From a virus: a stretch of 26,793 nt of DNA. The notes beneath the pieces were generated by a model that was given only the letters and a program-made list of their open reading frames with translations, ran no database searches and had not been told where the DNA came from. Where the stretch lies: the IMG/VR virus record IMGVR_UViG_3300045988_077293. One strand, given 5' to 3'. Below, piece by piece: positions 1 through 26,793 of the stretch. Positions within the stretch are counted from its first letter, which is position 1. Each line of letters opens with the position of its first letter. The translations under genes were made by a program, and so were the position numbers.

Positions 1-55
1 TACTTGACCGTGGCACTATCGTAGATGTTCTCGACCGTGGCATTGCCGTAGATGT
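1..55. repeat. Terminal direct overlap: bases 1-55 are identical to 26739-26793 (circular or circularly assembled molecule, unique length 26738 bp)
   Basis: Direct string comparison of the two window ends. The overlap lies inside the 30-nt tandem repeat array, so register and copy number are not guaranteed. Confidence 0.9.
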
Positions 56-437
56 TCTCGACCGTTGCATTGCCGCAGATATCAACGTTCTTACAATCCT
101 TTATGAAAATATTTTCTCCATGCGATATTTTCAGGTCATTCTGTCCGATAAAAATGTGTGTGTTTGCCCACTCCTTAACGGTGTTTCTCATTCTCTCGGC
201 GCAGTCTTTTTCGTCAAACCATTCAGGCGTTATGTCTTGGTCAACTTCAAGTTTCCAACCGTCGATATCAGAAAAAATATCTCCATTTTCAGGCACAAGC
301 TCCGCCCTGACAAACACCTTCGACGCATTTATATAATCGTCCGTTATTCCGAGTTCTTCAAGCATTTTTGAATGACTGTCGTAGTCCGGCATAAAAATTC
401 TGTCTTTCAAGATTATTGCAGATTTGAGTTTACACAT
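1..437 (-). CDS. Decapeptide-repeat protein, 5' part (N-terminal ~120-aa domain plus first repeats). The gene runs off the left edge and continues in frame at 26793..26174.
   Basis: ATG at 437-435 is preceded by AGGAGGAAAGAAT. My translation is MCKLKSAIILKDRIFMPDYDSHSKMLEELGITDDYINASKVFVRAELVPENGDIFSDIDGWKLEVDQDITPEWFDEKDCAERMRNTVKEWANTHIFIGQNDLKISHGENIFIKDCKNVDICGNATVENIYGNATVENIYDSATVK. There is no stop before base 1. The frame is continuous with ORF 26174-26506 through the 55-bp overlap (joined 1002 nt, 333 aa). It is absent from the ORF track because it has no in-window stop. Confidence 0.8.
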   Translation of the reverse strand, partial: MCKLKSAIILKDRIFMPDYDSHSKMLEELGITDDYINASKVFVRAELVPENGDIFSDIDGWKLEVDQDITPEWFDEKDCAERMRNTVKEWANTHIFIGQNDLKISHGENIFIKDCKNVDICGNATVENIYGNATVENIYDSATVK

Positions 438-486
438 ATTCTTTCCTCCTTCTGCGGGGTTTTGCCGCCCCGCTCGGCTTGATAAT

Positions 487-873
487 TTAGAAACTATAAT
501 CGTAATACTCAACTCTTGAGCCGAAACTCAATTTAACATCCCAATCGTCATATTTTCCGTTTCCTGTATACACGCTCTTGTCTTTGCGCGTTCTCTTAAA
601 TGTATATACCTTTCCTTTCGGGTCTCTTTCAAATTCGTAGTCTTGACAATCACTCATTCCGTTATTGTCTGTCCTTGTCGCCTTGTCTTTCTGCACTTTG
701 ATATAACTTCCATTGTCGGCAATTTCAATAATCGTGCAAGCGTGGCGGTCAGAATAAAATCGCATTGTTGCGCCGTCCCCGACTTTTACTTCAATTGTTT
801 CGTACACAGGTTTGAAGTGCGCTCCACAAGTTCTGCTTTCTGCTGATTCTCTTGTAATCTTTATGCTGTTCAT
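487..873 (-). CDS. Hypothetical protein (128 aa)
   Basis: ORF 487-930 trimmed to the ATG at 873-871 (MNSIKITRE...), which has an AAAGGAGAAAG SD. The promoter at 921-949 sits inside the longer ORF version. No recognisable domain. Confidence 0.6.
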   Translation of the reverse strand: MNSIKITRESAESRTCGAHFKPVYETIEVKVGDGATMRFYSDRHACTIIEIADNGSYIKVQKDKATRTDNNGMSDCQDYEFERDPKGKVYTFKRTRKDKSVYTGNGKYDDWDVKLSFGSRVEYYDYSF

Positions 874-920
874 TTTTCTTTCTCCTTTGTTCGGGACTCT
901 CTGTTCCCTTTTGTGATTAT

Positions 921-949
921 ATTCTATCACATTGTGACAAGTTTGTCAA
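921..949 (-). promoter_or_regulatory. Sigma-A type promoter P1 (TTGACA-17 nt-TAGAAT with TGTGA extended -10)
   Basis: The minus strand reads TTGACAAACTTGTCACAATGTGATAGAAT. The -35 is at 949-944 and the -10 at 926-921. An A/T-rich tract AAATTTTCAAAAACCC lies upstream. Confidence 0.75.
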
Positions 950-969
950 GGGGTTTTTGAAAATTTATT

Positions 970-1161
970 TTATTTTTTTACCGAAATGCGCAAATCCCGC
1001 CGAGCAAGGAGTTTCCCGAACTTGCCTTTTGCAAATTCTGCAAGGGCATATTCTTTTGCTTGTTTCGCGCTGTGAGTCTCCACAACGCCCGTATAGAGCT
1101 TTTTATTCGGAGACAATATAGCATTAGCCCGCGTGCTGATTGTGATGTTATACGTCCGCAT
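970..1161 (-). CDS. Hypothetical protein (63 aa)
   Basis: ORF in the gene train. Its start overlaps the upstream stop by 14 nt. No recognisable domain. Confidence 0.5.
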   Translation of the reverse strand: MRTYNITISTRANAILSPNKKLYTGVVETHSAKQAKEYALAEFAKGKFGKLLARRDLRISVKK

Positions 1162-1471
1162 TTTCTTTCCTTTCTGCGATTGTGCTAAGAGCTTTGTCTA
1201 TAATGTGACAAAAATCGTCTGAATTAACTTCTTTTGAATAATCCTTTTCACAAAAATAATGCGGTGTTCTTTTTTTGGTCTCGCCGTTTATTACGAAAAT
1301 AACGTCGCAATGACTGCATTTGCCACACCTTTTAATCGGCGCAACATCTTCGGCGGGAAGCATATCAAGCCAATATGCCACCCGTTCAAATGTTTCTGCA
1401 GCGCTTGTCATAGACGTGCTCCCGTGTTGTATAAGATGTTTTAGTTTTTCTGCGTCAATGTATTTTTTCAT
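1148..1471 (-). CDS. Zn-ribbon hypothetical protein (107 aa)
   Basis: AAGGAG SD and an ATGA overlap with the upstream gene. CGKCSHC plus distal Cys residues. The N-terminal KYIDAEKLK motif is shared with the 25894-26145 product. Confidence 0.6.
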   Translation of the reverse strand: MKKYIDAEKLKHLIQHGSTSMTSAAETFERVAYWLDMLPAEDVAPIKRCGKCSHCDVIFVINGETKKRTPHYFCEKDYSKEVNSDDFCHIIDKALSTIAERKENADV

Positions 1472-2226
1472 ATCTGACTCCTTGATTTGTCGACCGCCGC
1501 ATTGAAAAAGTCGTCAAGGTCGAAGCTGTGTTCTGTTTCCGCCGTTTTCGGTTTTCCAAAATCATTCCGCTCCCAAGACCGGACAGCCGCTTTCCAATCT
1601 TTCATCGGATTTTTGCCAACTTTCCAACCGTTAGCCGTGTAATAATCGATAAACCGTTCAGCGTCCACGTTGTTCTTTCGTTCTTTGCAATAAGCTTTAA
1701 CTTCTTCGAGCGAGGGCGCGCTGAACCGCTTCGGCGGTTTCTTATCTTTATCTATATCTATATCTATTTCTTTTTCTATTTCTATATCTATATCTGGTGG
1801 AATTTTTTCCTCCCTTGCTCCGCCCTCTATTAAATTTACGTTTCTGCGGGCAATTTGCTGTTGTTTTTTGAACGCGCCTTTGCTTTGGCTTCCAATCATA
1901 TTTTCGACCTGAGTCAAATATAATTCGCCATTTTCCAACCGTTCCACAAGCCCGATTTGAATTAACAAATTCATCGCAACTATTACGGTGTCTGGCGAAG
2001 TCTTTGTCAATTCTCCGAGTTTCACATGGTCATAAGGCAGAAGCATATTCCCCACACGGCGAATTAACACTCCGTTGGTGCGTAAACTCTTAACGCATAG
2101 TTTTAGATAAAATAAGCTGTATTCTTTCCCGTTCGGTTGTTCTTCAAGCCAGTCTATCGCGTCCTCGTCGAAGAAGTCTTCTCGGAGTTGTAACCAATAG
2201 AATTTTGTTGCGTCATACTTTGCCAT
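1468..2226 (-). CDS. Phage replisome organizer (Phage_rep_org_N-type N-terminus, DnaD-like C-terminal region)
   Basis: N-terminus FYWLQLREDFFDEDAIDWLEEQPNGKEYSLFYLKLCVKSLRTNGVL fits the replisome-organizer N-terminal pattern. The C-terminus is ERFIDYYTANGWKVGKNPMKDWKAAVRSWE. An acidic DIDIEIEKEIDIDID linker separates them. Confidence 0.8.
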   Translation of the reverse strand: MAKYDATKFYWLQLREDFFDEDAIDWLEEQPNGKEYSLFYLKLCVKSLRTNGVLIRRVGNMLLPYDHVKLGELTKTSPDTVIVAMNLLIQIGLVERLENGELYLTQVENMIGSQSKGAFKKQQQIARRNVNLIEGGAREEKIPPDIDIEIEKEIDIDIDKDKKPPKRFSAPSLEEVKAYCKERKNNVDAERFIDYYTANGWKVGKNPMKDWKAAVRSWERNDFGKPKTAETEHSFDLDDFFNAAVDKSRSQI

Positions 2227-2674
2227 TTTTTGTTCTCCTTATATAGCTTATTATTTTGGGATATTCATCAGACGGAATATAACTTCCTCCCGTGTAAATA
2301 TCTCTTTCGGCAATTATTCCGAGTTCACGCAATATTTTTTTCAATTTCGGAATTGTAAAATTTGAAATTCCCGTTGCTTTTCTTATGCAATTTCTAACTT
2401 TCAACAAACTCCATTGCGTGAAATAATTTCTTTGTTTATTATAATCGGGCGTATATTTTTTGATGAAGCCGTCTTCAACGGCGTCAACGTCGGTTTCTTC
2501 ACAATAAATTATTTTTATTTCGTCAAAGTCTTTGTCTTTGTGTGAAAACGGTCTTGCAATCCCATTTTTTGTTTGTCCGACGTAAACAACCTCTCCGCCT
2601 TTTAACAAGAAATAAACAAAGCAATTTTGATATTTAGGAACGGTTATTGCATTTTTGTCATCATTGAATTTCAC
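2213..2674 (-). CDS. GIY-YIG/T5orf172-like domain protein (153 aa), function uncertain
   Basis: GTG start with an AAAGGAG SD 7 nt upstream. CFVYFLLKGGEVVYVGQTKNGIARPFSH...FDEIKIIYCEE resembles a GIY-YIG-type core. The C-terminal half looks HTH-like. Confidence 0.5.
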   Translation of the reverse strand: MKFNDDKNAITVPKYQNCFVYFLLKGGEVVYVGQTKNGIARPFSHKDKDFDEIKIIYCEETDVDAVEDGFIKKYTPDYNKQRNYFTQWSLLKVRNCIRKATGISNFTIPKLKKILRELGIIAERDIYTGGSYIPSDEYPKIISYIRRTKNGKV

Positions 2675-2690
2675 TTCGTGCTCCTTTTAA

Positions 2691-2739
2691 TTAAAAAACC
2701 GCCTCGTTTATCGGGGTCGCAGTCCGATAAACGAAACGG
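2691..2739 (-). terminator. Intrinsic-terminator-like hairpin plus U-tract inside the 5' leader of gene 2213-2674
   Basis: The minus strand reads CCGTTTCGTTTATCGG-ACTGCGACC-CCGATAAACGAGGCGG followed by TTTTTT. It lies downstream of promoter P7 and upstream of the SD. Confidence 0.6.
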
Positions 2740-2803
2740 TTAAGGTTGTCTCGTATATTACAAGTCATTTCGCGCCTGCGACACACGAAACAACCTTTTC
2801 TTT

Positions 2804-2832
2804 ATTGTATCACAAATAAAGCCTTTTGTCAA
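2804..2832 (-). promoter_or_regulatory. Sigma-A type promoter P7 (TTGACA-17 nt-TACAAT, TGTGA extended -10)
   Basis: The minus strand reads TTGACAAAAGGCTTTATTTGTGATACAAT and starts 11 nt after the ssb stop codon. Confidence 0.65.
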
Positions 2833-2842
2833 TAGTTTGCGG

Positions 2843-3253
2843 TTAAAAAGGCAAATCTTCGTCGTCGGGAATTTCTGTAAACTGTTCGGGCGGGGTATTG
2901 TAAGCTTCCGCTCCGCTTGTTCCCACGTTTTCCTTTTTGTCAATAAATCCAGCTTCTTCCGCCACAACTTCTGTTGCATATCGCTTTTGACCGTCTTTTT
3001 CATAGCTTCTGACTTGCAGAGAACCGACAATAGATATCCCGCTTCCCTTGCGGAAGTATTTTGCGATAAATTCCGCAGTAGTTCTCCAAGCAACTATATT
3101 GATGAAGTCCGTCTCTCGGCTGCCGTCTGCTCCCGAATATTTGCGTGACACGCCGATTGAAAAGGAAACGACCGACGTTCCACTCGGTGTTTGTTTAAGC
3201 TCAGGGTCCTTTGTAAGATTGCCTATAAGTATCACTTTATTAAGACTTGCCAT
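2843..3253 (-). CDS. ssb: Single-stranded DNA-binding protein
   Basis: MASLNKVILIGNLTKDPELKQTPSG...NIVAWR OB-fold signature and the acidic C-terminal tail DDEDLPF. Confidence 0.95.
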   Translation of the reverse strand: MASLNKVILIGNLTKDPELKQTPSGTSVVSFSIGVSRKYSGADGSRETDFINIVAWRTTAEFIAKYFRKGSGISIVGSLQVRSYEKDGQKRYATEVVAEEAGFIDKKENVGTSGAEAYNTPPEQFTEIPDDEDLPF

Positions 3254-3367
3254 TTGTTTTTCCCTCGTTTCTTATGTAGTTTCTCCCAAATCGGGAGACA
3301 AAATCTTGTTTGTTCCAATGGTAAAATGCCATTGCTTTCTTTTGAATATGTGCTTTTAATGCACGGT

Positions 3368-3988
3368 TTAACGCTTCGTGCTCTTTTCTATAAATTCGTT
3401 TATGGTCGTTATCGCCTGTTTAATGCGTTCTCCGTTTTCTTCGTACACATCATTTATATCTTCGCGGGCGGTTTTGTAAACCTCTTTCAGCGTTTTTCCC
3501 TTGTGTTTGCCAACAAGCACGACTGTTTGAAGTGCCATTGCATTATCCATTTCCGCACCCTTTTTCGCCTTTTCAGCCGCTCTTTCGTCTTCCGGCAAGT
3601 CTTCGCCCGCATAAATATAAAGTCCCAAACCGTGACGAGCAACCGCCTTTGTAAGGCTTCGCTGAATGGATTTATTAACATCAAACGACGTAATCTCTTC
3701 GAGCGGGATTGAATTGTTCCGATAATCCATAATCGGGAGATACTCGATATGTTCAAGCTTCATTTCGCCGTCAACCACCGTTACCCCCGTTTTAACGTAC
3801 CCTGTTTTGCCGTCCGTAAAATAGTTGAGTCCCCGCACGTCCTCATAAATTGTGTAGTATGAGAGCGGATATCTCTTTTTTAATTCCTGCCAAGCCCACG
3901 CCCAGGAAAGGTAAGAAAGCTTGTTTTTTTGTTCGATGTGTTCGCTGACGTTGACGTTGTTCAACTCATTAAAATAATTCTTTTCCAT
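3368..3988 (-). CDS. Single-strand annealing protein, Sak3-like (DUF1071, Rad52-like superfamily)
   Basis: KLSYLSWAWAWQELKKRYP ... LPIMDYRNNSI ... FDVNKSIQRSLTKAVARHGLGLYIYAGEDLPE matches my memory of the lactococcal phage p2 Sak3/DUF1071 pattern. The gene is adjacent to ssb. Confidence 0.75.
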   Translation of the reverse strand: MEKNYFNELNNVNVSEHIEQKNKLSYLSWAWAWQELKKRYPLSYYTIYEDVRGLNYFTDGKTGYVKTGVTVVDGEMKLEHIEYLPIMDYRNNSIPLEEITSFDVNKSIQRSLTKAVARHGLGLYIYAGEDLPEDERAAEKAKKGAEMDNAMALQTVVLVGKHKGKTLKEVYKTAREDINDVYEENGERIKQAITTINEFIEKSTKR

Positions 3989-3991
3989 TTT

Positions 3992-4318
3992 TTATTCCTC
4001 CCCAAAAACGACATCTTCGCAAATATATGAGCCGTCATAAATTTCATTAAGTGCGCGTATTTGCTCAGGCGTGAAATTTTCTTTTATCAGCGTTTCAAAC
4101 GCTTCTTTGAGTTCTGCGTCTTCTTGTGTATAGTCTTTATACACGAAATCCTCGCATCCGCACTCGGGGCATCTTTCCCAATGGTCAACGCCTCCAATTC
4201 CCGCGAAGCCGTCCCAATACGTCTCAAAGCCTGAATCCGCTTGTTCTTCGGTGTATTCGCACCCGCATTTTTTACATACCCGCAAATCATAGTTGCGGTC
4301 TTTGCTCGTGAATTTCAT
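3992..4318 (-). CDS. Zn-ribbon hypothetical protein (108 aa)
   Basis: CKKCGC ... CPECGC pairs and a GGGGAGG SD. Confidence 0.6.
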   Translation of the reverse strand: MKFTSKDRNYDLRVCKKCGCEYTEEQADSGFETYWDGFAGIGGVDHWERCPECGCEDFVYKDYTQEDAELKEAFETLIKENFTPEQIRALNEIYDGSYICEDVVFGEE

Positions 4319-4405
4319 CTGTAAATATCCTCCCCGTAATATTCGATATCTTCCGTAATCTCGCGAAGCATTGCGCGAACGCGGAACGGAAATGTTATTG
4401 CGTCT

Positions 4406-4603
4406 TTAATTTTCCTGATAAGTTTTTTCAGCATTGTAATCCTCCATAAACTTGCGGAGCCTTTCCTCCGTGCTTTTGAATACACGCTTGCCCTTTTCGA
4501 ATTTTACTATCGTTGCGGGAGCTACACCCGCTTTGTGCCAAACTGTCCGAACCGTGATTTTATTCAACGCCCGGAAACAAATAAATTCTTCACGAAATGT
4601 CAT
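4406..4603 (-). CDS. Small helix-turn-helix DNA-binding protein (65 aa)
   Basis: ITVRTVWHKAGVAPATIVKFEKGK resembles an XRE/Cro-type HTH. It is the first sizeable gene after promoter P2. Confidence 0.6.
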   Translation of the reverse strand: MTFREEFICFRALNKITVRTVWHKAGVAPATIVKFEKGKRVFKSTEERLRKFMEDYNAEKTYQEN

Positions 4604-4615
4604 TTTCTCACCCCC

Positions 4616-4732
4616 TTACACTTTATTAAATATTGCCGTTTCAAATGCAGACTTGAAAATTATTGCGGCTTTTTTGTCTGCGGCGTAAATCTGCGTGCGC
4701 CGCTTCTTAAATAATCGTGCTAACCATTTCAT
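4616..4732 (-). CDS. Possible small ORF (38 aa, basic)
   Basis: AGGAGGAAAAT precedes the ATG at 4732-4730. My translation is MKWLARLFKKRRTQIYAADKKAAIIFKSAFETAIFNKV, with a TAA stop at 4618-4616. It is below the ORF-track size cut-off. Confidence 0.35.
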   Translation of the reverse strand: MKWLARLFKKRRTQIYAADKKAAIIFKSAFETAIFNKV

Positions 4733-4773
4733 ATTTTCCTCCTGTTGCGGGTCCTTGCCCGTTCTGTGCCTTC

Positions 4774-4802
4774 ATTTTATCACATTGTAACAAGTTTGTC
4801 AA
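4774..4802 (-). promoter_or_regulatory. Sigma-A type promoter P2 (TTGACA-17 nt-TAAAAT, TGTGA extended -10)
   Basis: The minus strand reads TTGACAAACTTGTTACAATGTGATAAAAT, nearly identical to P1 including the upstream TTTTTCAAAAACC tract. It lies immediately downstream of terminator 4843-4870. Confidence 0.75.
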
Positions 4803-4842
4803 TAGGTTTTTGAAAAAAATTTTAGAAAATCGAAAAAATTGC

Positions 4843-4870
4843 AAAAAAAAAAGGCGGTCAAACCGCCTTT
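4843..4870 (-). terminator. Rho-independent terminator ending the late/lysis transcription unit
   Basis: The minus strand reads AAGGCGGT-TTG-ACCGCCTT followed by a run of 10 T. It starts at the stop codon of gene 4869-5192. Confidence 0.85.
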
Positions 4871-5192
4871 ATCTTTTCAATTGTCGCTTCATACAGATTT
4901 TTGTTGAGTGAGGATTCTGATTCTGACTTTCTGTGCCATAGGAAACGTTACCTCTACTTACTATATTTATTCCATCGCTGTCCTGTTGACATTCGATTTT
5001 GACATTTTTTTCTATTACGTCAAATTGTTTTTCGTATATTACCCAAGCAAGATTTGATGCAATAAGAGCGAATATCAAAATCAAAATAACTACCCACAGC
5101 CGCGTGTTTATTCTTTCGAGTCTTGTTACTGTCGCTTCGTGTACGACATAGGGAATTGACGTTTTCTCGTTGCAACCGTCGCAAGATTTCAT
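4869..5192 (-). CDS. Single-pass membrane protein of the lysis cassette (N-terminal CxxC, central TM)
   Basis: CDGC, then IPYVVHEATVTRLERINTRLWVVILILIFALIASNLAWVIY. This motif recurs in Firmicutes phage lysis regions in my memory. I do not assert a family name. Confidence 0.5.
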   Translation of the reverse strand: MKSCDGCNEKTSIPYVVHEATVTRLERINTRLWVVILILIFALIASNLAWVIYEKQFDVIEKNVKIECQQDSDGINIVSRGNVSYGTESQNQNPHSTKICMKRQLKR

Positions 5193-5193
5193 A

Positions 5194-5406
5194 TTAACCT
5201 CCTATAAGAAGCTTTAACACCGCACCTAAAACGGCGGTTGCTGTAATGCTTAAAATGGCAAGCAAAAATGACATTTTAGCGTTTATTGCAGATAAAAGCA
5301 CGTCCTGTTGCCTATTCGCTTCTTCAATTGCGGCACGGTATTCGTCGCAGTTCGTCTGTTTTACATATCTTTCATCGAGCTGTTCGATTTCTTCTTTCGT
5401 GAGCAT
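5194..5406 (-). CDS. XhlA-like membrane protein (N-terminal coiled coil, C-terminal TM)
   Basis: 70 aa with a C-terminal FLLAILSITATAVLGAVLKLLIGG. The architecture resembles B. subtilis XhlA. Confidence 0.5.
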   Translation of the reverse strand: MLTKEEIEQLDERYVKQTNCDEYRAAIEEANRQQDVLLSAINAKMSFLLAILSITATAVLGAVLKLLIGG

Positions 5407-5699
5407 TACTTATCCTTTCCGAGCTGCTTCGGTATCTGATTGATACCTACTGCGGAAAGTCCGCTTGCAAGCCCTGTTATGATTGCTCCGTACCAAGTAG
5501 GAGACGGGAGAACATCGGGGCGCACAAAGTAAGTTGCAATCCCCAGCACGCCGCCAATCGCCGCCGCAATTATGGGAATATACTTCTTCAAATATTCTCT
5601 GTCGTTGAGCCACAAGAGCTTAAGACACTCTATAATAGCATATACAGCGGCAGAAATTATTCCAATTGTGATAATAGAATAGCCGTAAATTTCAACCAT
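5406..5699 (-). CDS. Putative holin, three TM segments (Hol118/phiLC3-like architecture)
   Basis: Three TM segments: YSIITIGIISAAVYAIIECL, YIPIIAAAIGGVLGIATYFV and WYGAIITGLASGLSAVGI. The C-terminus is charged (KQLGKDK). Confidence 0.6.
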   Translation of the reverse strand: MVEIYGYSIITIGIISAAVYAIIECLKLLWLNDREYLKKYIPIIAAAIGGVLGIATYFVRPDVLPSPTWYGAIITGLASGLSAVGINQIPKQLGKDK

Positions 5700-5729
5700 A
5701 AAAAAACCGCCTTTCTTTATTCTGTCTCA

Positions 5730-5759
5730 ATTATACCATATTTTGTGTGATTTCGTCAA
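5730..5759 (-). promoter_or_regulatory. Sigma-A type promoter P3 (TTGACG-18 nt-TATAAT with TGG extended -10)
   Basis: The minus strand reads TTGACGAAATCACACAAAATATGGTATAAT, upstream of the holin gene. Confidence 0.6.
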
Positions 5760-5761
5760 GA

Positions 5762-6046
5762 TTATTTGTATATTAAGTAAATAATAAATTGCGTTATTGT
5801 CCAAACCGTCAATATTGCGTACAGTCCGAAAACTGCCCACCCCGCAATTCGCGTGAATTTTACATCCCTGTACCAATATAAGACAAAAAATGCCATTCCC
5901 GCGACAACGACTTTAACGAACCAATCGCAATTGTGGTCTATTGCCCACTTCATCAAAGGGTTTAATTCCACAAATCCCTTGCTGATGAAAAAACGTGTAA
6001 GCAATAAATCAATAATGTTTAGTAAATAAGCAATTAAAATGTGCAT
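5762..6046 (-). CDS. DUF5658-like multi-pass membrane protein
   Basis: LLNIIDLLLTRFFISKGFVELNPLMKW fits the N..D...T....G..E.NP signature. Three to four TM segments. Confidence 0.5.
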   Translation of the reverse strand: MHILIAYLLNIIDLLLTRFFISKGFVELNPLMKWAIDHNCDWFVKVVVAGMAFFVLYWYRDVKFTRIAGWAVFGLYAILTVWTITQFIIYLIYK

Positions 6047-6103
6047 ATATACTCCTCATTCGACGATGTAGTATTTTACGTCTTCATAGTCAAAGAATTT
6101 CCA

Positions 6104-8083
6104 TTATCTTTTTAGCGTGAAGAAACGTTTTACACTATCACGCATTTCATCTGAATATTCCATTTCCGAAAGTCTAATCTTTTCAAACTCGTCATCCGTT
6201 AAGAAGTCAAACTGTTCACGTTTGCAAGTGTTGATATGCTTAACCGTCTTATCATATTTCATCTCATCTGTTATCGGATAAAGCATATTTGAATAACGCT
6301 TCGATGTAAGTATGCCGTTTGCAAAGCAGTTGAAATGATATGCTGTGATAATGTTGTAATACTTCACGCTTTCGTGAATTTCTTCACACTTACATTCAGG
6401 AATGTCCTGCGGATATTCAAACAAATGCGTTCTCTTGTTGTAAAGTCTATGAGACTTGCCGTTAGAGCCTACAAGGTTTACTGTCTTGCCGTCCTCGTCT
6501 GTAACGTGCCAATAAGAGTCGCTTGTCTGTTCTTTCTTGATAAAGACAGGCTTTGCATAGTCAAGCTTGCCTTCGTCAAAGTTCCATACAAGAATATCAT
6601 CATCATAGGTAATATCTTGTACAAACTTGTCGCCACACTTTGTTGATATGAGAGTGTTTTCAGCGAAACAAAGGTAAGTATGATATGTTACAAAATTAGC
6701 ATCATCGGTGGCGGTAAAGCTATTGAGGTCGCTCGTTGTTGCCGCATTGTCGCCCTCGAGCGCGATATATTTCGAATATGATAGTGATGAACCTGAAGCT
6801 AAGTCATATAAATTGGCTCTGAAAACTATAGTAGAGGCATTGCTTGCAGCATAATTGACACCTAAGCGTAAATCACCGTAATCAACAAGACTACAGTCCC
6901 ACCGAGAATTAGTAGCATCATAGTATAACTCCGCACTACCCGTTTGCTCCAAATCCTTTATCGTATATATTTTACTTGTTTTGGCGGCGCCTATAGCAGA
7001 ATATGTATCATTGAGTATCTTTATAAGCTGTATTTGCTTGAACGCCGAAGTTGCAAACACCGTCACAATAAAATCTGTATTACCTTCGGTTACAGGTATT
7101 GTCATTGCAGTATCTACTGATATTGCGGAGGTAATATCAAAAGGACTAAGCGATGGGTTTTCCATATCGGGATAACTGCCATCATTATTAAGCAATGCCA
7201 TTGAGACTGTCCCATTCGGCACATAGTAAATCTTGAAGAATTTTACGTTATTATATTCTTCAAGACTGCCAAGGTTGTCTAAGTCAATCCAGTTGCCTTC
7301 GCCGTTTATCTGTATAAAGACGTGTTCGGATATGGTCTCGTCATATGCAATATTGGCAAACGTAATGTAATAACCCTGCGACTCTACCTTTGTAAACGTT
7401 ATGGGCGCGGAAATATCGCTGTCATCGTATGTGCCGTCTTGTGAATACGCCTGCGCCGTTATGCTGTATGTTTTAGCAGTCGGAAAGCAAGAGTCGTTCA
7501 TCGTCACCGTGTAAATGCCGCCCGCAAGCTCCGCCGTCCATTTCGTGCCGTATCCTTGCTCCGTGCCGTCAACAAATACCTTGTAAGCGTATGCCCTCGT
7601 ATCGTTCGGGAACGAGAATTTGCAAACGCCGTCCGCCGATAGGTCGGTGAGAACGGGCGTTGTAAGCTTTTGTTTTGCCACAGCTCCCGCCGTAACAGAA
7701 ATATAAACCGCACCCGTGACGTTTTCAATCTGCACAATGCCGATTTCTCTGCCGTCAGAACCTGTGCCATAGCTCCAAGCGGTAGAAGTGATATCTTGCA
7801 ACGTTCCTGTTCCGTCATCCATTATAACGAGGATTGTTCCCGTCGCAAACGTGTAATTTGCGTAATCTCCGCCGTGCGTGAGGAAAGAAGCCGTTAGGCT
7901 CTTTCCAATAGACACAGCCGTGGGAGCATTTGTCGAGCAGTTCAACACCGCAGTGTGTACCGCTACTCGTGAATATGAAATGACATTAGAAAATGCGCTT
8001 ACGAGCGTTCCGTCCGTTGCTTTTGCACGGAGGATATGATTTCCCGCTCCGAGATTTGTAAGATTATATGTCGCGATTTTCAT
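6104..8083 (-). CDS. Tail fibre / receptor-binding protein with a C-terminal Hint (intein-like) module
   Basis: 659 aa, positioned after the distal tail genes. It contains Ig/FN3-like segments (TTPVLTDLSADG...YKVFVDGTEQG). The C-terminal 188 aa carry Hint blocks A, B and F/G. Confidence 0.75.
   Translation of the reverse strand: MKIATYNLTNLGAGNHILRAKATDGTLVSAFSNVISYSRVAVHTAVLNCSTNAPTAVSIGKSLTASFLTHGGDYANYTFATGTILVIMDDGTGTLQDITSTAWSYGTGSDGREIGIVQIENVTGAVYISVTAGAVAKQKLTTPVLTDLSADGVCKFSFPNDTRAYAYKVFVDGTEQGYGTKWTAELAGGIYTVTMNDSCFPTAKTYSITAQAYSQDGTYDDSDISAPITFTKVESQGYYITFANIAYDETISEHVFIQINGEGNWIDLDNLGSLEEYNNVKFFKIYYVPNGTVSMALLNNDGSYPDMENPSLSPFDITSAISVDTAMTIPVTEGNTDFIVTVFATSAFKQIQLIKILNDTYSAIGAAKTSKIYTIKDLEQTGSAELYYDATNSRWDCSLVDYGDLRLGVNYAASNASTIVFRANLYDLASGSSLSYSKYIALEGDNAATTSDLNSFTATDDANFVTYHTYLCFAENTLISTKCGDKFVQDITYDDDILVWNFDEGKLDYAKPVFIKKEQTSDSYWHVTDEDGKTVNLVGSNGKSHRLYNKRTHLFEYPQDIPECKCEEIHESVKYYNIITAYHFNCFANGILTSKRYSNMLYPITDEMKYDKTVKHINTCKREQFDFLTDDEFEKIRLSEMEYSDEMRDSVKRFFTLKR
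6302..6670 (-). other. Hint/intein-like domain within the tail fibre (codons 472-594)
   Basis: Block A is CFAENTLISTKCGDKFVQDITYDDDILVW, with Cys-1 codon TGT at 6670-6668. Block B-like is GSNGKSHRLYN. Blocks F/G are YYNIITAYHFNCFANGILTS. There is no terminal His-Asn. Confidence 0.7.
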
Positions 8084-8173
8084 TTGTTCTCCTTTGCAAC
8101 TCGTCCGTTAATTCCAAAATCGGAACGGTTGTTGTTTTTATAAGTGTGTTTTTTGTAGTTAGGCATAGGATTA

Positions 8174-10078
8174 TTAATAAGAAGCATACAGGGACAACCC
8201 CGAAACATTGTTCAAAGATATCTCAACAGCTGCTGTATATAGGCTATAATTCAGTGATATAGGTGTTTCATCATTTATTGCGTATTGATACCCCCATACA
8301 AACCCCTTATCATAACTTACATTCAAAGCTGCTCCATTAGATATGTCGGAACCATCACGTGCAGTACCACCTCCGCCGTCACCTCGAACATCAAAGTCGG
8401 ACTCCGATGATGGTGCAGAACCGTACTTTATGTATGTATAGCCAGACTTGGGCTGGTCATACTTGGCTGGAAAATCAAAAACCTTTACAGTATGTGCACC
8501 GTCCGCTATATCGGATAGTGTGGACAAGTCAACAGTCGTTGTGTTCGGAGCGCTCGCAACGTTCGTTTTCAACGTTCCGTCAACATACACATCGTAACTT
8601 GTCGCGTTTGCAACATCTGTTATTTCAAGCGTTTTACCGTCTGCGTTCATTGCGATTGTAGGTGTTGTGAGCTTGTTCTGAATTGTATACGCCACCGCCA
8701 CGCTTTCTTCCGACATTATATATCCATAGCCCGAAGCCTTTACTGTGAGCGAATATGTTCCCACTTCTGTGAGCCACGCAGAAAGATTTATGCTTGTTTC
8801 CGTGACACTCTTTGATTGCGTTGCACCATCTTTTACAGCATTGACGATGTATCCGTCCGCATTTGTTATTGAGTTCCACGACATTGTGCCGTTTGTTATG
8901 CTCGCTGTCGGAGTGCTAAGCTGTGTAAACGTATGTATCAGCGTGTCGTTGTCGTACAGCATAAACGATGTGACTCTATCGTCCGAGCTTGTTATCCACA
9001 GCGTTTCGTTCGTGCTTGTCACCGAGAGAACGGGGGCAGGCAATCCCGCAATTGATACGGATTGTTTAAGCTCCATTGTTGTTGCCGCGCCTTTCCCGAA
9101 AGAATAGGTCAGCGCAGAAATGTACCCCTTCTGCATTTGTCCGTCCCTGTCCTCCGTCTGCACCATTTGTCCCGGTATATATCCTTGCGGAGTTGTAGTC
9201 CCGTACCAAGTCCCCGAATTAAAATAAACAGACGCCATTCTCAAAAGCGTTGCTTGCGCATTTGACGAGTTGACAAGCGTTGCGTTATCAACGCTTATTT
9301 CTCGGTTTGATACGCCCGTAAGGGCTGTATTCGCCATTGTAAGCGTTGATGTAGTATGAACGTATTTATTGCCGTCCGCGTCTATTACAATATCGTCTCC
9401 GCTCGTTCCTGCGGTGTAGGTATGCACTGTAAGATTTACTCTTGCCACTTCGTCCTCGTTGGCAACAGCGGGAAAAGCGTATATCTTGCTCTTCGGGACT
9501 GTTCCTTGCACCGTTGACGGTATTGCTAAAATGTTTATCAAAGCCGAGCAAGCGCAGGAAACATACCCGCCGACCGCCCAACAAAACTGTTGCAGACGTT
9601 CTCTTGCCGTTTGTTCGGGGCAATATCCCGTTATCGTTTTGCCACTGAGCGCATCATCTACATTGTAGGTTACACCAAAAGAGCCGTTTGCGTTTTTTTC
9701 AACGTCTTTGAGCGCGACGGAAAGGGACACGCCATTATAATACTTTGCAGGGACTTTCGGCGTGTCAAGTCTGTAAACAAGGCTGTAACCCTGTATCTCA
9801 TACAAGTTATTGCCGAGATTGTTTATCTGCTTGACAACGTAATGACCTATCGGAGCGACGAGAGGGGAAAGCGGTCGTCCCGTTATCCCCGTGTTGTCGT
9901 CAACGTCCATATATTCCGCTACAAGCGGAGTCTCCGAGCGTATGCGGCATATTGCCGTATCTATCGGCACAATATCCGCCATTATATCGGCGTTTTGCGT
10001 GACTGACAAGCTTTCTATCACGCTTGAATCGTACACCGTCCCGCTCGCCGAGTCCTTTTTATACAGCGTTATTGTCAT
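8174..10078 (-). CDS. Distal tail / baseplate protein (Tal position) with FN3-like repeats
   Basis: ORF 8174-10120 trimmed to the ATG at 10078 (MTITLYKKD), which forms an ATGA overlap with the upstream stop. Repeated modules include LPAPVLSVTS..., NADGYIVNAVKDG... and LTTPTIAMNADGKTLEITDVANATSYDVYVDG. Confidence 0.65.
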   Translation of the reverse strand: MTITLYKKDSASGTVYDSSVIESLSVTQNADIMADIVPIDTAICRIRSETPLVAEYMDVDDNTGITGRPLSPLVAPIGHYVVKQINNLGNNLYEIQGYSLVYRLDTPKVPAKYYNGVSLSVALKDVEKNANGSFGVTYNVDDALSGKTITGYCPEQTARERLQQFCWAVGGYVSCACSALINILAIPSTVQGTVPKSKIYAFPAVANEDEVARVNLTVHTYTAGTSGDDIVIDADGNKYVHTTSTLTMANTALTGVSNREISVDNATLVNSSNAQATLLRMASVYFNSGTWYGTTTPQGYIPGQMVQTEDRDGQMQKGYISALTYSFGKGAATTMELKQSVSIAGLPAPVLSVTSTNETLWITSSDDRVTSFMLYDNDTLIHTFTQLSTPTASITNGTMSWNSITNADGYIVNAVKDGATQSKSVTETSINLSAWLTEVGTYSLTVKASGYGYIMSEESVAVAYTIQNKLTTPTIAMNADGKTLEITDVANATSYDVYVDGTLKTNVASAPNTTTVDLSTLSDIADGAHTVKVFDFPAKYDQPKSGYTYIKYGSAPSSESDFDVRGDGGGGTARDGSDISNGAALNVSYDKGFVWGYQYAINDETPISLNYSLYTAAVEISLNNVSGLSLYASY

Positions 10079-10449
10079 TTTGGCTCCTTTGCCAAGAAAG
10101 ACACGGTGCAATTGCCCCATATGTTTCTTGTTCCCGATATTTTTTTGAGTTCGTCCGCAACCATTGTAACATAAGCTGTGTAAGTCATCGTAGTTTGATT
10201 ATACGGGACTGTCACTGTGTGAAATTCCGTTGCCGAAGCTAAAACCTCGTGAAGTGCCGTATATTCGCTTTCATATCCTCTAAGAGCGGAAAACTGCATT
10301 TCATACTGATAATACACGCCCATTATATCACGGTGATATTTGCCGTCAAGCATAAATCCCGTGAGGGAAGTGTCTTTTATTTCCGCCGTCCGTCTTATGG
10401 GCGTATGCACAAAGACGTGCGGATATGTTGTTCCGTCAACTTTTATCAC
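10075..10449 (-). CDS. Small tail component directly after the tape measure (Dit position)
   Basis: 124 aa, with ATGA-type coupling on both sides. The call is positional only. Confidence 0.45.
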   Translation of the reverse strand: MIKVDGTTYPHVFVHTPIRRTAEIKDTSLTGFMLDGKYHRDIMGVYYQYEMQFSALRGYESEYTALHEVLASATEFHTVTVPYNQTTMTYTAYVTMVADELKKISGTRNIWGNCTVSFLAKEPK

Positions 10450-11990
10450 GTTGCCACCCCCGCAAGTTTAGTACCGTAAATTTGTGATTGTTTCTGATTT
10501 GATTTGTAAACCGCCTTGCCGAATACCTCGCCGTCCACTTCCAGAATAACCGTTGTGTCGCCCGTTCTGTATTCTTTCAGGCGTTCTTCTATTTTCGCCG
10601 CCGTTTCTGCTGTTGTCGTTTCAGGCTGTTTCGTTGTTCCCCTGATTATCGAGGGCAACCAACCTTTATCGGATTCAACCAACGTTTTTCCGAGACTTTT
10701 AACGCCGTTCCATATAGCTTTGATAATTCGTTTTCCAACGTCTATCCAATCTATTTTCATAAACGCTTCAACGAGAGCCGCAGGAATGTTTAACATAAGC
10801 TCAACAAGCTTCACAAAGAAGTCCTCTGAAAGAAGCTTTTCAAGCAACGTCAAGCTTCCGTTGATAAACTGCGAATATAATTCAGGCGCAACGTCAAGGA
10901 GCTGTTCAACAAGCGTAAAAGCGGCTGTCGAAAGCGCGTCAAATACTTTGCTTATCGTTGACGGCGAAAGCAATTGACTTGCAACTGCGGCTCCCGCCTG
11001 CGTAATGCTTGACAGTATTTTCGGCAACCCATCGAGTATTCCTTCCGCAAATGCCCCTGTGAGCGTCATAGCGACGCTTGTGAGGTCGGGAATGCGCGAG
11101 GTAATATAATTTACCACATTCGCTAAAATGCTTCCCGCAGACTTCAAAAGAGCCTTTGTGCCGCCTGTCTTATATGCTGTGGCGAGCTGTTCAAGTCCTT
11201 TGTTTACCTTAGGCAAAACCGATGATATAAGCCCTTGCGATATCGGCTGAAACACTTCCCCGACAAGTGCCTTCGCATTGTCTTTCAATGTGGAAACAAG
11301 TCCCTTGAAAGTTTTGCTCTGCCTCTGCATTGCGCCTTCGTAAATTCCACCCGCCGAAGCCGCTTTTATGAGAGCCGCCGACAAATCATCATAATTTATC
11401 TGCAAGTCTTTGACTTCTTCGGTAGTTACGCCGAGATAATCCGCCATAATCTTGTAGATGTTTATTCCCGCCATTGCGAATTGCTTTATATCAATAGCGG
11501 AAGCCACGCCGACGTTTTTAATCTGCTGTAAGTTTGCCGCCATTCGGGACAATTCATCGTTACCGCCGCCCGTCGCCGATACAGCATCGCCAAGCGCAAG
11601 GATTGTTTCGCGGGCGTTTTCTGCGCTTACACCCGCACCAATCAAAAGCTGGTTTGCTTGAACGAGTCCTGCAACGTCAAAAGGCGTTTTTGCCGCGTCC
11701 TCTTTTATGTTCTTTATGACTTTATTTGCTTCCTCTGCCGTTCCGAGCAAAGTTGTAAGCCCCATTGTGTAGCTCTCTATCTGCGCATTATAATTAACGC
11801 CTATTCTTCCGAGTGCTACAAGCCCCGCTCCGACACTTGCAATCGCCGCCGCTCCGATTTTTGCCGCAGAAGCAAGCCCTTTGCCGAGCGTCGAAGCAAG
11901 ACTTTTGCCCGAAGCTGTCGCTTCTTTCACGCCCCTATCATACGCGGAGCTGTCAAGGCTCAATTTAGCATATAAATTAAACAAACTCAT
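10446..11990 (-). CDS. Tail tape measure protein (TP901-type core)
   Basis: ORF 10446-12029 trimmed to the ATG at 11990 (MSLFNLYAKLSLD), which has an AAAGGAGGAAACC SD. The core is TPFDVAGLVQANQLLIGAGVSAENARETILALGDAVSATGGGNDELSRMAANLQQIKNVG. The sequence is Ala/Gly-rich and helical. Confidence 0.9.
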   Translation of the reverse strand: MSLFNLYAKLSLDSSAYDRGVKEATASGKSLASTLGKGLASAAKIGAAAIASVGAGLVALGRIGVNYNAQIESYTMGLTTLLGTAEEANKVIKNIKEDAAKTPFDVAGLVQANQLLIGAGVSAENARETILALGDAVSATGGGNDELSRMAANLQQIKNVGVASAIDIKQFAMAGINIYKIMADYLGVTTEEVKDLQINYDDLSAALIKAASAGGIYEGAMQRQSKTFKGLVSTLKDNAKALVGEVFQPISQGLISSVLPKVNKGLEQLATAYKTGGTKALLKSAGSILANVVNYITSRIPDLTSVAMTLTGAFAEGILDGLPKILSSITQAGAAVASQLLSPSTISKVFDALSTAAFTLVEQLLDVAPELYSQFINGSLTLLEKLLSEDFFVKLVELMLNIPAALVEAFMKIDWIDVGKRIIKAIWNGVKSLGKTLVESDKGWLPSIIRGTTKQPETTTAETAAKIEERLKEYRTGDTTVILEVDGEVFGKAVYKSNQKQSQIYGTKLAGVAT

Positions 11991-12309
11991 TAAGGTTTCC
12001 TCCTTTCGTGGAGATTTTAAGCCCCGCATTTTTTATCACTCTCGCGGCTATCTCGTCCCCGCTCTCGCCTTTATCGCCTTCCACGATGTCTGCAAAGCGT
12101 TGTGTGAGCCGTTTGCCCTGCGCATAGTAAAAGATACTATCCGAGATGTAATAATCAAATGCGGCGCGTTTAGCGCGTTCCTGCGCCATATACAGCAATT
12201 CGGCGGTGATGTATTCAACCCCGCCGAACATTTTCGCTTTTATGGGGTCAATGGCCGCCAAATCGTGCTGTACGTTCAGCGCGTCAAGTCCATTAACCGC
12301 ACCAAAAAA
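11977..12309 (-). CDS. Tail assembly chaperone -1 frame extension (T part of G-T)
   Basis: The -1 frame is open from the slippery site through ORF 11977-12261 (GAVNGLDALNVQHDLAAIDPIKAKMFGG...NLNEFV). It has no SD or credible start of its own. Confidence 0.7.
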   Translation of the reverse strand, partial: FFGAVNGLDALNVQHDLAAIDPIKAKMFGGVEYITAELLYMAQERAKRAAFDYYISDSIFYYAQGKRLTQRFADIVEGDKGESGDEIAARVIKNAGLKISTKGGNLNEFV

Positions 12310-12665
12310 TTTATTATCTGAGGATTTGCCAAAATATCGAAAACAGGAAGCATAAAATCAATGCCGTTATATTCTTTGATATCCTTTTCATCGATAAAGC
12401 ACATCAAGGCTATCAGCTTAGCCGTTTTCTTCGGCTCTTTGGTCATAAGCTCGCACAAAATCTCTTTAAGATTTTCGCCGCCCTGCTCCTGTATCTTTGC
12501 CTGACGCTCATCGGGCGTTTCCGTTCAGTCGAATTTCGGCATTTTCTGCCTTATTGCCTGTATCTTTTTGTCCCCGAATACTTTCTTAAATTCCGACACA
12601 AGCTTATATGCCTGCGGAAGAAATTCATCCATAGGACAATTTGCAATCGTTTTCGTTATTTCCAT
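12276..12665 (-). CDS. Tail assembly chaperone (G part), interrupted by an in-frame TGA at codon 47
   Basis: ATG at 12665-12663 with an AGGGAGG SD. The reading is MEITKTIANCPMDEFLPQAYKLVSEFKKVFGDKKIQAIRQKMPKFD-TGA-TETPDERQAKIQEQGGENLKEILCELMTKEP...RLMDLTR. The TGA is at 12527-12525. The ORF track shows only the distal part, 12276-12458. Confidence 0.65.
12303..12309 (-). promoter_or_regulatory. -1 programmed ribosomal frameshift slippery heptamer T_TTT_TTG
   Basis: The zero frame reads AAT TTT TTG, 10 codons before the chaperone stop codon. The X_XXY_YYZ pattern is correctly phased. Confidence 0.7.
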
Positions 12666-12687
12666 AAAATCCTCCCTTTATTTTTCT

Positions 12688-13272
12688 TTATGTTCCGGCT
12701 TTGATGTAGATTTCAAACGGACATACTTCAGGCGTAGCCGCGCTTGCGTGCGCTGTAAACTCAGCCGCAAACGAGCCTTTATCCTTTTCCGCGCTCTGTA
12801 TCTGAAAACCGCCAGTCGAAAGCGCGTTAACAAGGTGTATTGCGATGTAGCCACCCGATTCCGAGCTGTGCTTGTCGGAGTAGTCGCCAACCCACCAAAC
12901 ATCGAAAAAGTCTGTATCTGTAAGATTTGTTCTCGGTGTTACCTTCGTTGTGTCGCTCGCGCCGATATCTGCCGCGCCGAGAAGCTTTTTCGCAAGGTCG
13001 GTTGTTACTGTTTTGAATGTTCCCGAAAGCTTAAACTTCCACGAGTCAAGCTCTTTGCCTTCTTTCGTGTTTTTCACGGAATTGTCTATGCCTTCGGCAA
13101 GGTCAATATAAGTCGGTGTAGCCGTTACATTAACTCCGCCATCGGTTGCGCCGAGAATATCCGTAATCGTGAGTTCAGCAGTTGACGGGGTAAAATCGGA
13201 AAGCAGTACGCCCGCATTGAGCTGAAGCTCTTTATATGTGTTTGCGGGTATCTGCGTGAATTTCATTCCCAT
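12688..13272 (-). CDS. Major tail (tube) protein
   Basis: 194 aa, positioned immediately before the chaperones. The composition is beta-rich (GTFKTVTTDLAKKLLGA..., FEIYIKAGT). The start could be the second ATG at 13266. Confidence 0.75.
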   Translation of the reverse strand: MGMKFTQIPANTYKELQLNAGVLLSDFTPSTAELTITDILGATDGGVNVTATPTYIDLAEGIDNSVKNTKEGKELDSWKFKLSGTFKTVTTDLAKKLLGAADIGASDTTKVTPRTNLTDTDFFDVWWVGDYSDKHSSESGGYIAIHLVNALSTGGFQIQSAEKDKGSFAAEFTAHASAATPEVCPFEIYIKAGT

Positions 13273-13285
13273 AGTCTTTCCTTTC

Positions 13286-13654
13286 TCAATCGGCGGTTAA
13301 GTATTCCACCGAAAGGTTTATTATTTTTCTTCTTATCATATCGTCGTTTTGGTCGCCCATATTCTGCGCGAAAGGCTCTCCGCGTTTAATCCATATTGCG
13401 CCGCCGTCACAGGCTTCCATAATTCCGCCTGTGCCGATTATGCGCGATATTTCTTCCGTTTTTTCGTTCGCCGCAAGCCACGATGTGGAGCGATACCACA
13501 GCGAAGCGGTAAGAGCTATTTCCCCGCCGAAGCTATCCGTTGCCACATAATATGTGATATACGGATATGCCGTTTTATCCGGAACGGCATTTTCTTCATA
13601 TGCGGGAAGCGAAAACTGCGCAAAAAATGAGTGTAAAGCTTCTGTTTTCGTCAT
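13286..13654 (-). CDS. Tail completion / terminator-like protein (DUF3168-like)
   Basis: Trimmed to an ATG that forms an ATGA overlap with the upstream stop (MTKTEALHSFF...). AVPDKTAYPYITYYVATDSFGG resembles gp17-type proteins. The call is positional. Confidence 0.5.
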   Translation of the reverse strand: MTKTEALHSFFAQFSLPAYEENAVPDKTAYPYITYYVATDSFGGEIALTASLWYRSTSWLAANEKTEEISRIIGTGGIMEACDGGAIWIKRGEPFAQNMGDQNDDMIRRKIINLSVEYLTAD

Positions 13655-14001
13655 TGCGGCAATCTCCATTCTTCGGCGTTTACTTCCCTATAAGCGAAAG
13701 ACGCGGAATCGGGCGTTTTCATATCTTCTCCGTCTGAGGTTACGCGGAAAATCTTTCCGTCGCTCTTTCTTCTCAATACGTCGTGATAGTCCAAAATAAC
13801 GCTCTTGCGCGTCACGAGCGTATACAGGGCTGTAACACCCTGCTGTTGCGCTATTCTCGCTTCTGTGGAGTTGTCAAGGCGCGATACGGCGTTTATTGTC
13901 GCTCCGTCCGTCCACGTCGTTATCGTTCCTCCTACGCCGTCCGGAACGACCGCTTTGTTGAGTATTACAAAAGGCTCAAACGCCTTTTCAAGCAAACTCA
14001 T
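13651..14001 (-). CDS. Head closure / head-tail joining protein (SPP1 gp16-like)
   Basis: Trimmed to the ATG at 14001 (MSLLEKAFEPF), which has a GGAGGAAGTT SD. Size and position are typical. Confidence 0.5.
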   Translation of the reverse strand: MSLLEKAFEPFVILNKAVVPDGVGGTITTWTDGATINAVSRLDNSTEARIAQQQGVTALYTLVTRKSVILDYHDVLRRKSDGKIFRVTSDGEDMKTPDSASFAYREVNAEEWRLPQ

Positions 14002-14417
14002 AACTTCCTCCAAACGTTAAGGCGCGACGCGAACACATTCTGCCACGAGCTATCGGGCTTTCCTGCGGCGTTTGTCGCCTTTGTATATGAATATCCACCC
14101 CAACTTTCCGACGCGTAAGGAGAAATAGCCGCCGCGTCGGATTTGGAGTAGTCATCAATCTCGGTGTTGAGGGCGAGAAAAGAGGGAGGAATTTTCATCG
14201 CCCACACCGAGCCATTAAACACCTCGTCGATTAAATCCGACTGAGGATACTGATGAACACCGTCATTGAACGTACTTCCGACAATTCGGAAATATTGTCC
14301 GTCCTGTAAAAAGTCAAGCGGCGTAATAGTGCCGTCCTTGACCGTGAATGTGCCGACGTGCTTATCTTCGTCCGAAGTAAACCAATTTCGGCACTCTCTG
14401 CAAAGTTCAGTAAGCAT
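13998..14417 (-). CDS. Virion protein of the head-tail connector region (family not recognised)
   Basis: 139 aa, directly after the major capsid gene. Confidence 0.45.
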   Translation of the reverse strand: MLTELCRECRNWFTSDEDKHVGTFTVKDGTITPLDFLQDGQYFRIVGSTFNDGVHQYPQSDLIDEVFNGSVWAMKIPPSFLALNTEIDDYSKSDAAAISPYASESWGGYSYTKATNAAGKPDSSWQNVFASRLNVWRKL

Positions 14418-14437
14418 TTTACGCCGCCTTTCTTAAT

Positions 14438-15295
14438 TTAGAATGTGCATTTAAGACCTGCAAGTCTCTTTGCGTCAACGACCTTTGCGCCGTAAAGGTG
14501 AAGTCCCTTAACAGCGTCAGCAAATCTCTTTTCGGGTCTGTAAGCTTCGGTGCTTGTAATCTGCTCTGCATATGTGCAAGCGCCTTCGTCGCCCGCCGTG
14601 ATTGTATATGTTGTGGTGTTCGAGGAAGTTGCGCTGTTGCAGTTGTTCGACATATAGATGTCAAAGCCTGCCGCTCTTGCAACCCAACCATTGCGGAGGG
14701 TTTCTTCTGCCATTGCGCCGCCTGTCTTTACGAAACGGTCGTCCTGAAGAATGAGCGCAACCATTTCAGGCGGGATTACAAGCCAACGACCCGTTGTGGG
14801 AACGTTTGCTTTGTCAAGGACTGTTTTCATCTTGACAACGTTTTCATAAACGTTATCTTTTGTGAGCGCAACAGCCGTTGTGCCGACCTGATTGCCGTTT
14901 GCCGTTGTAATAGCTGCCGCGAGCTGGTCGGCAAGATATTTGTCCGCAACGTCATTGAGTCCATAAGCGGCTCTCTGCATTGCTTTGTCCATAACGTCGC
15001 CTGCTGCCTGTGCTGTGTCGATATCGTCAACAGCAAAATTGAAGTATTTTGCCTGATCAATAACGAGCGTCTGGTCGGTTGTGGTAAGTGCCTGAGGACC
15101 CGATGTAAAGTCTGTGTCCTTTGTGTATGTGCCGATTGTTACCGCGCCAATCGTATTTATATGCACGGTATCGCCCTGCTTCTTGATATCGCCTTCGTAA
15201 TCTCTGTTTACGAGTCCTGCGAAAACGTGAGCCTTGTCAAGAGCGTTGAGAAGTCTCGCGTTCCAAAGTTCGGGAATGAATGATGTAAGTGCCAT
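14438..15295 (-). CDS. Major capsid protein (HK97 fold, P22-coat-like family)
   Basis: FIPELWNARLLNALDKAHVFAGLVNRDYEGDIKKQGDTVHINT fits the N-terminal signature. 285 aa, follows the scaffold gene, strong SD. Confidence 0.85.
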   Translation of the reverse strand: MALTSFIPELWNARLLNALDKAHVFAGLVNRDYEGDIKKQGDTVHINTIGAVTIGTYTKDTDFTSGPQALTTTDQTLVIDQAKYFNFAVDDIDTAQAAGDVMDKAMQRAAYGLNDVADKYLADQLAAAITTANGNQVGTTAVALTKDNVYENVVKMKTVLDKANVPTTGRWLVIPPEMVALILQDDRFVKTGGAMAEETLRNGWVARAAGFDIYMSNNCNSATSSNTTTYTITAGDEGACTYAEQITSTEAYRPEKRFADAVKGLHLYGAKVVDAKRLAGLKCTF

Positions 15296-15315
15296 AATAA
15301 TAATATCTCCTTTGA

Positions 15316-15918
15316 TTAAAGATTTTTAAGCGACTGCTGTATATCGTCCCAATTCTTGTTTATTTCGTCGGGGGACATCTTTTCGATATCTTCGCGCGTA
15401 TATGCTTTTTTCTGCACCTGCGCGGGCGGAGTCGCAGTCTTTGCTCCGCGTGTCTGCTCGGTCACGATAAAGTCAGCCCATTCCGATTTAATCGAGTCCG
15501 TCAGTGCGTCGCCGTCCTTGATTTTGCCGTCCTCGTCAAGCTCTATGCCGTCAACGTTTGATACTTTGAGTATGCTGTCTATCCGCTTTTCCGAAACGCC
15601 GCACGCCTTTAACACATCGCGATAAGCCGCTAACTTTGCGCCGTGTGTTTCCTTTGCGGATATTTCAGCTTTATATTTTTCAAAGTCCTCTTTGACTGCG
15701 TCATACTTGACCTTGTAGCTGTCTTTTCCGTTCGCTTCGATTGTTTTGTTAGCTTCGCCGAGTTCCTTTTCTACCTCCGCCAACTTATCAGCGTCCGCTT
15801 TATATACGGTTATCTGCTCTTTGAGAGCATCAACAGTTTCTGCGTGCGCTTCGATTATGGTATCAATCTGTTCATCGCTGATACCCATTCCTTTGAGCAA
15901 TTTTCTTGTAAGTCCCAT
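15316..15918 (-). CDS. Scaffolding protein (GP20-type)
   Basis: ORF 15316-16170 trimmed to the ATG at 15918 (MGLTRKLLKGMGISDEQIDTIIEAHAETVDALKEQ), which has a GAAGGAGAG SD. The protein is coiled-coil rich. Promoter P4 lies inside the longer ORF version. Confidence 0.8.
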   Translation of the reverse strand: MGLTRKLLKGMGISDEQIDTIIEAHAETVDALKEQITVYKADADKLAEVEKELGEANKTIEANGKDSYKVKYDAVKEDFEKYKAEISAKETHGAKLAAYRDVLKACGVSEKRIDSILKVSNVDGIELDEDGKIKDGDALTDSIKSEWADFIVTEQTRGAKTATPPAQVQKKAYTREDIEKMSPDEINKNWDDIQQSLKNL

Positions 15919-15984
15919 TCGCTGCTCTCCTTCGTCGCGTATTCTTTCGCGTTCGCGTTTGCCGATTTCTCGGCTTCTGATTGC

Positions 15985-16013
15985 ATTATAGCACAAAGTG
16001 CATAAATTGTCAA
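15985..16013 (-). promoter_or_regulatory. Sigma-A type promoter P4 (TTGACA-17 nt-TATAAT, TGC extended -10) in front of the scaffold and capsid genes
   Basis: The minus strand reads TTGACAATTTATGCACTTTGTGCTATAAT. A GCCGA-GAAA-TCGGC stem-loop at 15974-15961 would lie at the 5' end of the transcript. Confidence 0.7.
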
Positions 16014-16048
16014 TACAATTTCTAACTAATGTAAATTTAACTTTGCAT

Positions 16049-16167
16049 TTAATTCTTTTCGGACTCCAAAGCCGCTTCAAGTATTGCTTTGTATTCGTCC
16101 GAATGCCGTGTTGCCGCGTGCAAAAGCATATGATGTGCTTTTTGTCGGCTCGTTCCGTTTTCAACAT
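16049..16167 (-). CDS. HK97 gp10-like (Mu G-like) head-tail protein, proposed exon 2
   Basis: Reading (U)AU GUU GAA AAC GGA ACG gives (Y)VENGTSRQKAHHMLLHAATRHSDEYKAILEAALESEKN, with a TAA stop at 16051-16049. This supplies the missing family C-terminus. Confidence 0.65.
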
Positions 16168-16418
16168 CATTTTGTTATCGCAAAGCTTTTTATCTTTGCT
16201 TCTTGTAGTTGCTAACTACAAGTTCGGCGTACATTATCGCATTTCTGCGCCAAGCACTCTTGGGGGCTTTATTGCTTCCATAACGCTCAGCCCCTACGCT
16301 CTACAATGTCAGCGGTCTGCTGATTATCTCGGTGTTGCCCATTGATAAACAATTCCACGTTAGTGTCAAGCAGGTTTTCACCGATTTTGCTCGGTTTACC
16401 CTCCGCATATTAAAGTTT
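16168..16418 (-). ncRNA. Putative ORF-less group I self-splicing intron (251 nt)
   Basis: The 5' exon ends in U. P1 pairs exon CUCCGU with intron GCGGAG and places a U.G wobble at the splice site. P10 pairs intron AUAU (extendable to UUUAAUAU) with exon 2 AUGU(UGAAA). The intron ends in G. It is dense in hairpins, including a GAAA tetraloop. Confidence 0.65.
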
Positions 16419-16626
16419 ACGGAGCATAATATACATTCGTACCGATATAAGCATCGTGTCCTTTGACGGCGTGAGACATACTGTTGCGCAAACGTCCTGT
16501 GTCAACGGGCGTTTCCGCCTTTGTATGACTTTCTGCCACTTCTCCCATTGTCTCAAGGGCTTTTGCCGTTGCCCGCTCTAACTGTTTGAGCGTCAATCCG
16601 CTGTTGTCCTCAAATGTTATCTTCAC
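16419..16626 (-). CDS. HK97 gp10-like (Mu G-like) head-tail protein, proposed exon 1
   Basis: GTG start overlapping the upstream TGA, with an AAGGAG SD. AETPVDTGRLRNSMSHAVKGHDAYIGTNVYYAP fits the gp10 family. The unspliced ORF stops at 16417 inside the conserved YAPYVE.GT motif. Confidence 0.75.
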
Positions 16627-17606
16627 GTTTTCGCTCCTTTCTTCGCCTGTGTCGGCTTCTGCGATATTTTGACAACATCGCCGTTCGCTTTTCTAAACCC
16701 CACAACTTCATAAACAAGAGTGCAGCGGCAATTATAAACCATTGCAGGGTCTGCGTTCGGGTCTCCCGGATATTCTATCGTGTATGTAACGACGTGTGGG
16801 TGCTTTTTGCCCTCAATTACCGTAACAACAAACTTTTCGTCCCGCTCTTTCGTTTGACCGTTCAAAAGCCTGTGCGCGTCTCTCGTCCGATTATCGTGCG
16901 CGGACAGCCATTTCTTTTTCGTGACTATCCCATTTTTGTCTGCGGTTTCGAGCATATCTATTCGCCCTTTGTTCTCGGCAGATGTAACCATTGTGCGGGC
17001 GTTTCTGATTGCGGAATCCCTGTTCATATCCTCAACCGCTTTCAATCTCTTTGCGATTTTTGGTATGCTTTCGCCCTGCAATATCCCCTGTATCACTTCC
17101 GCATTTATCCGCTTAGTGTTCCACCGCTCGTCTTTCTTCCCGTTGACTTGTTTGTATGGTAAAAGCGTCTTGTCTTTTGTCGCAAGGTTTTTAACGGTGT
17201 GTTGGTCTACCAATTCAAAAGATATGCCCCCTAAACCGTCCATATCGCCCGCTATGGCGTTGTAATTGAGAGAGTATATCGGGGGAAGCTCCCCGTTTAT
17301 ATACGCCACAGCCGTTTTATTTACGTTTGTGAGCTGTTCTGCTGTTTGCTCCACCATACGTTTATAACGGCTTGTTTTATATACAGAGTTGCGGAGAAAG
17401 TCTCTGTATGCTTTCTCCGCTTTTTCTCTTTCCTCGCCCTCGGCATTAAGTATCGCTTTTTGGAGCTTCGCCGCTTTGTCCTTGAATTTGTCAAGATATT
17501 TGTCCCATTCTGCACGGATTTCTTTGTCGGCTCTTGTGTATATTTCCGTGAGTTTCTTTTCTATCTTCTCGAGGACAGCGTCCGTCTCTCTATGCGCTTT
17601 ATCCAT
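16623..17606 (-). CDS. Head morphogenesis protein, SPP1 gp7 / Mu F-like
   Basis: IRNARTMVTSAENKGRIDML...KKKWLSAHDNRTRDAHRLLNGQTKERDEKF...YPGDPNADPAMVYNCRCTL matches the Phage_Mu_F signature. Confidence 0.9.
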   Translation of the reverse strand: MDKAHRETDAVLEKIEKKLTEIYTRADKEIRAEWDKYLDKFKDKAAKLQKAILNAEGEEREKAEKAYRDFLRNSVYKTSRYKRMVEQTAEQLTNVNKTAVAYINGELPPIYSLNYNAIAGDMDGLGGISFELVDQHTVKNLATKDKTLLPYKQVNGKKDERWNTKRINAEVIQGILQGESIPKIAKRLKAVEDMNRDSAIRNARTMVTSAENKGRIDMLETADKNGIVTKKKWLSAHDNRTRDAHRLLNGQTKERDEKFVVTVIEGKKHPHVVTYTIEYPGDPNADPAMVYNCRCTLVYEVVGFRKANGDVVKISQKPTQAKKGAKT

Positions 17607-17635
17607 TTTTATCTACTCTGCCTTTCAACTCGCCG

Positions 17636-17812
17636 TTAGCGTATCGTGCACGTCAACAGCATATCGGGGATAAGAGCCACACCGTCTTTTACATCAACGT
17701 CAAAAGAACGTCCTAGCTGTTTATTTGAAAAATGCACCTGTGCGCTATCCGCCGTTACGCTTCGTCCTGTGTCCCATTGAAAAAGCGTTGTTCTTTCGTC
17801 TGTTAGTTTCAT
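17636..17812 (-). CDS. Small ORF (58 aa) between the portal and MuF-like genes
   Basis: The ATG at 17812-17810 overlaps the portal TGA as ATGA. My translation is MKLTDERTTLFQWDTGRSVTADSAQVHFSNKQLGRSFDVDVKDGVALIPDMLLTCTIR. It fills an otherwise empty 200-nt gap. Confidence 0.45.
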   Translation of the reverse strand: MKLTDERTTLFQWDTGRSVTADSAQVHFSNKQLGRSFDVDVKDGVALIPDMLLTCTIR

Positions 17813-19149
17813 TCTGCCACCTCATATCTGCTTTGTTCTTCCGTTCTGCGTTTTCTGATTATTTCGTCCGTTTTATCAGCTATGCCGAGTATTTGGCAGA
17901 CTTGCTCGACGATCGTTTCGTCGTCAAGGTACGCCTGAGCCGCAAGCAATGTGTTTATCTCGTCGGATTTGTTAATAACTTTGGAACGTGTGAATGTGAC
18001 TTTATCGTCTATTCCCGCAAGTTCGAGAATTTTCTGCACAAACTCAATAACGCAATATTCGTACATATCGCATTTGCTATCGAGCGGCTGGTATGCGGCT
18101 TTAATCTCTGTGGCTGTTTTATTTGCCGCCGAAAGGGAATTTACATCAAGGCACATAAAGTCCTCATACAGCCGTCTCTGTATCGTCTGAATGGCACTCT
18201 CGCTTGCCTGATACGGCGCTTCTATCGTGTGCGCTTCCGCTGTTGCTCCGCTGTCGCCGTCCGCGTGCGCAACGTGCGTTGTTTTCAACTGCTCAATAAA
18301 CTTCGCGTCGTCCATCTCGTCCATTCCCCCGCAGTTCGTGAGAACCCAATAAATGTAGTTCGCCTCGTCAAGGTTGTTCACAAGGTTGCTGTTCAGGAGG
18401 TCGAAAGCGTCAAGCGTTCCCTGCCTGCCGACAAGCTCCGACTGCTTTTTATCATTTCCCCAAAGCGGGACTATCGGGAACGTCGGGTAATTCTCGCCGT
18501 CGTATATCTCCTCGCCGTCCGCTTCTGATGTGCGCACTTTGAGTTTATAAGGTCGTTTTTCGTGGAGTATTGCGCTTTCGTCGTTCGCCCTTAGATAATC
18601 CGTGTATCCGTCCTCTTCGTACAACGTCGCCCTCATAGGTTTATCAGGCGATACTTGCCAAAATCTTATGCCCGCTCTCAATGCGCCGTTTTCTTCGTCA
18701 TAAAGCGGAACGAATTCCAACAGCGAAAAAGTGTCGATGTGGTCAAGGTTGAAAAATCCGAACGCCACTCCGCCGACAAGTGCCTTTTTCCCCAAGTCCT
18801 GCAACTGTGTGTCGAAGTCATTCCCAAGCTTTGCCTTTGTATCGTCTTTTGTAAATGTTGCACCGTTGCCGAGTAAGTATTGATTTTCCTGCGTTATCGC
18901 AAAATTTAAAAAGTTTGACGCTATTTTATGGTTCGGTGTCCATTTGTCAACGTGCGCGTCGCCCCGCATATCATAGATAATTTTTTCGTACTTCGTTATG
19001 CGCGGGTTTAGTCCCCTGTAATATTGCTCTGCGTCAAGAGCGATAATATAAGGCTCAGTGCCTTTGTGTTCGGTAATGGCGGCAAAAACAAACGCCATTT
19101 TTGCGGCTTCGTTTTTGCTTGCCGCAATTAAGTCCTGATAGCTCTTCAT
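17809..19149 (-). CDS. Portal protein (SPP1 gp6-like)
   Basis: 446 aa, directly after TerL. Contains typical portal segments (NHKIASNFLNFAITQENQYLLGNG..., FPIVPLWGNDKKQSEL..., ATEIKAAYQPLDSK). Confidence 0.9.
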   Translation of the reverse strand: MKSYQDLIAASKNEAAKMAFVFAAITEHKGTEPYIIALDAEQYYRGLNPRITKYEKIIYDMRGDAHVDKWTPNHKIASNFLNFAITQENQYLLGNGATFTKDDTKAKLGNDFDTQLQDLGKKALVGGVAFGFFNLDHIDTFSLLEFVPLYDEENGALRAGIRFWQVSPDKPMRATLYEEDGYTDYLRANDESAILHEKRPYKLKVRTSEADGEEIYDGENYPTFPIVPLWGNDKKQSELVGRQGTLDAFDLLNSNLVNNLDEANYIYWVLTNCGGMDEMDDAKFIEQLKTTHVAHADGDSGATAEAHTIEAPYQASESAIQTIQRRLYEDFMCLDVNSLSAANKTATEIKAAYQPLDSKCDMYEYCVIEFVQKILELAGIDDKVTFTRSKVINKSDEINTLLAAQAYLDDETIVEQVCQILGIADKTDEIIRKRRTEEQSRYEVAE

Positions 19150-19153
19150 TCGT

Positions 19154-20416
19154 TCACCCCTTAAGTATAGATTGATAATCGCCGTTCTTCTTCCAAAGTC
19201 TGCGGATTTGGCACGACAAGCTGTCGGGCGCGTCGTCGTGTTCCGCGTTTTCGTTGTAGTTGCAAACTTGCTCTATATATTCTTTGTCGGTATCCTCAAC
19301 AAAGTATATATTCTTCCATTCGGCTTTCAGATAGGACGTTATTTTGAGATATTTATTCATATTCTCGTGATAAATAACTACACGTTCGCCCCTGCGCCGT
19401 AATTCCTTACCTAGATATCCTTTGTCTCCGTTGTCCTCAACGAATATCTTCCCCGCATTAAACCGAGCGTGTAACGCTTGTATTTCGTCGAGACAATCGT
19501 CGACGTGTTTGTTCCATAGCTTGCCGAGTACATAATAAACATCGCCGTCTTTCCTGACAAGCGTGTATGCCGTAAGGTCGCTCCCTCCATATGCCGCGTC
19601 TATATGTCCGTCGCCTTGTTCCACAAGATATGAACCTGCGCCCGTGTGCGGATTTGAGAATATAACAGCCTCCGCCGCAATATGCCGCAACTCGTAGTTG
19701 CACGCAAACAGAGAAGCCGTCATACTTTCCTTGACTTCGGCAACGTCCTCTTCTGTCATCAGTCCCGTTGAGTAGCAGTCCCACTTTTCGGGAGAGGGCA
19801 TAATTGAAAAGCAGTCATCGGCGTGCCACGGCGTTCCCGTGTTGAAAATCCGCCCGCCCCTGTTCTTGATGTTCTGCAACTCCTGATATACAGTTTTTGT
19901 CCGCTCTCGCTCCGCCTTTGATATTCGGTCGTTGACGTTGACAATATCGTCTGTAAAAATCCTGTCAAAGTGCTTTCCCGTCAGAGAGCCGCCGCAACCC
20001 GCTCCGATAAGCTGTGCCGTTCCTCTTATGTCTATTGACAGGTTTGTCGTCAGCTCCGTCGCATTTTCAGTCGCAAGCCTTAAATTAACGCCATAAATAC
20101 ACTGCACAAAATACAGTGTGTGCGGGTCTTGCAGGATTTTTGACGTCTGCTTGATAATCTCTTTAACGTCGTTGTCGGTCTTTCGCATAAACATTGTGCG
20201 CTTGTTCGGGAGAAGAATAATAATTATTGCCAAAGCCAACGACACGCACGTTGTCTTATAAGAGCCTCTGTGCGCCTGCAGCGTCTTATCATCCTTGCCG
20301 ACAATCATATCCCTTATCCATTTGTTGTGAAGCTCCGTCAGCTTCGTAAACCCGAGCATATGCCCCAGTTTATACGGAGACGTTAAAAGAAAATTGACCG
20401 CCTGTTCGCGCGTCAT
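19154..20416 (-). CDS. terL: Terminase large subunit
   Basis: Trimmed to the ATG at 20416, an ATGA overlap with the upstream stop (MTREQAVNFLL). Walker A-like HRGSYKTT, Walker B RIFTDD, and GTPWH. The nuclease half has IDAAYGGSDLTA, VEDNGDKG and HDDAPDS. Confidence 0.95.
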   Translation of the reverse strand: MTREQAVNFLLTSPYKLGHMLGFTKLTELHNKWIRDMIVGKDDKTLQAHRGSYKTTCVSLALAIIIILLPNKRTMFMRKTDNDVKEIIKQTSKILQDPHTLYFVQCIYGVNLRLATENATELTTNLSIDIRGTAQLIGAGCGGSLTGKHFDRIFTDDIVNVNDRISKAERERTKTVYQELQNIKNRGGRIFNTGTPWHADDCFSIMPSPEKWDCYSTGLMTEEDVAEVKESMTASLFACNYELRHIAAEAVIFSNPHTGAGSYLVEQGDGHIDAAYGGSDLTAYTLVRKDGDVYYVLGKLWNKHVDDCLDEIQALHARFNAGKIFVEDNGDKGYLGKELRRRGERVVIYHENMNKYLKITSYLKAEWKNIYFVEDTDKEYIEQVCNYNENAEHDDAPDSLSCQIRRLWKKNGDYQSILKG

Positions 20417-21480
20417 ACATAATACACCGCCTTTAACCTTGACGGCAACCATTCAAACATCATAAACCGCTTATGCGCTCCAATGTAGCCTTCGCTGTTG
20501 CCCCAAGCATCGTCAGGTTTCGCCGTGCTTGTGCGCCTTATCATAACCCCGTATAAGTCGCTCTCGCTCTCACAGTGCAAATGCCCTGCGTGTATCTCGC
20601 GCACGTCGCTGTCTGCAAACTCTGTCGGAAAGCGTATTGTAAACTGCCCCCGAAGGTCTCTCGGCTCTCTTTTCGCGCCTTCGCCGTGTGTCACGCCAAT
20701 GAAACATCTACGCCAATGTATGCACTTTCTGTCTCGGAACGTGTCATCAAAATGCGCCTGAGGAAAAGCCACTTGCAACGCCTTGAATAGACACCACGAG
20801 GAGCATTCATCGTGATTTCCCTTTGAGTAAATAACATTTACCTTTTGCGAGTGTTCTAAACAAGCGGGGATGACGTTCTGCCAAAAGTTCCACGCGTCTT
20901 CCCATGCGTTCCGGAAGTCCGCCGCTTCAATACTCGTTCCCTTTGCCGTATGACCGCGCATATCGTTCGTGTGGAGCATATCTTGACCGAATATGATATT
21001 TATCTCGTCATATGCTTTCGCTTCGATAATGCCCTTTATTTCGCGCGTCTGCTGTGTGTAGTCTTCAAGGCTTGCAATTCCGAAGTGCATATCGAAGAGC
21101 GGGATTTCAAGCATTGTGTCGCCGCCTATTTCGCAAGCGTCTATTTTGAGCGGCTGAACGTTTTCTCGGATAAAGTCCTTTATGTCGTCCCAATTGACGT
21201 CCTCTGCTTTTTGCTTAATCCACGCTTGTGTTATTTCTCCGTTTCCGTTCACTTGCACCGTTGCGCCGTGAGCTGTAAATCCTCCGTATGTTCCACTCTC
21301 CAAGGTTACGCCGTCCGCCATTTGCTTATTACGCCAATATCGAAGCTTCCTCGCAAACGTCGAAAACGACATACTGTCCCCGTGTTCGGGGGCAAATATG
21401 CCGTTATAAATTTCTCTTGCGGTTTTTCCAGTGTATGACTCTTTAACGCATCGCACTTTAAGGTCGTAGGGTATAATCAT
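20413..21480 (-). CDS. Calcineurin-like metallophosphoesterase with an N-terminal HTH-like domain, inside the packaging module
   Basis: Motifs in order: LFDMHFG (DxH), FGQDMLH, SKGNHDE (GNHD/E), GVTHGE and HAGHLHCE (GHxH). The N-terminus VKESYTGKTAREIYNGIF is HTH-like. The gene is translationally coupled to terL. Confidence 0.75.
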   Translation of the reverse strand: MIIPYDLKVRCVKESYTGKTAREIYNGIFAPEHGDSMSFSTFARKLRYWRNKQMADGVTLESGTYGGFTAHGATVQVNGNGEITQAWIKQKAEDVNWDDIKDFIRENVQPLKIDACEIGGDTMLEIPLFDMHFGIASLEDYTQQTREIKGIIEAKAYDEINIIFGQDMLHTNDMRGHTAKGTSIEAADFRNAWEDAWNFWQNVIPACLEHSQKVNVIYSKGNHDECSSWCLFKALQVAFPQAHFDDTFRDRKCIHWRRCFIGVTHGEGAKREPRDLRGQFTIRFPTEFADSDVREIHAGHLHCESESDLYGVMIRRTSTAKPDDAWGNSEGYIGAHKRFMMFEWLPSRLKAVYYV

Positions 21481-21562
21481 TGTTTCGCCCTTTCTATAAG
21501 TTTATCGATGTACCATTTTGCCTTTTCCAACGACTGCGCCTGCATTGTAATGTTCAGGGTGT

Positions 21563-21922
21563 TCAATGTTGCTCATCGTTTACCATCCTTTCAACATCAT
21601 CAATAACAGACTGCTCGACTTCTGCAACCATTACTTTTTCAACAGGCTTTTCGCCCGCCGTATCTCGGAGGACTTCAAACGCCTTTACATCGCCTTTCAT
21701 CGCCTTTTTCATCAGCGTGACAGCCAACGCCTCGCTTCCTGTAAGCGTTTTTCCTTCCGACGTGTACTCTTTTGCAAGCAGTTCATCGATGCATTCACGC
21801 AGTAATTTCTTGCGCTTCCTGCTTTCAGCAGAAGCCTTTCCTCCTGCTTTTTGGTCGTCAAGCGTTAATTTGTGTTCATTCGGAATTTTGCTACGCTCTT
21901 CTGCCAAACCTTTCACCCCCAA
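21563..21922 (-). CDS. Candidate small terminase / DNA-binding protein (positional call)
   Basis: ~115 aa with a basic N-terminus (GGKASAESRKRKKLL), then MKKAMKGDVKAFEVLRDTAGEKP. The start is ambiguous: TTG 21922, GTG 21916 or TTG 21907. Confidence 0.35.
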   Translation of the reverse strand: MGVKGLAEERSKIPNEHKLTLDDQKAGGKASAESRKRKKLLRECIDELLAKEYTSEGKTLTGSEALAVTLMKKAMKGDVKAFEVLRDTAGEKPVEKVMVAEVEQSVIDDVERMVNDEQH

Positions 21923-22468
21923 TCAATTTGCGAAATCAAAAATAGACACTTGTCTGTTTTGCAACGCCTCCTGTTCTTCTCTGAAAAAATCTTCTTTTGT
22001 TTTTCCGGCTCTTTTCCCTTTAAGAGTGTGGCAATCGAAAACGTATTGTGGAATTTCCATTTTTTCTTTTCTTACTTCCTCAAACTCTTGTTCAATCATA
22101 TCATCGGTCAGACCTTTATAAGCGTCATATACATAATTGCTCAATAAGTCTGCGTCTCTGTTGTGTTTTGCCAAGCAAAGAAGAATTACAGCCTTTGAGA
22201 TGAAAACCCTGCCTTTCAATTCATCGGCTTTTTTCCCTTTGTTGATGACGTGGAACGCTTCATAAAGAGACATAATCTCCTTTGTTATCACGCCGTAACA
22301 ATCTTCGGCTGAGATTGTCAGCAACCTCTTCCAACAATATTCCGAATACTTCGGAAAAAGTTCCAACGCCATATAGCCCGCAAGTTTAACGTCGCCTCGT
22401 CTGATTGATTTTTGCAAAGCACTTGCAACCTCATAAAAATCATACCCTCTTTGTGTGAAAAGTTTCAT
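21923..22468 (-). CDS. Stand-alone RarA/MgsA C-terminal-domain-like protein (no AAA+ module)
   Basis: FYEVASALQKSIRRGDVKLAGYMALELF...WKRLLTISAEDCYGV...ISKAVILLCLAKHNRDA...IPQYVFDCHTLKGKRAGKT parallels the HYD.ISA..KS.RGSD...A.YWL..M / SEDIG / KSNA / VP.HLR pattern of MgsA_C. Confidence 0.55.
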   Translation of the reverse strand: MKLFTQRGYDFYEVASALQKSIRRGDVKLAGYMALELFPKYSEYCWKRLLTISAEDCYGVITKEIMSLYEAFHVINKGKKADELKGRVFISKAVILLCLAKHNRDADLLSNYVYDAYKGLTDDMIEQEFEEVRKEKMEIPQYVFDCHTLKGKRAGKTKEDFFREEQEALQNRQVSIFDFAN

Positions 22469-22504
22469 ATAATTATTCCTCCTTCGAGCTTCTGCTCTAT
22501 GTTA

Positions 22505-22533
22505 ATTATATCACATTGTTTCACTTTCGTCAA
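22505..22533 (-). promoter_or_regulatory. Sigma-A type promoter P5 (TTGACG-17 nt-TATAAT, TGTGA extended -10)
   Basis: The minus strand reads TTGACGAAAGTGAAACAATGTGATATAAT with AAATTTTTCAAAAAACTC upstream. Confidence 0.75.
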
Positions 22534-22549
22534 GAGTTTTTTGAAAAAT

Positions 22550-23284
22550 TTATTTTCTTTTTTTATCGTTGTTATAACGAATTATACCGTTCATAAAATC
22601 ATTACCTTGAATTGCGGCGCAAACTGTATCCTTGTTCAAACAGTGGCTGTCCCAGTACGGCTTTTCTTCATATACGAAAGTGTGGGAAGAGCCGCAACGC
22701 TCATCGAGAATAAATCCCTCTCTAACACTTTCATAAGAACAGTTATATTTTTTACACATTTCATAAAAGGAATTACAGAACGAAACTTTTGTCGCAAGGA
22801 AACAGTTTTCCATCAGTTTAACCATTTCAGCTTCCGACGATTTCATTTTCAAAAATCTGTGTCTGCCGTCGTACACTTTTTGCAAAAGCTGTATAACTTT
22901 GTCGCAAGTCTTTTCACACCCCCCTAAAATCGTAAAATCAAACTTGAAATTGTTGCAATGCTGTGTTCCTCCGTAATACTCGGGAGAAAAAAAAATATTT
23001 TCTTTCCCGAGCGAATTAACAAAGCCTATCGGGACTGTGGATTTTACAACATAAATTTCGCAATCGTTTTCGTTTATTGCATTAACAACTTCGCTTGTGT
23101 CAAACAATTCTTTTTCCTTGTCATAAGGCGTGTCTACACAAACAAATCCGAACTTGTATTTTTCCTTTTTCTTTGTCGTTTTTTCCTTTTTGTATTTGTC
23201 AACAACATCGGGAGTTAATACTGAAAGCTCTTTTAACAGATTGTTTCCGACAACTCCGCAGCCGATTATTAAAACATCACTCAT
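22550..23284 (-). CDS. UDP-glucose/GDP-mannose dehydrogenase-family protein lacking the C-terminal nucleotide-sugar-binding domain
   Basis: IIGCGVVG (GxGxxG), FVCVDTP, VVKSTVPIG, FSPEYYGG, SEAEMVKLMENCFLATKVSFCNSF, and the catalytic-Cys region WDSHCLNKD. The protein ends about 30 aa later, at 244 aa. Confidence 0.7.
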   Translation of the reverse strand: MSDVLIIGCGVVGNNLLKELSVLTPDVVDKYKKEKTTKKKEKYKFGFVCVDTPYDKEKELFDTSEVVNAINENDCEIYVVKSTVPIGFVNSLGKENIFFSPEYYGGTQHCNNFKFDFTILGGCEKTCDKVIQLLQKVYDGRHRFLKMKSSEAEMVKLMENCFLATKVSFCNSFYEMCKKYNCSYESVREGFILDERCGSSHTFVYEEKPYWDSHCLNKDTVCAAIQGNDFMNGIIRYNNDKKRK

Positions 23285-24026
23285 ACTTTAACCTCTGCTT
23301 TCTCTGAATATTTGTTCTTATGCGAATTTGATTTTTATGAGTTCCGACTACCAAATATTTTCCCCATTTTTTTTGCAAACTGTCCAAACTCTTTTCAAAA
23401 TCTTTTGCCGTTCGGAACTCGCTATTGCCTCCGACATTATCGTCCCTGCTCTGGGAGAAAAAATAACGGTTATCTTGCCAAATAATCCTATCGGTCAGCA
23501 GGCATTTCATACAAAAATCAATATCAACTTTATACTTATCGTTTCTAAATCTGTGTTCACGACCTATAACGCCGATAACACAGCCGAGCCAACCACATAA
23601 CGAAAAAGGTTCTGCGCCGTTGAACTTCCGAATATCAGTTTGGTTAAACCCAAAAACTTTTGCGCCTGCGTCGTCAGCCATTACTGCGGCATTGACAATA
23701 ACGTCAAGAACTTCGTCTTTATCTTCAACACGTTCGCTTTTAACTCCCGTCAGACGATATACATATTTTATATCGTCGTCAATCATAATAACGATGCGTT
23801 CTTTGAAATGGTCTAAAACCCAATTCCGAACTTCTCCTAAACCTTTGATTTCGTCGGGAATAGTAATAATAGGATTTTTAACGGCTTTTTCGTAATCGCT
23901 TTTCTGCGTTTCGGGAACAAGAATTTCAATGAAGCTTGGCAACAGCTCGTTTGTAGTGATACTGTTAAACCTCGAACGGCTCAGTATCAAAATTTTCACG
24001 TCCAAGCGCTTCAATAAGTCTTTCAC
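23277..24026 (-). CDS. Putative GT-A-like glycosyl/nucleotidyl transferase (DxD-type IMIDDDI)
   Basis: Alternating beta-alpha pattern: KILILSRSRFNSITTNELLP, ILVPETQKSDYEKA, GLGEVRNWVLDHF and IVIMIDDDIKYVY. GTG start with a GGGAGGG SD. The start overlaps the ParB-like gene by 62 nt. The fold assignment is by eye only. Confidence 0.45.
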   Translation of the reverse strand: MKDLLKRLDVKILILSRSRFNSITTNELLPSFIEILVPETQKSDYEKAVKNPIITIPDEIKGLGEVRNWVLDHFKERIVIMIDDDIKYVYRLTGVKSERVEDKDEVLDVIVNAAVMADDAGAKVFGFNQTDIRKFNGAEPFSLCGWLGCVIGVIGREHRFRNDKYKVDIDFCMKCLLTDRIIWQDNRYFFSQSRDDNVGGNSEFRTAKDFEKSLDSLQKKWGKYLVVGTHKNQIRIRTNIQRKQRLKYE

Positions 24027-24567
24027 CTTTTATAACCCTCCCAAGTCCGACTTTTCTCTTTTCCCAACCTGCGTCTATTCTTTTCAGTCCAAACTTATTA
24101 ACTATATTTAGCCAATCCTGCGTGTTGTCGAAAACAAAAACAACATAATCGTGATGCTCAAACTGTTTCAACTCCATTTTTTCCAGCTCTTTGTTATGTT
24201 TATTTTCGTTTTCTTTTTCTTTATCACTTTCGAGTTCGTCAAAGCCAAAATCAAAACAGCTTAAATCAATATCTTCCAACTCGTCCAGCAAAGCTTCACA
24301 ATCCCACTCGCTTTCGTTGCTTTTGTTGTCAACAATTCGCAAAGCCTTTACTTGTTCTTCCGTGAGGTCATCGACGCATACGCACGGAACATCTTTCATG
24401 CCGAGAGCCTTTGCCGCTTCATACCTACAATGCCCAATAACAATAACTCCGTCTTTGTCAACGACAATCGGCTGAACAAATCCGTATTGCCTTATACTTT
24501 CAGCAACGTTGTTTATTTGTGTTTTGTCGTGCTTCTTCGCGTTTTTTCTTATACGGGGCAATCTCAT
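23965..24567 (-). CDS. ParB-like nuclease domain protein (as shown in the ORF track). The true start is probably ATG 24592, with a +1 frameshift at the A6 run 24547-24542.
   Basis: NAKKHDKTQINNVAESIRQYGFVQPIVVDKDGVIVIGHCRYEAAKALGMKDVPCVCVDDLTEEQVKALRIVDNK is a ParBc signature. The missing N-terminal strand MKVENRKLDEIAPYKK is encoded upstream in another frame, behind a strong AGGAGG SD. Confidence 0.85.
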   Translation of the reverse strand: MRLPRIRKNAKKHDKTQINNVAESIRQYGFVQPIVVDKDGVIVIGHCRYEAAKALGMKDVPCVCVDDLTEEQVKALRIVDNKSNESEWDCEALLDELEDIDLSCFDFGFDELESDKEKENENKHNKELEKMELKQFEHHDYVVFVFDNTQDWLNIVNKFGLKRIDAGWEKRKVGLGRVIKGERLIEALGRENFDTEPFEV

Positions 24568-24610
24568 CTAATTTCCTGTTTTCTACTTTCATAATATCCT
24601 CCTTTTTATA

Positions 24611-24639
24611 ATTATATCACATATGTCACAATTTGTCAA
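24611..24639 (-). promoter_or_regulatory. Sigma-A type promoter P6 (TTGACA-17 nt-TATAAT, TGTGA extended -10)
   Basis: The minus strand reads TTGACAAATTGTGACATATGTGATATAAT, upstream of the ParB-like gene. Confidence 0.75.
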
Positions 24640-24651
24640 GGTTTCGCGGCC

Positions 24652-25029
24652 TTAAACCTCTTTTATTGTAATTCCGTACTTGTAAAGCATTAGTTTTTTC
24701 TTTATTTTGTAAACTTCGGTTTTCATTCCTTTCGCGTCCTCTATGACCTGTTTTCCGCCTTCACAATAGGCGAAGTCGCAAACGTAATAGCAAGGACGTT
24801 CAACCACCTTTCCGTCTATTCTCTGCGACGGTATAAGCTCAAAACGCTTCTGCAATTCGAGATTGGATATCTCACCCGCTTTTTCAAGCATTTTTAACTC
24901 CGAATACCTCTGTGCTTCCCTTTTGCTTGCGAAAACGTGTCCGTCTATGGTCTGCTTCCTCGAATGATATTTGCTTTTCGTATTCGCGCTTGCATTTCCA
25001 AGAGCAAACCTTCTTTTTGAGAAATCCAC
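24652..25029 (-). CDS. DUF1064 family protein (phage replication/recombination-associated, putative nuclease)
   Basis: KSKYHSRKQTIDGHVFASKREAQRYSELKMLEKAGEISNLELQKRFELIP...YVCDFAY...VIEDAKGMKT fits DUF1064. GTG start with an AAAGGAG SD. Confidence 0.8.
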   Translation of the reverse strand: MDFSKRRFALGNASANTKSKYHSRKQTIDGHVFASKREAQRYSELKMLEKAGEISNLELQKRFELIPSQRIDGKVVERPCYYVCDFAYCEGGKQVIEDAKGMKTEVYKIKKKLMLYKYGITIKEV

Positions 25030-25150
25030 TCAACATAACTCCTTTCTTGTTCGTTCTTCGCACTTTGATTGAATAAACGTGCTGGTCTGTCGGGAAAAAG
25101 TGCTTTCCGCAGACGGGGCATATCCGCTCCCATCCTGTTTCACTTGCCAT
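24884..25150 (-). CDS. Zn-ribbon hypothetical protein (88 aa)
   Basis: ICPVCGKHF ... VCSWKCKREYEKQ. The 3' 146 nt overlap the DUF1064 gene out of frame. Confidence 0.5.
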   Translation of the reverse strand: MASETGWERICPVCGKHFFPTDQHVYSIKVRRTNKKGVMLSGFLKKKVCSWKCKREYEKQISFEEADHRRTRFRKQKGSTEVFGVKNA

Positions 25151-25460
25151 ACGTTATGCCCCTTTCTTTCAAAAGCTGACGGAGTTTGAAAACAGCGTCA
25201 AGCCCGTATGTGCCGTATGCGTCCGAATAATTCTCCTGCGCCTTTTGCGCAAATTCTTCTACTTGCTCTTGCGAAAATCCCATTCCGTCAAGTAACGTCC
25301 ACAGGTCAATCATACGCACCGTGTCAGCAGTCTCGGCGCAGAGCTTGCATATCTCGTCCGTTATCGTCTTATTTATGCTCACCTGTAAAGCAATAGGGAG
25401 CTTGTAGCGGTTAAGTATTCCGCTTAACCGCTTTGTCATCGTCTCAATCATTTCTTTCAT
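25140..25460 (-). CDS. Hypothetical protein (106 aa)
   Basis: ORF 25140-25475 trimmed to an ATG that forms an ATGA overlap with the upstream stop (MKEMIETMTKRL), with a GGAGAGAAGG SD. Confidence 0.55.
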   Translation of the reverse strand: MKEMIETMTKRLSGILNRYKLPIALQVSINKTITDEICKLCAETADTVRMIDLWTLLDGMGFSQEQVEEFAQKAQENYSDAYGTYGLDAVFKLRQLLKERGITYGK

Positions 25461-25675
25461 TCCTTCTCTCCGCATTTCTCGGTTGGGTGGTCATCACTCA
25501 AACAAACATCAGCCAAAATATTCATATTCTTTGTTGACCTTTCCTTGCAATCATCGGACGGCAATTCCGCTTTCGGTCTGTCTTTGTATTTGCAAATCTC
25601 ACATTCTTTTCTTGCACACATTGACAAACGCATTAAGGCTTCTCGCACCTGTTCCTGTGTGTGTTTCATTTCCAC
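25457..25675 (-). CDS. Cys-rich hypothetical protein (about 70 aa)
   Basis: CARKECEIC ... C ... C pattern. The start is GTG 25675 or ATG 25669. Confidence 0.5.
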   Translation of the reverse strand: MEMKHTQEQVREALMRLSMCARKECEICKYKDRPKAELPSDDCKERSTKNMNILADVCLSDDHPTEKCGEKE

Positions 25676-25718
25676 TCATCTTCCTTTCTCTGCTTATCTA
25701 TCAGCCTTGTTTCTTTCG

Positions 25719-25880
25719 CTATAAGCATATCAACGGTTGCAGATGCAGACAAATTATTGTCGGGTAGTGGCTTTCTGCCGACCGTCCCTGTCCCTTCTTT
25801 GAGTAAGTCCGATACGCCCAAGGGGGATCGGCGTATATCACGTCGTACTTTCTGTCCGTGTTAAAAATATCAACTTTCAT
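25719..25880 (-). pseudogene. Truncated MT-A70-family N6-adenine DNA methyltransferase remnant (53 codons)
   Basis: The ATG at 25880 follows a GGGAGG SD. MKVDIFNTDRKYDVIYADPPWAYRTYSKKGQGRSAESHYPT carries the DPPW catalytic motif. The sequence then diverges and hits TAG. No downstream frame encodes the rest of the fold. Confidence 0.7.
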
Positions 25881-25893
25881 CTTTGTTGCCTCC

Positions 25894-26145
25894 CTATTCC
25901 ATTTTTGCCCCGCAATTCTCACAATACTTTGCGTCTGGATTTTTCCACGAGCCTTCTGTGTGTTTTATAAATCCACAACAAGAACAGCTCCATTCGTCAC
26001 CTCCGATATGCGCCCATTTCCCACATTTGTTCTTTTGCATTTCAACTGTCGGCTGTGCGTCTACAATTATGTCAAACAGTTCTTTGTTTTCGTCGTTCCA
26101 CCAAGCGTAGTGCTGTTTTAATTTGTCCGCGTCAATAAGTCTCAT
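25894..26145 (-). CDS. Zn-ribbon hypothetical protein (83 aa)
   Basis: GAGGAGGAAACAAG SD. MRLIDADKLK N-terminus, as in the 1148-1471 product. CGKW...CSCCG...CENCG. Confidence 0.6.
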   Translation of the reverse strand: MRLIDADKLKQHYAWWNDENKELFDIIVDAQPTVEMQKNKCGKWAHIGGDEWSCSCCGFIKHTEGSWKNPDAKYCENCGAKME

Positions 26146-26173
26146 CTTGTTTCCTCCTCATTGTGATTAGTCT

Positions 26174-26793
26174 TTATTTACCCTTTTTAACTTCTACAAA
26201 CTTCCATCCGCCAGCCTGATATATCGTTTTTGAATAACAATCTTTGAACGTTGCATTGTCGGATATGATGAGTGACGCTGAATTATTCCACTTGGTATAC
26301 GGAGTACTTTTGACCATGGCATTGCCGTAGATGTACTTGACCGTGGCACTATCGTAGATGTTCTCGACCGTGGCTTCGCCGTAGATGTACTTGACCGTGG
26401 CACTATCGTAGATGTTCTCGACCGTGGCATTGCCGTAGATGTACTTGACCGTGGCATTGCCGTAGATGTTCTTGACCGTGGCTTCGCCGCAGATGTTCTT
26501 GACCATGGCATTGCCGTAGATGTTCTTGACCGTGGCTTCGCCGCAGATGTTCTCGACCGTGGCATTGCCGTAGATGTACTTGACCGTGGCACTATCGTAG
26601 ATGTTCTCGACCGTGGCTTCGCCGTAGATGTACTTGACCGTGGCATTGCCGTAGATGTTCTCGACCGTGGCTTCGCCGTAGATGTACTTGACCGTGGCAT
26701 TGCCGTAGATGTTCTCGACCGTGGCTTCGCCGTAGATGTACTTGACCGTGGCACTATCGTAGATGTTCTCGACCGTGGCATTGCCGTAGATGT
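26174..26793 (-). CDS. Decapeptide-repeat protein, 3' part (repeats plus a ~45-aa C-terminal tail); continuation of 437..1
   Basis: The frame of ORF 26174-26506 stays open to the window end (…IYGNATVENIY…). The repeat consensus is G-[NE/DS]-A-T-V-[EK]-[NY]-I-Y. The tail is STPYTKWNNSASLIISDNATFKDCYSKTIYQAGGWKFVEVKKGK. Confidence 0.8.
   Translation of the reverse strand, partial: IYGNATVENIYDSATVKYIYGEATVENIYGNATVKYIYGEATVENIYGNATVKYIYGEATVENIYDSATVKYIYGNATVENICGEATVKNIYGNAMVKNICGEATVKNIYGNATVKYIYGNATVENIYDSATVKYIYGEATVENIYDSATVKYIYGNAMVKSTPYTKWNNSASLIISDNATFKDCYSKTIYQAGGWKFVEVKKGK
26305..26793. repeat. Near-perfect 30-nt (60-nt super-period) tandem repeat array, continuing at 1-88
   Basis: Units of the form GACCGTGGC[ATT/TTC/ACT][GCC/ATC]GTAGATGT[AC/TC]T[TC]. 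There are about 17-19 units in total across the junction, and many are identical over 60 nt. Confidence 0.9.

Follow-up and report, generated by a model that had tools for sequence, protein, structure and literature searches.

The final large gene of the tail module of a small human-gut phage encodes a 659-aa protein (73.1 kDa) that is probably a precursor, in which a BIL-like Hint cassette (the last 188 residues) is predicted from sequence to cut itself off the finished fibre. The window, which is the whole stretch of DNA that was analysed, comprises 26,793 nucleotides of the virus record IMGVR_UViG_3300045988_077293 in IMG/VR. According to the ORF list and its translation, the protein is encoded by one unbroken reading frame (ORF 6104..8083, minus strand). 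The preliminary description of this DNA had placed the Hint motifs correctly; the ORF at 6104-8083 (-), the Cys472 codon TGT at 6670-6668 and all of the quoted motifs are in place. The features of the gene, all on the minus strand, are the following:

8089..8094 (-): ribosome-binding site AAGGAG, strong, 6 nt upstream of the ATG, read from the sequence
6104..8083 (-): whole precursor gene, encoding a distal tail or fibre-like protein, with the stop codon at 6104-6106
6671..8083 (-): cargo ('N-extein'), residues 1-471, the predicted mature fibre of 50.7 kDa (AF2, Foldseek, relatives)
6671..7048 (-): variable tip domain, residues 346-471, directly N-terminal of the predicted scissile bond (dN/dS, identity, low AF2 confidence)
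6668..6673 (-): predicted scissile junction Leu471/Cys472, with the Cys codon TGT at 6668-6670 (Cys invariance, identity step)
6302..6670 (-): predicted Hint domain, residues 472-594, 14.3 kDa (AF2, Foldseek, BIL2 profile match, dN/dS)
6446..6451 (-): block B His545-Arg546 (His in 150/150, Arg in 96%)
6302..6361 (-): blocks F/G, residues 575-594, YYN577-IIT580-AYH583-FN585-CFANGILT593-S594, aligning with BIL2 '...HNFFANGVLA'
6299..6307 (-): C-terminal junction of the Hint domain, Thr593-Ser594-Lys595, no Asn (BIL2 alignment)
6107..6301 (-): conserved C-terminal extension ('tail'), residues 595-659, 65 aa, 8.1 kDa, KRYSNML...TLKR (conservation, pLDDT, dN/dS)
6272..6289 (-): tail motif N599-M-L-Y602-P603-I604 (Asn599 99%, Tyr602 99% and Ile604 97% conserved)
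6164..6178 (-): tail motif I636-R637-L638-S-E640, family consensus G-L-R-L-x-E (Arg637 100% and Glu640 99%, counted among sequences having those positions)

The Hint domain and its C-terminal tail

Comparison of the 659-aa protein with the Pfam, PHROGs and NCBIfam profiles gave nothing above threshold, and recognition of the domain therefore depended on aligning the family and modelling the structure. The AlphaFold2 model of residues 452-659 has a pLDDT of 87 and a pTM of 0.82, with a pLDDT of about 90-98 in the Hint stretch. When this model is compared with the PDB using Foldseek, the best 50 matches are all Hint domains of BIL, intein or Hedgehog proteins (probability 1.00, TM(target) 0.56-0.73). 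The top matches are the BIL2 structures 6TMM/6Y75 (E 2e-7), followed by the Clostridium thermocellum BIL 2LWY and mini-inteins, and Hedgehog 1AT0 is also matched by the module (E 1.5e-5, probability 1.00). In addition, the family profile covers the BIL2 Hint domain end to end in hmmsearch (E 1e-4, profile positions 6-141). The Hint fold that had been proposed from the motifs is supported by the structure prediction, the Foldseek matches and the BIL2 profile match, and residues 472-594 are, according to the model, folded as a Hint domain. The Pfam comparison that had been suggested along with it is less clear: Hint_2 (PF13403) remains below its gathering score (14.1-17.7 bits, compared to 28.4) and PT-HINT is not matched, but a weak Hint_2 block, covering profile positions 2-29 only, is found. 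Weak Hint_2 matches of a similar kind are present in 7 of 16 relatives. The AceL NrdHF intein shows weak sequence similarity (E 0.0017), and matches to intein_Nterm and Hom_end_hint are sub-threshold.

The conservation of the motifs was determined in 150 family representatives that are at most 50% identical to each other. Cys472 is invariant (150/150), and it is where every profile and Pfam match starts. The position before it (-1) is varied, with P, I, Y, L and others, and a Gly is not kept there; identity rises from 0.05 at -1 to 1.0 at Cys472. In 85 close relatives, a step from 0.37 to 0.93 is observed exactly at Cys472. The block B region consists of VGSNGKSHRLYN (residues 538-549), in which His545 is aligned to 'HRFYD' of BIL2, containing the catalytic block-B His69. 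In the classical TxxH of block B, a Thr is located three residues before the His, and this Thr is not conserved across the family. Block A begins exactly at Cys472, as had been assigned, and His545 is the His of the block B-like segment.

Blocks F/G are formed by YYNIITAYHFNCFANGILTS (residues 575-594). Asn577, Asn585 and Ser594 are 100% conserved, followed by Thr580 (99%), His583 (97%) and Thr593 (95-96%). Thr593 is aligned to the terminal Asn143 of BIL2, and the set of His-Asn and +1 nucleophile is absent. Splicing, which the preliminary description had considered unlikely, is excluded, since Thr593-Ser594 stand where the terminal Asn would be and are followed by Lys595. At position 595, 75% of the representatives have Cys, 87% have Cys, Ser or Thr and 9% an aliphatic residue, while Lys is found in the phage's own clade.

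The 65 residues that follow the Hint domain had been described as a further stretch behind it. They are present (residues 595-659), but they are not an appended extra, as they are conserved and packed into the module. The tail is found in 148 of the 150 top family representatives and is modelled by AF2 with a pLDDT of 84-94 as short helices and beta-bridges. It is strongly hydrophilic, with a GRAVY of -1.13 and 43% charged residues. The tail is an integral, conserved and well-packed part of the module. Compared with the relative L049, dN/dS is 0.074 for the Hint domain, 0.16 for the tail and 0.09 for the whole module, and these rates indicate that the module is under strong purifying selection.

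The cargo and the spread of the cassette

The label 'tail fibre' for the 659-aa protein is based on gene order only. The gene is preceded by the tape measure gene (10446-12029) and two ORFs, of 124 and 648 aa, and is followed by a gene for a DUF5658 membrane protein and then by the holin gene. An antisense ORF (6335-6646, plus strand) is contained in coding sequence that is strongly conserved, and it was rejected as spurious. The AF2 model of the N-terminal 471 aa has a pLDDT of 61 and is confident only for residues 136-345, which are modelled as two beta-sandwich domains with Foldseek matches to tandem Ig/FN3 domains and to Gram-positive pilins. The earlier naming of the protein as a tail fibre agrees with the gene order, but in this model the cargo looks like tandem Ig/FN3-type beads rather than a classical trimeric fibre.

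The fibre gene is mosaic among 117 relatives. In the comparison with L049, dN/dS is 1.1 for the tip, compared to 0.09 for the Hint and tail module, and dS is 0.09 for the cargo and 0.55 for the module, which indicates cassette exchange. In the last 10 residues of the tip, identity to the 85 close relatives is down to 0.37. Fibre variants with an LRR_5-type tip carry no Hint at all, and the Hint cassette is therefore not generally required for assembly of the fibre. Proteins of 653-664 aa that are identical or 73-96% identical are present on many independent contigs, and the fusion of fibre and Hint is consequently not an assembly artefact.

The family of Hint domains with this tail comprises 3,828 cluster representatives at E<=1e-3, and no curated model covers it. 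In 132 of the 150 top representatives, the module forms the very C-terminus, with 1 to 1,069 aa of cargo in front of it. Fibre-like proteins from uncultivated phages serve as cargo, as do type IV pilin-like and other secreted proteins. The carriers have cargo that is hypervariable and of surface type, and signal peptides as well as prepilin N-termini are seen among them. They come from uncultivated gut and rumen organisms, and the pilin-like and secreted carriers are spread over many phyla. The Hint domain and the tail are a portable cassette with its boundary exactly at Cys472. In the neighbourhoods of carriers that were examined, no conserved partner gene adjoins the module.

The family is barely visible in current annotation. 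Ten family members carry the name 'hypothetical protein' or no name, and PHROGs on ten viral carriers gave one 'tail fiber' label only, via a collagen-like stretch. Using tblastn with the whole fibre or a consensus-like module as query, no match was obtained in 50,697 GenBank phage genomes. A plasmid search gave a single weak match to a Streptomyces polymorphic toxin-type HINT (26% identity). The phage inteins met in the literature search are canonical ones, located in terminase, RNR or helicase genes, and no C-terminal Hint on fibres or pilins was found there. The view that this architecture is not standard for fibres agrees with its absence from these phage genomes and the literature; nevertheless, the architecture is not rare, since it belongs to a very large metagenomic family that is also found on pilin-like proteins.

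Probable self-cleavage and alternative readings

In the proposed mechanism, which is held to be the most likely one, the precursor folds first, after which the Cys472 thiol would attack the Leu471 carbonyl in an N-to-S acyl shift assisted by His545. The resulting thioester would then be resolved by water or a thiol. Two products are expected, namely a mature fibre of 50.7 kDa with Leu471 as its last residue and a Hint-tail fragment of 22.4 kDa, which would leave and would not be retained in the virion. A ligation product is not expected, as beyond the conserved tail no sequence remains to be joined. The tail residues Asn599, Tyr602, Arg637 and Glu640 may complete or regulate the active site. 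In this way the cassette could temporarily cap the C-terminus of hypervariable surface-fibre tips, acting as a folding or assembly aid or as a mask of the tip.

An N-terminal acyl shift at Leu471/Cys472 had already been put forward in the preliminary description, and it is strongly, though indirectly, favoured by the invariance of Cys472 and His545 (150/150), the boundary at Cys472 and the purifying selection. It has been shown that BIL domains without a C-terminal motif cleave at the N-terminus (PMC7765530), and that every -1 residue allows N-cleavage by inteins, although some are slower (PMC11842431). Two features speak against cleavage: the commonest -1 residues in the family, Pro, Ile and Thr, belong to the slow class for intein N-cleavage, and the Thr of the classical block B is not conserved. 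A Pro at -1 was considered as a refutation of cleavage, but it is not decisive because all -1 residues support intein N-cleavage (PMC11842431).

The strong conservation of the tail and the presence of Cys595 in 75% of the family would seem to exceed the needs of a simple hydrolysis, and this hints at a more elaborate reaction. One such reaction would be the passing of the Cys472 thioester to a specific nucleophile held by the tail as an 'adduct-recognition region', as in Hedgehog HhC or Tetrahymena BIL2. In most members, the acyl group would move first to Cys595, and in the phage possibly to the side chain of Lys595, so that the fibre or pilin would end in a covalent bond to another subunit, a receptor, the cell wall or a small molecule. 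The layout of a Hint domain, a Ser-Cys junction and a helical terminal tail of ~65 aa mirrors the Hint domain with SRR/ARR of Hog proteins. The Cys, Ser or Thr found at position 595 in 87% occupies the same place as the +1 residue of inteins or C143 of Hedgehog, which forms a branched thioester (PMC12054796). In addition, Asn599, Tyr602, Arg637 and Glu640 match the catalytic residues in invariance, the cargo proteins are adhesion organelles, and in the closest solved relative, BIL2, the N-extein is moved onto lysine side chains (PMC8616854).

Transfer is nevertheless considered unlikely. The phage fibre has Lys and not Cys at 595, an aliphatic residue is present in 9% of the representatives, and the highly charged, hydrophilic tail is unlike a sterol or lipid binder. 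A specific relationship to HhC is not observed with hhalign (probability 2.8%, block A only, against a Drosophila HhC sequence). The module is present in cytoplasmic (phage) as well as extracytoplasmic (pilin, Sec/Tat) settings, which argues against a compartment-specific co-substrate, and the lack of a conserved partner gene next to it also argues against transfer. The broader proposal that the Hint domain with its tail is a prokaryotic or viral counterpart of the ligating Hedgehog/BIL2 Hint, covalently coupling fibres and pilin-like adhesins to a partner, is held to be distinctly unlikely. If true, the module would be a covalent-attachment device and not a mere self-removing cap.

It is also quite improbable that the Hint and tail globule does not cleave and stays on the fibre as a distal knob for receptor binding or oligomerisation, with its Hint ancestry being merely historical. 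Receptor-binding domains are usually located at the fibre tip, and the module is compact, confidently folded and positioned there; the frequent slow-class -1 residues would also fit a knob. However, a knob is expected to vary with the host, yet the module has a dN/dS of 0.09 next to a tip at 1.1. The invariance of Cys472 and His545 in 150 divergent representatives with unrelated cargos would be difficult to account for if the module were not catalytic, and the same module on pilin-like and secreted proteins of many phyla argues against a knob as well.

A canonical mobile intein, or a pre-toxin HINT of a polymorphic toxin that frees a C-terminal toxin, is highly improbable: the weak intein similarity and sub-threshold intein profiles and the one weak plasmid match annotated as a polymorphic toxin-type HINT stand against the absence of a terminal Asn, a +1 nucleophile, a homing endonuclease and any host protein resuming after the domain, the lack of a PT-HINT (PF07591) match at any threshold reported, the DUF5658 membrane protein and holin as downstream neighbours, and a conserved 65-aa tail downstream with hypervariable cargo upstream, which is the reverse of toxin systems, in which the part downstream of HINT is variable and the upstream part conserved. 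A canonical class 1 intein was rejected in particular, based on the Thr-Ser-Lys junction, the 100% conservation of Ser594 and a tail that belongs to the module and not to the cargo.

If the cassette is self-cleaving, it would be a second and chemically unrelated answer, beside S74, to removable C-terminal modules on phage receptor-binding proteins, and the maturation of viral and cellular (type IV pilin-like) adhesion fibres would be linked. Thousands of 50%-identity clusters are invisible to Pfam, NCBIfam and PHROGs, and cultured phages lack the family, so that gut-virome annotation probably mislabels the true C-terminus of many receptor-binding proteins; correct C-termini bear on host-range prediction and fibre engineering. 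A compact Hint of 188 aa that is limited to the N-terminal step, accepts nearly every cargo and -1 residue and is active in as well as out of the cytoplasm could become a useful self-cleaving tag or thioester generator. With its invariant tail residues and relay Cys, the family would also be a tractable bacterial model for how a Hint domain is diverted from splicing towards cleavage or transfer, a question that concerns Hedgehog too.

Comparison with known systems

B-type BIL domains (Amitai et al. 2003; Dassa et al. 2004, in PMC7765530) have the N-terminal motifs of inteins but no C-terminal splicing motif, and they occur where secreted or non-conserved proteins are variable. The module corresponds to this definition in motifs and location, and the gathering threshold of Pfam Hint_2 is not reached. 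In structure and in sequence, the module is matched best by BIL domains, with BIL2 of Tetrahymena BUBL (6TMM/6Y75) and the BIL of C. thermocellum (2LWY) as solved examples; it likewise has block A, a block B-like segment, no C-terminal His-Asn and a context of variable secreted or surface proteins. By analogy, its chemistry is expected to be N-terminal cleavage through a Cys1 thioester. In contrast to BIL domains, the module carries an obligatory extension of ~65 aa with invariant residues of its own, and it is terminal instead of internal, on phage fibre-like and type IV pilin-like proteins.

The resemblance to Hedgehog and Hog proteins lies in the variable secreted cargo, Cys1, the Hint domain, the Ser-Cys junction (75% of the family) and the partly helical end of ~65 aa. 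This is a likeness by architecture only, with the tail in 148/150 and a terminal position in 132/150 of the top representatives. The protein has no PF01079 match, and a specific Hedgehog relationship is rejected at the sequence level by the hhalign result given above. Furthermore, the scissile pair is Leu-Cys and not Gly-Cys, the phage fibre has Lys in place of the relay Cys, and the tail is strongly charged, unlike a hydrophobic sterol-binding region.

Peptidase S74 is a C-terminal intramolecular chaperone of tailspikes and fibres, such as endosialidase and the T5 L-shaped fibre, and is considered to be removed autocatalytically once it has acted in maturation. As a removable C-terminal fibre module, it is a proposed functional analogue of the Hint cassette. 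However, S74 has an entirely different fold and acts as a Ser-Lys dyad protease after trimerisation, whereas the cassette would use a Hint thioester, and the cargo of S74 is a triple beta-helix, compared to what looks like Ig-type beads in the phage fibre. No S74 match is present in the 659-aa protein with Pfam or PHROGs.

The sister fibres P0285, P0287, P0289, P0291 and P0293, from related gut phages, share the N-terminal and middle domains, a C-terminal Hint, Cys1 and the HR motif. Their Hint is of another subtype, with a near-threshold match to Pfam PF01079 and without the conserved tail; it ends in ...FANGLLAGN, with the canonical terminal Asn, and only about 13 residues follow. Since these fibres bear a different, tail-less Hint at the same position, Hint-mediated C-terminal processing looks recurrent.

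Fibre gene and phage genome

The 659-aa protein is encoded by a single uninterrupted ORF on the minus strand (6104..8083), with a ribosome-binding site, AAGGAG, 6 nt 5' of its ATG. Upon re-translation, all motif details of the preliminary description were reproduced:

6670-6668, minus: Cys472, codon TGT
Residues 538-549: VGSNGKSHRLYN
Residues 575-594: YYNIITAYHFNCFANGILTS
Residues 595-659: tail of 65 aa, KRYSNML...TLKR

Copies with 100% identity and relatives of 653-664 aa (73-96% identity) are present on many independent metagenomic contigs. The fusion between the cargo (residues 1-471) and the Hint domain (residues 472-594) is therefore real, and an assembly artefact is ruled out.

The window is an entire human-gut metagenome contig of 26,793 bp. 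The identity of its terminal 55 nt (1-55 and 26739-26793) indicates that it is probably complete and circular, with a length of about 26.7 kb. These matching ends sit within short tandem repeats (...GACCGTGGCAxTxxCGTAGATGTTCTC..., unit roughly 27 nt), and a third copy is present at 26388-26442, so circularisation could instead be driven by these repeats. All genes lie on the minus strand, and their order is that of a classical siphovirus:

19154-20452, minus: large terminase
17809-19149, minus: portal
14438-15295, minus: major head protein
12688-13272, minus: major tail protein
10446-12029, minus: tape measure
Between the tape measure and the 648-aa ORF, minus: 124-aa ORF
8174-10120, minus: 648-aa ORF (tail protein), directly before the 659-aa gene in order
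5762-6046, minus: DUF5658 membrane protein, next after the 659-aa gene in order
5406-5699, minus: holin

The lysis region (4869-6046) comprises the DUF5658 protein, the holin and a pair of short ORFs (70 and 107 aa); no endolysin adjoining these genes was recognisable in Pfam and PHROG scans. The C-terminal part of the 648-aa tail protein contains the motif ...TTTVDLSTLSDIADGAHTVKV..., which is nearly repeated in the N-terminal Ig-like domain (MSKTTLDLSTLSDISDGTHTVKVKAKADGY) of P0003 and P0012, two short Hint+tail carriers from jumbo-phage-like contigs. This sequence similarity suggests a common attachment or bead domain.

The label "tail fibre" is based on gene order. The cargo is poorly modelled (pLDDT 61), and its confident part, residues 136-345, consists of two beta-sandwich domains that are like tandem Ig/FN3 beads and Gram-positive pilins, unlike a classical trimeric fibre. 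"Fibre" is thus a positional name.

Hint fold, active site and tail

An AlphaFold2 model of the C-terminal 208 aa, built with the family alignment, reached a pLDDT of 87 and a pTM of 0.82, with model residues 21-208 mostly above 85. A Foldseek search of the PDB returned solely Hint-fold proteins, every one at probability 1.00:

Tetrahymena BIL2, a bacterial intein-like (BIL) domain (6TMM/6Y75): E 2e-7
C. thermocellum bacterial intein-like domain (2LWY)
Many mini-inteins
Hedgehog C-terminal domain, HhC (1AT0): E 1.5e-5

The trimmed family profile also matched BIL2 (E 1e-4), with an alignment spanning the whole Hint domain. The predicted Hint fold of residues 472-594, proposed earlier from sequence motifs, is a secure assignment. 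Curated libraries are nearly blind to the module (residues 472-659): Pfam Hint_2 matched block A alone and, at 14-18 bits, stayed under its threshold of 28.4, PHROGs and NCBIfam scans of the fibre protein gave no match, and the sole phmmer match in the PDB was an intein (E 0.0017).

Cys472 takes the first position of the domain in the profile alignment, and His545 (in ...SHRLYN) is aligned with HRFYD of BIL2, which contains His69, the catalytic block-B histidine (PMC8616854). The segment ...NCFANGILT593 is aligned with BIL2 ...NFFANGVLA, whose last residue is the mutated terminal Asn143; Thr593 therefore occupies the place of the splicing Asn and is followed by Ser594 and Lys595. Because the terminal Asn is absent and there is nothing to ligate, splicing is excluded, as had been argued from the sequence. 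A true intein or a toxin-releasing HINT is essentially excluded. Conservation was determined among 150 family representatives (pairwise identity <=50%):

Cys472, His545, Asn577, Asn585 and Ser594: each 150/150
His583: 146/150
Thr593: 143/150

Among these representatives, the position preceding Cys472 is variable (Pro 34, Ile 25, Tyr 14, Leu 14, others), and the classical TxxH Thr is not conserved.

The 65-aa tail had been described as following the Hint domain. It is present, but it is integral to the module rather than an add-on: it is included in 148 of the top 150 family members, is confidently modelled by AlphaFold2 as short helices and beta-bridges, and contains residues that match the catalytic ones in invariance (Asn599 99%, Tyr602 99%, Ile604 97%, Arg637 100% and Glu640 99%). 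The tail is strongly hydrophilic (GRAVY -1.13, 43% charged). At the Hint-tail junction, position 595 is Cys in 75% of representatives, Cys/Ser/Thr in 87%, aliphatic in 9% and Lys in only 4%, the clade of this phage.

Cassette boundary and distribution of the module

Among 85 close-module relatives, identity to this fibre is 0.37 over the ten residues before Cys472 and 0.05 at position -1, and it rises to 0.93 over the ten residues from Cys472 onward. Comparison with the IMG/VR relative L049 gave dN/dS values of 0.074 (Hint domain), 0.16 (tail), 0.087 (central beads) and 1.1 (tip domain, residues 346-471). The dS is sixfold higher in the module (6104-6670; 0.55) than in the cargo (6671-8083; 0.09), which points to cassette exchange through recombination with a more distant source; a second relative gave the same module values. 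The identity step, dN/dS and dS show the module to be a conserved, functional and portable unit joined to fast-evolving tips exactly at the predicted scissile bond, Leu471|Cys472.

Relatives of the N-terminal part of the fibre (n=117) were sorted by their C-terminal end:

Full Hint+tail end: 64/117
Different, tail-less Hint end (...FANGLLAGN, then about 13 residues): 5/117
Unrelated LRR_5-type tip: 48/117

The five tail-less proteins (P0285, P0287, P0289, P0291 and P0293) have the N-terminal and middle domains of this fibre, and their Hint subtype keeps the canonical terminal Asn (...NYFANGLLAGN), with only about 13 residues beyond, and scores slightly under the Pfam Hedgehog-type Hint threshold. 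The 48 relatives P0229-P0267 are homologous solely over the first ~140 aa (window ~7670-8083; 90-99% identity), then run into LRR_5 (BspA-type) repeats and end in ...NPSINTTYYIAG, without any Hint. With one start leading to different ends, the fibre gene is mosaic and its tips are exchangeable.

The preliminary description considered the architecture unusual for a fibre. No deposited phage genome matched the module, but it is widespread rather than rare: a search of 1.84 billion cluster representatives recovered 3,828 members at E<=1e-3, 837 of them at E<=1e-30. Its carriers are named "hypothetical" in their sources, and no published description was found in the literature. In 132 of the top 150 members, the module ends <=30 residues from the C-terminus, behind 1 to 1,069 aa of cargo. 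Cargo domains are surface or fibre types, such as Flg_new, LRR_5, fn3, YadA head, fimbrillin-like, tip-attachment-J Ig, collagen and He_PIG. Carriers on viral contigs (9 to 573 kb) lack a signal peptide and range from 268 to 1,606 aa; two, on phage-like contigs of 180-290 kb, have tape-measure and DUF6273 genes in their vicinity. In species-representative genomes, 39 loci were found, all in uncultivated lineages, mostly from gut or rumen (Clostridia, Gastranaerophilaceae, Alphaproteobacteria, Bacteroidales, Acholeplasmataceae, Saccharibacteria and others). About half of these cellular carriers have a prepilin-type N-terminus; TIGR02532 (prepilin cleavage/methylation) was above cutoff in 3 of 10 carriers tested, and most others gave weaker pilin/pseudopilin matches. 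Sec-type signal peptides occur in some other cellular carriers, and one carrier, located in an ordinary cellular neighbourhood, bears a Tat-type signal.

The pilin-like half of the cellular carriers (GTDB MAG loci L009-L044, e.g. L009, L025 and L042) are type IV pilin-like proteins of 450-690 aa. At MAG loci L031, L038 and L045, ad hoc ORF extraction gave carrier ORFs >30 codons longer with TGA as sense (table 4), and these may represent recoded hosts or phages. In a minority (P0099, P0123, P0164 and P0170), the tail is not terminal and is followed by a HAD_SAK_2 phosphatase-like domain of about 140 aa; P0123 additionally has an N-terminal family-25 glycosyltransferase. P0033 (1,052 aa) may carry two Hint modules in tandem, as a second Hint-like start (Hom_end_hint, 850-908) lies beyond its Hint+tail (647-832). 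The best viral structural match, BFVD A0A3G5A239 (Gaeavirus sp., 523 aa), is assigned to a metagenomic giant virus and shares 36% identity across 203 columns, the tail among them; the module therefore occurs in, or contaminates, giant-virus bins.

Proposed mechanism and related systems

The analysis demonstrates a Hint fold, invariance of the nucleophile and the block-B His, absence of the terminal Asn, a sharp cassette boundary, purifying selection, and occurrence of the module in cytoplasmic and extracytoplasmic proteins alike. Following established Hint chemistry (PMC7765530; PMC8616854), Cys472 would attack the carbonyl of Leu471 (N-to-S acyl shift), the thioester would be resolved, and a 50.7-kDa fibre would separate from a 22.4-kDa Hint-tail fragment. 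Such self-removal of the module is rated somewhat better than an even chance. With Pro, Ile or Thr at -1, intein N-cleavage does proceed, but slowly (PMC11842431), and the frequency of these residues would fit a delayed, post-folding cut. A possible role is that of a temporary cap, assisting the folding or solubility of hypervariable tips or masking them; the S74 intramolecular chaperone would be its functional analogue.

Acyl transfer, in which the thioester is passed to a nucleophile as in Hedgehog or BIL2, is considered unlikely. Plain hydrolysis does not seem to require the invariant tail residues or the predominance of Cys595, but this fibre has Lys595 and its tail is not lipid-like. The order of cargo, Cys1, Hint, Ser-Cys junction and a conserved tail of ~65 aa at the protein end is that of HhC, in which a late Cys (C143) takes up the acyl group, ready for attack by a nucleophile that the C-terminal region holds (PMC12054796; PMC9163320; PMC2362128), yet hhalign gave no specific Hedgehog relationship. 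BIL2, the nearest solved relative, transfers its N-extein onto lysines (PMC8616854). Further points against transfer are that no conserved partner gene is found near this module and that it has to function in different cellular compartments. Retention of the module as a non-catalytic knob is rated about equally unlikely, or slightly more so.

The core of the earlier interpretation is supported, with the tail, the distribution and the fibre name corrected. Judged from sequence, the Hint+tail proteins appear to be a large Hint family capping phage receptor-binding proteins and type IV pilin-like adhesins. The module meets the thresholds of no curated family; it is nearest to BIL domains by sequence and structure and to Hog domains by architecture, recapitulating the Hedgehog HhC layout through to its C-terminal region.

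Follow-up and report, generated by a model that had tools for sequence, protein, structure and literature searches.

The T4 td and Staphylococcus phage Twort introns belong to subgroup IA2 of the group I introns; they have additional helices between P7 and P3 and meet an in-frame stop shortly past their 5' splice site, and their presence varies among related phages. Phages that infect Gram-positive hosts are well documented to carry group I introns in their late genes (PMC2504315), and introns of the IA1 and IA2 types are described in the tape-measure, terminase and tail-tube genes of Bacillus cereus group prophages (Tourasse & Kolstø 2008, PMC2504315). According to that source, these introns occupy the most conserved stretches of late genes, come with or without endonuclease genes and have P1 and P10 helices adapted to their sites, as in the locus described below, and the introns of the phages JCL1032 and ROSA are listed as relatives of the B. 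cereus group terminase introns. The introns of JCL1032, a phage of Lactobacillus delbrueckii, were reported to be self-splicing (title of Riipinen & Alatossava 2004, as cited in PMC6669764).

Here we analysed a 26,793-nt stretch of viral DNA (IMG/VR record IMGVR_UViG_3300045988_077293; the whole stretch is hereafter called the window), for which a first-pass annotation had proposed a structural gene split by an ORF-less group I intron. Positions 16418..16168 of the minus strand very probably constitute an IA1-like group I intron of an uncultured gut phage, lodged in the YAPYVE motif of its HK97 gp10-like virion gene; exact boundaries, a covarying P3/P7 pseudoknot, a leave-one-out family model (126.5 bits) and membership of the JCL1032 intron family all support the group I reading. 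This type of intron has long been known in phages, and the present case is a clear but ordinary one, which Rfam misses. One more essential-looking late gene thereby joins the targets of group I introns, and the accepted view of how such introns work is unchanged by the find.

Results

Exon 1 of the HK97 gp10-like gene (16419..16626, minus strand), delimited by its ORF, by Pfam and by alignment with intron-less alleles, starts with a GTG at 16626..16624, which has AAAGGAG just ahead of it. The exon shares bases with the Mu F-like gene at the stop codon of the latter, and it codes for residues 1-69 and for the initial U of the Tyr70 codon. As the first-pass annotation had read it, the 69-aa minus-strand ORF (16626..16417) ends in ...GTNVYYAP*, and the missing C-terminus, VENGTSRQKAHHMLLHAATRHSDEYKAILEAALESEKN*, is present in a different frame; exon 2 (16049..16167, minus strand) supplies the last two bases of Tyr70 and VENGT...EKN, with the stop codon at 16051..16049. 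Removal of the 251 nt at 16418..16168 was confirmed in the sequence to give GCU CCG U|AU GUU GAA and a 108-aa product, and the two ORFs proved to be halves of one gp10-like gene, which near-identical phages have uninterrupted. The predicted ligated junction in RNA is GCUCCGU-AUGUUGAAAAC (that is, GCUCCGU-AUGUUGAA), and the predicted peptides spanning it are ...NVYYAPYVENGTSR... and ...YYAPYVENGT....

In the profile check that had been proposed, the spliced product scored 29.4 bits with PF04883, above the cut-off of 21.4 bits, while exon 1 alone (20.9 bits) stayed below it; with phrog_5, the spliced product reached 63.5 bits versus 32.1 bits for exon 1 alone. The length of 108 aa fits that of most homologues (104-111 aa), hundreds of which are uninterrupted and span the junction. 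The correct gene product for annotation is the 108-aa gp10-like protein; in public protein collections, the intron-bearing alleles give truncated entries of 69 aa (P0003-P0005, P0007 and P0008) or 91 aa (P0112). The suggestion that the locus would otherwise be a non-coding gap in a gap-free genome holds in part: the genome is densely coded, but other apparent gaps exist, and these hold short ORFs.

A comparison with uninterrupted relatives, also called for beforehand, bore out the boundaries. Three metagenomic phages (L009, L010 and L011) are without exactly these 251 nt and read GCTCCGT followed directly by A/TTGTTGAAAAC, where in the window 251 additional nt (16418..16168) separate GCUCCGU from AUGUUGAA; the intron-less proteins P0001 and P0002, of 108-109 aa, are 96% and 91% identical. 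From the DNA alone the boundary is ambiguous by 1 nt, an ambiguity that is resolved by the group I rule of a U as last exon base and a G as last intron base; both bases (U16419 and G16168) are seen in the sequence, in agreement with the junctions first put forward. The presence or absence of the intron among near-identical phages shows past mobility.

The same 251-nt intron was found in five further independent assemblies from different samples. Among the intron-bearing alleles, 5 of 251 sites vary in the intron, while the CDS varies at 36 of 315. Base pairing is kept by four of these five changes in the intron; the fifth, shared by L132 and L133, turns a G-C pair of P9 into A·C and so disrupts it, whereas a P8 pair survives a G-C to G·U change in L133. 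None of the six intron-bearing alleles has a closed exon 2, the sole length change being an in-frame 3-nt indel.

The intron itself (16168..16418, minus strand, as are all features below) is 251 nt long, IA1-like, and without an ORF or a P2; it is defined by its absence from the three intron-less phages, by the covariance model and by covariation. P2 is present in every other compact relative collected, although the published JCL1032 terL intron is without it as well. At the 5' end, P1 (16401..16424) joins the exon sequence CUCCGU (16424..16419) to the guide GCGGAG (16406..16401) through 6 contiguous pairs, among them the splice-site wobble U16419·G16406 that had been predicted, with a 12-nt loop, AAACUUUAAUAU, between the strands. 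The P10 guide UUUAAUAU (16407..16414) adjoins the 5' side of the P1 guide and pairs with exon 2 AUGUUGAA (16167..16160). A P10 between the AUAU region and the start of exon 2 had been anticipated, and it is present, but the bulge attributed to it is not, the helix consisting of 8 contiguous pairs, two of them G·U; together with these 8 pairs, the terminal G of a group I intron (G16168) is in place. The design of a P1 with a U·G wobble and a P10 is shared by six members, the window copy and five others, located in four different genes, each fitting its own exon sequence.

Within the core, the P3 5' strand CCGAGC (16389..16394) pairs with GCUUGG (16255..16250), 6 of 6 pairs changing on both sides, and is directly followed by an A-rich J3/4, AAAA (16388..16385); the P3 3' strand (16250..16255) crosses P7 to form the P3/P7 pseudoknot. 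P4 and the P5 region that it encloses (16329..16384) comprise UCGGUG (16384..16379) paired with CACCGA (16334..16329) and, between these strands, the P5 region (16378..16335). CCU (16374..16372) and GGG (16340..16338) form the base of P5, in which the pair 47:79 (intron numbering) occurs as U·G, C-G or U-A across the six alleles. The P6 hairpin (16309..16323) reads UCAGC, loop AGACC, GCUGA, and its four outer pairs all change on both sides. P7 is made up of GCGUA (16295..16299) and UACGC (16227..16231), the latter preceded by a conserved J8/7, AUAAUG, and followed by CGAA; 100% of cells are paired, 15 sequences have G-C and 13 have A-U at the centre of the helix, and the outer G-C and C-G are invariant. 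By analogy, P7 would hold the guanosine-binding site. Between P7 and P3' lies the P7.1 extension, GGGGCU/AGCCCC (16263..16294), whose inner segment, GAGCG...AGCAAUAA, is marginal in the window (2 bp) and forms a P7.1a hairpin in many relatives. P8 (16238..16249; CGCA, loop GAAA, UGCG) shows covariation, P9 (16202..16222; CUUGUAGUU, loop AGC, AACUACAAG) has homologous hairpins of other sequences in the relatives, and P9.1 with the 3' tail (16168..16199) consists of GCAAAG, loop AUAAAAAG and CUUUGC (16199..16180), followed by the tail GAUAACAAAAUG up to G16168.

All helices from P3 to P9, which the first-pass annotation had left unassigned, are thus placed and covary over 28 family members, and the P3/P7 pseudoknot, P4-P6 and P8 follow the canonical order of a group I core. 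Among the hairpins listed earlier, those now named P6, P7.1, P8, P9 and P9.1 are real, but ACCGA/UCGGU, a mix of P3 and P4 strands, and CCAAG/CUUGG, in which the junction ahead of P3' is joined with the P3 3' strand, are not native helices. The single-sequence MFE fold (z = -3.8) recovers P1, P9 and P9.1 and misses the pseudoknotted core; its local pairings of the ACCGA/UCGGU type were rejected by the comparative data.

With regard to the subgroup, Michel and Westhof (in 1990) are said to have marked IA by extra helices, P7.1 with P7.1a or P7.2, between P7 and P3'. In the window, the helix inserted immediately between P7 and P3' is P7.1, which covaries at 4 of 6 pairs by changes on both sides, as befits subgroup IA. 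The placement in IA1 rather than IA2 is our inference only, from the Michel-Westhof criteria and from the classing of the JCL1032 and ROSA relatives by Tourasse & Kolstø. A group II intron was discarded: the element is too short, the expected domains are missing, and the fold is that of group I.

For the covariation test, 28 relatives that lack an ORF and come from unrelated phages were aligned with MAFFT, blind to structure, and the structure was taken from the window. In this alignment, 89.2% of cells were paired versus 68.4% in shuffles, and 33 of 47 pairs were altered on both sides; the covariation score was 0.543, as compared with 0.156 in shuffles (0 of 500 reached 0.543) and 0.06-0.12 in slid controls. 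By helix, pairing amounted to (i) 100% of cells in P3, with 6 of 6 pairs covarying over the 28 sequences, (ii) 99.4% in P4, (iii) about 93% in the four outer pairs of P6 and the three outer pairs of P8, all of which covary, and (iv) 98% in P9.1, where 5 of 6 pairs covary and which, with the 3' tail, is the most conserved sequence signature of the family. At P9 the MAFFT register is poor, so that the covariation count there is too low. The window has the family consensus base at 54 of 54 invariant columns, and at nearly invariant columns it matches all but one, a gap that stems from its shorter P8.

A covariance model built from 17 other members, with the window left out (model R1), aligned with 16334..16167 along its full length of 193 positions and scored 126.5 bits there (E about 7e-31). 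R1 found no second copy of the intron, having no other match anywhere in the window, and no match in the intron-less L009, L010 and L011. It scored 118.9 bits with the JCL1032 terL intron and 93.7 bits with that of the JCL1032 tape-measure gene. Matches to the family were obtained in at least 112 phage GenBank records, JCL1032 and ROSA among them, and in at least 120 IMG/VR stretches, the latter found by a P9.1/3'-end sequence pattern; crAss-like phages and a cyanophage are included.

The first-pass annotation had counted a missing covariance-model hit against the intron, and with Rfam this is formally what was obtained, whereas the family model gave the 126.5 bits above. Rfam produced no match in the whole window at the gathering score, and Rfam 15, run on 15950..16700 at E up to 10, returned only chance snoRNA and lncRNA matches and no intron. 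However, Rfam 15 detected 0 of 5 family members tested, among them the JCL1032 terL intron; since the library misses this intron and three more members, its negative result is a blind spot and no evidence against the intron. Many split phage genes would be recovered with a covariance model made for this family.

Discussion

The following route, in which the splicing of the window copy, its catalysis and the order of steps are predicted from the sequence, as is any mobilisation, appears plausible. The gp10-like gene would be transcribed together with its neighbours, and the intron would fold its core, with the P3/P7 pseudoknot, the P4-P6 domain and the P7.1 extension. The guide GCGGAG would pair with the end of exon 1 and place U16419 in the U·G wobble; a free guanosine, bound in P7, would attack after U16419, the neighbouring guide UUUAAUAU would hold exon 2 via P10, and the terminal G16168 would take the place of the free guanosine in the binding site. 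Exon ligation would yield ...GCU CCG UAU GUU GAA..., to be translated into the 108-aa protein. In unspliced RNA, a UAA arises across the 5' splice site (U|AA), so that translation would stop there and give the 69-aa fragment only. The intron may well be self-splicing, the nearest support being the family that it shares with the two JCL1032 introns.

These two introns belong to the same RNA family as the window copy, which scores higher with R1 than either of them. They have the same core helices and the same GAUAAAAAGC...GAUAAC 3' signature, and likewise cut a late virion or packaging gene at a highly conserved motif, which in terL is the Walker A motif, GRKNG|KT; with its 226 nt, the intron in terL is likewise short, and it has neither an ORF nor P2. 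The differences concern the host gene, the guide sequences, and the longer P5 region (44 nt) and longer P10 (8 bp versus 6 bp) of the window copy. Within the ~60% of the JCL1032 record examined, the joined CDSs are terL and tape-measure only. The T4 td and Twort introns resemble the window copy in being phage-borne subgroup IA ribozymes with extra P7-P3 helices, an early in-frame stop and a variable presence, but have a P7.1/P7.2 arrangement where the window has a P7.1/P7.1a-like one; neither organism was among the BLAST matches listed. The B. cereus group introns differ in host organisms and genes, a gp10-like target not being named in the accessible parts of PMC2504315.

A homologous intron in the homologous gene was found in the Clostridium perfringens phages phiCP39-O, phiCP26F and PMQ04, which share the gene order Mu F-like minor head, gp10-like, strong promoter and next late genes. 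It occupies the identical site, GCUCCGU|AU, within the Tyr codon of YAPY(V/L)ENGT, and its ribozyme is homologous (150.1 bits with R1). In contrast to the window copy, this intron is 930 nt long, carries in its P5 region, where the endonuclease ORF of relatives is located, a 216-aa ORF for a phrog_374 HNH endonuclease (E = 1.6e-80), and contains a hairpin resembling P2; its P1 and P10 helices are weaker (4 and 3 contiguous pairs). The three phage records carry no intron annotation, and no paper describing an intron in C. perfringens phages was found, judging by titles and abstract openings. More widely, homologous introns stand as unannotated gaps or split "hypothetical proteins" in the records inspected for phages of C. 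perfringens, C. difficile, S. suis, Arcanobacterium and Staphylococcus.

Could the insert have decayed, whether as a group I intron or as some other small mobile element, and have ceased to splice, leaving a pseudogene and a phage that lacks the protein or makes do with the 69-aa fragment? The window copy has no ORF and no P2, finds no match in Rfam, has relatives in which one substitution breaks a P9 pair and, whereas splicing of the JCL1032 introns is reported in the literature, is itself known from sequence alone. Yet it keeps every conserved core position and outscores both published JCL1032 introns (126.5 bits versus 118.9 and 93.7); its P1 (6 bp) and P10 (8 bp) fit the exon context exactly, 4 of 5 intron substitutions keep pairing, and exon 2 has stayed open in six independent assemblies, with an in-frame 3-nt indel as the only length change. 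We therefore regard decay as improbable.

A naturally split gene, the halves of which are made as separate polypeptides that assemble, is scarcely credible, even if exon 1 has its own start, ribosome-binding site and stop codon: the VENGT... frame begins without a start codon or ribosome-binding site, its only ATG ORF begins 13 residues in (16129), the interruption splits a codon within the motif that is conserved best, the gene is continuous in close relatives, and the covarying ribozyme fold between the halves would be left unexplained. Translational bypassing is known from phage T4 gene 60, but for ribosomal bypassing or frameshifting here the 251-nt gap is about five times that of gene 60, and no pair of take-off and landing codons is apparent; an assembly artefact, for its part, is at odds with the same insert in six independent assemblies from different samples and with homologous inserts in finished genomes of cultured phages. 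The likelihood of either is minute, both being effectively refuted by the intron-less alleles, the covariation, the six assemblies and the R1 match.

As for the mobility of the group I intron, its 251 nt contain no homing endonuclease, the sole ORF being a 35-aa chance frame, and no homologue of the relatives' phrog_374 HNH endonuclease was found anywhere in the window. With PHROGs, the intron ORFs of 3 of 3 relatives were assigned to phrog_374, HNH endonuclease, while Pfam gave nothing significant for the three. As compared with the C. perfringens phage intron, the window copy has lost its endonuclease ORF or never had one; it is probably a deletion derivative of that endonuclease-bearing intron at the identical site, and as an ORF-less copy it would persist through inheritance and recombination between co-infecting phages. 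The same insertion site thus offers a natural series of endonuclease-bearing, ORF-less and empty alleles, suited to the study of endonuclease loss and intron persistence.

Three insertion positions were recognised in gp10-like genes, namely AP[Y], phase 1 (window and C. perfringens phages), A[I]Y, phase 2 (Staphylococcus phage BE28), and A[S]Y, phase 1 (C. difficile phage phiCDKH02); they are staggered by 1-3 nt and occupied by related introns with the same HNH endonuclease family. It is conceivable, although we think it rather doubtful, that the Y-A-x-Y-V-E motif of gp10-like (neck/tail-completion) genes is a recurrent landing pad and that the ORF-less, P2-less copy is still moving between diverged gut-phage alleles. 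That the ORF-less copy may still move is suggested by L132, in which the intron is 99.2% identical to that of the window and exon 1 only 89.4%; to move in this way, the copy would need reverse splicing or an endonuclease provided in trans.

A megablast search of window positions 12000-20000 against the phage collection gave no match, which points to a novel phage, and a clostridial host is weakly indicated as the probable one. A scan of genome contigs yielded one distant uninterrupted homologue, with 52% identity, in a Clostridiales metagenome-assembled genome.

The interrupted gp10-like gene and its intron-less alleles

On the minus strand, the ORF at 16626..16417 encodes 69 aa with the C-terminal end GTNVYYAP*, and further on a second frame encodes VENGTSRQKAHHMLLHAATRHSDEYKAILEAALESEKN*, with its stop codon at 16051..16049 (minus strand). 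When the 251 nt at 16418..16168 are taken out, the two frames join as GCU CCG U|AU GUU GAA and yield a product of 108 aa, which passes the PF04883 profile (HK97-gp10_like, Pfam) with 29.4 bits against a cut-off of 21.4 bits; exon 1 alone (16626..16419) falls under that cut-off at 20.9 bits. With phrog_5, the score rises from 32.1 bits for exon 1 alone to 63.5 bits for the spliced product. The joined frame and the gain in both scores indicate that the split, the missing C-terminus in another frame and the repaired motif, all proposed in the first-pass annotation together with the PF04883 comparison, are real.

A protein search with the conceptual 108-aa product returned two kinds of close relative. 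P0001 (108 aa, 96% identical) and P0002 (109 aa, 91% identical) are uninterrupted proteins, while P0003-P0005, P0007 and P0008 are truncated 69-aa products ending in YAP; most of the other homologues among the best 120 listed are uninterrupted, at 104-111 aa, and span the junction. P0001 and P0002 are encoded on three loci from human gut metagenomes (L011, L009 and L010), where the gene order is that of the window, namely Mu F-like gene, gp10-like gene, scaffold and capsid. In these three loci GCTCCGT runs straight into A/TTGTTGAAAAC, and the alignment gives the window exactly 251 bases more. The DNA alignment by itself leaves the boundary ambiguous by one base, and we fixed it at 16418..16168 because the exon must end in U and the intron in G. 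Comparison with related phages, as suggested at first reading, thus reveals an uninterrupted gene and bears out the bounds then proposed for the intron.

Secondary structure and splice-site guides

The helices, first read by eye in the window and three relatives, were assessed in a MAFFT alignment of 28 compact ORF-less members, built without structural information. All lie on the minus strand: P1 (CUCCGU / GCGGAG; 16424..16419 / 16406..16401), P3 (CCGAGC / GCUUGG; 16394..16389 / 16255..16250), J3/4 (AAAA; 16388..16385), P4 (UCGGUG / CACCGA; 16384..16379 / 16334..16329), a P5 region of 44 nt (16378..16335), the P6 hairpin (16323..16309), P7 (GCGUA / UACGC; 16299..16295 / 16231..16227), the hairpins P7.1 (16294..16263), P8 (16249..16238), P9 (16222..16202) and P9.1 (16199..16180), and the 3' tail GAUAACAAAAUG (16179..16168). 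P3 and P7 cross to form the pseudoknot characteristic of group I introns. Across the 28 members, 89.2% of the cells are paired, compared with 68.4% in shuffles, and both partners vary in 33 of the 47 pairs; covariation scores 0.543 versus 0.156 in shuffles (0/500 as high), and drops to 0.06-0.12 when the partners are slid by 1-3 columns. Covariation extends to 6/6 pairs of P3, with 100% of its cells paired, and the central pair of P7 is G-C in 15 members and A-U in 13, while P9 is undercounted, as MAFFT lost the register of this helix of variable length. The pair counts and the covariation support the helix assignment, so that P3-P9, which had been left unassigned, are now placed. An extra helix between P7 and P3', here P7.1, is the mark of subgroup IA in the scheme of Michel and Westhof, and by this criterion the window intron is a member of subgroup IA. 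Tourasse and Kolstø (PMC2504315) assign related phage introns to IA1 or IA2 and count those of JCL1032 and ROSA as relatives.

In the window, the 6 pairs of P1 are contiguous and place the U16419·G16406 wobble at the splice site, and UUUAAUAU (16414..16407), directly 5' of the P1 guide, pairs without interruption with bases 1-8 of exon 2 (16167..16049) to form P10. The wobble-bearing P1 and the P10 pairing of the earlier reading are therefore retained and its P10 bulge dropped, the 8 contiguous pairs needing none. Five other members (three in gp10-like genes of different phages, one in the tape-measure gene of an S. suis phage and one in JCL1032 terL), their splice sites inferred from reading frames and motifs, display the same P1/P10 arrangement, with guides complementary to their own exons; in all copies the intron lies in sense orientation relative to the interrupted gene. 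Following the established group I pathway, the intron would fold, a P7-bound guanosine would attack 3' of U16419, exon 2 would be aligned by P10, G16168 would take over the binding site and the exons would be ligated. As the 5' splice site falls within a UAA stop codon (U|AA), ribosomes on unspliced RNA would stop before the ribozyme.

A widespread phage intron family

In a sensitive BLAST search of the region against phage genomes, the insert was the sole part matched, in unrelated phages of Arcanobacterium, Staphylococcus, Clostridium perfringens, Clostridioides difficile, Streptococcus suis and Caldibacillus, and in every annotated record inspected the match fell in a gap separating the parts of a split late gene (e.g. 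tape-measure or gp10-like). The conserved 3'-end pattern GATAAAAAGC N4-8 GATAACAA occurs in at least 120 stretches in IMG/VR, and BLAST with a family member matched at least 112 phage records, including crAss-like phages, a cyanophage with a LAGLIDADG ORF and Lactobacillus phage JCL1032. The family 3' domain also matches crAss-like cr118_1, cr7_1 and cr128_1 and Aeromonas jumbo phages, and in a Leptolyngbya cyanophage it adjoins a LAGLIDADG endonuclease gene; the crAss-like, cyanophage and Aeromonas matches indicate that the family extends well past phages of Gram-positive hosts.

A covariance model (R1) trained on 17 IMG/VR members, with the window left out and spanning P4' to the terminal G, matched the window at 16334..16167 (126.5 bits, E = 7e-31) and gave no other significant score anywhere in it. 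R1 found no match in the intron-less L009, L010 and L011, and scored 118.9 bits in terL (L138 1946-2171) and 93.7 bits in the tape-measure gene (L140 8176-8387) of JCL1032. The Rfam group I check advised in the first-pass annotation was negative, both in the window at the gathering score and, for introns, in 751 nt around the insert at E up to 10. With Rfam 15 at E up to 10, no intron family was detected in the JCL1032 terL intron (L138), in the phiCP39-O intron (L002) or in two tape-measure introns (L001 and L004). Since Rfam misses these four members, it cannot discriminate for this family, which has no usable public model.

Insertion at the same motif in other phages

In the C. perfringens phages phiCP39-O, phiCP26F and PMQ04, a homologous gene following the minor head protein gene has an intron at exactly the same position (GCUCCGU|AU, YAP[Y]LENGT); this intron is a 930-nt homologue whose P5 region holds an ORF of 216 aa, whereas the window copy has no ORF. 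Related introns split the gp10-like genes of Staphylococcus phage BE28 (A[I]Y, phase 2) and C. difficile phage phiCDKH02 (A[S]Y, phase 1) in the same motif, at positions 1-3 bases off. The three intron ORFs (C. perfringens phages, BE28 and phiCDKH02) are members of the HNH endonuclease family phrog_374, at E values no higher than 1e-69, and are not recognized by Pfam. As first described, the window intron is ORF-less: no phrog_374-type ORF lies inside it and no homologue elsewhere in the window, hence our reading of it as an endonuclease-less derivative.

Taking the window with the cultured-phage records L003, L006 and L002, family introns occupy three positions staggered by 1-3 nt in a YA-x-YVE motif, those of the three records carrying the same phrog_374 HNH family. 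Among IMG/VR loci, exon 2 begins in a (Y/F)(V/L)E(Y/F)G context in L015, L048, L066, L068, L090 and L116, and with Y-A-x-G-P-G instead in L087 and L112. Homologous introns are unannotated in GenBank records of cultured phages such as phiCP39-O, phiCDKH02, S. suis phiJH1301-1, Arcanobacterium TPWB06 and S. epidermidis BE28 (L002 1712-2641; L003 1434-2570; L004 2272-2569; L001 about 2417-2673; L006 602-1570), their host genes being entered as pairs of CDSs, either 'hypothetical' or duplicated 'tape measure' ones. Group I introns in phage late genes are already well known, and the window copy adds one; what is useful here, without being unexpected, are the gp10-like gene as target, the stagger between insertion positions and the blind spot in Rfam.

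Maintenance of the intron

Structurally, the window copy departs from the other compact members in one respect, its lack of P2. In the parts of the JCL1032 record retrieved, terL and the tape-measure gene are the only joined CDSs, and a passage of PMC6669764 cites a paper reporting the introns of this phage as self-splicing. Its terL intron (226 nt, ORF-less) lies within the Walker A motif (GRKNG|KT) and likewise lacks P2, a feature that the window copy therefore has in common with a member reported to splice.

The same 251-nt intron is present in five more assemblies (L132-L136), which come from different samples. Were it a dead insertion that no longer splices, the change that breaks a P9 pair in these alleles would be readily accommodated; this is one of only 5 variable sites in 251 intron positions, compared with 36/315 in coding sequence among the six intron-bearing alleles, and the other 4/5 changes keep their pairing (U·G, C-G and U-A variants of a P5 pair, G-C to G·U in P8 and U-A to U·G in P9). 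Exon 2 is moreover open in 6/6 alleles, with an in-frame 3-nt indel as its sole length change, and low intron variation, kept pairs and an open exon 2 together argue against a dead insertion. The group I reading is supported by the boundaries, the covarying fold, the R1 match and the splice guides, and, judged from sequence, the insert is very probably a functional group I intron. It is also the most conserved segment of its neighbourhood (against L132, intron 99.2%, exon 1 89.4% and capsid gene 93.1% identical), a pattern compatible with recent spread of the intron between alleles, the contrast with the flanks being too small for proof.

Other features

In L132 (638-2341), the upstream Mu F-like gene encodes 567 aa, versus 327 aa in the window, and is followed by an extra 43-aa ORF, a sign of mosaicism directly upstream of the gene that holds the intron. 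A sigma-70 promoter with a perfect 12/12 match (TTGACA / 17-nt spacer / TATAAT, with TG extension) sits on the minus strand at 15985-16013, between exon 2 and the scaffold gene, and is kept in the intron-less relatives; a comparable TTGACA...TATAAT was seen by eye after exon 2 in phiCP39-O (L002, about 2750-2780). Its location suggests that the gp10-like gene closes a transcription unit, or that an internal late promoter begins there. Finally, three adjacent minus-strand ORFs (22550-24567) have notable Pfam matches, to a UDP-glucose/GDP-mannose dehydrogenase-like protein (22550-23284), a TET-associated glycosyltransferase (PF20691; 23277-24026) and a ParB N-terminal domain (23965-24567); with a DUF1064 ORF (Pfam) at 24652-25029, they possibly make up a DNA base hypermodification module.

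Follow-up and report, generated by a model that had tools for sequence, protein, structure and literature searches.

What do a ParB-like protein, a glycosyltransferase and a short sugar dehydrogenase act on when a phage genome encodes them in overlapping genes? The locus that raises this question lies in 26,793 nucleotides of viral DNA (IMG/VR record IMGVR_UViG_3300045988_077293), here called the window, which appears to be a complete phage genome of 27 kb. A preliminary description had proposed a promoter-bounded glycosyl-modification system that acts either on phage DNA or on a host wall glycan. We find that a glycosyl-modification system is still the best reading, given a TAGT-family transferase and the conserved linkage of the genes. 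The choice of substrate can now mostly, if not fully, be settled for DNA, based on the transferase family, its structural similarities and its coupling to the ParB-like protein.

A mobile cassette beside the terminase

The three minus-strand ORFs described previously (200, 249 and 244 aa, the first at 23965-24567) were recovered at the same coordinates, with overlaps of 62 nt between the ParB-like and glycosyltransferase genes and 8 nt between the glycosyltransferase and dehydrogenase genes. The two promoters reported to flank them, P6 and P5, are both real (Table 1). They are of the near-perfect extended -10 type and belong to a set of six co-oriented sites, TTGAC-N15-TGNTATAAT, for which the chance expectation is 0.06. 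Alignment places a related promoter-like sequence at the position of the upstream promoter in the relatives L088 and L089. On the strand upstream of the internal promoter we found no convincing terminator.

Table 1. Features of the cassette and its surroundings, in window coordinates
Feature	Position	Strand	Remarks
Promoter 5' of the cassette (P6)	24611..24639	-	TTGACA-17-TATAAT, TG extension, 12/12 consensus
ParB-like gene	23965..24592	-	NTP-binding domain, acidic linker and small conserved C-terminal domain; frameshifted here
A6 tract with one extra A, frameshifting the ParB-like gene	24542..24547	-	From alignment to relatives
TAGT-family GT-A glycosyltransferase, 249 aa	23277..24026	-	GTG start, GGGAGG site; PF20691
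Short NAD-dependent sugar 6-dehydrogenase, UGDH-like, 244 aa	22550..23284	-	Optional cassette member
Internal promoter between the dehydrogenase and RarA-C-like genes (P5)	22505..22533	-	11/12 consensus, TG extension
RarA/MgsA C-terminal-domain-like (RarA-C-like) protein, 181 aa	21923..22468	-	phrog_16866, E 4e-55; without AAA+ core

These promoters do not delimit a functional unit, as had been thought: the best-conserved partner lies beyond P5, and the dehydrogenase gene is an accessory insert. A strict core is seen across about 115 viral contigs: the ParB-like, glycosyltransferase and RarA-C-like genes, in that order, with the optional dehydrogenase ahead of the last. In 100 of 105 unique loci the ParB-like gene is directly upstream of the transferase gene, usually with an overlap. 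The RarA-C-like gene adjoins the glycosyltransferase gene in 76 of 88 loci and is found elsewhere in the locus in nine more. When loci were anchored on the RarA-C-like protein, all of those with enough upstream flank (64/64) contained both the ParB-like and transferase genes. The original trio is thus linked in many other phages, but not as an obligatory set, as the dehydrogenase is present in only 16 of 88 contigs, about a fifth of cassettes.

In every locus whose neighbour genes were examined the cassette is just upstream of the terminase. Its location in the window is the junction between the replication/recombination and terminase genes, instead of the early region to which it had been assigned. 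Carriers are unrelated phages of Bacillota, Actinomycetota and other phyla. They include 56 records of cultured Microbacterium phages, among them the completely sequenced Smarties, in which gp92-95 have the same gene order. The same order recurs on different backbones in a Clostridia prophage (L006) and on further contigs, and in a Streptococcus prophage the ParB-like and glycosyltransferase genes adjoin the terminase; the cassette also occurs in MAGs of several phyla. It is a mobile element common to many unrelated tailed phages, widespread yet unstudied. The decayed methylase previously noted at 25719-25922 has a DPPW motif discernible by eye and no Pfam match, and we detect no role for it in the system.

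The glycosyltransferase

The 249-aa protein matches PF20691 (TAGT) along essentially the whole profile (positions 2-205 of 205; E 5.7e-15, 56.2 bits where the curated cut-off is 27.5) and also matches phrog_842 (E 1.8e-18). About 114 of 120 homologues among the matches listed carry PF20691. Two motifs are invariant in 29 sequences, S16-R17-x-R19 and D83-D84-D85. The second lies in the IMIDDDI stretch that was earlier likened to a DxD motif, rightly so. The AlphaFold2 model (pLDDT 90.3, pTM 0.89) finds GT-A matches in the PDB, so that fold and profile both uphold the earlier reading as a GT-A transferase. The N-terminal residues encoded within the 62-nt overlap are conserved.

Foldseek comparisons with viral TAGT proteins gave TM scores of 0.71-0.81 (E 1e-13 to 5e-17); a protein of Klebsiella phage PKO111 annotated as a beta-glucosyl-HMC-alpha-glucosyltransferase scored 0.78 (E 1.4e-13). 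In the PDB the closest folds are those of TarS and TarP, with TM of about 0.45-0.5 (E 3e-6 to 1e-4). A search of BFVD returned the glycosyltransferase of Mycobacterium phage Che8 (TM 0.46, E 5e-5), and TM to generic GT2 enzymes, GtrB and the Che8 enzyme does not exceed 0.55. Matches from tblastn extend to T4-like Salmonella phages. PF20691 includes the beta-glucosyl-HMC-alpha-glucosyltransferase of T2/T6 (PMC13216743, PMC13390438). By profile match and predicted fold, the cassette transferase belongs to the family of T2/T6 and TET-associated DNA glycosyltransferases.

The short dehydrogenase and the RarA-C-like protein

The 244-aa protein matches the UGDH central domain (PF00984, E 5.3e-15), TIGR03026 (E 1.1e-24) and the NCBIfam TuaD model. 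The match to the N-terminal domain PF03721 is weak (20.1 bits, below the cut-off of 27): GxGxxG and D29 are retained, but the Rossmann domain is short of about 30 residues. The C-terminal UDP-binding domain PF03720 is absent, the protein ending about 25 residues past the catalytic Cys. This agrees with the first proposal of a UGDH-family member without the UDP-sugar-binding domain. An alignment to solved UGDH structures covers about residues 65-272 and brings the catalytic Cys into register.

Calling the enzyme truncated was a misreading, as about 250 aa is the normal length in a large, catalytically conserved family. Lengths of 235-300 aa are found in 106 of the best 150 family representatives. 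Across these 106, which represent clusters at 50% identity, the GxGxxG, ST and PE motifs together with K156, N160, C215, K218 and D219 are conserved in at least 97%, the five single residues in 98-100%. Two proteins from other genomes, P0362 and P0367, are independent fusions of the short dehydrogenase family to GT-A-type domains.

The next gene downstream, outside the coordinates of the preliminary description, encodes the RarA-C-like protein. It matches NCBIfam RarA (E 2.8e-4) and shows weak but consistent matches to five structures of MgsA C-domains (8g28, 2r9g, 2qw6, 3bge and 3pvs; E 0.06-0.5), and a profile comparison with 2r9g is likewise weak (E 0.0085). Alignment by hhalign to residues 248-345 of E. 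coli RarA gave E 2.9e-4 at a probability of 40%, and tblastn with RarA recovered the gene at E 2.9e-5. These convergent but weak matches support homology to RarA only moderately. We found no RarA AAA+ core in the 181-aa protein or anywhere in the window. Some related phages have a separate gene for a RarA-like AAA+ core, directly adjacent in L026.

The ParB-like protein and its frameshift

The ParB-type domain noted previously is confirmed by matches to PF02195 (ParB_N, E 8.4e-11) and phrog_620 (E 1.9e-43); Pfam detects no HTH domain. The AlphaFold2 model of P0241, a protein 98% identical, fits CTP-gamma-S-bound ParB (7bnr) over its first ~95 residues, with 93 columns superposed at 1.6 A. N17, S32, G37, G53 and R56 are invariant. 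By eye, the position of the catalytic Glu in the ParB GERR box is a His in the cassette protein (GH[T/C]R). The C-terminal block is conserved in the alignment, but the last 90 residues are modelled at pLDDT <60. Related sequences such as P0279 join a nucleotide-binding domain of nearly the same sequence to an N6/N4 DNA methylase, and PADLOC gave an MTase_II match.

The true start of the gene is the ATG at 24592-24590, behind an AGGAGG ribosome-binding site. Close relatives encode an intact ParB-like protein of 208 aa. L088 and L089 have A5 where the window has the A6 tract, and their genes are intact, as is that of L091; in L092 one extra A in the same tract breaks the gene. Among five close relatives examined, the ParB-like or transferase gene is broken in two (L090 and L092).

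This could mean that the cassette of the source genome is an inactive remnant, whatever its substrate. Through the extra A the protein loses its first 16 residues and with them the initial strand of the nucleotide-binding domain, and both L090 and L092 have a broken ParB-like gene, L092 a broken transferase gene as well. Counter to this, the other three ORFs (transferase, dehydrogenase and RarA-C-like) are unbroken and share 93-97% identity with their counterparts in relatives whose ParB-like gene is intact, and a 200-aa product from the ATG at 24567 would keep all conserved motifs from N17 onward. As only one base of a homopolymer differs, the change may also be an assembly error or a reversible slippage variant. 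We consider inactivation rather unlikely.

Which substrate?

We favour a post-replicative, ParB-assisted DNA glycosylation system, a judgement that we regard as evenly balanced. DNA is preferred over a wall glycan because TM scores are 0.7-0.8 to TAGT proteins and only about 0.45-0.5 to TarS and TarP, and because the transferase is almost always translationally coupled to a ParB-like protein. The ParB-like protein would hold or load its partner enzyme on double-stranded DNA, in the manner of the ParB activators of thymine dioxygenases, and the transferase would move a hexose from a host UDP-sugar to the phage DNA. Where present, the dehydrogenase would oxidise C6 of the hexose to give a uronic acid, its substrate being either the UDP-sugar while bound to the transferase or the sugar once it is linked to DNA. 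More speculatively, the RarA-C-like protein might couple the machinery to replicating or single-stranded DNA. The pay-off would presumably be protection of phage DNA from restriction and similar nucleases.

Characterised TAGT members put sugars on hydroxymethylated pyrimidines in DNA. Pfam and PHROG scans of the ORFs examined in the window found no TET/JBP, thymidylate-synthase-like or C5-methyltransferase gene, although Pfam may miss very divergent dioxygenases. None was found in prophage L006 or Smarties, or among the 30 most recurrent neighbour gene clusters, and L002 and L088-L092 contain no enzyme recognised as making a hydroxymethyl-pyrimidine. There is therefore no visible source for the only acceptor chemistry proven for the family. 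Orphan transferases are treated as less obviously DNA-directed in Pyle 2023 (10.1101/2023.12.21.572611). A bolder form of the DNA reading is that the transferase, the ParB-like clamp and the RarA-C-like partner glycosylate hydroxymethyl-free DNA, and that the version with a dehydrogenase places a uronic acid on DNA. The acceptor may then be a canonical base, a host-type methylated base or a DNA terminus. Our literature search found no description of uronic acid as a DNA modification. We think this form unlikely.

A protein might be glycosylated instead (a virion protein, one of the DNA-binding partners encoded in the cassette or a host factor), with the dehydrogenase tailoring the sugar. GT-A enzymes can act on proteins, and the capsid and tail proteins of mycobacteriophages are glycosylated. 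Arguing for this case, the cassette adjoins packaging and structural genes, the genome has no hydroxymethyl-pyrimidine source and the Che8 enzyme appears among the fold matches. That match is weak, however, compared with those to TAGT proteins (E down to 5e-17), and the structural genes of cassette-carrying phages are completely different from one another. Moreover, a virion target would leave unexplained the strict linkage to a ParB domain that is elsewhere fused to DNA methylases. Overall, we find a protein target distinctly unlikely.

Remodelling of a glycopolymer of the host envelope (teichoic or teichuronic acid or capsule, for example), for superinfection exclusion or serotype conversion, has a precedent in TarP, which is prophage-encoded and alters host wall teichoic acid. 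TarS and TarP head the PDB matches, several carriers are prophages, and UDP-glucose dehydrogenases supply teichuronic-acid and capsule synthesis, in keeping with the TuaD match. The TarS/TarP match does not discriminate, because proven phage DNA GT-A enzymes likewise have TarP as their top reported PDB match (Pyle 2023, 10.1101/2023.12.21.572611). Further, the ParB-like and RarA-like partners are DNA-associated proteins, and no membrane segment is apparent by eye in the sequence. Lytic Microbacterium carriers have no integrase or repressor genes, and the hosts differ greatly in their envelopes (Actinomycetota, Bacillota, Chloroflexota, Lentisphaerota and an Acholeplasmataceae bin). These points make an envelope target highly improbable.

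Least probable of all is action on a small molecule (a nucleotide, an immune signalling nucleotide or a metabolite): ParB-fold relatives do include the small-molecule kinase SerK and sulfiredoxin, and fusions of the short dehydrogenase family to APS kinase, methyltransferase and epimerase domains also occur, but we found no characterised TAGT member that acts on small molecules and no match to known defence or anti-defence models, and the constant terminase-adjacent position and RarA-C-like partner point to DNA.

DNA glycosylation by the cassette would bear on a broader problem. To our knowledge, phage DNA glycosylation occurs only on bases that were first hydroxymethylated or, in one group, hydroxylated. 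The cassette genomes are small, one apparently complete and one that of a completely sequenced cultured phage, and leave little room for a hidden priming pathway. If DNA is modified, one of three things would be indicated: acceptor chemistry of a new kind, a priming enzyme not yet described, or DNA bearing acidic sugars. The cassette can be tested directly in the cultured Microbacterium phages.

Comparison with known systems

TarP and TarS share the GT-A fold with the cassette transferase and are its best matches among solved structures. They differ in chain length (305-558 aa versus 249 aa), and the context of the cassette gene is DNA-related, not envelope-related. Like Ugd, TuaD and HasB, the short dehydrogenase has a GxGxxG motif for NAD binding and Thr, Glu, Lys, Asn, Cys and Asp as catalytic residues. 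It lacks their C-terminal UDP-binding domain and about 30 Rossmann residues, absences that are the norm for a large family of proteins of about 250-290 aa. The RarA-C-like protein aligns to the helical region past the AAA+ core of RarA/MgsA/WRNIP1 (E. coli RarA 248-363), but neither it nor the source genome provides the ATPase core.

The beta-glucosyl-HMC-alpha-glucosyltransferase of T2/T6 is in the same Pfam family as the cassette enzyme, which is structurally close to the PKO111 homologue, but the sequences are only about 16-26% identical. T-even enzymes add to a glucose that 5hmC already carries, and this 5hmC is made at the nucleotide level by dCMP hydroxymethylase; the 27-kb source phage has nothing of this pathway.

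Closer parallels are found in clusters of C5-methyltransferase, 5mYOX (TET-like) and glycosyltransferase genes, as described by Burke 2021 (PMC8256090) and Pyle 2023 (10.1101/2023.12.21.572611). Their transferases are likewise GT-A enzymes with TarP as the closest PDB neighbour and a DDD motif, ParB and terminase genes are frequent neighbours, and sugar-tailoring enzymes stand beside the transferase. The cassette differs in having no methyltransferase or dioxygenase, hence no visible 5hmC or 5hmU acceptor. Its RarA-C-like protein and UDP-domain-less dehydrogenase receive no mention in the parts of Burke 2021 and Pyle 2023 covered by our search. According to the latter, about 65% of GT-containing contigs have no neighbouring base-modification enzyme; these roughly two thirds are left unexplained, because no priming enzyme is nearby, and the cassette falls in this fraction (10.1101/2023.12.21.572611). 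It gives that group a concrete example, tightly linked and of wide distribution, in which the partners are defined: a ParB-like protein, a RarA-C-like protein and, optionally, a sugar dehydrogenase.

Phage thymine dioxygenases require a ParB protein for activity on dsDNA (O'Toole 2026, PMC13229309). Like the cassette protein, in which Pfam finds no HTH, that ParB is short, with nucleotide-binding and C-terminal domains but no HTH, and its gene is directly beside that of the DNA-modifying enzyme (PMC13229309). The partner in the cassette is a glycosyltransferase, not an Fe/2OG dioxygenase. By analogy, the cassette ParB resembles these activators, and if DNA is what the cassette modifies, the recently reported role of ParB-like proteins in activating DNA-modifying enzymes would become broader.

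Results

Nearly all genes of the window (about 26.8 kb) are on the minus strand. Because bases 1-55 recur exactly at its end (26739-26793), the assembly is probably circular and complete, cut within a 27-nt tandem array; the position of the break inside that array leaves some uncertainty about circularity. The four-gene cassette lies where the replication module meets the packaging module, and thus not in the early region, where the preliminary description had placed it. The three ORFs of the proposed trio (ParB-like, transferase and dehydrogenase), and their overlaps of 62 nt and 8 nt, agree exactly with that description. The two promoters said to bound the trio are real, but they mark transcription starts, not functional boundaries. 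Six co-oriented sites in the window fit TTGAC-N15-TGNTATAAT, against a chance expectation of 0.06, and no convincing terminator was found between the cassette and the downstream genes.

Features of the window, and of one related viral locus (L026)
Feature	Position	Strand	Remarks
Tandem array, 27 nt, at least 20 copies	26310-26793 and 1-80, spanning the contig ends	minus (coding)	YdcK-type beta-solenoid repeats of 9 residues (PF18836, E 1.4e-12)
Small genes	spanning the contig end	minus	
Methylase remnant, 67-aa ORF	25719-25922		DPPW motif typical of MT-A70-type adenine methylases, then breaks off; no Pfam match
DUF1064, resolvase-like	24652-25029	minus	
Promoter	24639-24611	minus	12/12 consensus match, TG extension
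Cassette	21923-24592	minus	
ParB-like start (ATG)	24592	minus	preceded by AGGAGG
Tract with one additional A	24542-24547		shifts the ParB-like frame
RarA-C-like	21923-22468	minus	
Promoter	22533-22505	minus	11/12 consensus match, TG extension
DUF5681	21563-21922	minus	
Metallophosphoesterase-like, 355 aa	20413-21480	minus	phrog_704 'DNA repair exonuclease'; GNHD-type motif by eye; 40-nt overlap with the large-terminase start; kept in closest relatives, outside the cassette elsewhere
Large terminase	19154-20452	minus	
Portal, head, tail and lysis genes	below 19150	minus	
Sak; SSB; replisome organiser (replication/recombination)	3368-3988; 2843-3253; 1468-2226	minus	
Strong extended -10 promoters	921-949, 2804-2832, 4774-4802, 15985-16013, 22505-22533, 24611-24639	co-oriented	TGTGATATAAT-like -10 regions in common
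Seventh candidate promoter	10322-10349	co-oriented	spacer 16 nt
L026: overlapping pair, RarA-like AAA+ core and RarA-C-like	5140-5775 and 5772-6407		core directly upstream, genes overlapping

The cassette recurs in phages with unrelated replication and structural modules, including a Clostridia prophage and several metagenomic phages. The cultured cluster EC Microbacterium phage Smarties shares all four genes and their order (gp92-95, annotated as ParB-like, glycosyltransferase, UDP-glucose dehydrogenase and AAA-ATPase), and in a Streptococcus prophage the ParB-like gene and glycosyltransferase adjoin the terminase. Judging by genome bins, its hosts belong to Bacillota, Actinomycetota, Chloroflexota and Lentisphaerota. 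A viral-contig scan with a single protein returned one locus, and alignment-based scans were needed for the rest; megablast of 5.3 kb against cultured phages gave no match.

Linkage was counted across 115 non-redundant IMG/VR loci. The ParB gene is directly upstream of the transferase in 100/105, and the RarA-C-like gene directly downstream in 76/88 and elsewhere in the locus in a further 9/88. A reverse search from the RarA-C-like protein recovered ParB and transferase in 64/64 loci whose upstream flank was long enough. The linkage of this protein persists despite shifts in position or orientation, and it is the best-conserved member, with 50-73% identity in comparisons that give 33-38% for the transferase. 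The dehydrogenase is present in only 16 of 88 loci. In other words, the trio holds as a conserved unit for its ParB-transferase pair, but not for the dehydrogenase, and it left out the RarA-C-like gene. Judged from gene neighbourhoods, the predicted functional core is ParB, transferase and RarA-C-like protein, with the dehydrogenase as an accessory. Where transferase and RarA-C-like genes are separated, we found small ORFs, terminase or an AAA+ core between them and no other sugar-tailoring genes; an epimerase/dehydratase in one locus (L149), about 4 kb off, is too distant to count as one.

The 249-aa protein is, as had been proposed, a GT-A-type transferase. It matches the TAGT family (PF20691) at 56 bits (cut-off 27.5) as well as phrog_842, and its AF2 model, predicted from an alignment that left out the Smarties row, is confident (pLDDT 90.3). 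The TAGT family was reportedly defined by Iyer et al. in 2013. Against predicted viral structures the model reaches TM 0.71-0.81 to TAGT proteins, among them a Klebsiella phage PKO111 protein annotated as beta-glucosyl-HMC-alpha-glucosyltransferase; generic GT2 enzymes, GtrB and the Mycobacterium phage Che8 glycosyltransferase fall far below. PF20691 is the family of the T2/T6 enzyme that puts the second glucose on glucosyl-5hmC (PMC13216743, PMC13390438). Among solved structures TarS and TarP rank top (E about 1e-5 to 1e-6, TM about 0.45-0.5), and TarP, according to Pyle et al. (10.1101/2023.12.21.572611), is also the top PDB match for proven phage DNA GT-A enzymes.

The dehydrogenase had been read as truncated, which its relatives contradict: an exhaustive search returned 3,598, and 106 of the best 150 cluster representatives are equally short (235-300 aa). 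In these 106, GxGxxG, D29, S82-T83, P101-E102, K156, N160, C215, K218 and D219 are 95-100% conserved. The protein matches the UGDH central domain at E 5.3e-15 and, at E 1.1e-24, the subfamily of nucleotide-sugar dehydrogenases. Its alignment with solved UGDH structures covers about residues 65-272 and brings the catalytic Cys into register. Unlike UGDH, it has no UDP-binding domain, since it stops about 25 residues past that Cys. Relatives are fused behind a GT2 domain (P0362, 565 aa, dehydrogenase part 58% identical), behind an unrelated N-terminal domain of another kind, which carries an EDD motif (P0367, 491 aa), or to APS kinase (P0492), methyltransferase (P0455) or NAD epimerase/dehydratase (P0501). 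The missing UDP-binding domain, the translational coupling and the transferase-domain fusions suggest that the dehydrogenase may act while bound to the transferase, or on the sugar after its transfer.

The ParB-like protein matches PF02195 (E 8.4e-11) and phrog_620, with no HTH by Pfam. The 200-aa ORF of the preliminary description arises because the additional A shifts the frame; relatives 84-98% identical encode 208 aa. An AF2 model built on one of these (P0241, 98% identical) is confident over the first ~95 residues, which superpose on CTP-gamma-S-bound ParB (7bnr) at 1.6 A over 93 columns. Beyond those residues confidence is low, and Foldseek matches the N-terminal domain only. The C-terminal block FEHHDYVVFVFDN...GxGRV is conserved in the alignment of relatives (A4). 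Weak Pfam hints of a nucleoside deoxyribosyltransferase-like or DUF6293_C identity for this domain had no other support, and we set them aside.

The RarA-C-like protein belongs to phrog_16866 and no Pfam family. Several weak, convergent matches place it on the helical region C-terminal to the AAA+ core of RarA/MgsA; the core itself, unlike in RarA/MgsA, is not in the window. The protein has over 1,100 relatives, each about 180 aa long, which share many invariant charged residues. Some related phages have a separate RarA-like core of about 210-240 aa, which in L119, L123, L138, L056 and others lies about 4-5 kb downstream of the cassette. The overlapping pair in L026 is in effect a split RarA.

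No TET/JBP dioxygenase, thymidylate-synthase-like hydroxymethylase or C5-methyltransferase was detectable in the window genome, in the prophage and contig contexts or Smarties, or among the 30 most recurrent neighbour gene clusters. The latter census is cleaner than a Pfam census of 148 neighbour clusters, which covered the top 25 of 70 families and could hide a single-locus dioxygenase. We considered whether the dehydrogenase or the RarA-C-like protein might be a disguised dioxygenase and rejected this, the former being a Rossmann-type NAD enzyme and the latter aligning with the helical C-terminal part of RarA/MgsA. The methylase remnant is ruled out as part of the system by its absence from the cassette in other phages, and PADLOC assigned no defence system.

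In the high-GC clade a putative amidoligase (PF12224, E 9.3e-11; L029 8829-10016, representing 49 loci) recurs some 1.5-2.5 kb downstream of the cassette. Relatives with 86% identity carry an insertion between their RarA-C-like and terminase genes that encodes a radical-SAM protein and an N6/N4 DNA methylase (L091 6970-9244), and upstream they have a dGTP-diphosphohydrolase-like N-terminal domain (PF18909; L090-L092 1-302). The region is therefore a hotspot for genes that modify DNA and nucleotides. In the cassette-bearing Clostridia prophage (L006), the portal protein (14292-16214) is fused to a NUDIX hydrolase domain (PF06381 + PF00293).

Discussion

We consider the chances about even that DNA is the substrate of the cassette. 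In related sequences, an N6/N4 DNA methylase is fused with a nucleotide-binding domain about 90% identical to that of the window ParB, which marks this ParB-type domain as a DNA-modification accessory. Rival targets for the transferase are a protein, an envelope polymer or a small molecule. Because no priming enzyme is detectable, the cassette falls into a group left unplaced by Pyle et al. (10.1101/2023.12.21.572611), which makes up roughly 65% of phage GT-containing contigs and has no base-modification enzyme as a neighbour.

Separate from the substrate question, the copy in the window may be inactive. Its ParB gene is frameshifted, and ParB or transferase is likewise broken in two of five close relatives examined. 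One relative (L092) has an additional A in the same tract and another (L090) a different 1-nt deletion nearby; the tract may be prone to recurrent slippage, may serve as an on/off switch, or may reflect an error of assembly.

If DNA is the substrate, ParB would load or hold the transferase on phage DNA, the transferase would add a hexose, and the dehydrogenase, where present, would turn it into a uronic acid. More speculatively, the RarA-C-like protein would couple the system to replicating DNA, a step prompted by RarA biology and by the T4 alpha-glucosyltransferase, reported to work with the replisome. The constant terminase-side position fits an earlier suggestion that modification around packaging is steered by ParB proteins.

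Literature searches found no published study of the cassette; it is named only where the genes of cluster EC Microbacterium phages are listed. Cultured phages of this cluster, such as Quhwah and Smarties, carry the cassette, which makes it immediately testable. The parts come from known families, and ParB paired with a DNA-modifying enzyme near terminase is a known theme; new are their combination, the lack of a priming enzyme and a dehydrogenase without a UDP domain. The best working parallel is the ParB-dependent thymine dioxygenase, whose ParB has a nucleotide-binding and a C-terminal domain and no HTH, is needed by the neighbouring enzyme on double-stranded DNA, and is modelled as clamping it there (PMC13229309). 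The window ParB-like protein likewise has a nucleotide-binding domain and no Pfam HTH, and sits beside a transferase.
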